A stretch of DNA of 64,000 nucleotides, taken from NCBI GenBank assembly GCA_017499595.2, contig CM039001.1:2914001-2978000 (forward strand), read 5' to 3'. The notes beneath the pieces are model-generated. The model made no database searches. It was not told the DNA's origin and saw nothing but the letters and a program-made list of their open reading frames with translations. The DNA is from Psilocybe cubensis (taxonomy: Eukaryota). The stretch's first letter is position 1. Each line of letters starts with the position of its first letter. Below are positions 1 through 64,000 of this stretch, piece after piece. The position numbers and the translations under genes were made by a program.

Positions 1-918
1 CTACATGAATAATGACTGAGGTAAGATTTTTTTTACTTATTGTTCACTTTTTTACTTACATATTTGTATCAGCTTGTTACTAGTTTTTTTACATCATTGG
101 CTATGGTTACTGTTTAACCTTGCATTCCTATATCAACAATTTGCCTTTCAAATATTTGAGGATTTTTGAAGAATCCTTGGAGGGCATATGTAGCAATTTG
201 AACAGATTGTGACTATTTTATTTTATTGTTTCTTTAGTTTTTAACTCATTCTAGACATGACACTTTGATTACTTTATCTTTGTCATTATCATTTTCCTCT
301 TACACTTTTCCACCTTAATATGTATCTACATCACTATGACCTTAAATTCCAAGTATTACTCCAGTACTCCAAAGTGTTTAGTATATATAAGTAGCTGTAA
401 AAGTGTACCTAGGAGAGACAACTTGAAATACAAACCCAAACATTTACGCTGTCTGGTTATCCACTTCCCTCTTACCTCTTATAATCATATCTTATCCCAT
501 GTGGCTGTACTTAGATTAATAAGCGTATCTGTATAAATTAGTCTGATTACTGTCATACTTCAACAACACATCAGTAGAGACATCTGAGAGCAGTGTAACA
601 AAAAAATGACAAGTCTGCATCTTTACTAATGCAAATGCATCAGTTCTTCAAGAATAGATCCTTGTAGTGGTTTTTTGAGACCAAATGGATTACTGTGTCT
701 GCATGTTTGCTGGACATCTGCTGGACAAACTCACATGACTACCTTGTCACATTGCATTTCAATATACATTGTGCGTGCTCTTGCGTGCTTTGTATATATA
801 CTCAATAATCCTAAAAACAACCCAATTCTAAACTACCTAATCCCAACCCTAGACTACCTAATCTAACTAACTAATTAATCCAACCCTAAAAAATAAAACA
901 AACTGCTAAAATATGGAA

Positions 919-1380
919 AGCACTGGAGTGGTAAGATTGAAACTAATAATAATTCCATTACTGCAGTGGTATAAGTTATGTAGACAATTTTACCACTTCA
1001 GTAGTACAAATCATATATACTGTTCTAGCACTTGAGTAATATAAGATACATTCAAAATGTTACTACTCCAGTGGTGTAGAAATTATAAAAGTAGTAACAA
1101 TTACTATTCTTAGCATTGTATTTCTTCTATCTGACATACTACTATAATCACTGCAGTAGTAGAATACAATAAGTCAATTTTAGCACTAAAGTGGTAAACT
1201 CCAATATATTAATTTTACCACTTTAGTACTGAGATTAACTTGCTATATTCTACCACTGAAGTGATCATATTTACATGCTATACTTGATTACTGGAGTGAT
1301 CAAATTTACATATCGGATTTGACCACTTCAGTGGTGAACCGGTAAAATCTAACATGTCAATTTTACTACCACGGTGGTCA
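919..1380. repeat. Degenerate 35-bp-period tandem array with a palindromic core (consensus ~TACCACTNNAGTGGTA); probable transposon subterminal repeats
   Basis: YACT core starts at 959, 994, 1029, 1064 and at 1149, 1184, 1219, 1254, 1289, 1324 (exact 35-bp steps), with outliers at 921 and 1367; spacers are AT-rich and divergent. Confidence 0.8.
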
Positions 1381-1790
1381 CATGGGTCACGTGCTGTCCG
1401 CCAGACACTCCATCCGGCAGATATTATGATTATCTAGTAAACTCGCTAGCCAGTCACGTCTAAGCCACTCACGTCTAAGCCACTCTTCCTGATTTCAAAT
1501 TGTTTGCCTCTTGTTGTGGCATTGTTTTGACTGCAAACATCAGGTGGACGTTGAATTTGAGAGTGGCTCAGACTGACTGGGCTAAACAAAGACCATTTGA
1601 CAGAACCCCCCCAGCGTGATGCTGACTTAGAAATATTTTGCATTGCGTCCTCAATGGACACTTCACCACCACAAAAAAAAAGTTCCCTCAGAGCACTATT
1701 CTAATAGCTTAGTTTGTCTCAAAAATGCAATTAGGATAGGTCATGAAAAAAAAAATTTTTTAGAAAAAATAGAAAATCATGTACTATAGG

Positions 1791-4700
1791 CTATCTACTT
1801 GACTCAGAAGACAAGTTTGAAGGATTTTGTTGGATAGGTAGCTGTGAAAATGACAGTGATTGTGTAAAATTGTTGGGTAGGTGTGGTGTAAGACTGGAAG
1901 TTGATTGAAAAGCATTGGGTCCCGGGCCTGATAGTGGAGAAATAAAAGATTGGAGATTGTAGATGCCAGCTCCATAATTTATTGGAAACAAATGATGGCT
2001 TAGGGTGCTGTACAACTGAGGGTAGTATTCATGCCAGTAAGGATAATTCATTGGATGAGGACTTGAAATGACATGGGGATAAGGTGAACTCGATGGCATG
2101 GGTACTAATGCAGGCAGCCTGACAGGTGTGGGAATCAACGTGATATTGTGACTCTGTTGATTGCCAGGGCATTTTGGTGTTCTCTCTTGAATACTCACTG
2201 CCTCTGCTATACTCACCGCAGCTTGCTTTTGAGGTCCCTTTTTGTCTTTTGGTTTGAGACCCATGGATTTGAATGGAAGACCTTTGATAAAGACAAGAAG
2301 TTTGTCACCATAAGGCCCAAACCAACCCCATCCTCCTCCAATTGCACACTCCAAACTGACTAGATTGTTAATAGGCTGCGCAACTAAAGATAACCACTCA
2401 ATAGCATTGTCACTAAGAAATCTTGAAGGCCCAAAAATTGCATCATCAAAGTTGCATGTCCAAATACAAGTGCACCATTTATTGAGACTGCTGACAGTAT
2501 CAGGGTTGACAGCCTCATAGACTACAGGTTTTTTATGTGGCGTAGATTTGGAAGTGGCGGAACAGGTGTGATTCAGCAGTTTGGGACAGCAGATGTCACA
2601 ACATAGAACCGTGGGCACTGTTTAGTTCATAGTAAGTTTTTCTGCTAATCCAAAAGAACACGTTTACTCGGTATCTCATTTTTATAGATCTGTGTAAGTA
2701 CATATTGGCAACATGTTGTTGTCTGTACCAGACTGTGTGCCCCTTTGTCAATACATCCAATGTCAACTGGTACAACAATGTTTGGTGCAATGTTGTCTGT
2801 CTGTCCGCCATACGCTCCACGTAAAACACCTCTTTTGACGGCATATTCTTTATTGTCAGACTTGGTGTAATTAGGTGACTGTTGTATGCTTTTTTTCTGT
2901 GATTTTGATGTAGAAACCTCACGTTCATCCTTGTCTAGGTCCATTTTGTATACTGACTTTTCAACCAGCAAAACTGTAAGGCCAGTACGGCCAGCGAGGG
3001 GTCCCTACCACTTATTTGATTCAACTTGGGCACTTGCCCTGCACACCTGTTTATATGGTGCCCATCTTTTTTAGATGCAAAATATATATCATTATAGGCC
3101 AAGCTATATCATAAATCTGTATCATAGCTGCCCAAATCTGTATCATAGCTACCCAAAGTTTGTATCATAGCCACCCAAATCTGTATCATAGCTGCCCAAA
3201 GCTTGTATCATTGATTTTAAAGCTATATCATTAATTTCCGGAGCTGCATCATTAATTGTCCAAGAGTTACATCATTCTTTTTTAAATTACTTAATGGCTG
3301 CATCATTCTTTCTAGATTACTTAATGAAATGATCTTGATGTCATTGATCTGATTAGAATTAGGCTTTGGACCATCATTGATGGACATGACATCATGCTCA
3401 ATTAGGGTCCTGGGCTTTTCCCTTTGCCTCGGCTCCTGGCTCTATAAATAGTGCTCATTCTATGCTACTTTTGGGCATTGCTGGCAATGGATTGGGCGCT
3501 TTTGGGGGCATTTCTGGACCGTTTCCCTTGGTTTTTTTTGGTAGACCTATAGTTTTAAAGTGTTCCAATTTGAATCTGAAATTAAAATTGCAATATCTTT
3601 ACCCATTCTTCTACAATTAAGCGTACAATGTTTTGGCCAAAAAGTGCACCTTGAATAGCACCCTCTAGGGGTTGGTATTCACCCTTTTGACCATTTCATT
3701 ATTTTTTATTTATGTTAGGCGGAGTGCATGCCAGGTTTCAGCTTAATTGGAGCAGTGAAACCTATTAAACTGGAATGTGCACCCTACCCCTCCTCCTACC
3801 CCTTGTATAAATGCCTTCCTGACCAGATAAATTTAGGCCCAGCTAGGTTTGGTTAGGCAAATACTATATCAATTTTTAGAGTCCTTAATCTCAATTAAAT
3901 TCCAAGATTGAAGGGTACCATTCTCTATTCCCTCCAGAAATTATATATTTTATTACAGGATAGAATGGACATCTCCAGTACACATAAGTATGTAAACCTG
4001 TCCTACACAGTACCAAAAACGCAATACATACCTTTGAAACATTCTAGATAAAGAAGAACACCTTGGTTATGAGGTCAACAAAAAGACATTAGGTTTCCAC
4101 CCTAATATGAGCATATCACCGCTTATACTTCACCAAAATCCTCATATTATACATCTACTGATAGCTATTACGGTCCTCTACATATTATATTCAGTGTGCT
4201 AAACAGCCAGAGCACCTCACAAAATGGTACAAGAAGAATAAGCAAAATTGTCTAAAAATAGCGAAAAGACAAAATATGATGGGCAGGATAACACCCAAAA
4301 AATACAAGAATAATACGGTTGTGTAGCCCCAAATGACACCTATCTGTGGTATATAGAATCATGGAAATCCGATGAGTATGAGCTGAGATATGTCAAAATG
4401 TATCTCGGAGAAAGACCAAAGAGGTGACCACAAACAAAGCATAAATAAAGGCCAATATCCATCCGGGTCTCTGATGGATTCTTCAACACCTTTCTTTCCA
4501 TATCTCAACAACCACTGGTCCGATGCACAACATCCTTAATGTTATGGAAAGCTACATTTTGGGGCTATACTATCCTGCTTTTATATTTTCTGATCATGAT
4601 CATTTATATATGGTAAATGCAAAAATACTGTGCATTTTGATGAAGAATGGTATTCCCTCTGCAGCATCTCATCTCATGGACGGATCTTTTTGCACCTGGA

Positions 4701-7212
4701 GAATGATAGTTAGGGGACAACTATAGGTATCTGTAGACATCAAGAATATGATTTACAAAGAAGTATTTGTAGAGATATGGCCTAATCAATAACCTACCAT
4801 ATCTGTCCTCATACCCCCCCTTGAATCAGTATGTTCCCTTGCTGCAGAGGGTTTTTAAGGGTAAATTTTGGACTCTATGTACTATTATTAGTAGATCTAC
4901 ATGTTTTGTAATGGTCTGAGAGCCCATCCTATGGTATAATAAAATACACAAGTTCTGGAGGGAGTGGGGGGTAGTACCCTTAAATCTTAGAATTGTACCA
5001 AGATTTTGGGCTCTAAAAATTGGTATGATAGACACCTACCCAGCCCTGGTTGGGCCTGAATTTATCTGATCAGGAAGGCATTTGTACAAGGGGTAGGAGG
5101 AGGGGTAGGGTGCACATCCTAGTTCAATAGGTTCCACTGCTCCAATTAAGCTAAAACTTGGCATGTACTCTGTCTAACATAAATAAAAAATAATGAAATG
5201 GTCAAAAGGGTGAATACCTACCCCTGGAGGGTGCTATTCAAGGTGCGCTTTTTGGCCAAAACATTGCACGCTTAATTGCACAATAATGAGTAAAGATATT
5301 GCAATTCTGATTTTAGATTTGGATTGGGACACTTTAAAACTATAGGTCTACCAAAAAAACCAAGGGAAACGGTCCAGAAATGCCCCCAAAAGCACCCAAT
5401 CCATTGCCAGCAATGCACAAAAGTAGCATAGGATGAGCTCTATTTATAGAGCTAGGGGCCGAGGCAAAGGGAAAAGCCCAGGACCCTAATTGAGCATGAT
5501 GTCATGTCCATCAATGATGGTCCAAAGCCTAATTCTAATCAGATCAATGACATCAAGATCATTTCATTAAGTAATCTAGAAAGAATGATGCAGCCATTAA
5601 GTAATTTAAAAAAGAATGATGTAGCTCTTGGACAATTAATGATGCAGCTCCGGAAATTAATGATATAGCTTTAAAATCAATGATATAAGCTTTGGGCAGC
5701 TATGATACAGATTTGGGTGGCTATGATACAAACTTTGGGTAGCTATGATACAGATTTGGGCAGCTATGATACAGATTTATGATATAGCTTGGCCTATAAT
5801 GATATATATTTTGCATCTAAAAAAGATGGGCACCATATAAACAGGTGTGCAGGGCAAGTGCCCAAGTTATATTAAATAAAGTGGTAGATACTAGTGGGCC
5901 AGCTTCTTGTGCTGCTTGGCCAGCGCATTGAACAAATGAGGATACAGTTGCCATCAGCTTTCATTGAACAACAATATCAATATCAGGTATGTTGCATCCC
6001 TATTTTTATAATCATATTAGAAAAATCATTGGAATATAGAATATGCAAGCACGTACTATTCTAGCAGCATCTGTACAAATAAGAATACAAATGCTCCCAG
6101 CTTTGAACAACTCCATGAGCAAATCACAACATTCTTGTGAAAGTGCTGCGTTATACAGACGGACAAGACCCTGTTGTTGCAATGCCATTGGTAAGAGACC
6201 ATCCAAATAGTCAATCATGTCAAACCCTATTGATAAACTATCTGCATACACAAAGGCTTTTGGAATTTGGTTGGCCTGTTGACAGCCTTTTTTGGGAATA
6301 AGAAAATTGAGATTGCTATAGGTATACATTGAGTTTTTTAGTGCTTGAACAACAAGCAACACATTTGGGTAATTATTTCTGAGATTAAGATAGTTAATAT
6401 GGTGTGGATTAAACTAAAGTTTGGATATTACATCTTTTCATACATACTCGGAAAGAGTGGCTGACATTGCAACAAATAGAGTGCGTTTAGGGAGAAGTGC
6501 ACGAAGAGTTCCCAGAGTTCCATACTGTTTGCGAAATCCAAAACCCCAATGCAAGACAATGTATGCTTCATCAATGACCACCGACAAGATTCGCCTCCCA
6601 AATTCTGACTTCCATATAATATTTTTGATAAACCTTTTTGAAAGCAGCATTTTGGGTGAGATGATAATAATCTCCCATCATCCAACCATAATATCCTTAT
6701 TGATATGCTTTAGAATAGTCAAAATAGTGTTAAATTTAATTGGAAACTCACATTCATGACACTTTTAGTGCAGCCACCATTCTTTGCACTGTTTATTGCA
6801 ATCAATTCCAGACCAAACTCATTTTAAAATGTTTTGGCCTAGAGTCAGAAGTAAGTAAAAATGCACAGAATATATTAAACATAGCACAACATACCTGCTC
6901 TTCCTAGAGAGCAATTAACAGTGATACCATTATTGTTACTCTTCCTTTCATTTTCTTGTGTGCATGGGGTCCCGCCGCAATAGCAGTCTTTTCCAAGCCA
7001 GTTCCAGCATGAATAAAAACATTTTTACATTTGAGCTGAGTAGTAATGGCCTGAATCTGAAAATCACGAGATTCGTGTGCCCAGCAAAATTTGTCTTTGA
7101 TTTTTTGAGCAAAATCACATAGTTCTTCTGCTTTTAATAGTTGCCAGATCTTAATGGAGGATTTTTGATGTTTTCTATGAGTGTTCTTGCTCAGAGAGCT
7201 TCAAGGGAGCAT
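1791..7212 (-). pseudogene. RecQ-like superfamily II helicase of the AcademH-like element, with stops and frameshifts, split by the 2996-5896 insertion
   Basis: Motif I HAGTGL(E)KT (~7000); VVIDEAY and HWGFGFRKQYGTLG, AMSATL (ORF 6438-6650); ILICTDAA (ORF 6012-6362); GCNIPDIDIVVQ and motif VI remnant AGQAAQEAGRTGL across the insertion; C-terminal CCDIC zinc-binding remnant (ORF 1791-2618). Confidence 0.85.
2996..5896. mobile_element. Non-autonomous foldback/TIR element with ~0.9-kb inverted arms and a 7-bp TSD
   Basis: Arms 3005-~3955 and ~4935-5887 are reverse complements; GGCCAGC at 2989-2995 and 5897-5903; removing the element restores the helicase reading frame; internal ~20-bp tandem repeats (ATCTGTATCATAGCTGCCCAA) near 3105-3210 and their mirror. 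Confidence 0.85.
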
Positions 7213-9300
7213 GGTAAACAACAGAAAGCAACTGGTTAATGAAGATAAAGAAAATAAAACCAGCCTTCATAAGCACACTCGCCATTGATCGACACCCCTA
7301 ATTTCAAGTTTAGACACCTTTTTACTTCACAAACTTTGCTCATGTCCAGCTCGCCTAATCTCAATTTACTGTCAGATAGTGCTACTTCTGAAATACAACC
7401 CCTAGCATTGTTTATTCCTGATACAAATGTGGAATTACAACAATTGCCTCCCCAATTACCAACCGCCGACTTTTCAAACTCTAGCAATTTGGCCTCAACA
7501 GAAACGGAACTGTCTGAGCCGGAGAACAACATACAGAACCATCTTCTTAGCTCAGTCAGCATTATTAAATCAAGCCTATGTGTAGGGCCAAATGCGGTTG
7601 CCATTGTATATGGAAAGAACATCAAAAATGTGCTTGGACAATTGCTCTCCAAAGAAATATGAGCAATGAACAGGCTCTAAAAGAAAAACATGACATACTC
7701 AAAGGCATTTTGGACTCTCTTCATGGACACGGCCTTACCATCTGGGATTTCATGGAATATATTTTCCATCCCAAGAGCAAAAAACGTGCAATTTAATGGC
7801 AAGACTTCTTTTCTACTGCTTCAAATGTTTGCACGCTATTGGATTGGTAGGCTGGTTCCACCAATAGTCATGCAGGCCGCAAAATTGTGCGTAAATGGAT
7901 TCAAAACTATGTGGAGGAAATCATCAAACGGGAGGCGCGACGGATAACAAGGCGTAAGCACCTTCAAACAATGAATAAAAAAATTGATAGTGTGTTTGCC
8001 TCCACTTTTACATTTGCACATTTACATGATGTGCTCATTACCGAAGCACCATTCATGATGCTTGCTTTAAAGGCTATGTTGACTTTGCCTCATGCAAACA
8101 TGAAGCATACAAAAAAGCGGAAAAAGAGGACCCAAATGGTAAGCTTCAACACAACTGAATAGAAAGTTTGACCTCACCGAGTTCTAGGTAATCACATCAA
8201 CTGCATTGGCATGTCTGGGAGAGTATAGTCATGCCAATAATCTGTCGAAGAGATTGATAGCACTTTATATGTATGCTACAGGCGCACAACATCAAGCCAT
8301 GACTGTGCTGTCAACTCTTGGAATATGCAAAAGCTATGACAATTTAATATCAAAAAATTGTAAATGGATACGAGCCCGTAAACACAAACAGTTATCACAG
8401 AATAATAATACTGAATTAATGCCTGCTACTACCAATGCACAACCACAAAGCAAGGCACCACCAACCGGCACACTCTACCAACTTTTAAAATGTATGCGCA
8501 AAGAAATATGTCAAATTGCAGCTACTGGACTCTTTTAGTCTGTTTACAATAATGTGAATGTTGATATGCAGAATGCTGAAGATATTATCGGCCGGCATAG
8601 TAAGCATACATGTTAAATTGTCCAGGACCAACAGTACTCATAATAAAGGTTAGACACATAAAAAAATGAAATCTGCGCAACCGTGATTCCTCTGTTTGAT
8701 GCTAAAGAAGAAGATTTAAAAGTCTCCGTTCTTTGAGAAGCATTTTTAAACGCACCTACACTATCCATCACGGATGTGGTGCACTCAAAATGCAAGTGCC
8801 AGATGTTCAAGTTATGTCTTGAATTTACAATTCTCTGAATTATTGTGAAACAGGGCAGAGCAGGGTTTGAGTGCTTCAAGGTTGACCTTGAGAAAGCTCA
8901 GCCTGTAACCCCACTAAAAATCAAAACCCACCAGTCTACACTCTATCTGTTACCTGCTTGGCCTATTGATGAGTCTTCAATCACTGGAAATGCAGAGGTT
9001 GTTGAGGCAATCTATAACAAGCTTCAACTGGAAAATGTACCTAAAGCAGAGGAACGAGTCCAATTTTTGGCAGGAGATCAATTATTGATTGCATGCCTGC
9101 AAGCGCTGGAAGGTCTTAGAGCTGGATACAAAGTGGCAGACAGTCACTATTTTTGGGGGCATGGGTTCCAGGATTATTTCACGCAAAAATTGCAGATGCA
9201 GTTGGAATTCTGCTCACCCATTTTAAAAAATCCAACACAGCTATACAAGACCCAAATTTTCTGTGGTTCCACAATACTTGCCTCAACCGCCTACCCATTA

Positions 9301-10843
9301 CAGTGGGCAAAAAAACCGTTTGAGTGTTGGTCACGTATGAAAAGATTAATTTATAACTTTGAAATTAAAAATGTTAAAAATATGAGATTATTCACAGATA
9401 TACTATATGGTGTTAGCTAAAGGATGACATACTGATCATGTGATTTGTCCAAGAATTGACCAAACAGCAGCATACACAATTTGCTAAGTCATTCGAACAG
9501 TTTTTTTGCTAGTAATTTAAATGCTATAAACTATGTATTATCACATAACTTTGTTGATATACCAAACAACTATCAATAAAATCATGTGACTACATGTTGA
9601 ATAGGTATATAATAGCTACAACCAACCTCTTTATCCCCCCAATCAAGCATGAAACCCCTCTCTAAAGCAACCATTGCTACTATTGTTTCTCTTCTTACTT
9701 CTGGTCACTCATATGCCTCTATCAAGGCCCAGACTGGAGCTAGTGCTGGTTCTATCACCAAGATTTGCCAAGACTACTGTCCTGAGGCAGTGGTTTCCCA
9801 TGGAGGATGCCCAAAGAAGCTGACTGGTGCCAATATCACCTATACCAAGCGTGGAATTCGAACTAGACAAATCAAGAATGCTGTGCAAGCTGCCAAGTCT
9901 CTGGCTACTATTAATGGCCAGAATATCAGTCCTCAAACAGTTATAAATGCACTCAAATCAACTGGCATAGTTTGCAGAAAAGCACTTGGAGTGGACTGTG
10001 GATGACTGGGCAAGGGTCTAGTGGTCAGATGAGACCAAAATCAACAGATTGGGTTCAGATGGCAGAGATCAGGTGTGGATAGACAAGGAAAACAGACAGG
10101 ACCCCAGGAGGATCAAGCAAACTGTGAAGTTTGGAGGAAGAAACTTGATGATGTGGGGTTGTATGGGATGGGAAGGAATTGGATTTGCCACTAGAATTGA
10201 TGGAAAGATGGATGCTCAGTTATACATTGAGATCCTAGGTAATGAGCTCCTAAAATCCTTAGAGTGGTATGGTCAACAGGTAGAAGATATCCACTTTCAG
10301 CAAGACAATGACCCAAAGCACACCTCAAAATTGGCCAAGAAATGGTTTGAAGAGCAGAATTTTAGGGTCCGCATATGGCCTGCACAATCTCCAGATCTCA
10401 ACCCCATTAAACATCTATGGGAATACCTCAAAAGAAGACTTAATGAACATGAAGTCCTACCAAAGGGTATCCATGAACTTTGGGAGAGGGTTGAGAAGGA
10501 ATAGAATGGAATACCCAAAGAAGTGGTGCAGAATTTGATTGCTAGCATGCCTAGAAGGTGTGCAGCAGTGATTAAGGCCAAGGGTGGACATACAAAGTAC
10601 TAGTAGATATGATTTATTGATACTCAAGTGTTTAGCAAAAAAATTGTTCGAATGACTTAGCAAACTGTATATGCTCCTGTTTGGTCAATTCTTGGAAAAA
10701 TCACATAATCAGTGTGCCATCCTTTAGCTAATACCCTCTAGTATACCTGTGAATAATCTCATATTTTTAACATTTTTAATTTCAAAGTTATAAATTAATC
10801 TTTTCATACGTAACCAATACTCGAACGGTTTTTTTGCCCACTG
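9301..10843 (+). mobile_element. Tc1/mariner (DD34E-type) transposon, decayed
   Basis: TIRs ~210 bp beginning CAGTGGGCAAAAAAACCG and ending CGGTTTTTTTGCCCACTG; TA TSD at 9299-9300 and 10844-10845; internal transposase remnant. Confidence 0.95.
9649..10603 (+). pseudogene. Tc1-family transposase pseudogene
   Basis: HTH-like N-terminus (ORF 9649-10005); WSDETK, TVKFGG..MMWGC, FQQDNDPKH, WPAQSPDLNPIKHLW (catalytic E replaced by K), KAKGGHTKY; internal stops and an apparent deletion. Confidence 0.9.
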
Positions 10844-12327
10844 TATGCTCACGTCACTGCCTACATTCCGAAAATGCCGTAATTTGATTTTTGTGTTGCT
10901 TTATGCACATGTACTTCATTGCTTGCTGCTTGTTTCAAAATGCCAAAGCCTAGAGGAATATCTTGCCAAGTATGGACAGTGGAAACAGTTAAAAACTCAC
11001 ACAAAAATGATATTTGAGCAGTTTTTAAGCTCATTGCGTATAGACAAGATGAGAAGCTCAGAGAGTTCAGACATGGTACTAGAGAACACTATTTTATTCA
11101 TGCGCAACACATTGATTTCACGTGAGTTCACAGATGCAATTAAAGCTGGAAATTCAGGCCAAGTAATTCTGGTTCTAAAAATATGGACATTGAGTTATTG
11201 AGGGAGCAGTCATACCAAATACGCATACAAAATGCTGCATCTTATCCACTCACTCAAAAAGGTGTGGCCAAAGCCAATTTGCAACATTGTCTTGAAAAAT
11301 TGGTTGCTAAATATAACCAGGAGCAACAATGGTTTTATTGAGGTTAATCTTGCCCAAGAACATCTAAACTACTAGATCAAGGTAAGCAGCGGCATTACAA
11401 TAATGTTATCTGTGTTACTCACAGCATTTTTGCAGACCGCATATAAGACCCATGGCTCCAATGCTTTATAGGAATGGATAGACACGCTTGCACCAACAAT
11501 TGAGGTCTTGAGAGGAATTACACAGAATTTTAATGATGTGATTGGAGCAAATCAGGGTTCAAGACATGCACCTCCAGACCTAACAAATAATATCTCATGT
11601 TTAATGGAAAGCCTTGAAGAACACCGGGTCTACCATTACACAAAGGGTCGTACTCTAGGTCAAAATACAGGTGGTACTATCAAGGATATTATTGCTGAGG
11701 GGATGCATATCCTTACAAAAGGAAAGAAAATACCACTCACAGACTATAACAAAGCCTTTCAAAAGCTCCAAAAGCAACAACAACTGTGGTCTATGGCTGA
11801 TCAAGCACTTCAACTATTCCCATCTACCCCACCTGATACAAAGCCTAATGTCAGAGTGCTTTCAACAACTCCATTCCACCCTCTCACACCCATTCAACCT
11901 ATTTCCAGTGCCCAGGAGTGCATATGCAAAGAGGAGACTATGGTGGATACACGTGGAGAACCTGAAGAGGAAGAAAAAACCAAATTTGAGAGGCTGTTAG
12001 ATGAAGTAGAGCAAGGAGAGAAAAACTTAACTTTACCTCACATTTTTGAGGAAGATGTTTCTTTTGATATGAATGAGGTCTTTGTTGATGAAGGAAAAGA
12101 TGAGGAGGAATTGAGCAAGAGTGAATACAACGACTAGTAGGTACATAATTGTGTTGAAGGAGGGGCAAGATAACATTGGTTTTACTATAACAACCATAGC
12201 GGTAGATCACGTTAATTCCACTAAGTCCGCTGTCACAAAAGTGTGACCCTGCCAAATAGTGTTCGTTTAGCCCAGCCGTTTCTGACAAAACTTTTCAGAC
12301 TTTGAAAATGAGATTAGTCAGAAACGG

Positions 12328-13173
12328 TAATCTTGGCTCCAGATGTTCAGGAGAGCTCTGGCGGAGAATAAAAGCAAAGTCAAAAATTCTGACAAAAACT
12401 GTTGCAAATTGCTCTCCATAACATCTGGTGCAATTGCGTCAGTAGAGATGCGGACAGCCCCTTTTGTCACATCAGTCACATTCTCACCTCCCTTTTTATT
12501 GCTCAATCAATGCTCCTCATACTTCCCGTTCTCCTTGTTAATATACAATTTACTCACCAATAATCACTCTTAGACTTACTGGATGACAATAAATACAATA
12601 TTATTTGATTTCACTGCAATCTAATTAAGCTAGCCTTATTTTGACGTCTTGTTGCATCCGCTCCTAACTGACAATTATTCAAGGAGTGTGCAATGTGAAC
12701 TCGCAGAGTAAGTACCCCGCTTGGTAATGCTGCAATATCAAATCTTTGCTTTCTGCCCTAATTCTACTGTCCCATTCAGCCTAAGTATATTAGATCTTCA
12801 CACATAACACTTGAGGTTGCCTGTACATGGGCTAGAGCCATAGAAGTCTTCCAGCAGAAATTTTATGACATTTTCAGTGGCAACTGGGCACTTTGCATAC
12901 TTGAGATTATAGATATTGTAAGATATAATATTTAAGCAAAGAGAACTGTTGTCCTTCAACAAAAAATCCTGGCTTAGACGGTGTCAAGTCGATGCATGAG
13001 CACAGCGTGATATGTCTGCATCTTTACTGATGCAATTAGACCAGACGTTATAGGGCACATCTCCCCAATCAAATTTTGCAGAATTTTTGACTCCAACTTT
13101 GATCTCCGCCTATTAGTCCCGGGCCTCTTGCAGGAGGGGAGATTGTGCCCTATAGCGGATGGGAACGAGACTA
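12328..13173 (-). mobile_element. Non-autonomous Academ-type element, family X copy 1 (846 bp)
   Basis: Ends TAATCTTGG...CGAGACTA; 9-bp TSD CAGAAACGG (12319-12327) / CAAAAACGG (13174-13182); reverse complement of 14269-15115. Confidence 0.8.
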
Positions 13174-13203
13174 CAAAAACGGCTGGGTACGAGCCTAATT
13201 ATC

Positions 13204-15122
13204 TAGTCTCTCGTAGACAGACCACGATACGTACATATGTGATCTGTTGCTTATCACGCCCCCCAAACCGGGGAAGAAATTTATTATGTAAAGTGCGGAC
13301 ATTGAATATCCGGTCCGGCCATGACGCGTCATTAGGACGCGTCGTCAACGCATTGTTTGTTGATTCCAGTTGCAGTGTGTATCCTAGCGTGTTATACAAG
13401 GCAATAACTGCGCAGCTCTTCCTTTAAAATCAAATATATAGGCCCATTACAGATTTTTAGGTAAACATTTACATCAGTAGAACTTCAATAGAACTTTTAC
13501 AACTCCATTGAATATACCTGCATAAATATGATTTAGTTTATATTGTTTCAAAACTTTGGCATGATAAGATATATAAGCCATGAAAGTCAAAAATTTCAGA
13601 AGAAATGCACCACTTCTTCTCTGTCCTGATGACAATAAATGTGAGCGGTACTTGCAGGTGGGTCTGCACTTATCACATGATTAACTTCTTGCAAGTGGGC
13701 AGTGGGTTAATTCTTGTTTTCCATGCTAGCACTATATAGGATGTTGGAGTTTGTCTGGTTCCTCTACTGCGTCACATGTTGTCCTCTTTCTTCACATGTC
13801 AACCCCTATTCGTGTTTACCTTTATTTACTTTCTCGCCAGTGTAGACACAGCGTTTCCTCGTCCTCACATATCTCAGTTGTTCATCCATCAGGACACTGA
13901 GGTATGTTGTTTTATGTTCTGGTTTACTTTACACAGCACTCATTCTCTTTACTCGTATTCTATAGTGAGATTCATCATCTATAGGTAGTGTCCACAATAT
14001 AGTTGTTCATCTATCAGGACACTGAGTGAGATTCATCATCTATAGACTCGAACATAGGATATATTCCAAAAGACTCCATGCCATAAGTTACAATTTACAT
14101 GGCTCATAAAGCATTAAATTATGGGATTAAAGCAGATACCAACTGTTTAAACGCGTTGAGAAGAGTTCGGGCGCGAGGGCCTATATTAGCGCGACGCGTT
14201 TCAAAGTCCGCACTTTACATAATCATTTTCTTCCCCGGTTTGGGGGGCGCGATAAGCACAGGACTACTTAGTCTCGTTCCCATCCGTTATAGGGCACGAT
14301 CTCCCCTCCTGCAAGAGGCCCGGGACTAATAGGCGGAGATCAAAGTCGGAGTCAAAAATTCTGCAAAATCTGATCGGGGAGATGTGCCCTATAACGTCTG
14401 GTGCAATTGCATCAGTAAAGATGCGGACATGTCACGCCGTGCTCACGCATCGACTTGACGCCGTCTAAGTCAGGATTTTTGGTCCAAGGACAACAGTTCT
14501 CTTCGTTTGAATATTATATCTTACCATATCTGTAATCTCAAGTATGTAAAGTGCCCAGTTGCGGCCGAAAATGTTATAAAATTTCCGTTGGAAGACTTCT
14601 ACGGCTGTAGCCCGTGTAGTATGTACAGGTACTAACCTCAAGTGTTAAGTGTGAGGATCTAATATACTTAGGCTGAATGGGACAGTAGAATTAGGGTAGA
14701 AAGCAAAGGTTTGATGTTACAGCATTACCAGGCCGGGTACTCACTCTGCGAGTTCACACTCCTTGAATAATTGTCAGTTAGAAGTGGATGCACCAAGACA
14801 TCAAAATAAGGCTAGCTTAATTGGATTGCACTGAAATCAAATAATATTGTATTTATTGTCATCCAGTAAGTCAAGAGTGATTATTAGTGAGTAAATTGTT
14901 TATTAACAAGGAGAACGGGGAGTATGAGGAGCATTGATTGAGCGATGAAAAGGGAGTGAGAGTGTGACTGATGTGACAACAGGGGCTGTCCGCATCTTTA
15001 CTGATGCAATTGCACCAGATGTTATGGAGAGCGATTTGCAACGGTTTTCGTCAGAATTTTTGACTCCGCTTTCATTCTCCGCCGGAGCTCTCCCGAACAT
15101 CTGGAGCCGAGATTAAGGACTA
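13204..15122. mobile_element. Non-autonomous Academ-type element Y (~1.06 kb once nested X copy 2 is removed)
   Basis: Ends TAGTCTC...AGGACTA; 9-bp TSD CTAATTATC at 13195-13203 and 15123-15131; subterminal inverted repeat ~13245-13305 / ~14200-14258. Confidence 0.7.
14269..15115 (+). mobile_element. Non-autonomous Academ-type element, family X copy 2 (847 bp)
   Basis: Ends TAGTCTCG...CGAGATTA; perfect 9-bp TSD AGGACTACT at 14260-14268 and 15116-15124. Confidence 0.85.
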
Positions 15123-15139
15123 CTAATTATCTGGGTTTT

Positions 15140-15205
15140 TCTCAGAAATTTTGACTCCGATTTCATTCTCCGCTGACCGCTCCCGAAGATCTGGAGCCGA
15201 GATTA
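15140..15205 (+). repeat. Extra copy of the family-X terminal sequence (end of an older or outer element)
   Basis: TCAGAAATTTTGACTCCGATTTCATTCTCCGC...CTCCCGAAGATCTGGAGCCGAGATTA repeats 15050-15115. Confidence 0.65.
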
Positions 15206-15340
15206 CTATTACTCGACCTTCGGCATTCCTATCGTGGGAAAGGAACTGTATAGTACCATCGTCCACAGTGGCTGTGCCAAATCATCCAAATCCGTGTAAC
15301 AAGTGGAATCGAGCTCACCACCGAAGACGACGACGACACT

Positions 15341-15767
15341 ATGGCCAAATCAAAAAAGTATCCATTTCTCCAACATCTTATCCGGAACATGCTTTTAATG
15401 TACATCTTTCTAGTCACACAAATCACAACCAGAACAAGAAAGCCCACAAAAACGGCATTCGCAAGCCCGCTTCGACTCGGTCGAGGTCCATGAAGGGTGT
15501 ACGTTTTCGTCGATGATCCATCCTGCTTACCACTTGAACTGAACCAACTTTTTGTATTTCTCAGGTTGACGCCAAGGTCCGTTGAGTTCAAAGGCTAGCT
15601 GCAGTTCATGCTCATCGAAATCTCGATATTAGTTCCGTCGCAATGCCAAATACGCTGCCATCGGCTCAGTACGTTTTCAGCAGAATATTCAATCTGACCG
15701 ATGATTTCTAACTAGTTTCTTGCAGTACAAGGCCCGCCTGGAAGCCAAGCAAGCTGCTGCTTCATGA
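15341..15767 (+). CDS. RPL29: 60S ribosomal protein L29 (eL29), 5 exons
   Basis: Spliced translation MAKSKN HTNHNQNKKAHKNGIRKPASTRSRSMKG VDAK FRRNAKYAAIGS YKARLEAKQAAAS*; GT-AG introns. Confidence 0.95.
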
Positions 15768-15950
15768 TTTCGCGCTCTCCGTTCTATGATTACTGCGCAT
15801 CGACCACCTTCCCGCGTAGCACCTTCATGCCAACCCCACAGTCTTAGCTCGTCGTCGTCGGTTGTGGTGGAGTCAATGCTATTCGAGCATATCGGGGATA
15901 AACATGACATGTATATTCGAAGTATAAATTAAGGCATGAATATGATGAAA

Positions 15951-18162
15951 TCAGCGTTGACCCTGTAAAGACTTCATGCTGCGATCCAGTGTTGCCCGAA
16001 GACGCATGGCCTGACCGTTTTGTTTAGTGAAAGGAAATTAAAAGGCAGAAACAGATGGGACACGTACAGCAGCATCTTCCGGTCGAAGCGCTCCTTTAGC
16101 CATATTGTGCTTTCCGGCCCTCAATTTGGAGCTCCTGTTCGCCATTGACGCCTTCAAAGACCCGTCACTTGTCGCAAGATGTTTACGGCATTCCGCGTCC
16201 GAGACAACATGCCCTTCGAGGAGTGAAAAGAATTTGTGTCGGAGAACAGTTTTAATCTGCTCGAAGGCATGTGTTGTATACCAACCGTCTCGCTCCTAAT
16301 ACGTCTGTTAGCCCGATAATAAGACAGGGTGGTAATAGACGAACATCGCAGGTGTCACGCAAAGCTTCGGGGTCTTCTATCATCTCCTTCAGCATTGGAT
16401 CGACGATGTCGCAGAGTTGGAACGCGGCGGTTTCTTTTGTCAGTGTCTGACCATCGAAGATATGAGAGGTTCTGCAGGTCTCAATTCATAAAATATCACT
16501 GGTGCGAAAGGTTTCTAAGGCGCACCTTCGTTCGGCATCTGTTTCTTGGGCTCTTGTTTGTTCACTGAGGGTCATCCGCTCGTGCCTTCGAGTAGTAACA
16601 GATGGTCGAGATATTGGATGGTTTGCATTGCGGAAATACAGGCGTTGAAAGCTACATATAGTGAATAGCGAAACTTTTCCCAAGGTGAAGTGAATGCTTA
16701 CAATCTTGAGCTAGGATCTTTCCTTGGGTCATATGAGAACCTAACAAGCGTGTCGCGCCATGGTCCATCTTGAAACACATAGCAACACAGAGGCAGTAGT
16801 ATTTTTGAACTTCATTATCATAAATTAGAACCATTCTTTGGCAAAGTGGTGAATGAAAACTAGACGCACTTAAGGATATCCCTCGCTTCCGCTGCAGAAA
16901 ATTGATTGAACAAGGACATTCGCGTCCAAACCGGCCGTTCCTCAAAGAGCTTGTTGGGGCAATCAATTGATATAAGCAACAGTAAATCACGTCATTTGAC
17001 ATACCGCTTCCAATCTTTTCAAGATATTTTCATTGACTTGGTCTCTACCTTCCTCTACAGCTTTGGGAGGACATTTGGGGACCTGGTGCGCATATAATTA
17101 AAAATCAAAACCTTTCATAAATTGTCATTTCCATACCTGCGCCTCCGAAAACATGATTGAGGCAGGGCCATATCCTTTCCAGCGCATTCGATTTATCATT
17201 CGCTTCTTTTCTTCTCCCGTCTCTTCGTCGACCGTCGTCGAGACCATTGACGCAGTGTTGGCTTTGAAGCTGTAGTACATTCTCCATTCAGTCCTATGCT
17301 ATTAAAGGACACAGAACTACAAACTTGTATCCCTGAGGAATCGTTTGACGACTGAACAGGGGAGGAGGGAATAACCGTAGGTTGCTTTGGTTTGTTATTG
17401 GCGGGTTGCTCTGTTGCGGCTGTGGTTCAGCCATGCCGGAAATTTCGAGCAACTGGGGATCGAGATTCATGTTGATATCGACATCCATTTGGGGCCTGCT
17501 TGAGGACGAAGTCAAAGCAACAGGAGCTGCAGACGCGTCGTGGTTTTCTGGAGGAATGGTGTACGAGCTCAGATAGTCCACTGGGATGGGGTATAAGCAG
17601 TGTAGTTTGGGGCGTGCATAAAAAGAGCATACCATCCATTTTATTCATCGCCATTCGTAGAGTCGATATCGGGTCGTCTGGGTCAGGGAAATACTGGTAG
17701 TCCACCATGCCTAGATTTGATCTATAAGCGCATAGTCTTCCGCATATGCATGAGACAGAAATCACTTCGAAAACGAACAGTCTTTGCAACAATGCCAACA
17801 ACTTCGGCGGTGTATTCACCCACAAGGCCGTTGCTGGTAGCATCCGAGCCAGACGCGGAGGGTTGTTTCCGCTTTCGTCTCCTGACTTTAAGCAGAAGGT
17901 TGTTGGTGGCGACAACATCACCAGGTATAGAGTGTGCGAATGGCGTTTCTGGTCTCAGAGATAGTTCCAAGAGCGCCTGTGATTTTTGAGCGGTCCGCTT
18001 GAAGGCATGATCAATCCTTGTTTGTCCTCCGAGATTGCGAATGGCTATGGGTGTAGACTGGGGGCCAATGTAGCCAGGATACTCAATGGAGTAGAAAGGA
18101 ACCTGCGGCAAAGGTTGTCCTGGAGGCGTAGAAGCAGAAGGCGGTGAATGAGAATCGGTCAT
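15951..18162 (-). CDS. TFC1: RNA polymerase III transcription factor TFIIIC subunit tau95 (Tfc1/Sfc1), multi-exon
   Basis: FYSIEYPGY, LELSLRPETPFAHSIPG, NNLLLKV, VGIVAKTVRFR, MVDYQY, LFPPPLFSRQTIPQGY match the Tau95 N-terminal pattern; stop at 15951-15953. Confidence 0.85.
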
Positions 18163-18290
18163 TATGGAAAGCGATCAAGAGATTTGCAAATCCTCGAATA
18201 GATCACATTTCAATTTCGTGATTATCTAAGGCAAATACATACTCTCTCTATCCACACCAAAAATTACTACCTAGCTAGGAGTACGGAACC

Positions 18291-18857
18291 TCAGAATTTC
18301 CCCATTTTCATCAGGTTTGTAAGCTCGTCAATCATGGCCTAGAAATTCAGACACCGTTCACAATAATTCGAAGCAGAGATGGAATTTAACACACTTTGTC
18401 GGTTGGATCGAGGCCTGCCTTTTGGAACTCTTCAATCATGTTTTTGGAAGCGTCACGGAATTCAGAGTTCAACATTAGCTTAGACATCTGGAGCATGGAA
18501 GGCCTTTTCCCCGACGTGGTATCAACGCCTAGTAGAAATATAAGTCATCACTTGGAGCACAGACTTGAGCGCAACGAGTGACTTACCTGACTTCTGAAGA
18601 ACATTCATAAACTTTTTGATAGCTTCAATGGCACTTTGACTTTTCGACAGTTTTTTATATGCCTCGGTTTCTTGCAGGGCCTTAATCAGGGCTTCGTCAA
18701 CCTGTGGTTTCGGTGCTTCCGATGCTCGCGTCGGTCGGGTTGTTGAGATAGTTCGGAAGCAATGTGGGCGAGCAAGCGTTCTGCTGGACAGCTGAGTGGA
18801 CCTGCTCAGCACTGATGGCAGTCTTGCGGCCAGGGAGGGGATACGAGCTTGGAACAT
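18291..18857 (-). CDS. Small uncharacterised protein, probably mitochondrial (multi-exon)
   Basis: MFQARIPSLAARLPSVLSRSTQLSSRTLARPHCFRTISTTRPTRA is an Arg/Ser-rich presequence-like segment with no acidic residues; GT-AG introns; 3' end approximate. Confidence 0.65.
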
Positions 18858-18989
18858 GGCGAGCGAGGTTAAGCCAGAGCCGTGAGTCCACTGCCGTGGT
18901 GACATATTCGCTGACGTAAGAAACTCGCGACACTACACTCACGCGTCAGGTCACAGTCACCTCCATCCCAATTTCTGACACTCACCCCG

Positions 18990-19879
18990 ATGGACTTTGA
19001 TTATTTCTCGATAGAGGCCATCCTTGCCGAGAACCAGGTATATTCGTCGTTTCTGTCGAGATAGGCTTGCCACTGACCACTGATCACTTAATTACGTCTA
19101 GAAAATACAATGTACGTTTAAACAGGAAATCCCAAATATGGGCCACCTTGGAGGCGGGACAGAACGCGATGTATGAACACATCTCCGCGTGCAAGATGCT
19201 GAATACTCATATGCAGTAGATCGCAGTGTCAAGCAAGATGCAGATCCCAATATGGCTGGCATACACCATTATCTACTCGTACGTACATTGCACCATTCGT
19301 TCAAAAACATATACTCATCCTTTTCACAGAGACTGGGCTGACTTCAATATCCCAGCCCCTTTTAATTCCAGAGTACGAAACGCATTGAAAGCGGAAGCTT
19401 GCAGTGTGCGCCTATCCAACCTCGTCGGCGCAGGTGGTCTGTGGTACGGCTTCGGGAAAACGATCATGGATATGTGAGTTATTCTCTGACATCAGAAACT
19501 ACCGGTAACATCCCTCCCCATCTAGCCTTAGCGAAGAGCAAGCCAACGAGATGTCCGACATGCTATCCAAAGTAAACCACTCAATCCGCACATCCTTCCA
19601 TCTTCTGACATGTTGCGCAGGCTTTCCGAGATCGTCTTGTCGAAGTCATCGACCAAGCCCAACATTTCGCGGCACTTGGACAGGCAGGGTCTGGGTCGTC
19701 AGGAAATTCGGCACAGGCCTTCAGAGAAGGGCTTGATACAACGGAGAGAGAGCGTAAGTCGACTCAGGCCACAAACTTCAAGCAATTTGCTGAACACGTC
19801 CCAAGTCTTCTATCTGGCGCAAGAAAGTGCGAAGCGAATGAAACGTTGGTACGAGGAGAGCGACCGCTCGAGGCGGTAA
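18990..19879 (+). CDS. PSF3: GINS complex subunit Psf3, multi-exon
   Basis: MDFDYFSIEAILAENQ KIQCTFKQEIPNMGHLGGG, KMQIPIWLA, PAPFNSRVRNALKAEA, WYGFG, FREGLDTTERE, AKRMKRWY. Confidence 0.9.
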
Positions 19880-19912
19880 TGCTGTACATTCACTTCGTCT
19901 TGACCATGTCCT

Positions 19913-20294
19913 TCATATTGTTTTCTTCGACTCTGTTTCTTTCGCAGTATCTTCCTTTTCATCTTCCTTCGCATCTTTCTCCACCACCGGAACTTTCTTC
20001 AGCTCATTTACAAACCTGTAGACATCTATTTAGTGTCCTAGTAGCATTGTATATCAAAACGCCAAATACTCACCATTTAACACTGGCCCAGAGACAGAGC
20101 TCGATAGCAATGAGAGCGAAGATGTGGGGGTTACCGGACGTTAGAAAAATGAGGATCAGGAATACGACCAGCAACACAGAGAAAGCGCCGTCAACGAAAA
20201 GAAGAAAGGTAGGATGCAGGGAGGACCCAGGCTGTAGTATGTTCGAGAAGAAAGGAGTGTCCTTGGCCGGTGTGGACGATTCGTTTTGGGCCAT
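19913..20294 (-). CDS. PKR1: V-ATPase assembly factor Pkr1 (ER membrane protein), 2 exons
   Basis: FFSNILQPG, two hydrophobic helices, SGNPHIFAL, LWASVKW|FVNEL, then a charged tail. Confidence 0.85.
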
Positions 20295-21301
20295 TGTCGG
20301 CGACGTGGTTGAAGGACCAAAAGCAGCCGTATTTTGATTGCCCCGGCGGTGCGACCAAACAGGTGCCAACGAGTCGCGCCGCCCGCGGCCTATGGCTGCC
20401 TCTCTTTCCCCAATCCAACACTTTCAAGTTCAATCCTACGGACATTTTATTACTCTACACACGTTAATGGGGCTCTCCAACTTCATTCATTTTCGCGTTG
20501 GAGCTTTAAATTTGACGATGTATGCTGTCGACCCATGACCGTCATTTACATGAACAGGCTGCCTCTGACACAGACAACTGTCTAAAGACGACAACGGCGC
20601 GTCAACCATATTATCAGGGTCTACTGCGTTCAAGAGCATTTGGTTCGAGGTTTTGTGCTTAATAGGCGCGCTGTACAAATGCTGCTCGATTTTCTTGGTG
20701 TGCCAGTGCTTCTGACATCTGCAATCCACAGGACGTGTCGCAGATGATCTCGTCAAGGAATAACCTAGTCTTTAACCTCTATTGCTACGTTCGCCACAAC
20801 GCACTGGCGACTTTGGATGATCTATGGGTCTTGGAGGCTCCTATTCATCACCTATGTTGTTCATGTTGCCACGACAAATGTACCGTTCCAGTCTTGTCTT
20901 ACACCTCAACTATGCAACCTCAATGAATTCAAAGTTTACATCGTCATTCTAATCTTCTCGACCAGCACGTGCAATGGTCTGGGCCATTTCTTTGTCTGTC
21001 TTTGACGTGTTTAACGCGGTCCCAACGCCTCTCCTCGTGTCCATCGATAACCGGTATCTGATTTTCACCCGGTCAAAAAAGGCTACCAGATGTGATTATA
21101 GCGAGTAGTGATGCCTCGAGGCGTACACGCTGTTCTTATAGCGAGGTGCAAAAATTCAACGCTACATCTGTGGTTACCCAAATTTTGCGGAGGTTTGGGC
21201 TCAAAAGGTGCACAAAATGGCGGGGGAGTATAGGCAACAATACATTGTATTGAGCGATTCAGAAAATCTTCTGATATTCTCGAGCATCTCTACTTGATAA
21301 A

Positions 21302-22394
21302 ATGGCTTTCTCCTTCGGTGATATACCCAACTCTCTTTCTGGACAATTTTTTGACGATTTATCGTTCACCTATGCTGGTACGCCTACTTGATATTTTCGG
21401 ACCTTTTATTTTTTCTGACCATGATATCACAGACCGTGATTCTGGCTTGAACTTTCTCGGTCACGAGAGCGCGACACCTCCAGCTTCATCACATTACCTC
21501 GCCCCTTCTCCATCTGGTACCGACGCGTCTTTTTATGTTCCCCCTCGCCGTACTAGCACGCGTCATCCCGATCCAAAACATATCCCTCGCCCTCGCAACG
21601 CTTTCATCTTCTTCCGTTCATGGTACATCAACAATAACCGTGACTCCAAGGACGTGCAGCAGAACGAATTAAGCAAACAAGCCGGGAAAGCATGGAACAG
21701 TATGTCGGAAGAGGCGAAGAGACCGTTCATGCAACTGGCCGCTGCCGAGAAGGAGCACCACTATAACACGTACCCTGACTATGTCTACTCACCCAGCACG
21801 AAATCTGGTGGCAATCCAACTGGCTCGCAGAAGACCAAGGGGAAGAGAAGGTCACCAAGTGCATACGATGATATCGCTTCTCGTACGACATCCGATCCTT
21901 CAAAAGTAACATCAGCGTCGTGGTATCACTCTGGAGAGGTATGTTTGTATGTTTATATGTTAGTTAAACGCTGTTACTTATATTCTCGATAGGGTTTCTC
22001 CTTTGAACAAGGACCGCCTTCTCCATTCCATGCTCATCTTGATTCCGTTCCGAGCCAATTCGCGTACCAACAAAACGCTCACGACTTCATGCCATCGTAT
22101 ATGCCGACTCTTCCAAACACCTTCGATATGTTCAATCAAAGTTCAAATAGCATGTCATTGGATATTCCGGCTTCCGATCCTTCGGCATATTCTCGTTATT
22201 CGGGGCCGTCCTCTTTGACATGCGAAAACCCTTATCCTAGCACCGACTATCTGGCCTTGTTGGAGCATCCATTCTCAGAGGAGACCTATAATTGCGAAGA
22301 CATGATGCAACGTTGCATAGATGAAGTACTTGCTGCGACCTTTTTGGAATTTTCTGGTGGATATTACGGTCAGAACGGGTCCGCATTTAATTGA
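21302..22394 (+). CDS. MATA-type HMG-box transcription factor, paralog 1 (exons 21302-21377, 21433-21938, 21993-22394)
   Basis: HIPRPRNAFIFFRS...QQNELSKQAGKAWNSMSEEAKRPFMQLAAAEKEHHYNTYPDYVYSP; two GT-AG introns join the exons in frame. Confidence 0.9.
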
Positions 22395-22839
22395 TGTAGT
22401 CATTTTCAATCTACCATTCTGGCACGGGTTTTTGGGATTTATTGAACGGCTTATTGTATAGTATGACATAAAATATTTGACACTCTTATTATATCTCGTT
22501 CAGAGTAATAATCTTGTGCTCAGTGCGCGAATTCGAAGACGCGCCCTGACGCGCCTATACACAATCCTCACAGCATATACTTCGGGCACGTGATGAGAAA
22601 AAGGCGACGCGTTGATCAAGTCTGCAACGTGAACGTTGAATGTGAACTTTGGATTGAACATTACTTGCACTTTGACTGCCAAACATTTCCGTCGAGGTCT
22701 GCAGGAAGGCTCGGAACATGGTTCTACAATGGATAGTGCCTTATCTTGTACCCAGCCGCGGTCCAACTACTTGCAAACTACTAGCGATCCACAAGTTTCG
22801 AAAACTTCCTGGGTATAACATGCTTGAAACGCTCCTACA

Positions 22840-25800
22840 TGTTGAATATATAATGGGCTGTAGAGCCAGCCTCGTCACGGTTCATCGGTACTATTCAAAA
22901 TTACAAACTATGTACTAGGGTTAAGGTTAATCTACGTAGATACCTCGATCCTGGGTGAGGAACAGCTTTAGTCCTTACCACTAAAGCTGATCCTCCGCCC
23001 AGGTATGTTTCAATGAGAATAGTCCTTACCACTAAAGCTGATCCTCCGCCCAGACCTTATTTAACAGGTTATGGGCCCCGGCTTCACAAATTAAAGCTAT
23101 ACTACATTTAACAGCGCTCCACACCCGTGTTGCAGCCGCTCTCGAGTCTCGAATCCAGTCGAATCCTCTCCATTTTTCTACCATATTACACTCGCTCCAA
23201 TATCTTGTTGAGCTAGAGTATATATAGGCGACGCTCGACCCTGTCGATCTTTCACGATCATAGCAGCAAACTTTGACACCATCATTCCCACACCCATTTA
23301 TGTCGACGTCAGAGGACGCCTCAGTTTCGCGGTTGCCGCTCTCAAAACTCGGAGTAATCAAATACAATGATTGGGAGAAATCAATGTTTGCTCGATTGAT
23401 GTCTTTGGGAGTGATTGGAATTGTAGAGGGCACGGAATTTGCGATCCCCAAGCCAGAGCCACAAACAACAACAACGGCGGCTGGTTCAACCACCACAATG
23501 CCCACTGCTGAGCAAATATCGACATACAACAGCTACGTCAATCGGTGCTACAAGGCAGCGGGAGAGATTTATATGTGGCTTGATGATGGGAACAAGATTC
23601 ACGTCGATGAGATCCGTACGAAACCAAAGGAAATGTGGGACAGATTGAAGGAAATCCACAGTAAATCTGCCCCAAATTCCCGATTTAATTCGCTCAACGA
23701 TCTACTTTCGATTCGTCTTAAGGACGACGAGAGTCTGACAGAAATGTGCACTCGAGTTCAAGGCGCAATGCAGAAAGTCCGTTCCTTGCGACCAACCACT
23801 GGTTATGACATTAACATGCTAGATGACGAACTCGTCATAATGGCTATGATATGCGCACTTCCACGGGAAGAATACTCCTCCTTTATTTCTTCGGTACTCC
23901 TTCTCTCCAAGCTTGATAAGGAATCAGTCCTCGAGGCATTCAGGATCGAAGAGACACAGCGGCAAAGCGCAAAGGACCATCTTGATGCTATAGCAGCTGC
24001 GGCAGCAAGACAAATCAAATGCTACATTTGCGACGGAGATCACATAATGACAGCCTGTCCAAAATACGCAAAAGTAAGAGCGATCGGAAAGGACACCGAC
24101 AACTCCAACTCGTCATCCGCCAGCGGATACCGTGGTAAACGTAGTGGAAATCGTGGAAGAGGACGAGGTGCTGGCTCAGCAAATGCATCATCAGCAGCAT
24201 CGGGAAAGACTCAAGCTTCATCCGCCACTGATTCCAATGCGATAGAAGAAGGATGTGACGGTCCACAGGTTCACGGCAAATCTGCAGTTTGTTTATCTGA
24301 TAGCTCCAGACGACAGCAATCCACTGATTATTCATGGAATGCAGACACTGGCGCCACTGCGCATATGACACCACATCGACACTGGTTCCTATCTGACTAC
24401 AAACCGTGGCGTGTGCCCATTCGTGTTGCAAATGGTCAAACAGTGTACTCAGTTGGGATGGGATCAGTAAAGTTTCAACCAACAACTCGCTCTAGAGCTC
24501 GGATGCGTCCTGTAATTATTACTGGTGTTCTTCATGTACCTTCCCTTGCAAATAATCTGTTATCCGTCCTCACCCTCACGGCCGAGCATGATTTCAAAGT
24601 GCACATATCAAAACATCAACTTGCATTTGTCCGACGAAAAACTCTTATCTTTACTGCATCGATCGACACTACAAAAACTGCATATTTAAATGGGCATGTA
24701 GTCACGTCAAGCCCTGGTGCCGCCAAATTTTCTCATGCTGCGCAGGCAACCATTGTCGATCGAACATTGATTCATCGACGCATGTGTCATCTTGGAAAGG
24801 ACCGAGTCGAACAGATCATAAAGAAGGAGCTTGCGTCTGACTTAAATCTGGGATCTGATTTGCCAATGCCCGACATATGTGAGGCGTGCATTAGTGGAAA
24901 ACAACATCGTCACCCATTTCAGCAAAACACTGAGCGTGCGACGGGCTTGCTAGATCGCATATTCAGCGATTTAAAAGGCCCCATGCCGGTCCGAAGTATG
25001 AACAAATATCTTTATTTCGCAGTGTTTGTCGATGATGCGTCTCGCTATATGGAGGCATACGAGCTGGCAAAGAAGAGTGATCTATTCGCAGCTTTCAAGG
25101 AATTCAAAGCACTGGTTGAAAAACAGACTGGGAAAAAAATTCGGTGCTTCCACAACGACGAAGGCGGCGAGTTTACATCAAATGATCTGCTCAACTTCTG
25201 CAAAAATGAAGGCATTCGAGTGGAGTTTACAACTCGTGCAACTCCCCAGTCAAACGGTGTGGCAGAACGAACTATACGCACAATTTCAGAATCTATCACT
25301 GCTATGAACGCCGAAGCAAATCTTCCCGAAAGCTTCTGGAACTATGCTTTGAATGTCTATCGACATGTGCATAACCGAGCACCCACTTCTGCACTTCCAA
25401 ATGATGTCACTCCGTATGAGCTCTTCAAAGGCCGTAAGCCTAAAATCGGTCACCTTCGAGTTTACGGATGCCGTGCTTATGTTCTGGTTGGACGAGACAA
25501 GCGAAAAAGCCTTCAAGGTCATACAGTAAAAGGGATATTCGTTGGTTACCCAACAAATCACATCGGATGGATGATATATAATCCGTTGACAAAGGAGACC
25601 ATTATATCTAGGGATGTTATCTTCGATGAAAATGTCTTTCCTGGACTATCCAACCCAAAGAACAGTCCAATTGACCCGCTGCCTCTCCCTACTGATTTTC
25701 CAGACGTTGACAACACTGACATTGCTCCCTATGACTCGGACAACGACAATTCATTTCCACCAGTTCCAGCACTTGTGCCTGAAGCGGTGGGAGTACAACT

Positions 25801-28188
25801 TGATCCTGTTAAGCCAAACATTGATGCAGTAATTCCTAATCCTTCAAGGCACCATGAATCTCCACCTCGTGAAATTGCAGAGAATCAAATCCCAGAACCG
25901 CAACCAATGCGACGATCTCAACGTGATAAGCAACCAGCTGGAAGTATCAATCAAGAGTACTATAATACTGTCCAACGTCAAAAACATAATGAGCAACTAC
26001 GTGCCGAGTTAAATGCCCAAAAGCGACTGCAGACAAGACAGCAGCTAGATACTCCAGTCCAATCGCAAAGTCCATCCAATCCGACAGAAGACCCCAAAGA
26101 GCCATTGTGGGATATTGATGTTGGCCCCGAAGACAAAAATGGTGATCGACTGGTAGACTTCAATCTGAATCTTGCGTCAAACGAGGCACTCATGATGGCT
26201 GGACGAGCATTTGTCGAAAATGGCATTGATTTTGGAGGATACGGAATACTCGCCGTCAACCTCAGTCAACATGCGGCTCTGAAAGTCGGCGCACATGATA
26301 CAAATCCACGCACATACCAAGAGGCAGTAAACAGCGAACATGCAGCCGAATGGTACAAAGCTATGGCAGAGGAGATGAACAACCATAAAAACAATGGGAC
26401 TTGGACGCCAGTCTATTTGCCCGCAGGCGCGAAATCCATAGGCTCTCGTTGGCTATTTAAAGTCAAACACCTGCCCGATGGAGCAATTGACCGCTTCAAA
26501 GCGCGAGTCGTTGCACAAGGATATAGCCAACGCCCTGGCGTAGACTTTGATGAGACATTTGCGCCAACAGCTCGATGGCCAGCCGTGCGTGCAATCCTAG
26601 CAATTGCAGCGATTGAAGATATGCATCTCGAATCAGTAGACGTCACAGCAGCATTTCTCAATAGCAATGCAGATGCAGAACTGTACCTTCGTCTTCCAGA
26701 AGGTGCAGACCGCACCCTCCCATCAGGCACGGTTAAACAGCCTGGAGACGGTCCAATCGTTGGACGCCTCAATAAAGGAATGTACGGACTCAAACAGGGC
26801 GCCTATCTGTGGCACAAACGTCTCAATGAAGTCTTCATATCAATTGGATTTGTGCGTGTCGTCTCCGATCCATGCGTCTACATATATCTACGGGAAAACG
26901 TGCGAGTAATTATCCCAGTACACGTTGACGACATGACTATCGCATCAACAGACCACGATGCCATACTAAACGTGATAAATCAGCTACGAACTCACTTTAA
27001 ACTTCGACATCTTGGCCCAACAGTAGGCCTTCTTGGTGTTCGTATCATACGAGATCGGAAACAGCGATGGCTCACACTTGATCAATGTGCGTATAAAGTG
27101 GATGTATTGGCACGATTTGGAATGCTTGACTGCAATCCAGTCACTACACCAATGGATCCTAACCAAAAGCTACTCAAATCTGACGGCGCAACAACTGTTG
27201 AAGAAAAGGAGGCTATGGCAAAAATACCATATATTCAAGCGACGGGTGCACTGCTATATCTTGCCTTGTGCACACGGCCAGACATAGCATACACGGTGGG
27301 AGTACTGTGTCGCTTCAATTCAAACCCGGGATTAAAGCACTGGGCAGCAGTCAAACATTTACTTCGTTATATTCGAGGAACACTTGACTATCGTATTGAA
27401 TATTCAGCCGAAAAAGCTCTTCCTGGACCACAACTTTTCCGCACATACTCAGACGCAGACCATGGCGGAAACCTGGACAGTGGGAAATCAACATCAGGAT
27501 CCGTGATTATTCTAGCTGGAGGCGCCGTGGACTGGAGCAGCAAAGTCCAATCAATAGTTGCAATGTCAACTACAGAATCAGAGTTTGTTGCCGCAAGCGA
27601 AACCGGAAGGTCTTTATGTTGGATGCGCAACTTTCTTGCCGAGATTGGAACACCTCAATCAGTGCCGTCCGAACTGTTGCTGGATAACAAATCAGCTATA
27701 TCGGTCAGCAAGCACCCCGAACACATGGGAAAGCTCAAGCACCTCGATCGACATTATTTTTGGCTACGCGATGCTGTTTACAACGGAAAGATTACAACTA
27801 TATACATCCCAACTATTGAGATGATCGCGGATATACTCACCAAAGCCCTACCTCGAGACACAGTAGAAAAATTCAGACGGATGATGGGAATCATCGGGGA
27901 ATGGTCCAAGGATTCGATGGACAGCACTTAACACTCGGCTGGCTACCACAACCGGTGGGAGTGTTGAATATATAATGGGCTGTAGAGCCAGCCTCGTCAC
28001 GGTTCATCGGTACTATTCAAAATTACAAACTATGTACTAGGGTTAAGGTTAATCTACGTAGATACCTCGATCCTGGGTGAGGAACAGCTTTAGTCCTTAC
28101 CACTAAAGCTGATCCTCCGCCCAGGTATGTTTCAATGAGAATAGTCCTTACCACTAAAGCTGATCCTCCGCCCAGACCTTATTTAACA
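22840..28188 (+). mobile_element. Full-length Ty1/copia LTR retrotransposon
   Basis: 227-bp TG...CA LTRs at 22840-23066 and 27962-28188, identical by eye; 5-bp TSD CTACA (22835-22839, 28189-28193); PBS GGTTATGGGCCC at 23067; single gag-pol ORF. Confidence 0.98.
23300..27931 (+). CDS. Copia Gag-Pol polyprotein (Gag, CCHC knuckle, protease, integrase, RT, RNase H)
   Basis: CYICDGDHIMTAC; WNADTGATAHM; HRRMCH..CEAC; SDLKGP..NDEGGEF..NGVAER; KARVVAQGYSQRPGVDF; HVDDM; YSDADHGG..ADILTK; integrase lies before RT (copia order); first ATG at 23300. Confidence 0.97.
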   Translation: MSTSEDASVSRLPLSKLGVIKYNDWEKSMFARLMSLGVIGIVEGTEFAIPKPEPQTTTTAAGSTTTMPTAEQISTYNSYVNRCYKAAGEIYMWLDDGNKIHVDEIRTKPKEMWDRLKEIHSKSAPNSRFNSLNDLLSIRLKDDESLTEMCTRVQGAMQKVRSLRPTTGYDINMLDDELVIMAMICALPREEYSSFISSVLLLSKLDKESVLEAFRIEETQRQSAKDHLDAIAAAAARQIKCYICDGDHIMTACPKYAKVRAIGKDTDNSNSSSASGYRGKRSGNRGRGRGAGSANASSAASGKTQASSATDSNAIEEGCDGPQVHGKSAVCLSDSSRRQQSTDYSWNADTGATAHMTPHRHWFLSDYKPWRVPIRVANGQTVYSVGMGSVKFQPTTRSRARMRPVIITGVLHVPSLANNLLSVLTLTAEHDFKVHISKHQLAFVRRKTLIFTASIDTTKTAYLNGHVVTSSPGAAKFSHAAQATIVDRTLIHRRMCHLGKDRVEQIIKKELASDLNLGSDLPMPDICEACISGKQHRHPFQQNTERATGLLDRIFSDLKGPMPVRSMNKYLYFAVFVDDASRYMEAYELAKKSDLFAAFKEFKALVEKQTGKKIRCFHNDEGGEFTSNDLLNFCKNEGIRVEFTTRATPQSNGVAERTIRTISESITAMNAEANLPESFWNYALNVYRHVHNRAPTSALPNDVTPYELFKGRKPKIGHLRVYGCRAYVLVGRDKRKSLQGHTVKGIFVGYPTNHIGWMIYNPLTKETIISRDVIFDENVFPGLSNPKNSPIDPLPLPTDFPDVDNTDIAPYDSDNDNSFPPVPALVPEAVGVQLDPVKPNIDAVIPNPSRHHESPPREIAENQIPEPQPMRRSQRDKQPAGSINQEYYNTVQRQKHNEQLRAELNAQKRLQTRQQLDTPVQSQSPSNPTEDPKEPLWDIDVGPEDKNGDRLVDFNLNLASNEALMMAGRAFVENGIDFGGYGILAVNLSQHAALKVGAHDTNPRTYQEAVNSEHAAEWYKAMAEEMNNHKNNGTWTPVYLPAGAKSIGSRWLFKVKHLPDGAIDRFKARVVAQGYSQRPGVDFDETFAPTARWPAVRAILAIAAIEDMHLESVDVTAAFLNSNADAELYLRLPEGADRTLPSGTVKQPGDGPIVGRLNKGMYGLKQGAYLWHKRLNEVFISIGFVRVVSDPCVYIYLRENVRVIIPVHVDDMTIASTDHDAILNVINQLRTHFKLRHLGPTVGLLGVRIIRDRKQRWLTLDQCAYKVDVLARFGMLDCNPVTTPMDPNQKLLKSDGATTVEEKEAMAKIPYIQATGALLYLALCTRPDIAYTVGVLCRFNSNPGLKHWAAVKHLLRYIRGTLDYRIEYSAEKALPGPQLFRTYSDADHGGNLDSGKSTSGSVIILAGGAVDWSSKVQSIVAMSTTESEFVAASETGRSLCWMRNFLAEIGTPQSVPSELLLDNKSAISVSKHPEHMGKLKHLDRHYFWLRDAVYNGKITTIYIPTIEMIADILTKALPRDTVEKFRRMMGIIGEWSKDSMDST

Positions 28189-28342
28189 CTACAGCCCGCT
28201 GGATGCGCAATTATCAACTCATAAATCACCAAGACAACTAATTGCCATTGCTGTCTGCTTCATATCCATCCAAAAAGTCTGCTCAGCGATTCTAGCCCCT
28301 GGTATTGATACAAACGAATCGACTGGCTGGTTCAATACGGAC

Positions 28343-29128
28343 AGGACCCGGGAAGCTCCCCTAAGGCCTTGTCCGGCCTCGACCCCGAATTTGGCCCTCA
28401 AATCCGCGAGATTTGGGGCCTCAAATCCGCGAAACCGGACAGACCTCCTCAGGGTCCTTCCTAATTAAGAAATTTTCTCCCTGCGGGGCAGCACATTTCT
28501 CCACGTCGTTTTTAACAATATTTTGCTTTAAACAGCGTCTCGCAGTCATAATACACATTGAGAGAAAGAGATAAGTACTAATTACAATGTCTTCCTACCA
28601 GGAATACGTATTTTGAGTAGTGACTCGTTGGCTTTACCAATGGCCTTCTGAATATTTGATCTAGCAAACTTTCTCCACAAGAAAGCTCCCTGAGGACTAA
28701 GAGTTTTCTTTGAGTGATATTCACCATGAAGTGCACAAGATCCAAGGTTGTATATAACGTCGCTAACTCGTGCATGAGTGTGGAGGTAGTATTTCCTTCG
28801 TGGTGGATGTGGTATACAAGTGAAGTCCGGCACGGGGGTTGATGCATCAGCATCATCGTCGTCTGAGTCATGTCCGTCCATAAATTCCTCATCTGGTAAC
28901 TAGATAAACTGATAAAGGATGTATGTGAATGAATTTGTGTAAATAAAAGAAAATCTGACTGCCGCTGGCCACCTCAGGCTGTGGACCCGGCCTCAAATCC
29001 GCAGGCCCCGGACAATGGTTGGCCTGCGGCGCCCTCAAATCCGCGAAAAACGGACAGGGATTTGGCCTTTTTTCGGCCTCAAATCCGCCAAACCCCGGAC
29101 AAGGCCTTAGGGGAGCTTCCCGGGTCCT
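28343..29128. mobile_element. MITE / non-autonomous TIR transposon (786 bp) with an 8-bp TSD
   Basis: Perfect 34-bp TIR AGGACCCGGGAAGCTCCCCTAAGGCCTTGTCCGG; TSD ATACGGAC at 28335-28342 and 29129-29136; repeated subterminal motif CCTCAAATCCGC at both ends. Confidence 0.9.
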
Positions 29129-29934
29129 ATACGGACATACTTTCTTTGGTCAGGATTTTGGACAACTGGAATTTACAGTGCCACTTCCGACTCTGTTCAT
29201 TTTTTCCCGAATAATTCCGAACGTCAACGGCGCTCCTGGAACATCGAGTCACGATGGTGGATAAAAACACAATTGCCCTATCAATTTTCTCAATTCTGCT
29301 CGGTGGTGTTGGCTTTACTTCATGACCATAACTGTATGCTCTCTTGTCTTTCTCACTCAAAAAATTATCTACCCACTCAGCAGATGCTCATTGACGATTG
29401 CGGCAGGTTGATTTTACACCAGGCCCTACATTTTCTTGATAACCAAAACTTTCGGGACTCGATGTCTCAAATTGTACCTTCTTCGTATTGATCACGTCTG
29501 CCAAATGAATAAATTTCTCTCTTCTCAAAGAAGTCGACCTCTAATATCTCAGGCCAATTTGGTCAGTCTAAAGCTATTCCTCACCGGTTCACACGTGGGG
29601 CATGACGACGTCCTTTCAGCTCTAGGCCATTTCTTTGTCCTCCCTCACTCGGGTCCTACACCTCCCCTCGTGTCCATCGATAACCGATATCTGATTTTCA
29701 CCCGGTCAAAAAAGGCTACCAGATGTGATTATAGCGAGTAGTGATGCCTCGAGGCGTACACGCTGTTCTTATAGCGAGGTGCAAAAATTCAACGCTACAT
29801 CTGTGGTTACCCAAATTTTGCGGAGGTTTGGGCTCAAAAGGTGCACAGAATGGCGGGGGAGTATAGGCAACAAGACATCGTATTGAGAAATTGGGAAAAT
29901 CTTCTGATATTCTCGGGCACATTTACTTGATAAG

Positions 29935-30969
29935 ATGTCTTTCTCCTTCGGTGGTACACCCAACTCTCTCTCTGGACAAATTTTTGACGATTTATCGTTC
30001 ACTTATGCTGGTATGCCTATGATATTTTCGGATGTATTATTTCTCTGACCATGATATCATAGATCGTGATACTGCCTTGAACTTTCCGGGTCACGAGGGC
30101 GCGACACCTTCACTTTCCCCATATTCTCTTGCCTCTTCAGGTATCGACGCGTCCTTTTCCGTCCCTCCTCGTCGCCCAAGCAGCCGTCGTCGCGAACCAG
30201 GACACATCCCTCGCCCTCGTAATGCTTTTATTTTCTTCCGCTCATGGTACATCAACAATATGCATGAGTCCAAGGATGTGAAGCAGAACGAATTGAGCAA
30301 ACAGGCCGGCGAGATATGGAAACACATGTCGGTTGGGGAGAAGAAGCCTTTCTTGCAATATGCCGCTATCGAAAAAGAGCGACACTATGCTATGTTCCCT
30401 GACTACGTCTACTCCCCCAACACGACGACTGCTACCAACAAGAAAGCATCCAAATACAAAGTCTCTCGTGCTACCTCAAGTTCGGTGTCACCGGAGGCGT
30501 CGTCGACTTCGTGGAACCACATTGGCGAGGTCTGTGAAAACTTGTACAAATTTTATCCCCTGTTTCTTATGTTACATCGCAGGTATTCCATTCAGTCGGA
30601 TCCGAAACTCTTTCACCATTCCACGACCATATTGAGCACGTCTCCAATCAACTGGAGTATCAGCAATACACGCAGAACACGTCGTCTGAATGTTTACCTA
30701 CCCTTCCACACTCCTGGTTCAATCAGGGATTGAACGCTGATCTACCATCGATGACTACTCCATTATCTCCAAATCCATCGTCATACCCTCTCTCCGACAC
30801 ACCGTTACCCTTGACATATGATAATCCTTACCTTGGTTTTCTGGACTACACATTCCCTGACGTGTGTTCAGAGGCAGACGGTCTGATGCAACAGTTCATG
30901 GATGACTCGATGGAATGGTTAGAGCTCACCAACCCTGTTTCGGGGTTTTCTGCGAACTTTGGGCAATAG
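29935..30969 (+). CDS. MATA-type HMG-box transcription factor, paralog 2 (3 exons; intron 2 at 30530-30582)
   Basis: MSFSFGGTPNSLSGQIFDDLSFTYA|DRD...HIPRPRNAFIFFRSWY...EKERHYAMFPDYVYSP; same intron positions as paralog 1. Confidence 0.9.
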
Positions 30970-31483
30970 TATTCTACCTCCATGTTTCCACTCTCCCGTT
31001 AATAGATCATAGGTGATGGTCCAGCTCAACATCGATAGGGATTACTAAATAAGATAATACACGTATATCGATTGGCAGATAAGTCACGAAAAGATCAAGA
31101 ACGATATCGATCCCTTTTTCTCTGGAAGCAGAACCTTCGGTGTGAATGCAAGCTCGAGTCACTGCTTGCAATCGGTGCTGTCACTGCTGCGGTGATCTAT
31201 CATACCCGGATTAGGAAGGTCATTTGCCTTGCGATTCCCGTTATGGAAATTATATGAGGAGCCCCTGCAACTTGCGTTCGGCTGAAACACTCGTTCCTCC
31301 TGTTATTTCCCATCGTCAGCCTCGCCGAATGTAATCTATCACTAGATTTTCCCGCCAAATGTCAGAATAGCCGAGGTGCCACTCGAGAAGCTCGTACATC
31401 GAGGTGTGTGTGTAGGTGCACACAACACGTGCGATAGAACAACGAAAACAAAAGATAACAAACACCACACAACCCAGTTCCTC

Positions 31484-31490
31484 TATAAAA
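31484..31490 (+). promoter_or_regulatory. Putative TATA box of the structured ncRNA candidate (mirror at 38869-38875)
   Basis: TATAAAA followed by a pyrimidine tract, ~30 nt upstream of the first hairpin; no credible ORF downstream. Confidence 0.45.
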
Positions 31491-31516
31491 CCCCCCTTCT
31501 TTTCTCCAGAATCCCC

Positions 31517-32286
31517 ATCGCTTCTTGGTTTCCTACCACCATCATATACCTTCAACCAAGGCGGTCAACATACCACCTCCTCACGGCATACTATTACTTT
31601 TAACATCTCAACATCGCTCGGCGTCTAATAGACATACCCCGCCCTTCTACAGGCACGCGACGACGATGGCGACATAATCTGATACCCGCCCTGCACAAAC
31701 AGCATGCGGCGGGTGACTAGGTATCCTCTTCCATCTTTCAACCCTAATACCTGACCACACCGCTTGGTGTTGGCATAGAGCAGGACACTTTGGGCCTCCC
31801 ACCTTTCGTCGATGCACTCCCATCAATCCGCGGTCTGGCCTAACGACTACAAGGTAGCGCGAGGTAGACGTGTGATCTCCGCCGCGAGGCGTTGTACTCC
31901 GATGTCAGTTGTTCCGGGCAGTGAAGGGTAAATTGTTGCTTCACACGTCCATGATACATGCTCGGACGCAACGTTCTCAAGGAGGTCTGGACGGACGAGG
32001 TACTAGATTTCTTCTTTAGGCGCTCACCGGATGGGAGTTAGCTTAAAGGGGGGTCTAGTCGGAGCGGGCCTACTTGCGAAGGCGCTTAGACCGGCACCCG
32101 ATGGGGTGCTCCTTCGTCAAGTTGCGGTCTGTCTTTTTCCGGAGGTGGCACAAAGACTAGTAAGACTCGCCTAGCAGCGCGGAGTCCCTGCTAGCGAGGT
32201 ACGTGAAAATCTTCTGTGACGTGCTTAAACGACTGGCGGTGCCCAGCATGGGTGGACTGCTCGAAGAGAGTATTGGTTGATCAGAG
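31517..32286 (+). ncRNA. Structured non-coding RNA candidate, possibly telomerase RNA (copy A)
   Basis: No ORF of 60 aa or more in 31630-32630; many stems (31517-31565, 31681-31725, 31755-31772, 31921-31944, 31946-31968, 32003-32058, 32094-32109, 32131-32157, 32166-32198); CAACCCTAA at 31739-31747; GTGAGT donor at 32287. Confidence 0.4.
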
Positions 32287-33678
32287 GTGAGTCCTCACCC
32301 TCCTCATCATCAAACTTTGTTTTGATGCAATTCATTCAAGGTCGAGGTTATCTTGCAAGGCGCAACATACCCTCATTGTTAACTATTTTTTCATCATTGT
32401 TTTGTTCCACTTTAAATTGACCGTTCTATCCTTTAGAGTTGCTGCCTGATCAACATGATTTGAAGCCGCTGGCATTGCTATTCGCAAAGCGGATTCTAGG
32501 GGGCGCGACTTCTTGAACTGTTGATTATTTCCGTTTTCTTATCATCCGGAACGACGTCAATTGACCTATCTATTATTCAGAGAAAATCAAGACTCGCAGT
32601 CAATACAAAATTTATATTCCTCGACACGGCGCCCTAACCCATGATTAACTTGCATGTTGCCAACGTCATGCATAACATATACAGATCGTCCCAGTCCATT
32701 GCGATGATATTTCCTACCGTATAATATGCTCCCATCCAAACGAAACACGCATCCAAGGGCAGCCGTGCGGTCCAGTCGGGATATGAAAATTCAGTACGCC
32801 TATTGCACTGAAGGCTTATATGGGTTCGTTTGTTTATGATGTCTACACATCGTACTAACATAGACCTGAATTCTGTAGCTCAACTTAGGCATTAATATTC
32901 TTAATGCACGGCCAACGGCCTCTTCTTGTGCTTCTCAGTTTCGGTTTTTCTCTAATTTGTTTCTACTTTTGCTATCATTTTTTTCCTCTTATCATGCACT
33001 GCATGTTATTCTACTTTGCTTTACTCGCGTATGCCACAAGGCACTGCATCTCTAGTTTTTTCTCATTTCAATCCTCTTAGCCGATCTTGATTCCAGTCCG
33101 CTAGCTATATATCTCGCGAACATACATTTTATTATATGATACAAAATGATTCCTCAAGGCCTTTACTACAGACGCTCTGTTTATTGACATGCATTATAAT
33201 ATCTTTGAGATTTCTAATGAAATATCCCAAAAATATAGTCTGAATGTTTCGAATTAAAAGAATGGCCTGAGGAGGTTTTCAGATGTCTTCGAAGTTCAAA
33301 ATGCAGACAGGCCTCCACACTGGCTTAGCGCGCAATGATGTGCCGCGGCGGGAACTAGCCGCTAGGACAAGTCAAGCGCCGCCAACCCGACTTGTTCTAG
33401 TCACTCTTGAATGCTGATCTGGTTGTGATAGCTTTAATCTTTTTATGGGTATCCATCTCCCATATCATGCTTAGGTTGGTAGCTTGTATCTGCGCACGCT
33501 TACTTGAATTCCGTGGTGGGGCCAAGTGTGCTTGAAGAGATCAGATATCGCAGTAATTAAATTTGGCTTCTTTGCCGGACTCCGTCATGTTCCCATCCAC
33601 GAAATCTTTTCAGTCAGCGACTCTATTCCCGAACACTGCGATTATCTAGAAACTACATCTGGTTGACTATACATCGTT

Positions 33679-35390
33679 ATGGCTGCGACAACTCTCTTGC
33701 TCTCTCCAACTACACCATCTGACTATTTCCGTATAATCTCTCCAACGTTATCTGTACCAACAGACCCTCAAATATCCACCCCAGTGGGGCTCTTAGCATG
33801 CCAACGTACTGATAACGTGTCATTTTATCCTTGCAGCATGACTAACAGTAAAAGTATACAGGTGACCCACTCCTGCGTACCCTTGAGACCACCGTCGTCA
33901 CGGCATACGTCTCTCAGCCTCCTCCTCCACAAGCATCAGCAGGGAAAAAGACCAAGAAAGCCGTACTCGCCCCGGACCTCCCCAACGAACCTCTGCTGCA
34001 TGTTCTCCTGCACGATACCGTCATATTCCCGGAGGGCGGAGGGCAGCCCACCGACACCGGAATCATCGAGACGACTGCTGATGGGAAGGCCTGGGAGGTC
34101 GTGCAGGCGAAGAGACATGGTGGGCATGCGGTGCACTATGTGAAGCTCCCTACCGGAGTGGACGCAGATGCAGGGTTGCTTGCATTCCAGCCTGGTGCGA
34201 AAGTTACCGTATCTCTGGGGGACAATGGGTACGAGAGACGATATGATCATGTATGTCTCTCTGGATGACTCGACCACGCAGGTAATGCTAATTTACTATG
34301 TGGCTTTTTGTAGATGTCTATGCACACCTCACAGCACCTCCTTTCGGCCCTACTGGAGACGCGCTTGAACTTACCGACACTCTCGTGGTCTCTGACTAGC
34401 TACCCCAGCCCATGCTATGTTGAAGTCCCGCGGGGTATGACACAAGAAGAGATCGCATCTATCCAGGCCGAAGCCAATCGTCTCGTTTTTGAAGGCCGTA
34501 AGGTGCACGTCGAGGTCGAGGAGCTTGATGTGGCACAAGAGCAAGCAAAACCCGTACAAAAGTTAGAGAGCGGGCGAGCGGTGGGTAAAGGACTTCCAGA
34601 GGACTACACGGGGGGAGTCAAACGCGTGGTGATCATTGACGGCGTCGACAAAAATCCGTGAGTGGTCCATACATTCTTTGTTCCATTACCCAACAATTAA
34701 CCACCGTATACATTCTTGCTTTCCAGATGCTGTGGAACGCACCTCCCCACGATTCACAACCTCCAGCTCTTCCTTGTCCCACACACCGAAGCCCTCGCAC
34801 GCTCATCCACCACGACCGCGCGTCTGTACTTCCTCTGCGGCCCGCGCCTCATCGCCCACCTCACATCCACGCACACCCTTCTCGCATCTACCGCGGCAAT
34901 TATGAGCTGCGGCCCTCCCCTCGTACCCGAACGCGTCAGCCAGGTCGTCGACGAGCGCAAAAAGGCGGAGAAACGTGTCTCGGACACCGAGCAGGAGCTT
35001 GCAGAACACATTGCACGGGACCTGGCAACAAAAATCAGCACCTCTGAAGGCTCACCTTTCAAGTTCCATCTGCACCGAACGGATGATACGAGTAATGCGC
35101 TTGGGTTCCTGTCCTCAATTGCATTCGCCCTGACCGCCGCTGCCGAACCTTCCCGACCGTACGTGGTCGTGCTGAGCTCGTCGCCGACTACTCAGACAGC
35201 CAGCTCTGTTTCGACTGTTTTGGTGCTTGGAACCACCGATTCGAGTGTGAAGGCGGCGGGCGACGGGCTGAAATCGAAGCTGGGTGTCAAGGGTGGGGGT
35301 AAAGGTCCTCGATGGAGCGGCAAGTTTACCGGGGTGTGGAAAGCAGGGAAGGAGGATGTCGTGGTGCAAGAGGTCCTTGATAGCATCTGA
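33679..35390 (+). CDS. AlaX-family alanyl-tRNA editing protein (AARSD1/AlaXp-like), multi-exon
   Basis: LHDTVIFPEGGGQPTDTG, HTSQHLLSA (HxxxH) and CCGTH (CxxxH) zinc motifs; C-terminal GVKGGGKG. Confidence 0.9.
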
Positions 35391-35625
35391 AAAGCACTCA
35401 GAAGGATAAAACCAAGGTAAAAAGAATAACAATAGTAAATTATACAGGTTGTTTACAAGGTTGTGCGTGAAGTATGAGGATATGAATATTGGTAAAAGGA
35501 TACAGTGAACGAGCCATTGAGGACTCGTTAATATGGAAAGCTTTCCGCGGAATATCATGTTGTATGCTTGGAGGGTGACCGTGGTGTATCCACAAAATGA
35601 AAGATATGTCCATGATAAAGAAACT

Positions 35626-36697
35626 CTACTTTGGTTGTTCTTGTTCGTTTGCTGTCGAGACAGCAATGTGCCCTCCCTCTTGCTCGTTCTCGAGGGCGTC
35701 ATCGTCCTCGTGCACGGAAACGCTAACCTCCGTTTCCAGCGCTGAGCAGTAGCAGGGCAATAACCACAATTAATTTCACCACCCGAGTAGCAGATCGGCG
35801 GCGGGCCCACGTACCGGCGTTATTACCCTCTCCGTCATCGCCGTCAATAGCAATCTCGCCTTCGGAGGAGGACATCGACGAGGATTCGCCATCCGTGAGT
35901 CCCCACTCGGAGACTCTGTCCTCCTCCTCTTCCGCGTCCTCCATCTCTTCGTCCTCCACACCAATGTCTTCGGCAAGACCGACTGCAGCATCGTTCACTG
36001 ACTCATCTTCCCACATCTCGTCGAAGTCGAGGTCCATCTGCTGGACGGGGAAGTCGCCATCGGTTTCGGCATCGGTGTCGGTGAAGCCGTCAACGTCAAT
36101 GTAAGCATCCTCGTCGTCGTCTTCGAAGTCGTCGGGATTGGGAATGTATTCTCCTCCGTCGGAGGATTCGTCGTCTGATTCGATCGGCTGTCCGATGTCG
36201 AGGAAGGTATGACGGCAGGTAGGGCAGCTTCCGTGCTGGAATAGAAAGGTAGGTGAATAATGATTGAACAGAGCATAGAAAGAGAAGGACGTACCTGACT
36301 ACGTATCCATTCTACTAGACTGTGAGCGGGTTCGTGCCAGCCCGAGATCAGTAGAAGAAAGGTTGGTGACAGATCGAGCACAAAGGACTCACTCTCTGCG
36401 ACAGAAGATGTGCCCACAACCCTCGAGTTTGGTGACTCCTCCCAACTCTGCCTCATCCTTTCCTTCATCCTTCCCTTCAGAGTCCTTCGCCGTCTCCGCT
36501 TCTTGCTCCTCGAATATGCTTGCAAATGGCATCAGACATATCGGGCATGGCTCCTCTAGGACTAGACCCTGAGAGTCTTTCTGCACAGAAGGTAGAGAGG
36601 CGATCATAGCATTAATAGCCCGCGTACGATGCTGCCGGATATTCAGCGCGTCCTGCACAAGCTCGTACGCAGCTACCGCGGTCATATCCATGTTCAT
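35626..36697 (-). CDS. RING-finger protein (probable E3 ligase) with an acidic C-terminus
   Basis: CPICLMPF...CGHIFCRR..LVEWIRSQHGSCPTCR assembled across introns; D/E-rich tail; start codon uncertain. Confidence 0.8.
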
Positions 36698-38072
36698 GTT
36701 TCTCCGCAGACGCGGTGCCGCCGTGTCCCTATTAATAATACAATGAAGAAGCCTCGTTCCTGGCGGTGGAGGACAGCAGACTGTCGTTGGCCGATTATAC
36801 GAGTGCCAAGTCCCCAAGAGCTGGGGAGCGCAGCCGCAGCGGGGGGTGGAGAGACGCTGAGGCGAGTGGTGGGTGGGAGAAGGAACAAACAATTGTTCAA
36901 TTTCAAATGATTCAGCTTTACTTCGATCAACAACGCGTACCGCGCGTTGCTGATTTCTCATCACGTGCGTTGGCATTTTACCCACGAGGACTTCGCGTCG
37001 ACAACAGATGTCGTTTACACGACGTTGAAAAAGAATGGATGGATGAGGTACCTGACCATGATATCCACCACTTGAGAATCAGGGACACTACCAATGAGCT
37101 GGTCATTTAAGTACTGCTGCACGTACTCATCAGCTTCGACAGTTGCTTCCGAAAACGTAAAATTCAACAAGACTATACAGTAAAGACACTGAGAAGTCGT
37201 TTTGTATCTATCATGTGTGGAATCTTCGTGAGACATATAGCTGGCGGACTGGAATCAAGATAGTCTAGACGATTAAAGTGAGGAGAAACTAGAGATGCGA
37301 TGCCTTTTGGCGTACGCGAGTAAAGCAAATTAGAATAACATGGAGTGCATGATAAGAGGAAAGAGAAAATAAGCAAATTTTTCAAGGGCAAGGATATCAA
37401 AAGTATAAACGAATAATAGAAAAACCGAAACTGAGAAGCACAACAAGAGGCTGTTGGCCGTGCATTAAGAATATTAATGCCTGAACTGAGCTATAGAAAT
37501 TGTGTTAGCACGAATGGATGTGTGGACATAATAAACAAACGAACCCATATACTAAGCCTTCAGTGCAATAGGTGGACTGAATTTTCATATCCCGACTAGA
37601 CGGCGAGGCTGCTTTTGAATGCGTGTTTCGTTTGGATGACAGCCTAGTACACCGCAGGAATTATCATCGCAGTGGACTGGGAATATCTGTACGTGTTGGC
37701 AACATGCAAGTTAATCATGGGTTAGGGCGCCGTGTCGAGGAATATAAATTTTGTATTGACTGCGAGTCTTGATTTTCTCTGAATAATAGATAGGTCAATT
37801 GACGTCGTTCCGGATGATAAGAAAACGGAAATAATCAACAGTTCAAGAAGTCGCGCCCCCTAGAATCCGCTTTGCGAATAGCAATGCCAGCGGCTTCAAA
37901 TCATGTTGATCAGGCAGCAACTCTAAAGGATAGAACGGTCAATTTAAAGTGGAACAAAACAATGACGAAAAAATAGTTAACAATGAGGGTATGTTGCGCC
38001 TTGCAAGATAACCTCGACCTTGAATGAATGGCATCAAAACAAAGTTTGATGATGAGGAGGATGAGGACTCAC

Positions 38073-38842
38073 CTCTGATCAACCAATACTCTCTTCGAGC
38101 AGTCCACCCATGCTGGGCACCGCCAGTCGTTTAAGCACGTCACAGAAGATTTTCACGTACCTCGCTAGCAGGGACTCCGCGCTGCTAGGCGAGTCTTACT
38201 AGTCTTTGTGCCACCTCCGGAAAAAGACAGACCGCAACTTGACGAAGGAGCACCCCATCGGGTGCCGGTCTAAGCGCCTTCGCAAGTAGGCCCGCTCCGA
38301 CTAGACCCCCCTTTAAGCTAACTCCCATCCGGTGAGCGCCTAAAGAAGAAATCTAGTACCTCGTCCGTCCAGACCTCCTTGAGAACGTTGCGTCCGAGCA
38401 TGTATCATGGACGTGTGAAGCAACAATTTACCCTTCACTGCCCGGAACAACTGACATCGGAGTACAACGCCTCGCGGCGGAGATCACACGTCTACCTCGC
38501 GCTACCTTGTAGTCGTTAGGCCAGACCGCGGATTGATGGGAGTGCATCGACGAAAGGTGGGAGGCCCAAAGTGTCCTGCTCTATGCCAACACCAAGCGGT
38601 GTGGTCAGGTATTAGGGTTGAAAGATGGAAGAGGATACCTAGTCACCCGCCGCATGCTGTTTGTGCAGGGCGGGTATCAGATTATGTCGCCATCGTCGTC
38701 GCGTGCCTGTAGAAGGGCGGGGTATGTCTATTAGACGCCGAGCGATGTTGAGATGTTAAAAGTGATAGTATGCCGTGAGGAGGTGGCATGTTGACCGCCT
38801 TGGTTGAAGGTATATGATGGTGGTAGGAAACCAAGAAGCGAT
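38073..38842 (-). ncRNA. Structured non-coding RNA candidate, possibly telomerase RNA (copy B)
   Basis: Reverse complement of 31517-32286, core identical by eye; TTAGGGTTG at 38612-38620. Confidence 0.4.
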
Positions 38843-39390
38843 GGGGATTCTGGAGAAAAGAAGGGGGTTTTTATAGAGGATCTGGGTTGTGTGGTGTTTG
38901 TTATCTTTTGTTTTCGTTGTTCTATCGCACGTGTTGTGTGCACCTACACACACACCTCGATGTACGAGCTTCTCGAGTGGCACCTCGGCTATTCTGACAT
39001 TTGGCGGGAAAATCTAGTGATAGATTACATTCGGCGAGGCTGACGATGGGAAATAACAGGAGGAACGAGTGTTTCAGCCGAACGCAAGTTGCAGGGGCTC
39101 CTCATATAATTTCCATAACGGGAATCGCAAGGCAAATGACCTTCCTAATCCGGGTATGATAGATCACCGCAGCAGTGACAGCACCGAATTGCAAGCAGTG
39201 ACTCGACCTTGCATTCACACCGAAGGTTCTGCTTCCAGAGAAAAAGGGATCGATATCGTTCTTGATCTTTTCGTGACTTATCCGCCAATCGATATACGTG
39301 TATAATCTTATTTAGTAATCCCTATCGATGTTGAGCTGGACCATCACCTATGATCTATTAACGGGAGAGTGGAAACATGGAGGTAGAATA

Positions 39391-40433
39391 CTATTGCCCA
39401 AAGTTCGTAGAAAACCCCGAAACAGGGTTGGTGAGCTCTAACCATTCCATCGAGTCATCCATGAACTGTTGCATCAGACCGTCTGCCTCTGAACACACGT
39501 CAGGGAATGTGTAGTCCAGAAAACCAAGGTAAGGATTATCATATGTCAAGGGTAACGGTGTGTCGGAGAGAGGGTATGACGATGGATTTGGAGATAATGG
39601 AGTAGTCATCGATGGTAGATCAGCGTTCAATCCCTGATTGAACCAGGAGTGTGGAAGGGTAGGTAAACATTCAGGCGACGTGTTCTGCGTGTATTGCTGA
39701 TACTCCAGTTGATTGGAGACGTGCTCAATATGGTTGTTGAATGGTGCAAGAGGCTCATATCCATCCGAATAGAATACCTGCGATTCAACATAAGAAACCG
39801 GCGATAAAATTGAACTACTTTTCACAGACCTCGCCAATGTGGTTCCACGAAGTCGACGACGCCTCCGGTGACACCGAACTGGAGGTAGCGCGAGAGACTT
39901 TGCACTTGGGTGCCTTCTTGTTAGTTGCCGTGGTCGTGTTGGGGGAGTAGACGTAGTCAGGGAACATGGCATAGTGTCGCTCTTTTTCGATAGCGGCAAA
40001 TTGCAAGAAAGGTTTCTTCTCTTCAACGGACATGTTTTTCCATATTTCGCCGGCCTGTTTGCTCAATTCGTTCTGCTTCACATCCTTGGACTCATGCATA
40101 TTGTTGATGTACCATGAGCGGAAGAAAATAAAAGCATTACGAGGGCGAGGGATGTGTCCTGGTTCGCGACGACGGCTGCTTGGGCGACGAGGAGGGACGG
40201 AAAAGGACGCATCGATACCACAAGTACCGGAAGAGGCAAGAGAATATTGGGAAAGTGAAGGTATCGCGCCCTCGTGACCCAGCAAGCTCAAGGTAGCATC
40301 ACGGTCTATGATATCATGGTCAGAGAAATAATACATCCGAAAATATCATAGGCGTACCAGCATAAGTGAACGATAGGTCGTCAAAAAATTGTTCAGAGAG
40401 AGAGTTGGGTGTACCACCGAAGGAGAAAGACAT
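39391..40433 (-). CDS. MATA-type HMG-box transcription factor, paralog 3
   Basis: HIPRPRNAFIFFRSWYINNMHESKDVKQNELSKQAGEIWKNMSVEEKKPF; close paralog of 29935-30969 with the same exon structure. Confidence 0.9.
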
Positions 40434-41548
40434 TTTATCAAGTAAATGTGCTCGAGAATATCAGAAGATTTTCTGAATTGCTCAATACGATGTATTGCTG
40501 CCTATACTCCCCCGCCATTTTGTGCACCTTTTGAGCCCAAACCTCCGCAAAATTTGGGTAACCACAGATGTAGCGTTGAATTTTTGCACCTCGCTATAAG
40601 AACAGCGTGTACGCCTCGAGGCATCACTACTCGCTATAATCACATCTGGTAGCCTTTTTTGACCGAGTGAAAATCAGATATCGGTTATCGATGCACACGA
40701 GGGGAGGCGAGTTGGTAGCCGAGGTAGAATAAAGAAAGGTCTGGCCAGAGAGCAATGGAGGCTTTCTTTGAAATTGCACGTGAAGGGTCGCGCTCACATG
40801 CTTTTGTCATTGGCTGTCAAAGGGTATGGATTGAATTGAATACATATAAAGCAACGTAGACATGAGCACAGCGGGTCGTCCAACACAGAAGTAAGAAGAC
40901 GAAGAATGTCTTAAACGATGGGCCTCTTGCGTCTGAGATAAGATTATTTAATTTGTTTGGTTTGCCAGTAGCTAAGGGAGATGAAAGAACATCAACACAA
41001 TACCGAGGTAGGTCGATGTGTGTTGTAGCAGATCATATTCCACCCCAATGCGGTCGTCGTTTGTGTTGGCGGTGCATCGTACATCGGATCATTCTGGACT
41101 TGGTGAACCTGTTCCATTGTGGATGGGTATTAGCTGGGTAATAGCTACACCAACGCTCAAGTCGGTTTGTGCAGGGTGGACGGCCCTACTATCCGCCAAA
41201 TACGAGTTCGTAGTAGTGAATTCCATATCCGGTACGAAAGTTATTCAAGTAAATAGGGCTTCGAATGAGGAAATGTAACGAATGCCATGCTATTCATAGG
41301 ATGCGGTAAGGGGTGAAACTGGAAGAAGTGTAATAGAAAGAGTGATAGCAAATGAAAGGAATTGACGTGTTTTTCGGCAATGTCCGATCAAATTACCTTA
41401 TCCAGTCACTGACGAGCATTAGATTTCCAGGTCACAGTCCTGTGCAATATCCGTTGCAGTCTTAATTCTCTAACTCGGCTTTCTATTGCACAGCTCATCT
41501 GGTTTTCTCAGGACCAGGGATTAATTCGTCTATTTCGTTCTAACCTGG

Positions 41549-44500
41549 ATGGAACAAGACACATCGTCCAAGATTGATTCCTTGCCGCACTCTGATTCAA
41601 ACGCGTCACTCGACAACGTTGAACTCGACGAACCGCGGGCTCCTGAGACTACCTCCGAAAATGAGGACCACATTGTAGAAGATGACACTGAAGCATCTCC
41701 GACTCCAGAATCGACCAATGGGCAGCCGATCGAGCGAGTCGAGCAAGAACCGATAGAAGAACCCATACAAATTAATGGGGACAACGCGATACACACCAAT
41801 GAAAGCGAGCCCGTAGTAGCCCCTCCAATTCCTCCGAAAGTAGAGCAGCCAGTGGAAGGAATCTCTGTACCCAGGGAGTCAACTTCCGAGGTCAAACCCA
41901 CAGAGACGCCAAATGATTCTCGACAGGATTTCCGAGTGCAATCACCGAGTCTGTCCGTCGCGAGCGGTAACCCTCACAAGCGCTCGATGACCATCTCAAA
42001 AGGGCACAACGTATCTATGGTCCTCATAACGAGCGCTTTGGAGACAATAGCTTCATCAAAAGAGGCACGGCGCTCTACTCCGTTACGGGAAAGCACGCAA
42101 AAAGCATTGGATTTGATTCGGTCGAATCAAGGAGGAGATAGACCACGGGAGATCTTCGAACCGTTGAGACTTGCTTGCGAGACTCGGAATGAAAAGCTTA
42201 TGATTGCAAGCTTGGACTGCATCTCAAAATTAATTTCTTATTCATTCTTCACAGAAGATGACCAAGGCTCATACGCTCTCCCTTCACCCCCGCCCTCACC
42301 GAACCCAGCGCGGAATAGATCGTCCGGAGGCTCCCAGGGCGCTACTCCACTTCCTTCTCTTGTCGACCTTGTTGCCAATACCATTACTTCATGTCACACC
42401 GAAACGACCCCGGATTCTGTGTCATTGCAGATCGTTAAGGCGCTTCTGTCTCTAGTTCTATCTCCCAGCATTCTTGTCCACCATTCCTCGCTTCTAAAGG
42501 CTGTACGAACGGTTTACAATATTTTCCTTCTCAGCACCGATCCCGTTAATCAAATGGTTGCTCAAGGTGGTCTTACCCAAATGGTTCATCACGTATTTTC
42601 AAGATGTCGACGCGGGAATGTCAAACAGTCATCATCGGAGACGAACCAGGCGGAATATGCGGGCGGCAGTCAGCTATCTTCAGCTCGGGAATCGTTTGCT
42701 CTTTCTCGTTCCGAGCTCGATACTCGAACTTCCGTTAGCGTAACCACTGAAGGCTCCCATCAATCCAATGGTTCGGCAGAGAAGGTTCCTGGAAATGGCG
42801 TAGAAGATTCAGGGTCTGAAAATAAGGAAGAGCCGCAGCCACCGCTGACGTTGTATGTCTATTTTCGGATTTTATCTAATGTATCTAAATCATATTCCAT
42901 AGACAGAGTTTTGAAGCCAAGGTTCCAATTGACGTCCATCCTGAAGAGGCGCACAGTCATCATCATTTGACTCTCGACGATCTTTTTGTGAAGGATGCAT
43001 TTTTAGTGTTTAGGGCTTTGTGCAAGTTGACAATGAAACCACTTAACACTGAGAGGTGAGTGTCGAAAATTCTAATTATGATATATCTTTACAATATGCA
43101 ACTCTTAGCGAACGGGACCTTAAATCGCATGGCATGCGCTCGAGATTATTGTCGCTACAACTTGTCTTGACCGTTCTCAACTCACACATGCCCCTATTCG
43201 TTGACCCCACCGCCATCATCTATTCAAGTTCAAACAACGAAGCGACTGGCTTTGTTCAGGCAATTAACCAGTATCTCTGTCTTTGTTTGAGTAGAAACGC
43301 CGTTAGCCCCATTCCACAGGTTTTTGAAATCAGTGTTGAGATATTTTGGCGCGTCCTATCAGGAATGCGGACGAAGTTGAAGGCATGCAGTTAGATCTAT
43401 CATTGGTTAATATTCTGACTTTTTGCGTGCAGAAAGAAATCGAGGTTCTTCTGCATGAAATCTTTATTCCGATTTTGGAAATGAAAACATCGACGCTGAA
43501 ACAAAAGGCTGTTATTCTCGGCATGTTGTCAAGGCTATGTCAAGACCCCCAGGCGTTGGTTGAAATGTATCTCAACTACGACTGTGATAGCGAAGCTGCA
43601 GATAACATATATGAACAGTGAGCACCAATATCTGCATTTTTTATGACTTTTTGTTTGACAAAAACTTTCCAGTTTGATGAATATTATTTCCAAGTTCGGT
43701 ACGGCAGCATCACTGGGTCATCCTCAACGAGCACCGGAGCCTCCAAGCCCTGCTTTGAGCCCAACACCAAAAAACCAGGGCAATGCACAGGTTACATGGA
43801 ATGTTAGCGGCCTTACTGTTCCCGGTACAATGGACACATCGACAATGGGGCTTTCTGAGGGCCAGCTACGAAGGCAGGGCCTAGAATGTCTTGTCGCCGT
43901 TCTCAGATCTCTTGTTGCATGGGGAACTTCAGCAAATAAAAGCTCAGACGAAGGCACGGCGCCCCTGTTGTCTGCGAGATCGCATACAGAAGAATCAAAA
44001 CGGGATCCTGTTACACCAGAGGCCAACCCGGAGAGGCTATCTGTCAGTGGTCAAAGCGTAGAGACATTTAGACAAGGCACACCCGACTACGGAGATGATC
44101 CTACTAAATTTGAGAGCGCTAAGCAGAAGAAAACTACACTGTTAGAGGGTATAAAGAAATTCAATTATAAACCCAAGCGCGTACGTTTTGACCTATCTCC
44201 TTTTTTTCTCTCCTCCTGATCCACTATCCACAGGGTGTGCAATTTTTGATCGAGACCGGTTTCATACCTAGCAATTCACCCCAAGATATCGCCAAATTTA
44301 TCCTGAATACTGATGGTCTTAATAAATCAGTCATTGGAGAGTATCTGGGAGAAGGGTGTGTCAATGCATTTACTTGACCCTGCCATCCGACTTACACTTT
44401 TGTCGATAATCTAGAGACGAGGAGAACATTGCTATTATGCACGCCTTCGTTGACTACCTAGAATTCCGGGATATACCTTTCGTTGAGGCTCTTCGCACTT

Positions 44501-47500
44501 TCTTGCAGTCATTCCGTCTACCAGGAGAGTCGCAAAAGATTGATCGATTCATGTTGAAGTTCGCGGAAAGATATATCGCTGGAAATGCCAAGACACCATT
44601 CGCTAGCGCAGGTAAGCTTCTTTTGCGAGATTTAAATTTCTATACTTAAATTTGTTCCAGAATCTGCATATGTTCTTGCATATTCCGTTGTCATGCTGAA
44701 CACGGACGCTCACAATCCACAAATTAAAAAGCGAATGACCAAGGCAGATTTCTTGAAGAACAATCGCGGCATCAACGAAGGAGCTGATCTTCCTGAAGAG
44801 TTTTTGTCCCAAGTATTCGATGATATTGTTAATAACGAAATCAGGATGAAAGACGAGGTCGAAGCAGGTCTCACGATCCAAGCCCCTGGTCCTGGCCTTG
44901 CCAACGCCATCGCCAGTGTAGGACGGGACTTGCAAAAGGAGGCGTATGTCATGCAGTCGAATGGCATGGCGAACAAGACAGAGGCACTTTTCAGGACTAT
45001 GATGCGCACTCAGAGAAAGGGCTCCAAAGGTGGTGATCAATACTTCAGCGCCTCACATTTTGTGCACGTTCGGCCAATGTTCGAAGTTGCCTGGATCCCC
45101 TTCCTCGCAGGACTATCTGGACCTCTCCAAGAAACCGACGATCTAGAAGTAGTGGAGCTGTGTTTGGATGGGTTTAGGAATGCTATTCGTATTGTCTGCT
45201 TCTTTGACCTGGAGCTGCAGCGGAATGCCTTCGTTACGACTCTAGCCAAGTTTACTTTCCTCAATAATTTGGGCGAGATGAAAACGAAGAATATGGAAGC
45301 TATTAAAGCACTTTTGGATGTTGCGGTAACCGAGGGCAATAATCTAAAGGGCTCATGGCATGAAGTACTGACGTGCGTAAGTCAACTTGAACACATGCAA
45401 CTCATTGGGACAGGGGCAGATCTTGTAGAGGGCGGCAAGAAAGGGTGAGTCACCTGGTTCATAACGATAGATACATTGAGCTCAATTGTGCGTTATAGAC
45501 GTTCAAGAAAGGTTCCCACAGAGGAATTGGCAAACGAGAGTCGGTCTACACATATTACGGTAGCAGCGGATATGGTGTTCTCATTGAGTCACTACCTTTC
45601 CGGGGTGCGTTCTCCGTTTCAACTTCAGAACTATAATTCCATAATTTATCGTTTTAACAGACTGCTATCGTTGATTTCGTTCAAGCTCTGTGTGATGTTT
45701 CATGGGAAGAAATTCAATCATCAGGCCTTTCGCAACACCCTCGATTATTCAGTTTACAGAAGCTGGTCGATATATCCTACTACAACATGACACGTATCCG
45801 TCTTGAGTGGTCGAATCTGTGGGATATTTTAGGGGAACATTTCAATCTGGTGAGACCAAATCCTTCATGGTCTGAACTAGAAATACTCAGTCTGTATTAA
45901 TGCAGGTTTGTTGTCACAACAATCCTCATGTTGCAAGTTTTGCCCTCGACTCCCTGCGCCAACTGGCTATGCGATTTTTGGAAAAGGAGGAATTGCCTCA
46001 CTTCAAGTTCCAAAAGGACTTTTTGAAACCATTTGAATACACCATGACACACAATCAGAATCCCGACATACGCGACCTTGTAATGAAACTTTCTTCTCAA
46101 ATGATGCATTATCTTATATATCCCTTCCCAGGTGCTTCAATGTCTCCAACAAATGATTCAAGCTAGGTCACAAAATCTGAGATCTGGTTGGAGGACAATG
46201 TTTGGAGTGTTTTCTGCAGCGTCAAAAGTTCTGACTGGTGCGTGTCACGATCTTTCGTTTATTGCTTTGGCTTACCTGTTGCGGAATAGAACGAGTTGCC
46301 AACTCCGCCTTCGAAATCATTACCAGGATAAACAAGGATCATTTCAATGCCATTGTACAATATGGCGCCTTTGCTGATCTGACAGTATGCATTACTGAAT
46401 TCTGCAAAGTTAGCAAATACCAAAAGATCAGCTTGTTGGCCATTGCAATGCTGCGTGGGGTCATCCCAGTGATGCTCCAGTCACCAGTCTGTGCATTAAA
46501 TACTGAAGTTGCTGCTCCTGACCAACCAATGGACGACACGATGATCAAGTTCTGGTTCCCGGTCCTCTTTGGTTTCTATGATATCATCATGAATGGCGAA
46601 GACCTCGAAGTTAGGCGACTGTATGCGTTTTTTTTTGCCTTCACTGGTTTCCTTTGTTAACTTTAGTATTCAGAGCTTTGGATTCTTTGTTCTCGACACT
46701 GAAAACGTATGGTGCTACCTATCCTGTCGAATTTTGGGATACCGTCTGTCAAGAGCTTCTCTTCCCAATATTTGCTGTTTTGAAGTCAAGTCAAGACCTT
46801 TCACGTTTCAGTACTCAGGAAGACATGAGTGTTTGGCTGTCGACCACTATGATACAAGCACTCCGGGACCTGATCGACTTGTATACATTCTACTTTGATA
46901 TCTTAGAACGATTTTTGGATGGTTTGCTGGATTTGCTGTGCGTGTGCATTTGTCAAGGTTCGTTGCATTTATATCCCCCTTATATGTTCCATATTGATAA
47001 GTCGTAGAAAATGACACGCTTGCAAGGATCGGAACATCGTGTCTTCAGCAGTTGTTAGAGAACAATGTAAAGAAGCTAAGTCCTGCTCGCTGGGAGCGAA
47101 TCACCGCCACCTTTGTCCGACTCTTCAGAACTACAACGCCGCATCAACTTTTCGATGAAAGCCTGCGCGTTGAGATCGACAGCTCTTCAGAAGCTGTTGC
47201 TGCTGATTCAGGTATGTAAATTTTCATTTGATATAAATTAACACGTCTAATACTTCGAACATTCACCAGAATCCAATGGCGTGGCTATACTTCCCGCCCC
47301 TTTGTCTCCAAATAATGAGACACCAAAAGTAGACGTTCGAGCGTCTCTGACCGATCGCCGCAGGATCTTCAAGCAGATCATCGTGAAATGTGTTTTGCAG
47401 TTGCTTCTAATCGAAACGACAAACGATCTGCTACGCAATGACGACGTGTACAATACTATTCCTCCCACACAACTTCTTCGTATGATGAGTGTCCTGGATC

Positions 47501-48158
47501 AGAGTTATCAGTTTGCAAGGTCTTTCAACGAAGACAAGGATCTCCGCACTGGCTTGTGGAAAGTTGGTAAGTGCTTGTGTGCCTTTAGAACATGGCAATT
47601 ATTGATAAATATACAATATACAGGGTTTATGAAACATCTTCCCAACTTGTTGAAACAAGAGTCAAGTAGCGCTGCTACTTTGGTTCATGTCCTTTTGCGA
47701 ATGTATCATGATACACGGCCGGAGCACCAGGCTGCCCGTCCACAAATCGCTGAGCGATTGGTCCCGTAAGTACACTCATACCACTTTTATGACAATGTCT
47801 AACATGTTTCGATGCAGCCTTGGCGTTGGGGTCCTTCGAGACTTTAACAAACTGAAGGCGGATACTCAAAGTAAAATGATCCAAGCATGGACACCTGTCG
47901 TGGCTGCAACTCTAGATGGGTTCTGCCGCTTCGACCGCCAAGACGTAAGTAAAATCAGTGTATTGAAAAATTGGTATATGGTGTGCTAAACGAGAAAAAT
48001 AAACCAAAAAACAACAGTTCTCACAGTACCTGACGGTTATTTACCCTCTCGCCACGGATCTCCTGTCGCGGGATATTGCGCCAGAAGTTCGCGAGCCGCT
48101 GAAAACGTATTTCGAGCGAGTTGGCTACGTCAAACGTATTATAGATACCGAGCCATGA
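41549..48158 (+). CDS. SEC7: Sec7/BIG-type ARF guanine-nucleotide exchange factor, multi-exon
   Basis: DCB ([12 protein letters not shown]), HUS (YLNYDCD), Sec7 domain ([37 protein letters not shown]), HDS regions ([26 protein letters not shown]). Confidence 0.97.
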
Positions 48159-48274
48159 GTTTGACTGGACCCCGATATTTTTCTCTTCCATCACTACATT
48201 ATTTATACAAATTATTGCACCGTCGGATGTCCCCAGGAATAATGCTTTAAGGATTATGCACTTCTCCAATGATA

Positions 48275-51200
48275 TTAATAACCTGTATACCCTTGATAAG
48301 ATTGGCCCCATGTAGGTGTCTGTCCATTCAATCCTGCAGGAAATAACCATCAGTTATAAGACCAAGGAAAACACACATTTGAGTAAATTTACCATTTGTT
48401 CCAGTAGAAGAGTTTTCGTTATCGTTCGCAAAAGTTCCGGACTTCATCTGCGCAAAGACATTTGCTGGCGAGGTATTATTGGTTTGATTGTTATTAGGAA
48501 GTGGCGGGGGCGACGAGAGTCCACCGAAATTGGGGAAACTCGATTGGTTGGAAGGTGTTGGGTTGAATCCTGTGATATCTGCAAAAAAAAATTAAAATAC
48601 TGAGATGCAAGAGAGAATCTGCGACTCACGACTTTGAAGAGGTTGTGACCCAATGCCATTGGTAGGCCCAAAGTTGCTGTTAAACACACCGGTAGGTTGG
48701 GACATCATAGGTTGTTGAGGCTGGAAGCCAGTTGGCTGAGACATCATCGGCGTGAATCCCGTCGGTTGCGACATCAATGGCTGATGGCCACCACCCCCAA
48801 ACCCAGTCGGCTGCGTGGACAAGAACGACGGCGCACCGAGTGTGCTCTGGAACGGCGACGGCGAGGAGTTGAGTGTCGGCTTCGTGGGTATGAAGCCGCC
48901 AAAGCCGGTTTGCGTCGGTATCAGTGGCTGCAGCAGAGATTGGTTGGCGGGCACGGGCGCGAAGGGGCCTCGAGGCCCGTTATATGGTTGTGGCTGCGTC
49001 GCGGGGGGTGAAAGTGTGGGCTGGATGGAAATCTGGCCCATTGGCAGAGGTGAGGAAGACATGCCGAACCCAGCGCGGTAGCTTGCTGGAGGGACAACAC
49101 TGACGGGGGACGGCGTGAGATTGACCACCGGCGGCTGAGGCGTGGTATTCTGCCGGAGGGCACTGAGGCGCGCGAGTTGGTTGAAGATGTCGGTGTCGGT
49201 TGTGTTGGCGAGACTGGGCGTCGTTGTCGTTGTCGTTGTCGGCGTCGGCACGGGCGGCGTAGCCACTACAGCCGGTGCGGGCGTGGTTTGGGGTGGTGGC
49301 GCTGATACGGTGGGAGTTGGTGTAGGTTGAGGTTGAGCGGCGGGAGCAGCGGCGGGCGCAGGTGTAGGGACCAGAGGCTGCGTCTGTGGAGGAGCAGAAG
49401 GTGTCCGGTTGGGAGGCGGCGAGCTGACAGGTTTCGTTGAGCTTGGCCGATTTGTCCACGCATCATCGTCAAATCCGCTGACAGGGGCAGCCGAGCTCGG
49501 GCGAGCGGGTAACGTAGCTGACTGAGCAGTCGCAGGACTCTGAGCCAAAGGTGAAGTAGTACGCTGTATAGACTCTGGGACAGACCCAATAGCCTTCATA
49601 TCGACAGTCGAGAGCGGCAAACTCTTGTTTGGCTGTGGGCGCCCGCGTCGCGGTTTGAGCACACCGCCAGGCCCAGCGAAAAGGTTGGGTGCTGCTGCCT
49701 TGGGGCCGCCATTTTCTTGAGCTTGTAATGCCCGTGCATATTCCTCGTCCATGCGCAGCTGTTCTTCGACGCGTGGGTTGGGCTTGTTCAGGTTGTCAGT
49801 GGGCTTACGCTTTTCGATAGCCTTCTTCACTCTGATGATGTCTCCTTCCCTCAGACCCAATGACCGCATTGTGCCTTCAGTAATATCAGCAAGAAGCGTT
49901 TCGTCGATCTTGTCCTTCTCAAAGGAGGATGCGTAGCGGGTACAGTCGTCCAAGTCGCATCCGGCCGAAAGGAAGAAGTCGAACCAATCAATCTTCGGAG
50001 CTTTCTTCGGCGGCGGAGTCGAGGTAGCTCTCTGCTGTTGCTGTTGCTGCTGTTGGGACGAAGAGGACGAAGAGCTCGTCGCATGCTTGCCCTTGACGGA
50101 AAGTGCGAGAGGGATGTCATCTTCTGATAAGCCAGGCACATTGGAAGGGCGCTGCTTTACCTTCTCGAGGTACCGTTCGACGTAGCGCATGTCGTCCAGC
50201 GACATCTTCTCGGAGGGAACTTCGACAACCACACCGTTCACTTTGTGCAGACGCAATTTACCGTTGTTGAAGCCCAGGAAGGCAGCTTCGACGCGGAATT
50301 GGCCGGTGCGGTCGTGCCAGATGCGAGTGCTCTCTGGGGGTGGCCCTGCAAGGAATAGACAAATGTTTAACCTCAATATTATTAAATCTGTTCGTGTTAA
50401 ACTTACGGGTGGCTTCTGTCGAAGTCCTTGAATTGGAAGTGGTTGGCGAACGTGAAGAGTCTGCGGATACAGGCGAACGCGTCCTAAATTGTTAACAATT
50501 TAGCGCTGGTCTTTTTCATGCTGCAAGACAAGCAAAAGCTTACGTGGGTGGTGTGGAAACACGAGCTGCAGCGGCTGCCTCCTTTCGCTTTTGCCGTTCA
50601 GCTTCAGCGGCTAGTGCAGCCTCCTTGGCTTTCTGTTGTGCCTGTGCTTTGCGCGCAGCCGCGGCGGCCCGCTTCTTCTCCTCCTCTTCTTGTTGAAGCC
50701 GGTCCTCTTCTTGCTGTCTAGCTAATTCCCGAGCTGCCCGGTCTTCCGCTTCCCGGTCAACAGAAGCCACGGCTGGCGTGCTGCTTGCTGGAGCAGCGCC
50801 AGACTCCTGAAAACATAGTCAATTCGTGTTATTGTGCGATGTAATCAGACAAAAATCACCTCAAGATATGATGCTGGCACGACACCCTCGACACCCTGTG
50901 CATTCCTGCATTTCCACCACTCATCGCCGTCCTTTTCCAAAATTGTGAGTTGTTCACCCTCCTTCACAGTAAGCTCGTCTTCGCCATCCGCGGTAAAGTC
51001 ATAGAGCGCAACTGCCGCTGATGAAGATGCAGCAGCAGGCCTGGCAGGGGTTGGAGGGACAGCGCGGGGTGGTATGGCCTGACTAGAAGGAGGTTCATAC
51101 TCCTCTTCTTCTTCCTCTTCCTCGTCATCCTGCCCTTGATCTGGGATAATAACGGGTCCTGCTGCAGAAAAGTGAACACTCTTCGGATCACGGGCTGAAG

Positions 51201-52308
51201 TATCCGCACCCCTGCCGGACGGGGAGTCCTCTTCGTGAACAGCGCCACCTGAGGAGAGAGCTTTGGAGGTGTTTAGTTTGGATATAATGGCATCTGCGTT
51301 GTCTTTGGAGCCCGCATGGAAGTGGAGGGTTATGGGATTGGCGCCACCGATGTTGATCGTAACGTGTTTAGCTTTCTCAGAAGTAACGGAGGACACATCT
51401 TTCGTTTGCCATTTCTGAACTGGAGTCTATTGTTATTGAGGGTGTGATGTTCAGATATAGAACCTAGGTAAAGGAGGGACAGCAGGCGCACCTTGTCTGC
51501 TTCACTGATGAAGTATACCGCACCCTTCCCGATACCTAATGTTCCCTTCTTTTTCTTTCCCTTTTTGTCGATCTCGGATAGGGACCACGTTTGAATATCA
51601 TCTGGATCGGCTTGAGACGCTGCCTTTGTGGATGCGACTCTCTCTGCAGGGTCTACATAGGAGCTGACGGGACGGGGAGGCTAGGATTAAGGCGTGTATT
51701 AGTAGACGTCAAAGACACGACGAAGATGGAGACGCACAGAGTCTGGAACAATGATTCGAGCAGGAGCAGGGGCCGGCGCAGCGGGCTCTTCCTCGCCTGC
51801 GACTTCGACGTAATTGCCTGGGACGTAGCCGGCCTTGCCCTCCTCGTTGGCGTTCTGGACGAGTATCCAGTCCTCCTCGGTGTCGAACACCAGCAACACA
51901 TCGTCTTCGCGAAGAGAAAGCTCGCCGGGAGAGGCTGCTTCGTAGTCGTAGAGTGCTTTCACGACAGACGTGTGCTCTGCCTGTGTATGAGAAATATAAA
52001 AATGAACATGGCCGAGGGGGGAGTGCGTAAGTGGATGTGCTGACCTGCTCAACGTACGCAGCTGGGACGAGCCCAACGGGGCTATCAGACTCTTGGGAGG
52101 AGGACTTTATCTTGACTTTCCACCACCTTGGGTAAGATGAGCGCAGTTGAATATGAAATGAACACGATGACGCTTACTCGTCGTCTACTTTCTCGACGAG
52201 AAGGAGAAGCTGGTCCTCCTTGATGGCTATCTCATCGTCTGACTGGGGCGTATAGTCGTAGGAGGCTTTGAGGATGGCCAGGTAGCTCTCTGGTTCTTCT
52301 GAGGCCAT
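48275..52308 (-). CDS. SLA1: Endocytic adaptor Sla1 (3 SH3 domains, SHD1, SHD2/SAM-like, QPTGF repeats)
   Basis: ASYDYAPQSDDEI, ALYDYEAASPGEL and ALYDFTADGEDEL SH3 domains; RIWHDRTGQFRVEAAFLG..LHKVNGVVVEVP (SHD1); DWFDFFLSAG (SHD2); QPTGF repeats. Confidence 0.95.
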
Positions 52309-52576
52309 GCGAGTGGGTGGTAGATAGGAGAGATGGAGATGTCACACTGCGCCTGGCAATAATTCGCTGGATCACACTGCCGTGATCAGATTCAAGATCA
52401 GCGCGCTACGCTTCCGAGGTTGTGGCGGACGACGCTGACGGACACTGTGTGTGTATCGTGGACGATGGCAAAAAGCAAGTAAAGCGGGACCGAGATGAGT
52501 CGGGGCGAACAAATGTGTTTTGTATATAGCTTGCAGCCGATCAGTGATCACTTTGAAATCTTTTCTGCAGACCACC

Positions 52577-54554
52577 ATGAGCAACTTGAATCCGACTGCC
52601 TTTACTTTCGTTCCCCGTTTTGCTGTCCAACAGCCTCAGCAGCCTCAGCAGCCTCCACCGCCCCCCATTGAGCGTCCGGAGCAGACAGAGGCCCCAAAGC
52701 CAGCCCCAACCATCTCGCTCAACATCGGCGGCGCATCCACCCCTTCACAGCCCCCCAAGGTCCAACCAGCTGCTCCAACACCTCCACCCGTCGCTGCCCC
52801 ATCTCAGCCGCCAGCGCAGCCCCAGGCTCAGGCAAAGGCCGCCAAACCAGCTCAGTCCGCACCCTCAAAAACTTTCTCGACCGAAAAGTCAAAGACCGAC
52901 ACCCAAGCCATCGCCCAGGAAGTGAAGACCCTGGCCGATAAAGCTGTATTGGAGGATCTATACGGAAATCGTACGTCCCATCTTGCCAATCTGCCTCGAT
53001 CCGAGTTACTCATCGGTTCTCGCAGTCAAGGAGCATCTGAACATCGTTTTTATCGGCCATGTCGATGCAGGAAAGAGTACTATGGGAGGCAATCTCCTTT
53101 ACCTCACTGGAATGGTTGACAAGCGGACCATGGAAAAATACGAACGAGATGCAAAGGAAGCCGGTCGTGAGTCGTGGTATCTGAGTTGGGCACTCGACTC
53201 GACGCCGCAGGAAAGATCCAAGGGAAAAACTGTCGAAGTCGGCCGTGCATACTTCGAGACTGACGCCCGCCGCTATACCATCCTTGATGCGCCAGGGCAC
53301 AAGACCTTTGTCCCATCTATGATCTCAGGTGCTGCCCAGGCCGACGTTGCGATCCTCGTTATCTCGGCTCGCAAGGGCGAATTCGAGACGGGCTTCGAAA
53401 GAGGTGGTCAGACGCGCGAACACATCATGTTGGTCAAGACCGCTGGCGTCTCGAAGGTCGTCATCGTCATCAACAAAATGGACGACTCAACCGTGAAATG
53501 GGAGCAATCTCGATATAACGAGATCAGGGACAAAATGATCCCCTTCGTCAAAGCTGCAGGATTCAACCCAAAGACGGACGTCACCTTCATCCCTGTTTCT
53601 GCCTACACCGGTGTCAACCTTAAGGACAGGGTACCAAAAAATGTGTGCTCGTGGTATGAGTAAGTACAGACGACTTTTTTTGTTCTATGTGTTTTATTCA
53701 TCATTGAACAGTGGACCATCCTTCCTGGAGCACATCGACCACATGCCCATGGTGGATCGCAAAATCAACTCTCCTCTCATGATGCCTATATCAGAAAAGT
53801 ACAAAGATATGGGCACAGTCATCGTCGGCAAAATCGAATCAGGACACATCCGCAAAGGTGACAGCCTCATCATGATGCCCAACAAAGTGCCCGTGGAAGT
53901 AGCATCAATATACACCGAGATGGAAGAGGAAGTCGACCGCGCGCTATGCGGTGACAATGTCCGCATCAGGATCCGCGGTGTCGACGATGAAGACATCAGC
54001 CCTGGTTTCGTGCTGACCAGCGCTTCCACGCCGATCCACGCTGTGCGTCAGTTTGAAGCACAGCTGGCTATCCTGGAACACAAGAACATCATCTGTGCTG
54101 GATACTCTGCTGTCATGCACATCCATACGCTTGCTGAGGAAGTGACACTCCCTGTAAGTATACACTAGCCTCATGGTTCTGATCTTCAAATTTTAATTAC
54201 ATTTGTACAGGCTCTCCTGCACTACTTCGACAAGGCAACTGGTAGAAAATCAAAGAAACCACCACAATTTGCCAAGAGAGGCCAAAAGATCGTCGCGCTC
54301 ATCGAAACCGCTCAACCTGTCTGCGTCGAAAGATTCCAAGACTACCCACAATTGGGCCGTTTCACGCTTCGAGACGAAGGTATGTATAGGTTCTCTTTGT
54401 ACTTTTATATGTGATCTCATTTTGATTTTTTTCTCTTCTCCCAGGACGAACGATCGCTATTGGCAAGATCACGAAGCTCATTGAAAATACTACCATCGAG
54501 GAGGTATCAGAGGGCGTCGCTAACATCTCACTTCCTGCTGCCGGTGCCAACTAA
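52577..54554 (+). CDS. SUP35: Eukaryotic peptide chain release factor eRF3 (GTPase)
   Basis: KEHLNIVFIGHVDAGKSTMGG, GKTVEVGRAYFET, DAPGHK, INKMDD, QLGRFTLRDEG; N-terminal PAM2-like LNPTAFTFVP. Confidence 0.97.
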
Positions 54555-54997
54555 GGGGTGTCGTCCATTTGCTAGCTTAGCTTTTTACCCTCATGATATC
54601 ATGACGCCATCACGATGATTGTTCTCTGTACCAATAGCACCTGGAACTTTCTCGTATAACTTACACGCACGGTTGTACTTGCCAGGACGCTGGAACGCAG
54701 CGCTCTGGAACTTTTACCCTGGAATTTGGAAGTATCAGAACCATATCATATAGGCGTTGTTCAATACCAGTAAAAAAATGTTTTAAAAAACGTCTGGAAA
54801 TCACTCAACGAAATCACAAAGAAAATTTGAAATTGATCTATGACGTTTGTCATCAGTTTGTTATCACGTACGCGCCTCGCGCCTTTGATATTTTGCACTT
54901 GCCCACCTACCACTACAACACATATATCGTAATCAATGACTTTGAATTAATTGTCCACACTTACCTTTTAGATACTGACAGGGTCTGAACACTAAAC

Positions 54998-57900
54998 ATG
55001 CAATCTACGTCGTCCCCGTCTGATGAACTCGCTGCTGCACTGGCAGATGCATCTGCACTGCTGGGTTCTTCGCCCTCCCCGTCAAACCCAGCAAAAGACA
55101 TGGAGACCATACTCAAAACCCGTTTATTGGCTTACTACGAACGTCTGAATTTAGACAAGAAACCAGAAGAGATTGCTCAGCTGTCCACATTGGAGGACTT
55201 GCAGATGTTGACTGCACGAGAGGCCCTCACGGTTCTCGCACGCGTGCAAAAGGTGCTTGATCTCGAAGCGAGCGCGGAGAGCGAAGCTCCTGCTAACCAG
55301 GTGCCGTCGATCGGGACGCGGGACCTGGGCCAGTTACGCACTCTGCTCTCCCTCGCATTCAAATGGGACGCCGAGCCCCTCTTCGCGCGCGTCATACAGG
55401 CGTGGCCTGTGACGCCGCACCACACCGGCCCAAAGATCATCGATCTCACCGTCGACGCAGAAGACTATCAGCGCCTTTCCTCACTACTCCTCGCTGTGTT
55501 CGCGCTTGTGTTTCCCGAGGGCGCGGAGGGCCGCATCGCGCAGACGCTGATCACGACGACAATCCTGACACGGCACATCACTGACTTGCTGCTCCCAGCT
55601 ATCTCGCTCGGGTGGCTCCCGCAGGCGCTAGCGGCGTCGAGCGCAATGCCACCGCTGCACGCTGCACGGCCGCTGGTTATGAGGCTGTTGAGACTGTGAG
55701 TCGCGTTTCCGTTCGCGGTTGCATGTCCTGAGTTTACCCGGGTTGAAGATTGACTCCTGCACAGGCGATCGTGGCTCTGGGAGGGATTTTGTCGGCGACG
55801 TCCCCGCCTCCACCGCTGCATACTCGGAAGACTTGTTCGCTTCTTTTGACGAAACAGCTGCTGCGCCCCGAAGGCGTGCCTGGGCTTTGTGAGGCAATGT
55901 TTTCGGCGGAGGAAACGAGCAGCGATGAGGTGAAGGTTGAGAAGCTGGAGCAGATTGCGAAGACGCTGAACACTGTCCCTGCGAATATGAAAGCTCAGGT
56001 AAGTAGCACCACTTTCGCGCCTTTTCTTCGGATTGTGATTGGAATATACGAACAATAGGAGTACTACCCAGTTATTCTACCGAGAGTGCTTAAATTACTC
56101 GTCAATGAAGCGCGAACAAGCTACCGCCGCGCTGCGGCGTTCACCGTCTACCGTGCAATCTCTCCCCAAGATCCTGGACCTGAAGTTAATCAAAAATACG
56201 CCTCCTCAACCATCCTCGATATGTTGCATAAACCACTATTAGAAATATCAGATACATCGCCTGAACAACCGAAGCCTGACCAAACGGCGTTGGCACCCCA
56301 CGAAGCACTCTCGGCTTTGACCATCCTCCTCTCCAACACAGAACCGTCTCCGACATTCATCCCCCGCATTTTGTCTCCCATCGTTTCTGCGCTCTACTCG
56401 CTGCTGTATGACCTTGACCAGGTGAAAACCGCCGACCCGAGATTGAAGGAGTCGGTGACGGGACTTCTAGTTTCGTGGGGCAAGATCGTGGACGAAGGCG
56501 AAGGGAGCAAAATTTTGTGGTCTATTGTGGAAGGCGGCAAGGATGGTGAATGGAAGGTCAACTTGGAAGGACACCTGCGGAAAACGAAAACGTGAGTGAG
56601 ATGGCTTATAAAATTGTGAGCTCTAATTAATTTCTTGAAAAGTGTGGATAAGGCTCCTGGACCCTCCTTGATTTTACCAGGCCAGGATCAAGAAGAAGGA
56701 GAGGAAGATTTTGATGAAGATCTGAATTTATTCAACTTGTACCCAGATCCAATCCATTTCGTGCAATTAATAAAGCAAATCGATCGGGGAGATATAGCGT
56801 CAAGTCTCTTCCTGAAGCTCTTAGAGGACTATCGCGATATGAAAAGTCGCTCTAATGAGGACTCCATGAAGTAAACTCTTGTCATCCTTAGTTTTTTGAG
56901 TTGTTCATTGACATTTTGGAACAAAAGGATATTGCACAAGTTACAGATAATCATGCAAATGCAAAACCGACTTTCCGAAGGAACGACCTCGAATATTCTG
57001 CGCAAGCCAAACCAATTGTTGATGTTCATATTCCATGTACTGGATTCTGCGAATATGTTTATCCAGCAGGATCAGGGCCCCACTAGAGTACCCGCTTCAT
57101 CTAATAATTTGGACGAAGATGAGTTGGAAGAAGGAGACAGCGACGATGAAGATCCCGACTCGGAGGTTATTGGCCCTGATGATGAGTTGATTGAGACTGC
57201 CATCACACTGCTTTTATCGATTCTTGAAGGTCAGTGTATATGATGCTTAATTCAGCAAGTAATGATTTATATTTGAAACAGCGGATGAAACTCTCAGTGC
57301 GCGGACACACCCTATATTTAACGATATATTCTCGAAACTGGAGCTGCTGGCGCTGAAAGGATCGTCTACGCTACGTCCGCTAGCGAGAGAAGCTCGACTT
57401 GTCATCACAGCTCGGTTAGCGGATACCTCTGGGTACAGCAAGTCGAAGAAGAAACCCAAAGGTGACGGAGAAGATGCGCAGGAGACATATCAGAAGGCTT
57501 TGAAGTTGCTACAAGACCCGATCTTACCTGTGCGGGCCCATGGGTTGCTGCTCCTGCGACAACTAGTCAGCCCAGATTTTGCGAAGGATCAGGAACATCA
57601 AAGTGTGAAGAAAGCATTACTGCCTTCTATACTTTCGATATTCTTGCAGGCTGTGCAGGATGAGGATTCCTATATGTTCTTGAACGCTGTGCAAGGTCTC
57701 GCGTCGTTAGTGGATACATATGGGAAAGAAATTTTGCAGGGCCTCGTTAAAGATTATTCAGGAGGATTGAGTGGGCTCGGGGCCGGGAACTTAACACAGC
57801 AAGATGTGGATGTGCGGACGAGGATTGGCGAGGCGCTCAGTTCAGTTATCAAGCGTTGCGGAAGTGCTTTAGGGTTGTACGGTGAGTAAATACTTTCTTG

Positions 57901-58490
57901 GTTACTTTTGTCTGTTAAATTTTTTAAAAAATGTGGCAGTGGACTTGCTTGTGCCGCCATTATTCGCTACTGTCAGAGCCTCTGATGTTCCAACAACATT
58001 ACGCACTTCTTCTTTATCGTTGTTGGCAGATTGCGTGGACACGTATCCATTGGCCATGCTCCCATATCTCGAAGATCTGTGCCAAGCAATGGTGCACCTG
58101 TTACAGATAGAGAGCCTTCCTCTCCGAGAAACAGAGAAGAAAAAGACGAAATCCGAAAATGGAGATGAGGGACAGAAAGAACAAGAACCTTCACCGCCAC
58201 CACCACCGACGATGGACTCAGATCCAACATCTCGGAATAGCAAGTTCCCGCCTTTAAGGCGGGCGGCGCTGCATTTCTTGTCATTACTTATACGATCAGC
58301 CACGAAGTTAGTCTATGATGACACGGATATCAACAGTGCAGCCGCATTCTTTTCAAAAGACGTTATTCGCCGGTTGAGTTTGACATTGGGGTATATCTCG
58401 GTCACTGATCAAGATGATGTCGTCAGGGTAATGGCAAGAGAAGCGAAGGAGAACTTGGAGGGGCTTCAACGGGCAGCGTTTGGTATTTAA
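54998..58490 (+). CDS. RTP1: Rtp1/TANGO6-like HEAT-repeat protein (RNA polymerase II assembly/import), multi-exon
   Basis: LQDPILPVRAHGLLLLRQLV, QDEDSYMFLNAVQGL, RTRIGEAL, LRTSSLSLL, LRRAALHFL, DQDDVVR resemble RTP1 C-terminal motifs. Confidence 0.8.
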
Positions 58491-58777
58491 ATAGGTGATA
58501 GGAATGATAATGGGAAATATTGTACAGGGGTGTATTATTGGATTTTTGTCTACCTCGTATCTGTCTTAGACGCCGTGATCTTCAGCAAAGACTAAGTCAA
58601 TAGGAAGGTAAATTTCAATATCGGTACGTGCCATTAAGACTGGGCCGTTAGCACGGGAAGAGTTGACAGCGCGAGCGCTCATTCCTGTGCCGCCCTGGGA
58701 CCGCGAAAAAGGGAGATACGACGAGAAAGTTCATGGAAAGTCACACAGGGAAAGGGCAGCAATCGTTTGCATAGATA

Positions 58778-59371
58778 TCATGATGAAGGCGGCGTCTGTC
58801 CCACTATCCAGCTGATCTCGTCAACGCGACGTCTGAAATTCTTCCATTTATGACTCCCGACAACAAGAAGTGGTGATTGCTCAGTGCTTCCGTCCATTGA
58901 GTAGTGAAGCTTGAGGAATGGATTTGATATGGAGGAGTAGTACGCCATATGTAGAGCTTTGAATATCTTTGTGGGATGGGTTAGTATGTAGAGGCTTGAG
59001 AGACATGGGAACTCACCATTGTAACCTCGGCGTCACGGACAACTGAATCTGACAACGGCAAGGCAATAACGATCTTTACCTTGAGAGGTGTAATATAGCC
59101 ATAGACCGCTACATCCTCGAGAGCGAACAAGAGCCCTAGGTAGCACTCGGGAGACTTGCCAGCAGCAGCAACTGGAATCAAATCAGCCTGGGTGATGGAA
59201 ATGGCGCCAGTGGAGGTACACACCTCGTTCCTCAATAACATCCAAGCTGGTATGTGCAATGTAATGGTACTTTATCGCGTGTTCATCCTGCTTGACAAAT
59301 GTTCTGATGAGTATAGGCTGGTTCTGAGGGGATATGAATGCAACTGCGTTGAGTTTGAGGGTGGGCGGCAT
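58778..59371 (-). CDS. TCA17: TRAPP complex sedlin-family subunit (TRAPPC2L/Tca17-like)
   Basis: AFISPQNQPILIR, KYHYIAHTSLDVIEER, YLGLLFALEDVAVYGYITPLKVKIV, ALHMAYYSSISNPF. Confidence 0.85.
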
Positions 59372-59473
59372 TGGTAGAGGACAGAGCCCTTATTTGGCCA
59401 TGTTGATCGGCTATGCCTATTTTTGATCCGGATTAGCACTTTCGCTTTTACTCGTTCATTATCTCCAAAAAAA

Positions 59474-60890
59474 ATGTCTGCCAACGTCCCTGACGGCGCT
59501 GCAGCCGCCATTCTCCAGCCATCGCACCCTGTCCCTGACGATGCTATCTCTGTACAGGGACCAAACTTTGATACTCCACAGACTCTGGACAGCTTTTTGA
59601 GCAGCTATGAGCGGATCGGATTTCAAGCTAATAGCCTGGGCAAAGCTATAAAAATCGTCAGCGAGATGGTGCGCTTTCTCCTGATTCGATTCAAAGCCAT
59701 GCTGACCGTACACAGCGAAAATGGCGTCTCTCGGACGAACCTGTGGCAGCTGACGAGTCGGATCATTATCTTGATCCCGAAGTGCGCGCCAATACTCGCT
59801 GCAATGTCTTCCTGGGATACACTTCCAATCTAATTTCGTCTGGACTACGAGAAGTTATCCTCCATCTCGTCAAGCACAAACACGTCTCTGTTCTCGTTAC
59901 TACCGCTGGCGGTATTGAAGAGGACTTTATCAAGTGCCTTGGCAAGACTTACCTGGCTGACTTTAACCTCGACGGCGCGGAGCTGCGCAAAAAGGGCATG
60001 AACAGGATCGGCAATCTTATCGTGCCTAACGATAACTACTGCAAATTTGAGGACTGGCTAACGCCCATTCTCGACACGATGCTTGCTGAGCAGAAAGCGA
60101 CGGGCCAGGTGTGGACACCCAGCCGGTTCATCCACCGCCTCGGCAAGGAGATCAACAACGAAGAATCCGTGTATTATTGGGCATACAAAGTGAGCACGCG
60201 CTTCTACCCTTCACAGCCCCCTTTCCGTCTTTTTTCTTTTATTCGTTATTGGAAACTATTTGCTGGTACCAATGTTTTAAGCTGGCCGTCTTACGCAGAA
60301 TAATATCCCAGTCTTTTGCCCCGCGCTAACGGACGGCTCGATCGGCGACATGATATACTTCCATTCATTCCGATCCCCGGGCCTCATCCTTGATATTGTC
60401 GAGGATATCCGCCGACTCAACGAGCTGTCAAGGACGTCGCGCAAAGCCGGCATGATCGTTCTCGGTGGTGGAGTGTGCAAACACCAGATCGCAAACGCGA
60501 TGCTAATTGTACGTCTCGATTTACTGCCATCGCGGGCGCCCATAGTTTGGAAAACTGACGTGAATGAAGCGTAATGGGGCCGATTACTCCGTTTTCATTG
60601 TGAGAAAACCCTCTTTATTGGACGTAATTTGATTTGGGAGGATCTAATAACGATATAGAACACTGGGCAAGAATTTGATGGTTCGGATTCAGGCGCCCGT
60701 CCTGACGAAGCTGTCTCTTGGGGTAAAATTCGTGCAGGAGCTCAAGCTGTCAAGGTATGCCTGGAATTCACCCTCGATGTACAAATAATCATATTCATTG
60801 ATTAATTAGATATTTGCGGATGCGACCCTAGTCTTCCCAATGCTTGTCGCAGCGACATTTGCCAAAGATGCAGCAAAGAGTCAAACATAG
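59474..60890 (+). CDS. DYS1: Deoxyhypusine synthase
   Basis: [80 protein letters not shown]. Confidence 0.97.
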
Positions 60891-61078
60891 AAAACCAACT
60901 GATATATCCATAGAATAACGAAAGACACATTCTCTGTGATGTCTATGTATCTACTGGCATATACTTGTATTACAGTGCGGAGCAACAGGCGGTAGGAGCA
61001 TAGATAAAAAATAGATGCTGGACCAGATGATGATAACGACGCTGATGATATACGATCAACTTGTAAATTCTAAGTCAT

Positions 61079-63477
61079 TCAGACATCTTGGTGGAACTTT
61101 GTGATGACGGCCGCAAAAATGTCTATGGCTTTCACGAGGTCGGCGTCCTAGATGTACACGCATCAATAAGCTCCCTATTCGTACAATGCAATTTTGAATT
61201 TATATGAAAGGGACGTACATCTGCATTGCTGAAACTTATGCGGAAATGTCCCGGGTAGGAGGCGGTACTCGCAGTTTTGTCGGCAGCGAACATGTTGCCT
61301 GTGTAGGTGGTACAGATAGATCAGGACAGGTCTGGATGTCATGGAGAAAAAGAGCAGCCTACCTGGACCGATGAGAAGTCCGCCCTCCGCAAGTTTCACC
61401 CATAACTGCATCTCGAGCGATTCTTTAGCTACATCTTTGAATTTCGGGTGGTCCTCGAGATGAAGCTGAAGCTACAAACACAAATAATTTGCACAGTCAG
61501 CTACATCTAAATCCATAAAACAAAAACACAAAATAAAAAAATACGCAAATTGGAAACATACCCAGATGAACATCCCAGATGTCGGAGGCACGAACGAGAA
61601 CAAAGGTTTCCGCGCTGCTGCTCCCGAGCCGCGTTTCTCATCGAGGTACGCGCCCTTGGCGGACGCGATGTATCTGACGGTCCCTGGGAAGAGGTTGTGC
61701 GGCGAGTCGGCGGGGACGACTTCGAGATGGAACTTGGCCAGCAGAGTGTCGATGAAGAAGTTGCGTCTGCGGGTATACTCGGTACCTAGTCCTGTATGGG
61801 TTTTGAGAATCAATAAAGTTAGCTGCTGTTCGGCCGGTTTGGTGGTTTGGTGGTTTACCTTTAAGCCATTGGATGTATCCTTTGTCCTGCCAGGTTTGCA
61901 GCACCTTGCCGATTAGAACCTGGGGTATACGAGGGAAAATAAGTATGTCGTCGTATTGTTGATAAAATATGCATACCTGGGTGAACCCAGAAGGCCCCTG
62001 GGAAGACGTTTCAGCTGCTCGCTCGAGGCGTTCAGCGAATATGGGGTTGCAAGTGAACCAGCCTGCGCGACTGCCAGGCGCGATCGTCTGTCAAATAAGC
62101 GCGGCGAGTTAATTAGGCGCCGGAGAATCGCAGATGAGACTGCGCGCGTACCTTTGAGAATGTATCCAAACGGACGACACGGCCTTGATAGTCGAATCTT
62201 TATTTTTGCTCGAGTCAACGGTTATTTAATTCAAGGTGTACGATCGGGCTCACTTCAAGAAGCTCGGTGCGAGACTGGCGAGATATTGGTCGTCGCTCAT
62301 GTCGGTCTGCTTGAACGTCGAGAATCGCTGCGTCGGGTGAACATACGGACCCTCTTGCAGGAAGTAGTACGGATCATCTTCGACGATGATCACATCTATA
62401 ACGATGTATGATTATAATTAGGCTTTTGAAGGAGCGATCATGGCATCAAATGACGTGAAAGCCTCACGAACCAAACTCGACACATATATTGTAGATCTCC
62501 TGCTTCCGTTCAGCACCCATCGTCTAAGTCGGGCACAGATGATAAGTAAAAATGTCTCTTGCTACCACATGGCCGCGTGCCGCATTTGAAAATAAACTTA
62601 CCGCGCCTGTGGGGTTCTGTCCGACAGGAACGATGTACATTACATGCGGGCTACAGAGAAAAAAAAGAAAGATAACATATATTGAATATGGCATGTACGG
62701 GGAGATAACACAAAGAAAGAAGAGATAGTACCGTGGCATGCCGCGGGCGGCCGCGTCCCAGCCCGCCAGCACCTCGCGGAGGCCCGTGGCGCTCATCCCC
62801 TGCCCGTCCATGCGCACCGGCACCGCGCGCACGCCCTGCGGGTACATCGTCTCCAGCGCGGACGGGTACGTCCAGTCGCTGACGAGCACGCCCTCGCCCG
62901 GGTTGCACAGCGTCGTGACGGCCTTGGACCACCCGTCCGTGTTCCCGACGTGCAGGAGCACGGTCGCGTCTGCGTACGCGGGCTGGAAGACGCGCGTGGT
63001 GAACGCGACAATGGTGGATTGCAGCTGCGGAATGCCGCGGGCGACGCCGTATTGGAGCGCGGTGGCGAGGTTGAGGTCAGTAGGTGTGGAAGGGTATTTG
63101 GGGATGCTTATGGGGATGGTGCTGTCGCTTTCGCTGGAGAAAAGGCTGAGGAGCCAGGATAGGGGTCCACTGCTGCTGCCATGAGAGTCAGGAGTTGAGA
63201 CGAATTTGTCCGAGCTCAAGATGTCTGCTTTGACGGTGTCAAATGGGAAATACTCTGGGCTAGGCAAGCCTTTTGTTGTCTGTATTTCAGCATTGTTAAA
63301 ATGCGTTGATTATGGAGTGTTCTGACCTCCAGCGAGACTTATAATTCCAGGTCGTCCATAATATCTGGCCAAATTCTTGAGCGGAGAGACTGACCGAGCT
63401 CTGGCGAGTGCAGATAAGTGGTGAGAGAGGTCAATAGCCTCTGGGAGCGAAGCAACACCTTTTCGTTCAGGAGACAT
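61079..63477 (-). CDS. PLP-dependent class I aminotransferase (Aro8/TdiD-like aromatic or 2-aminoadipate type)
   Basis: DLSHHLS..SPLK..ISLAGGLPSPEYFPF, LATALQYG, GNTDGWSK, PVGQNPTG, IIVEDDPYYFLQ, RLDTFSK, PTSGMFIW. Confidence 0.9.
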
Positions 63478-64000
63478 GGTTCAGAAAGTGAAGCAAAGCA
63501 AGTGGGCAGTAGGGAAACGAGAAAGATAGCTGCCTTTCTCCCGTCATTACGTGAAAATCACACAGCGCAGTGGGAAATTAGGTAGCAGATAAGGGCGGCA
63601 TGCAGTCGCTAGCCTTTCCGAGACACAGTGTTCAGCTGAGCTGGCCGTTATCTTTTCCCCCTTTATTTTATTTTTACTCGCAGATATTTGTAATGTGATT
63701 TGTGGTTTGACAAATCCAGATGGCATAAGTGACAAGGCAGCAAGTGTGGCAAAGGATGGGAGGGCATCGCAAGTCTGAACATGAAGTTAATGGGAGCCAG
63801 GATGAAGATGCAGATTGATTGTGGTGGTTGGATGTGAACCTGTTATATACAGTGGCGCCTTTTTGTATGAGTTCATCGACGCCATCAATTGCGTGCTTCG
63901 TCTTTCAGATTGACTGCAAATGAATTTGTATGTCATTGCATGCTTTATTATTGCGGTACAACACATCAACATGTAAGTACATTGCCCCATGTTCCCTGCC

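Follow-up and report, generated by a model that had tools for sequence, protein, structure and literature searches.

The locus and its inverted copy

The stretch under study lies within a window of 64,000 nt (the whole stretch of DNA that was analysed) and begins about 500 nt 3′ of an HMG-box gene that has the same orientation. The same arrangement is present a second time in inverted orientation, again with an HMG-box paralogue upstream of the unit (Table 1). Self-comparison of the window recovered the two inverted copies that the original prediction had described, and it also showed that the window contains several further inverted duplications. A third copy of the unit was not found inside the 64,000-nt window. 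The layout may be explained by an inverted duplication, around the convergent AlaX-like and RING-like genes, of a segment carrying the HMG-box gene and the noncoding RNA gene.

Table 1. Positions of the genes, transcript parts and sequence tracts at the locus, counted from the first letter of the window
Feature	Position	Strand	Evidence or remark
HMG-box gene upstream of copy 1	30023-30969	+	Pfam HMG_box, E 5.3e-12
Copy 1 arm	31172-32664		paired with inverted arm 37695-39187; self-comparison of window
Exon 1, copy 1, at least this span	31249-32286	+	X1 records 3 and 4, X2 record 8
TATAAAA, followed by pyrimidine-rich tract; possible core promoter	31484-31490	+	sequence
Stable predicted hairpin	31677-31722	+	fold of window 31676-31730
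AACCCTAA, complement of 1.33 TTAGGG repeats	31740-31747	+	unpaired in predicted fold
Intron 1, 54 nt, GT..AG, fully spliced	32287-32340	+	joint 32286>32341
Exon 2, 37 nt, same in both copies	32341-32377	+	contigs and copy alignment
Intron 2, 59 nt, GT..AG	32378-32436	+	contig joint; contains arm difference 32393
Exon 3, 83 nt, same in both copies	32437-32519	+	contigs and copy alignment
Intron 3, 61 nt, GT..AG	32520-32580	+	joint 32519>32581
Exon 4	32581-32823	+	first 81 nt (to 32661) same in both copies
Second telomere-like tract CCCTAACCC, in exon 4	32632-32640	+	sequence
Intron 4, 55 nt, GT..AG, TACTAAC branch-type motif	32824-32878	+	joint 32822>32878, cut shifted by +1
Exon 5	32879-33218	+	33218 is the end of the last covered bin, a provisional right edge
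Copy 2, whole unit inverted	37179-39187	-	93.7% identity over 2029 nt
Copy 2, exon 1 counterpart	38073-39110	-	
Copy 2, AACCCTAA counterpart	38612-38619	-	
HMG-box paralogue upstream of copy 2	39391-40345	-	arms 94-97% alike over the HMG-box genes

The core of the unit had been claimed to show no difference between the copies, with substitutions just upstream of it and just after the donor site of the first intron. The alignment bears this out: there are 0 differences over 31596-32297 (702 nt), and the flanking ones lie at 31478, 31491, 31572 and 31595 upstream and at 32298, 32329 (both inside intron 1) and 32393 after the donor. Within exon 1, the invariant core begins at 31596. Copy 2 has the same GT and AG ends in introns 1 to 3, while intron 4 falls in a part where the copies align poorly. 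After 32661, in exon 4, the copies are separated by a 12-nt indel and many substitutions, and their similarity peters out at about 33167.

Transcription, splicing and coding potential

Spliced contigs are present in two of the five runs that hold the locus. These two runs, X1 and X2, were called cDNA-type because of the spliced joints, their RNA nature being otherwise a guess; X3 and X4 are DNA-type. In the X1 and X2 contigs, intervals bounded by GT..AG (or CT..AC) are missing from the AlaX-like and RING-like genes, from the HMG-box gene, whose introns are removed in both runs, and from the unit itself. None of these splice joints occurs in X3 or X4. The unit is a plus-strand transcript, with all four of its joints in the X1 and X2 contigs being GT..AG on the plus strand.

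According to the original prediction, the unit is preceded by TATAAAA at 31484 and ends at the donor AG/GTGAGT, with the GT at 32287. Both motifs are present at these positions, but the transcript does not end at 32286: three contigs in X1 and three in X2 join 32286 to 32341 (aligned as 32284>32339, with the cut shifted by +2), and three more introns follow. Intron 3 is also retained at times, as an X1 contig (depth 553.9) reads the intronic position 32572. Past 32367, in exon 2, the X1 and X2 contigs show an alternative continuation; a 15-nt motif taken from it is absent from the window, where the single match with two mismatches is what chance would give. It points to another copy elsewhere in that strain. 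The copy number of the gene is at least two.

On the 3′ side, X1 and X2 give no cover in 33219-33525, a bin that separates the unit from the AlaX-like gene. On the 5′ side, X1 record 3 spans 31249-31736 and so starts upstream of TATAAAA, and both runs give some cover in every depth bin from the HMG-box gene to the unit. There is also transcription that starts further upstream or reads through from the HMG-box gene. The contigs reveal neither the ends nor the level of the RNA, nor whether one molecule spans the HMG-box gene and the unit; a mature RNA lacking a tail is invisible in them, and cleavage of some of the transcripts would escape notice.

Summed contig depth cannot rank genes; it is about 600-1000 over the unit in X1, against about 30-38 over the AlaX-like and RING-like genes, and about 65-79 against 60-80 in X2.

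The stretch had been described as ORF-poor, which the frames confirm. Between stops, the longest frame has 85 codons and is on the minus strand, at 31650-31904. ATG frames in the spliced RNA reach 58 codons at most, and the first ATGs past the TATA box begin frames of 3, 16 and 39 codons. The 85-codon frame has no Pfam match, and no relative of it was found in a collection of 5.8 billion proteins, among entries of 46-149 residues. When the same frame was used as a query against metagenome contigs, 358 pattern matches were obtained, one of which passed tblastn. That contig (L001) was rejected as a spurious orthologue: it is G+C-rich and does not resemble the unit at the nucleotide level, the best match covering 22 nt at 82% (E 0.4).

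A comparison of the whole window with all 4227 Rfam families, telomerase RNA included, gave 0 matches at the gathering score, and at E values up to 10 there were 0 matches in 30500-33500. Rfam is not known to include a model of a basidiomycete telomerase RNA. The transcript is a spliced lncRNA, being transcribed, spliced, over 200 nt long and devoid of a plausible coding frame. As a fallback, the original prediction had proposed some other novel ncRNA in two copies, and this is the part that holds: there is a plus-strand spliced transcript with no long frame and no Rfam family.

Sequence constraint and the nature of the RNA

Differences between the arms are not spread evenly over the unit. Within 31596-32661 there are three, and all are intronic, although introns make up only 174 of the 1066 nt (chance 0.004). 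The invariant exonic sequence, which consists of the exon 1 core, exons 2 and 3 and the first 81 nt of exon 4, comes to about 890 nt. A comparison of strains gives a similar picture. In X1, which comes from a related strain, 4 of 946 unit positions and 0 of 599 core positions differ from the window, against 34 of 1436 in the exons of the AlaX-like and RING-like genes (Fisher p = 8.6e-5 with the whole unit, 1e-5 with the core). The corresponding contrast in X2 is not significant (4/494 versus 40/1939, p = 0.086). Divergence is strong beyond 32661, between copies and strains alike. The low divergence may well reflect selection, as judged from copies and strains of one species.

On balance, we favour the reading that this duplicated locus of low divergence, transcribed from one strand, spliced and free of a coding frame, is an RNA polymerase II-type multi-exon lncRNA gene under sequence constraint, kept in two near-identical copies together with an HMG-box gene. 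The gene would have five exons separated by four short GT..AG introns, with the stretch forming its long first exon. Its RNA would act through its own sequence or structure, perhaps as a trans-acting regulatory or scaffold RNA, and presumably not merely through the act of transcription.

We regard it as rather unlikely that the transcript is a non-functional by-product, for instance of read-through from the HMG-box gene, with the identity of its copies maintained by gene conversion within the palindrome. RNA-type contigs do occur between the HMG-box gene and the TATA box, several further inverted duplications are present in the window, and conversion from arm to arm could make the two copies identical. 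Furthermore, the tract of low divergence extends over about 30700-32661 (11 differences in about 1960 nt) and thus includes non-transcribed or upstream DNA; beyond the TATA box it continues as far as the 3′ part of the HMG-box gene. However, conversion between arms does not explain why the core is identical between strains when the neighbouring coding exons differ by 2.2-2.9%, nor why all three arm differences in the block are placed in introns.

A second alternative, which we hold to be improbable, is that a stable RNA is processed from the long 3′ part of the transcript of the HMG-box gene, in the manner of the mRNA-derived telomerase RNA of Ustilago maydis. The short distance between the HMG-box gene and the unit, their shared strand in both copies and the X1 and X2 cover of all bins between them are in keeping with such an origin, although a single molecule across both cannot be demonstrated by contigs. 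Against it, the unit has a TATAAAA and a pyrimidine-rich tract of its own, and a third HMG-box paralogue in the window (about 21000-21800) has no unit after it.

It is also highly doubtful that the RNA is an mRNA that encodes a very short peptide, or several, and that the constraint applies to a small reading frame. ATG frames of 39, 47 and 58 codons are available in the transcript, but several short frames precede each of these candidates, the invariant block of about 890 nt is much longer than any frame, and a 1-nt deletion in the X2 strain (at 32169) falls within the 47-codon frame. The failure to find a relative of the 85-codon frame counts in the same direction, with the limit that this frame is on the minus strand and is not one of the plus-strand ATG frames.

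If the locus is indeed a constrained lncRNA gene, it provides a well-defined, strongly constrained spliced fungal lncRNA with clean exon boundaries. It would then be a tractable case for studying the function of sequence-constrained fungal lncRNAs, with two palindromic copies tied to genes for HMG-box transcription factors. The palindrome is of interest in itself: gene conversion or selection keeps 1.5 kb identical, while the adjoining HMG-box genes have diverged by 3-6%.

Telomerase RNA and other known systems

The original prediction had as its headline that the unit is a telomerase RNA (TER). Put in terms of the spliced transcript, either exon 1 would be cleaved off at the splice site at 32287 or the spliced RNA itself would be the TER, with AACCCUAA (31740-31747) as the template and the hairpin at 31677-31722 as its boundary. 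We consider this very improbable. Several of the observations behind it are sound. The tract CAACCCTAA is present at 31739-31747, as is the second tract at 32632-32640, so that the same RNA carries a further telomere-like 9-mer in exon 4. The RNA is non-coding, constrained and roughly of the size of a fungal TER. The segment 31676-31730 has a predicted folding energy of -20.5 kcal/mol, where its shuffles average -12.15 (z -3.52), and 0 of 200 shuffles are as stable. This predicted hairpin ends 17 nt before the 8-mer, which is predicted to be unpaired and is complementary to TTAGGGTT; the hairpin would stand where a template boundary is placed. The nested stem-loop that had been described exists as a stable hairpin, but its GATACC and ACCCGCC pairs overlap by three bases; the predicted fold has 5 outer pairs and about 8 inner pairs. 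The fold of the whole of exon 1 is modestly better than that of shuffles (z -2.05, with 2 of 20 shuffles equally good), and most local hairpins are no better than shuffles. The folding method used predicts no pseudoknots.

The telomere-like match itself is of the kind expected by chance, a caveat that the original prediction had raised. AACCCTAA occurs four times in the window against 1.59 expected, a count reached by 11 of 100 shuffles, and all telomere-type 8-mers pooled occur 10 times against 11.7 expected. The window holds no telomere array, as judged by telomere-type 10-mers. P6.1, a conserved element of both ascomycete and Ustilago telomerase RNAs according to excerpts of PMC3592445 and PMC9564094, was searched for as a 4-bp stem with a 5-nt NUNGN loop, following the definition in the excerpts of PMC3592445. 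There are 0 such hairpins in the spliced RNA (31480-32823) and 0 in the unspliced sequence 31172-33260, where shuffles average 2.2 and 10% of them give none. A relaxed search gave 10 matches against 10.2 expected. The nearest CR4/5-like fold (32046-32115) has a short arm with a 7-bp stem and a 4-nt loop, and it is no better than shuffles (z -0.41). An Sm-type site, A-U(3-6)-G, is absent from 31480-32340, so that there is none by the donor. This donor has a canonical GTGAGT, its intron is fully spliced and three introns come after it. Moreover, the downstream exons match exon 1 in their invariance, the gene has at least two copies, and telomerase RNA families are among those that gave no Rfam match. 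Finally, in all four runs the contigs are interrupted at 31737-31744, and a variant copy within the supposed template may be the cause. With the 8-mer at chance frequency, no P6.1-type hairpin or Sm-type site in the stretches searched and the donor at 32287 fully spliced, the headline is not supported. The observations of the original prediction are partly confirmed, and its interpretation is partly supported.

In its boldest form, the idea would make this the first TER gene of a mushroom-forming fungus, with a spliced mRNA-like precursor behind an HMG-box gene, two palindromic copies, AACCCUAA as the template and a CR4/5 whose P6.1 is non-canonical; we think this a long shot. No description of an agaricomycete telomerase RNA was found in our literature search. 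Since the telomerase RNA of mushroom-forming fungi is undescribed in the literature searched, even a candidate of such low probability is still cheap to test.

According to excerpts of PMC9564094, the TER of Ustilago maydis (UmTER) is 1,291 nt long and is made from a precursor that resembles an mRNA, being spliced and polyadenylated. Its template measures 9 nt, and it also has a pseudoknot, a CR4/5 with P6.1 and, close to the 3′ end, an AUUUUU site; no 5′ splice site is reported at that end. The supplements of the paper comprise 18 basidiomycete TER sequences with structures. On this description, our unit resembles UmTER as a basidiomycete ncRNA lying 3′ of a protein gene on the same strand, with a spliced mRNA-like transcript and a template-like tract related to UAACCCUAA. 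It differs in having an 8-nt match only, with neither a P6.1 nor an Sm-type site found, and in its neighbour, UmTER being located behind Emi1 and the unit behind an HMG-box gene.

In Schizosaccharomyces pombe TER1 and the TERs of filamentous ascomycetes, the 3′ end is made by the spliceosome, with an Sm site by the 5′ splice site and only the first step of splicing (excerpts of PMC9564094 and PMC3592445). As far as these excerpts go, the unit is like them in having a structured exon, non-coding and bounded at its 3′ side by a 5′ splice site. Unlike them, it has its intron completely spliced and four exons after it, and neither an Sm site next to the donor nor a P6.1 was found.

The closer comparison is with catalogued lncRNAs of basidiomycetes, which are available for brown-rot fungi (PMC6525899) and for Schizophyllum commune (PMC9645281). 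Searching the literature for mushroom lncRNAs located next to HMG-box genes gave nothing specific. Spliced and polyadenylated fungal lncRNAs are, like the unit, intergenic, transcribed from one strand and without a long frame; they have short GT..AG introns, one of which is retained in the unit, and match no curated RNA family. The likeness would be one of kind, not a sign of kinship with any catalogued lncRNA. What sets the unit apart is an unusually long invariant exonic block, of about 890 nt, and its presence as two near-identical copies in a palindrome, each with an HMG-box paralogue.

Splicing and copy number of the transcript

Five public runs contain the stretch, and four of them were aligned to positions 28000-37200 of the window. 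In the HMG-box, AlaX-like and RING-like genes, intervals of 52-76 nt bounded by GT..AG or CT..AC are missing from the contigs of X1 and X2, and no such joint occurs in the genome-sized runs X3 and X4. X1 and X2, for which the RNA label is a guess only, were therefore treated as cDNA. Within the non-coding unit, both runs show four joints, all of them GT..AG on the plus strand. The GTGAGT that was originally taken as the end of the RNA is instead the donor of an ordinary 54-nt intron spliced to completion, and in the X1 and X2 contigs the RNA goes on past 32286 through four further exons. Contig cover of exon 1 begins at 31249 or earlier, i.e. upstream of TATAAAA; this is a lower bound of cover, as contigs cannot reveal where an RNA starts or ends. 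Intron 3 is sometimes retained (an X1 contig reads position 32572).

Introns and sequence motifs of the unit
Feature	Position	Strand	Evidence
TATAAAA	31484	+	sequence
CAACCCTAA	31739-31747	+	sequence
GTGAGT	32287	+	sequence
Intron 1 (54 nt)	32287-32340	+	GT..AG joint, 3 contigs each in X1 and X2
Intron 2	32378-32436	+	GT..AG joint, cDNA-type contigs
Intron 3	32520-32580	+	GT..AG joint, cDNA-type contigs
CCCTAACCC, telomere-like 9-mer	32632-32640	+	sequence
Intron 4	32824-32878	+	GT..AG joint, cDNA-type contigs

It should also be noted that X1 record 4 and X2 record 8, which are RNA-type contigs, stop at 32202, while DNA-type contigs extend to 32281; within exon 1, GTACGT at 32199 (GAG/GTACGT, 32199-32204) may serve as an alternative 5' splice site. 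The ends of introns 2 and 3 from branch site to 3' splice site (32415-32438 and 32559-32582; AATTGACC...AGAG) are 79% alike, a hint that an intron-exon module was duplicated internally. Elsewhere, at 34727-36895, single contigs (X1 record 5 and X2 record 9) cross exons of both the AlaX-like (+) and RING-like (-) genes and combine GT..AG with CT..AC joints, so that the 3' ends of these convergent genes appear to overlap.

Some cDNA-type contigs of X1 and X2 run through exons 1 and 2 and then into sequence absent from the window (loose ends 32367-32377), and contig depth in the DNA runs is about threefold higher over the core than over the unique centre (71 versus 25.8, and 69.4 versus 22.6). 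Both observations suggest that the unit has another copy, either at a different genomic site or in the other haplotype. Moreover, in the otherwise unbroken core, contigs from each of the four runs stop at 31736 and resume at 31745, or else begin at 31709; those beginning at 31709 have other letters (X2 3, X4 2). This pattern hints at a two-letter variant in some copy or haplotype within 31737-31744, over the 5' half of AACCCTAA.

Probable sequence constraint within the inverted duplication

The unit lies in a large inverted duplication with arms at approximately 29661-33077 and 37267-40707. In each arm, an HMG-box gene (Pfam HMG_box, E 5.3e-12) precedes the unit on the same strand, and the two convergent genes between the inward-pointing arms are unique. 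The AlaX-like gene scores 27.6 bits in Pfam against the C-terminal part of the class II alanyl-tRNA synthetase model, a weak match that falls short of the 30.3 cut-off; the two largest exons of the RING-like gene have no Pfam match, and its name is that of the original prediction. A third, more diverged HMG-box paralogue, at 20999-21812, has the same orientation as arm 1 and no copy of the unit downstream of it; its identity to 29632-30436 is 92% and 76%. Other inverted duplications of 170-530 nt, with 85-98% identity and short spacers, occur at 3012-5879, 9299-10845 and 12328-15115; this region seems susceptible to palindromic duplication.

Aligned over 30700-32661, the arms differ at 11 positions in all; their HMG-box part diverges by 3-6%, and the part beyond 32661 by >10%. 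None falls within 31596-32297, as had been noticed by eye, and only 32298, 32329 and 32393 differ within 31596-32661, all in introns 1 and 2. With 174 intronic positions among these 1066 nt, the chance of all three being intronic is approximately 0.004. In the AlaX-like and RING-like exons, the strain of X1 departs from the window at 22 of 1015 and 12 of 421 positions, respectively; the unit has 4 differences in 946 positions and the core none in 599 (Fisher p against these neighbouring exons, 8.6e-5 and 1e-5, respectively). Three of the four differences in the unit are the letters of the other arm. The contrast is weaker for X2, with 4 events in 494 positions of the unit versus 40 in 1939 (p 0.086). 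Strong divergence sets in directly past 32661, in the second copy as well as in the other strain.

The transcript could be a functionless by-product whose copies are homogenised by gene conversion, which we consider unlikely: arm-to-arm conversion can account for the identity of the copies, but not for that between strains or for the intron-only differences. Hence, purifying selection on the exons is favoured from these comparisons, all within one species. On balance, we lean towards a real, duplicated, spliced and sequence-constrained long non-coding RNA gene, which would act in trans through sequence or structure. It is quite unlikely that the RNA is processed out of the HMG-box gene's own transcript.

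Coding potential and local structure

The spliced RNA has no ATG frame longer than 58 codons and no stop-free frame longer than 85, in line with the original view of an ORF-poor unit; past the TATA box, the frames of the first ATGs have 3, 16 and 39 codons. The 85-codon frame has no Pfam match and no relative among proteins of lengths 46-149 in a large collection. A metagenome search with the translation of this frame as a degenerate probe returned a single, unrelated locus, which was rejected. A short-peptide mRNA is very unlikely. No Rfam family matches at gathering score in the whole window, nor at E up to 10 in 30500-33500. The fallback of the original prediction, a novel ncRNA in two copies, thus agrees with an RNA that is spliced, non-coding, without Rfam match and duplicated.

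Among the local structures folded, the predicted hairpin at 31676-31730 alone clearly beats chance (-20.5 kcal/mol, z -3.52, 0 of 200 shuffles as stable). The nested stem-loop proposed here is indeed a stable hairpin, but the two proposed stem pairs have three bases in common, so that the fold is a single interrupted stem and not a nested pair. Five other local stretches fold no better than shuffles (z -0.77 to +0.79). For the whole exon 31520-32286, z is -2.05 on the plus strand (2 of 20 shuffles equally good) and +0.37 on the minus strand. In the X2 strain one base is missing at 32169, the only structure-compatible change noticed; depending on the base lost, the stem of the 32164-32197 hairpin could become perfect through loss of its single bulged C.

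Comparison with telomerase RNA

The motifs on which a telomerase RNA had been proposed are all present at the positions given. The template match does not exceed chance, with 4 occurrences of AACCCTAA in the window versus 1.59 expected (11 of 100 shuffles reach 4), and 10 of all six permutations together versus 11.7 expected. According to PMC3592445, P6.1 has a stem of 4 bp and a 5-nt NUNGN loop; it is reported for Ustilago TER too. P6.1 has no match in 31172-33260 (shuffle mean 2.2), and a relaxed definition yields the chance number; in its stead, a junction-like fold at 32046-32115, no better than shuffles, has an arm with a 7-bp stem and a 4-nt loop. Exon 1 has no Sm-type site (31480-32340 searched), and instead of first-step-only splicing there is a canonical donor with complete splicing and downstream exons as invariant as exon 1. 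Two or more copies of the gene exist, and the hint of a variant copy inside the supposed template also speaks against this reading. With two testable defining features failing and the template match at chance level, telomerase RNA is only a long shot, to which the following still speak: the stable predicted hairpin, which ends 17 nt before an unpaired 8-mer complementary to TTAGGGTT, the second telomere-like 9-mer within the same RNA, the fitting RNA size, and the precedent (PMC9564094) of a telomerase RNA that a basidiomycete makes from a spliced mRNA-like precursor.
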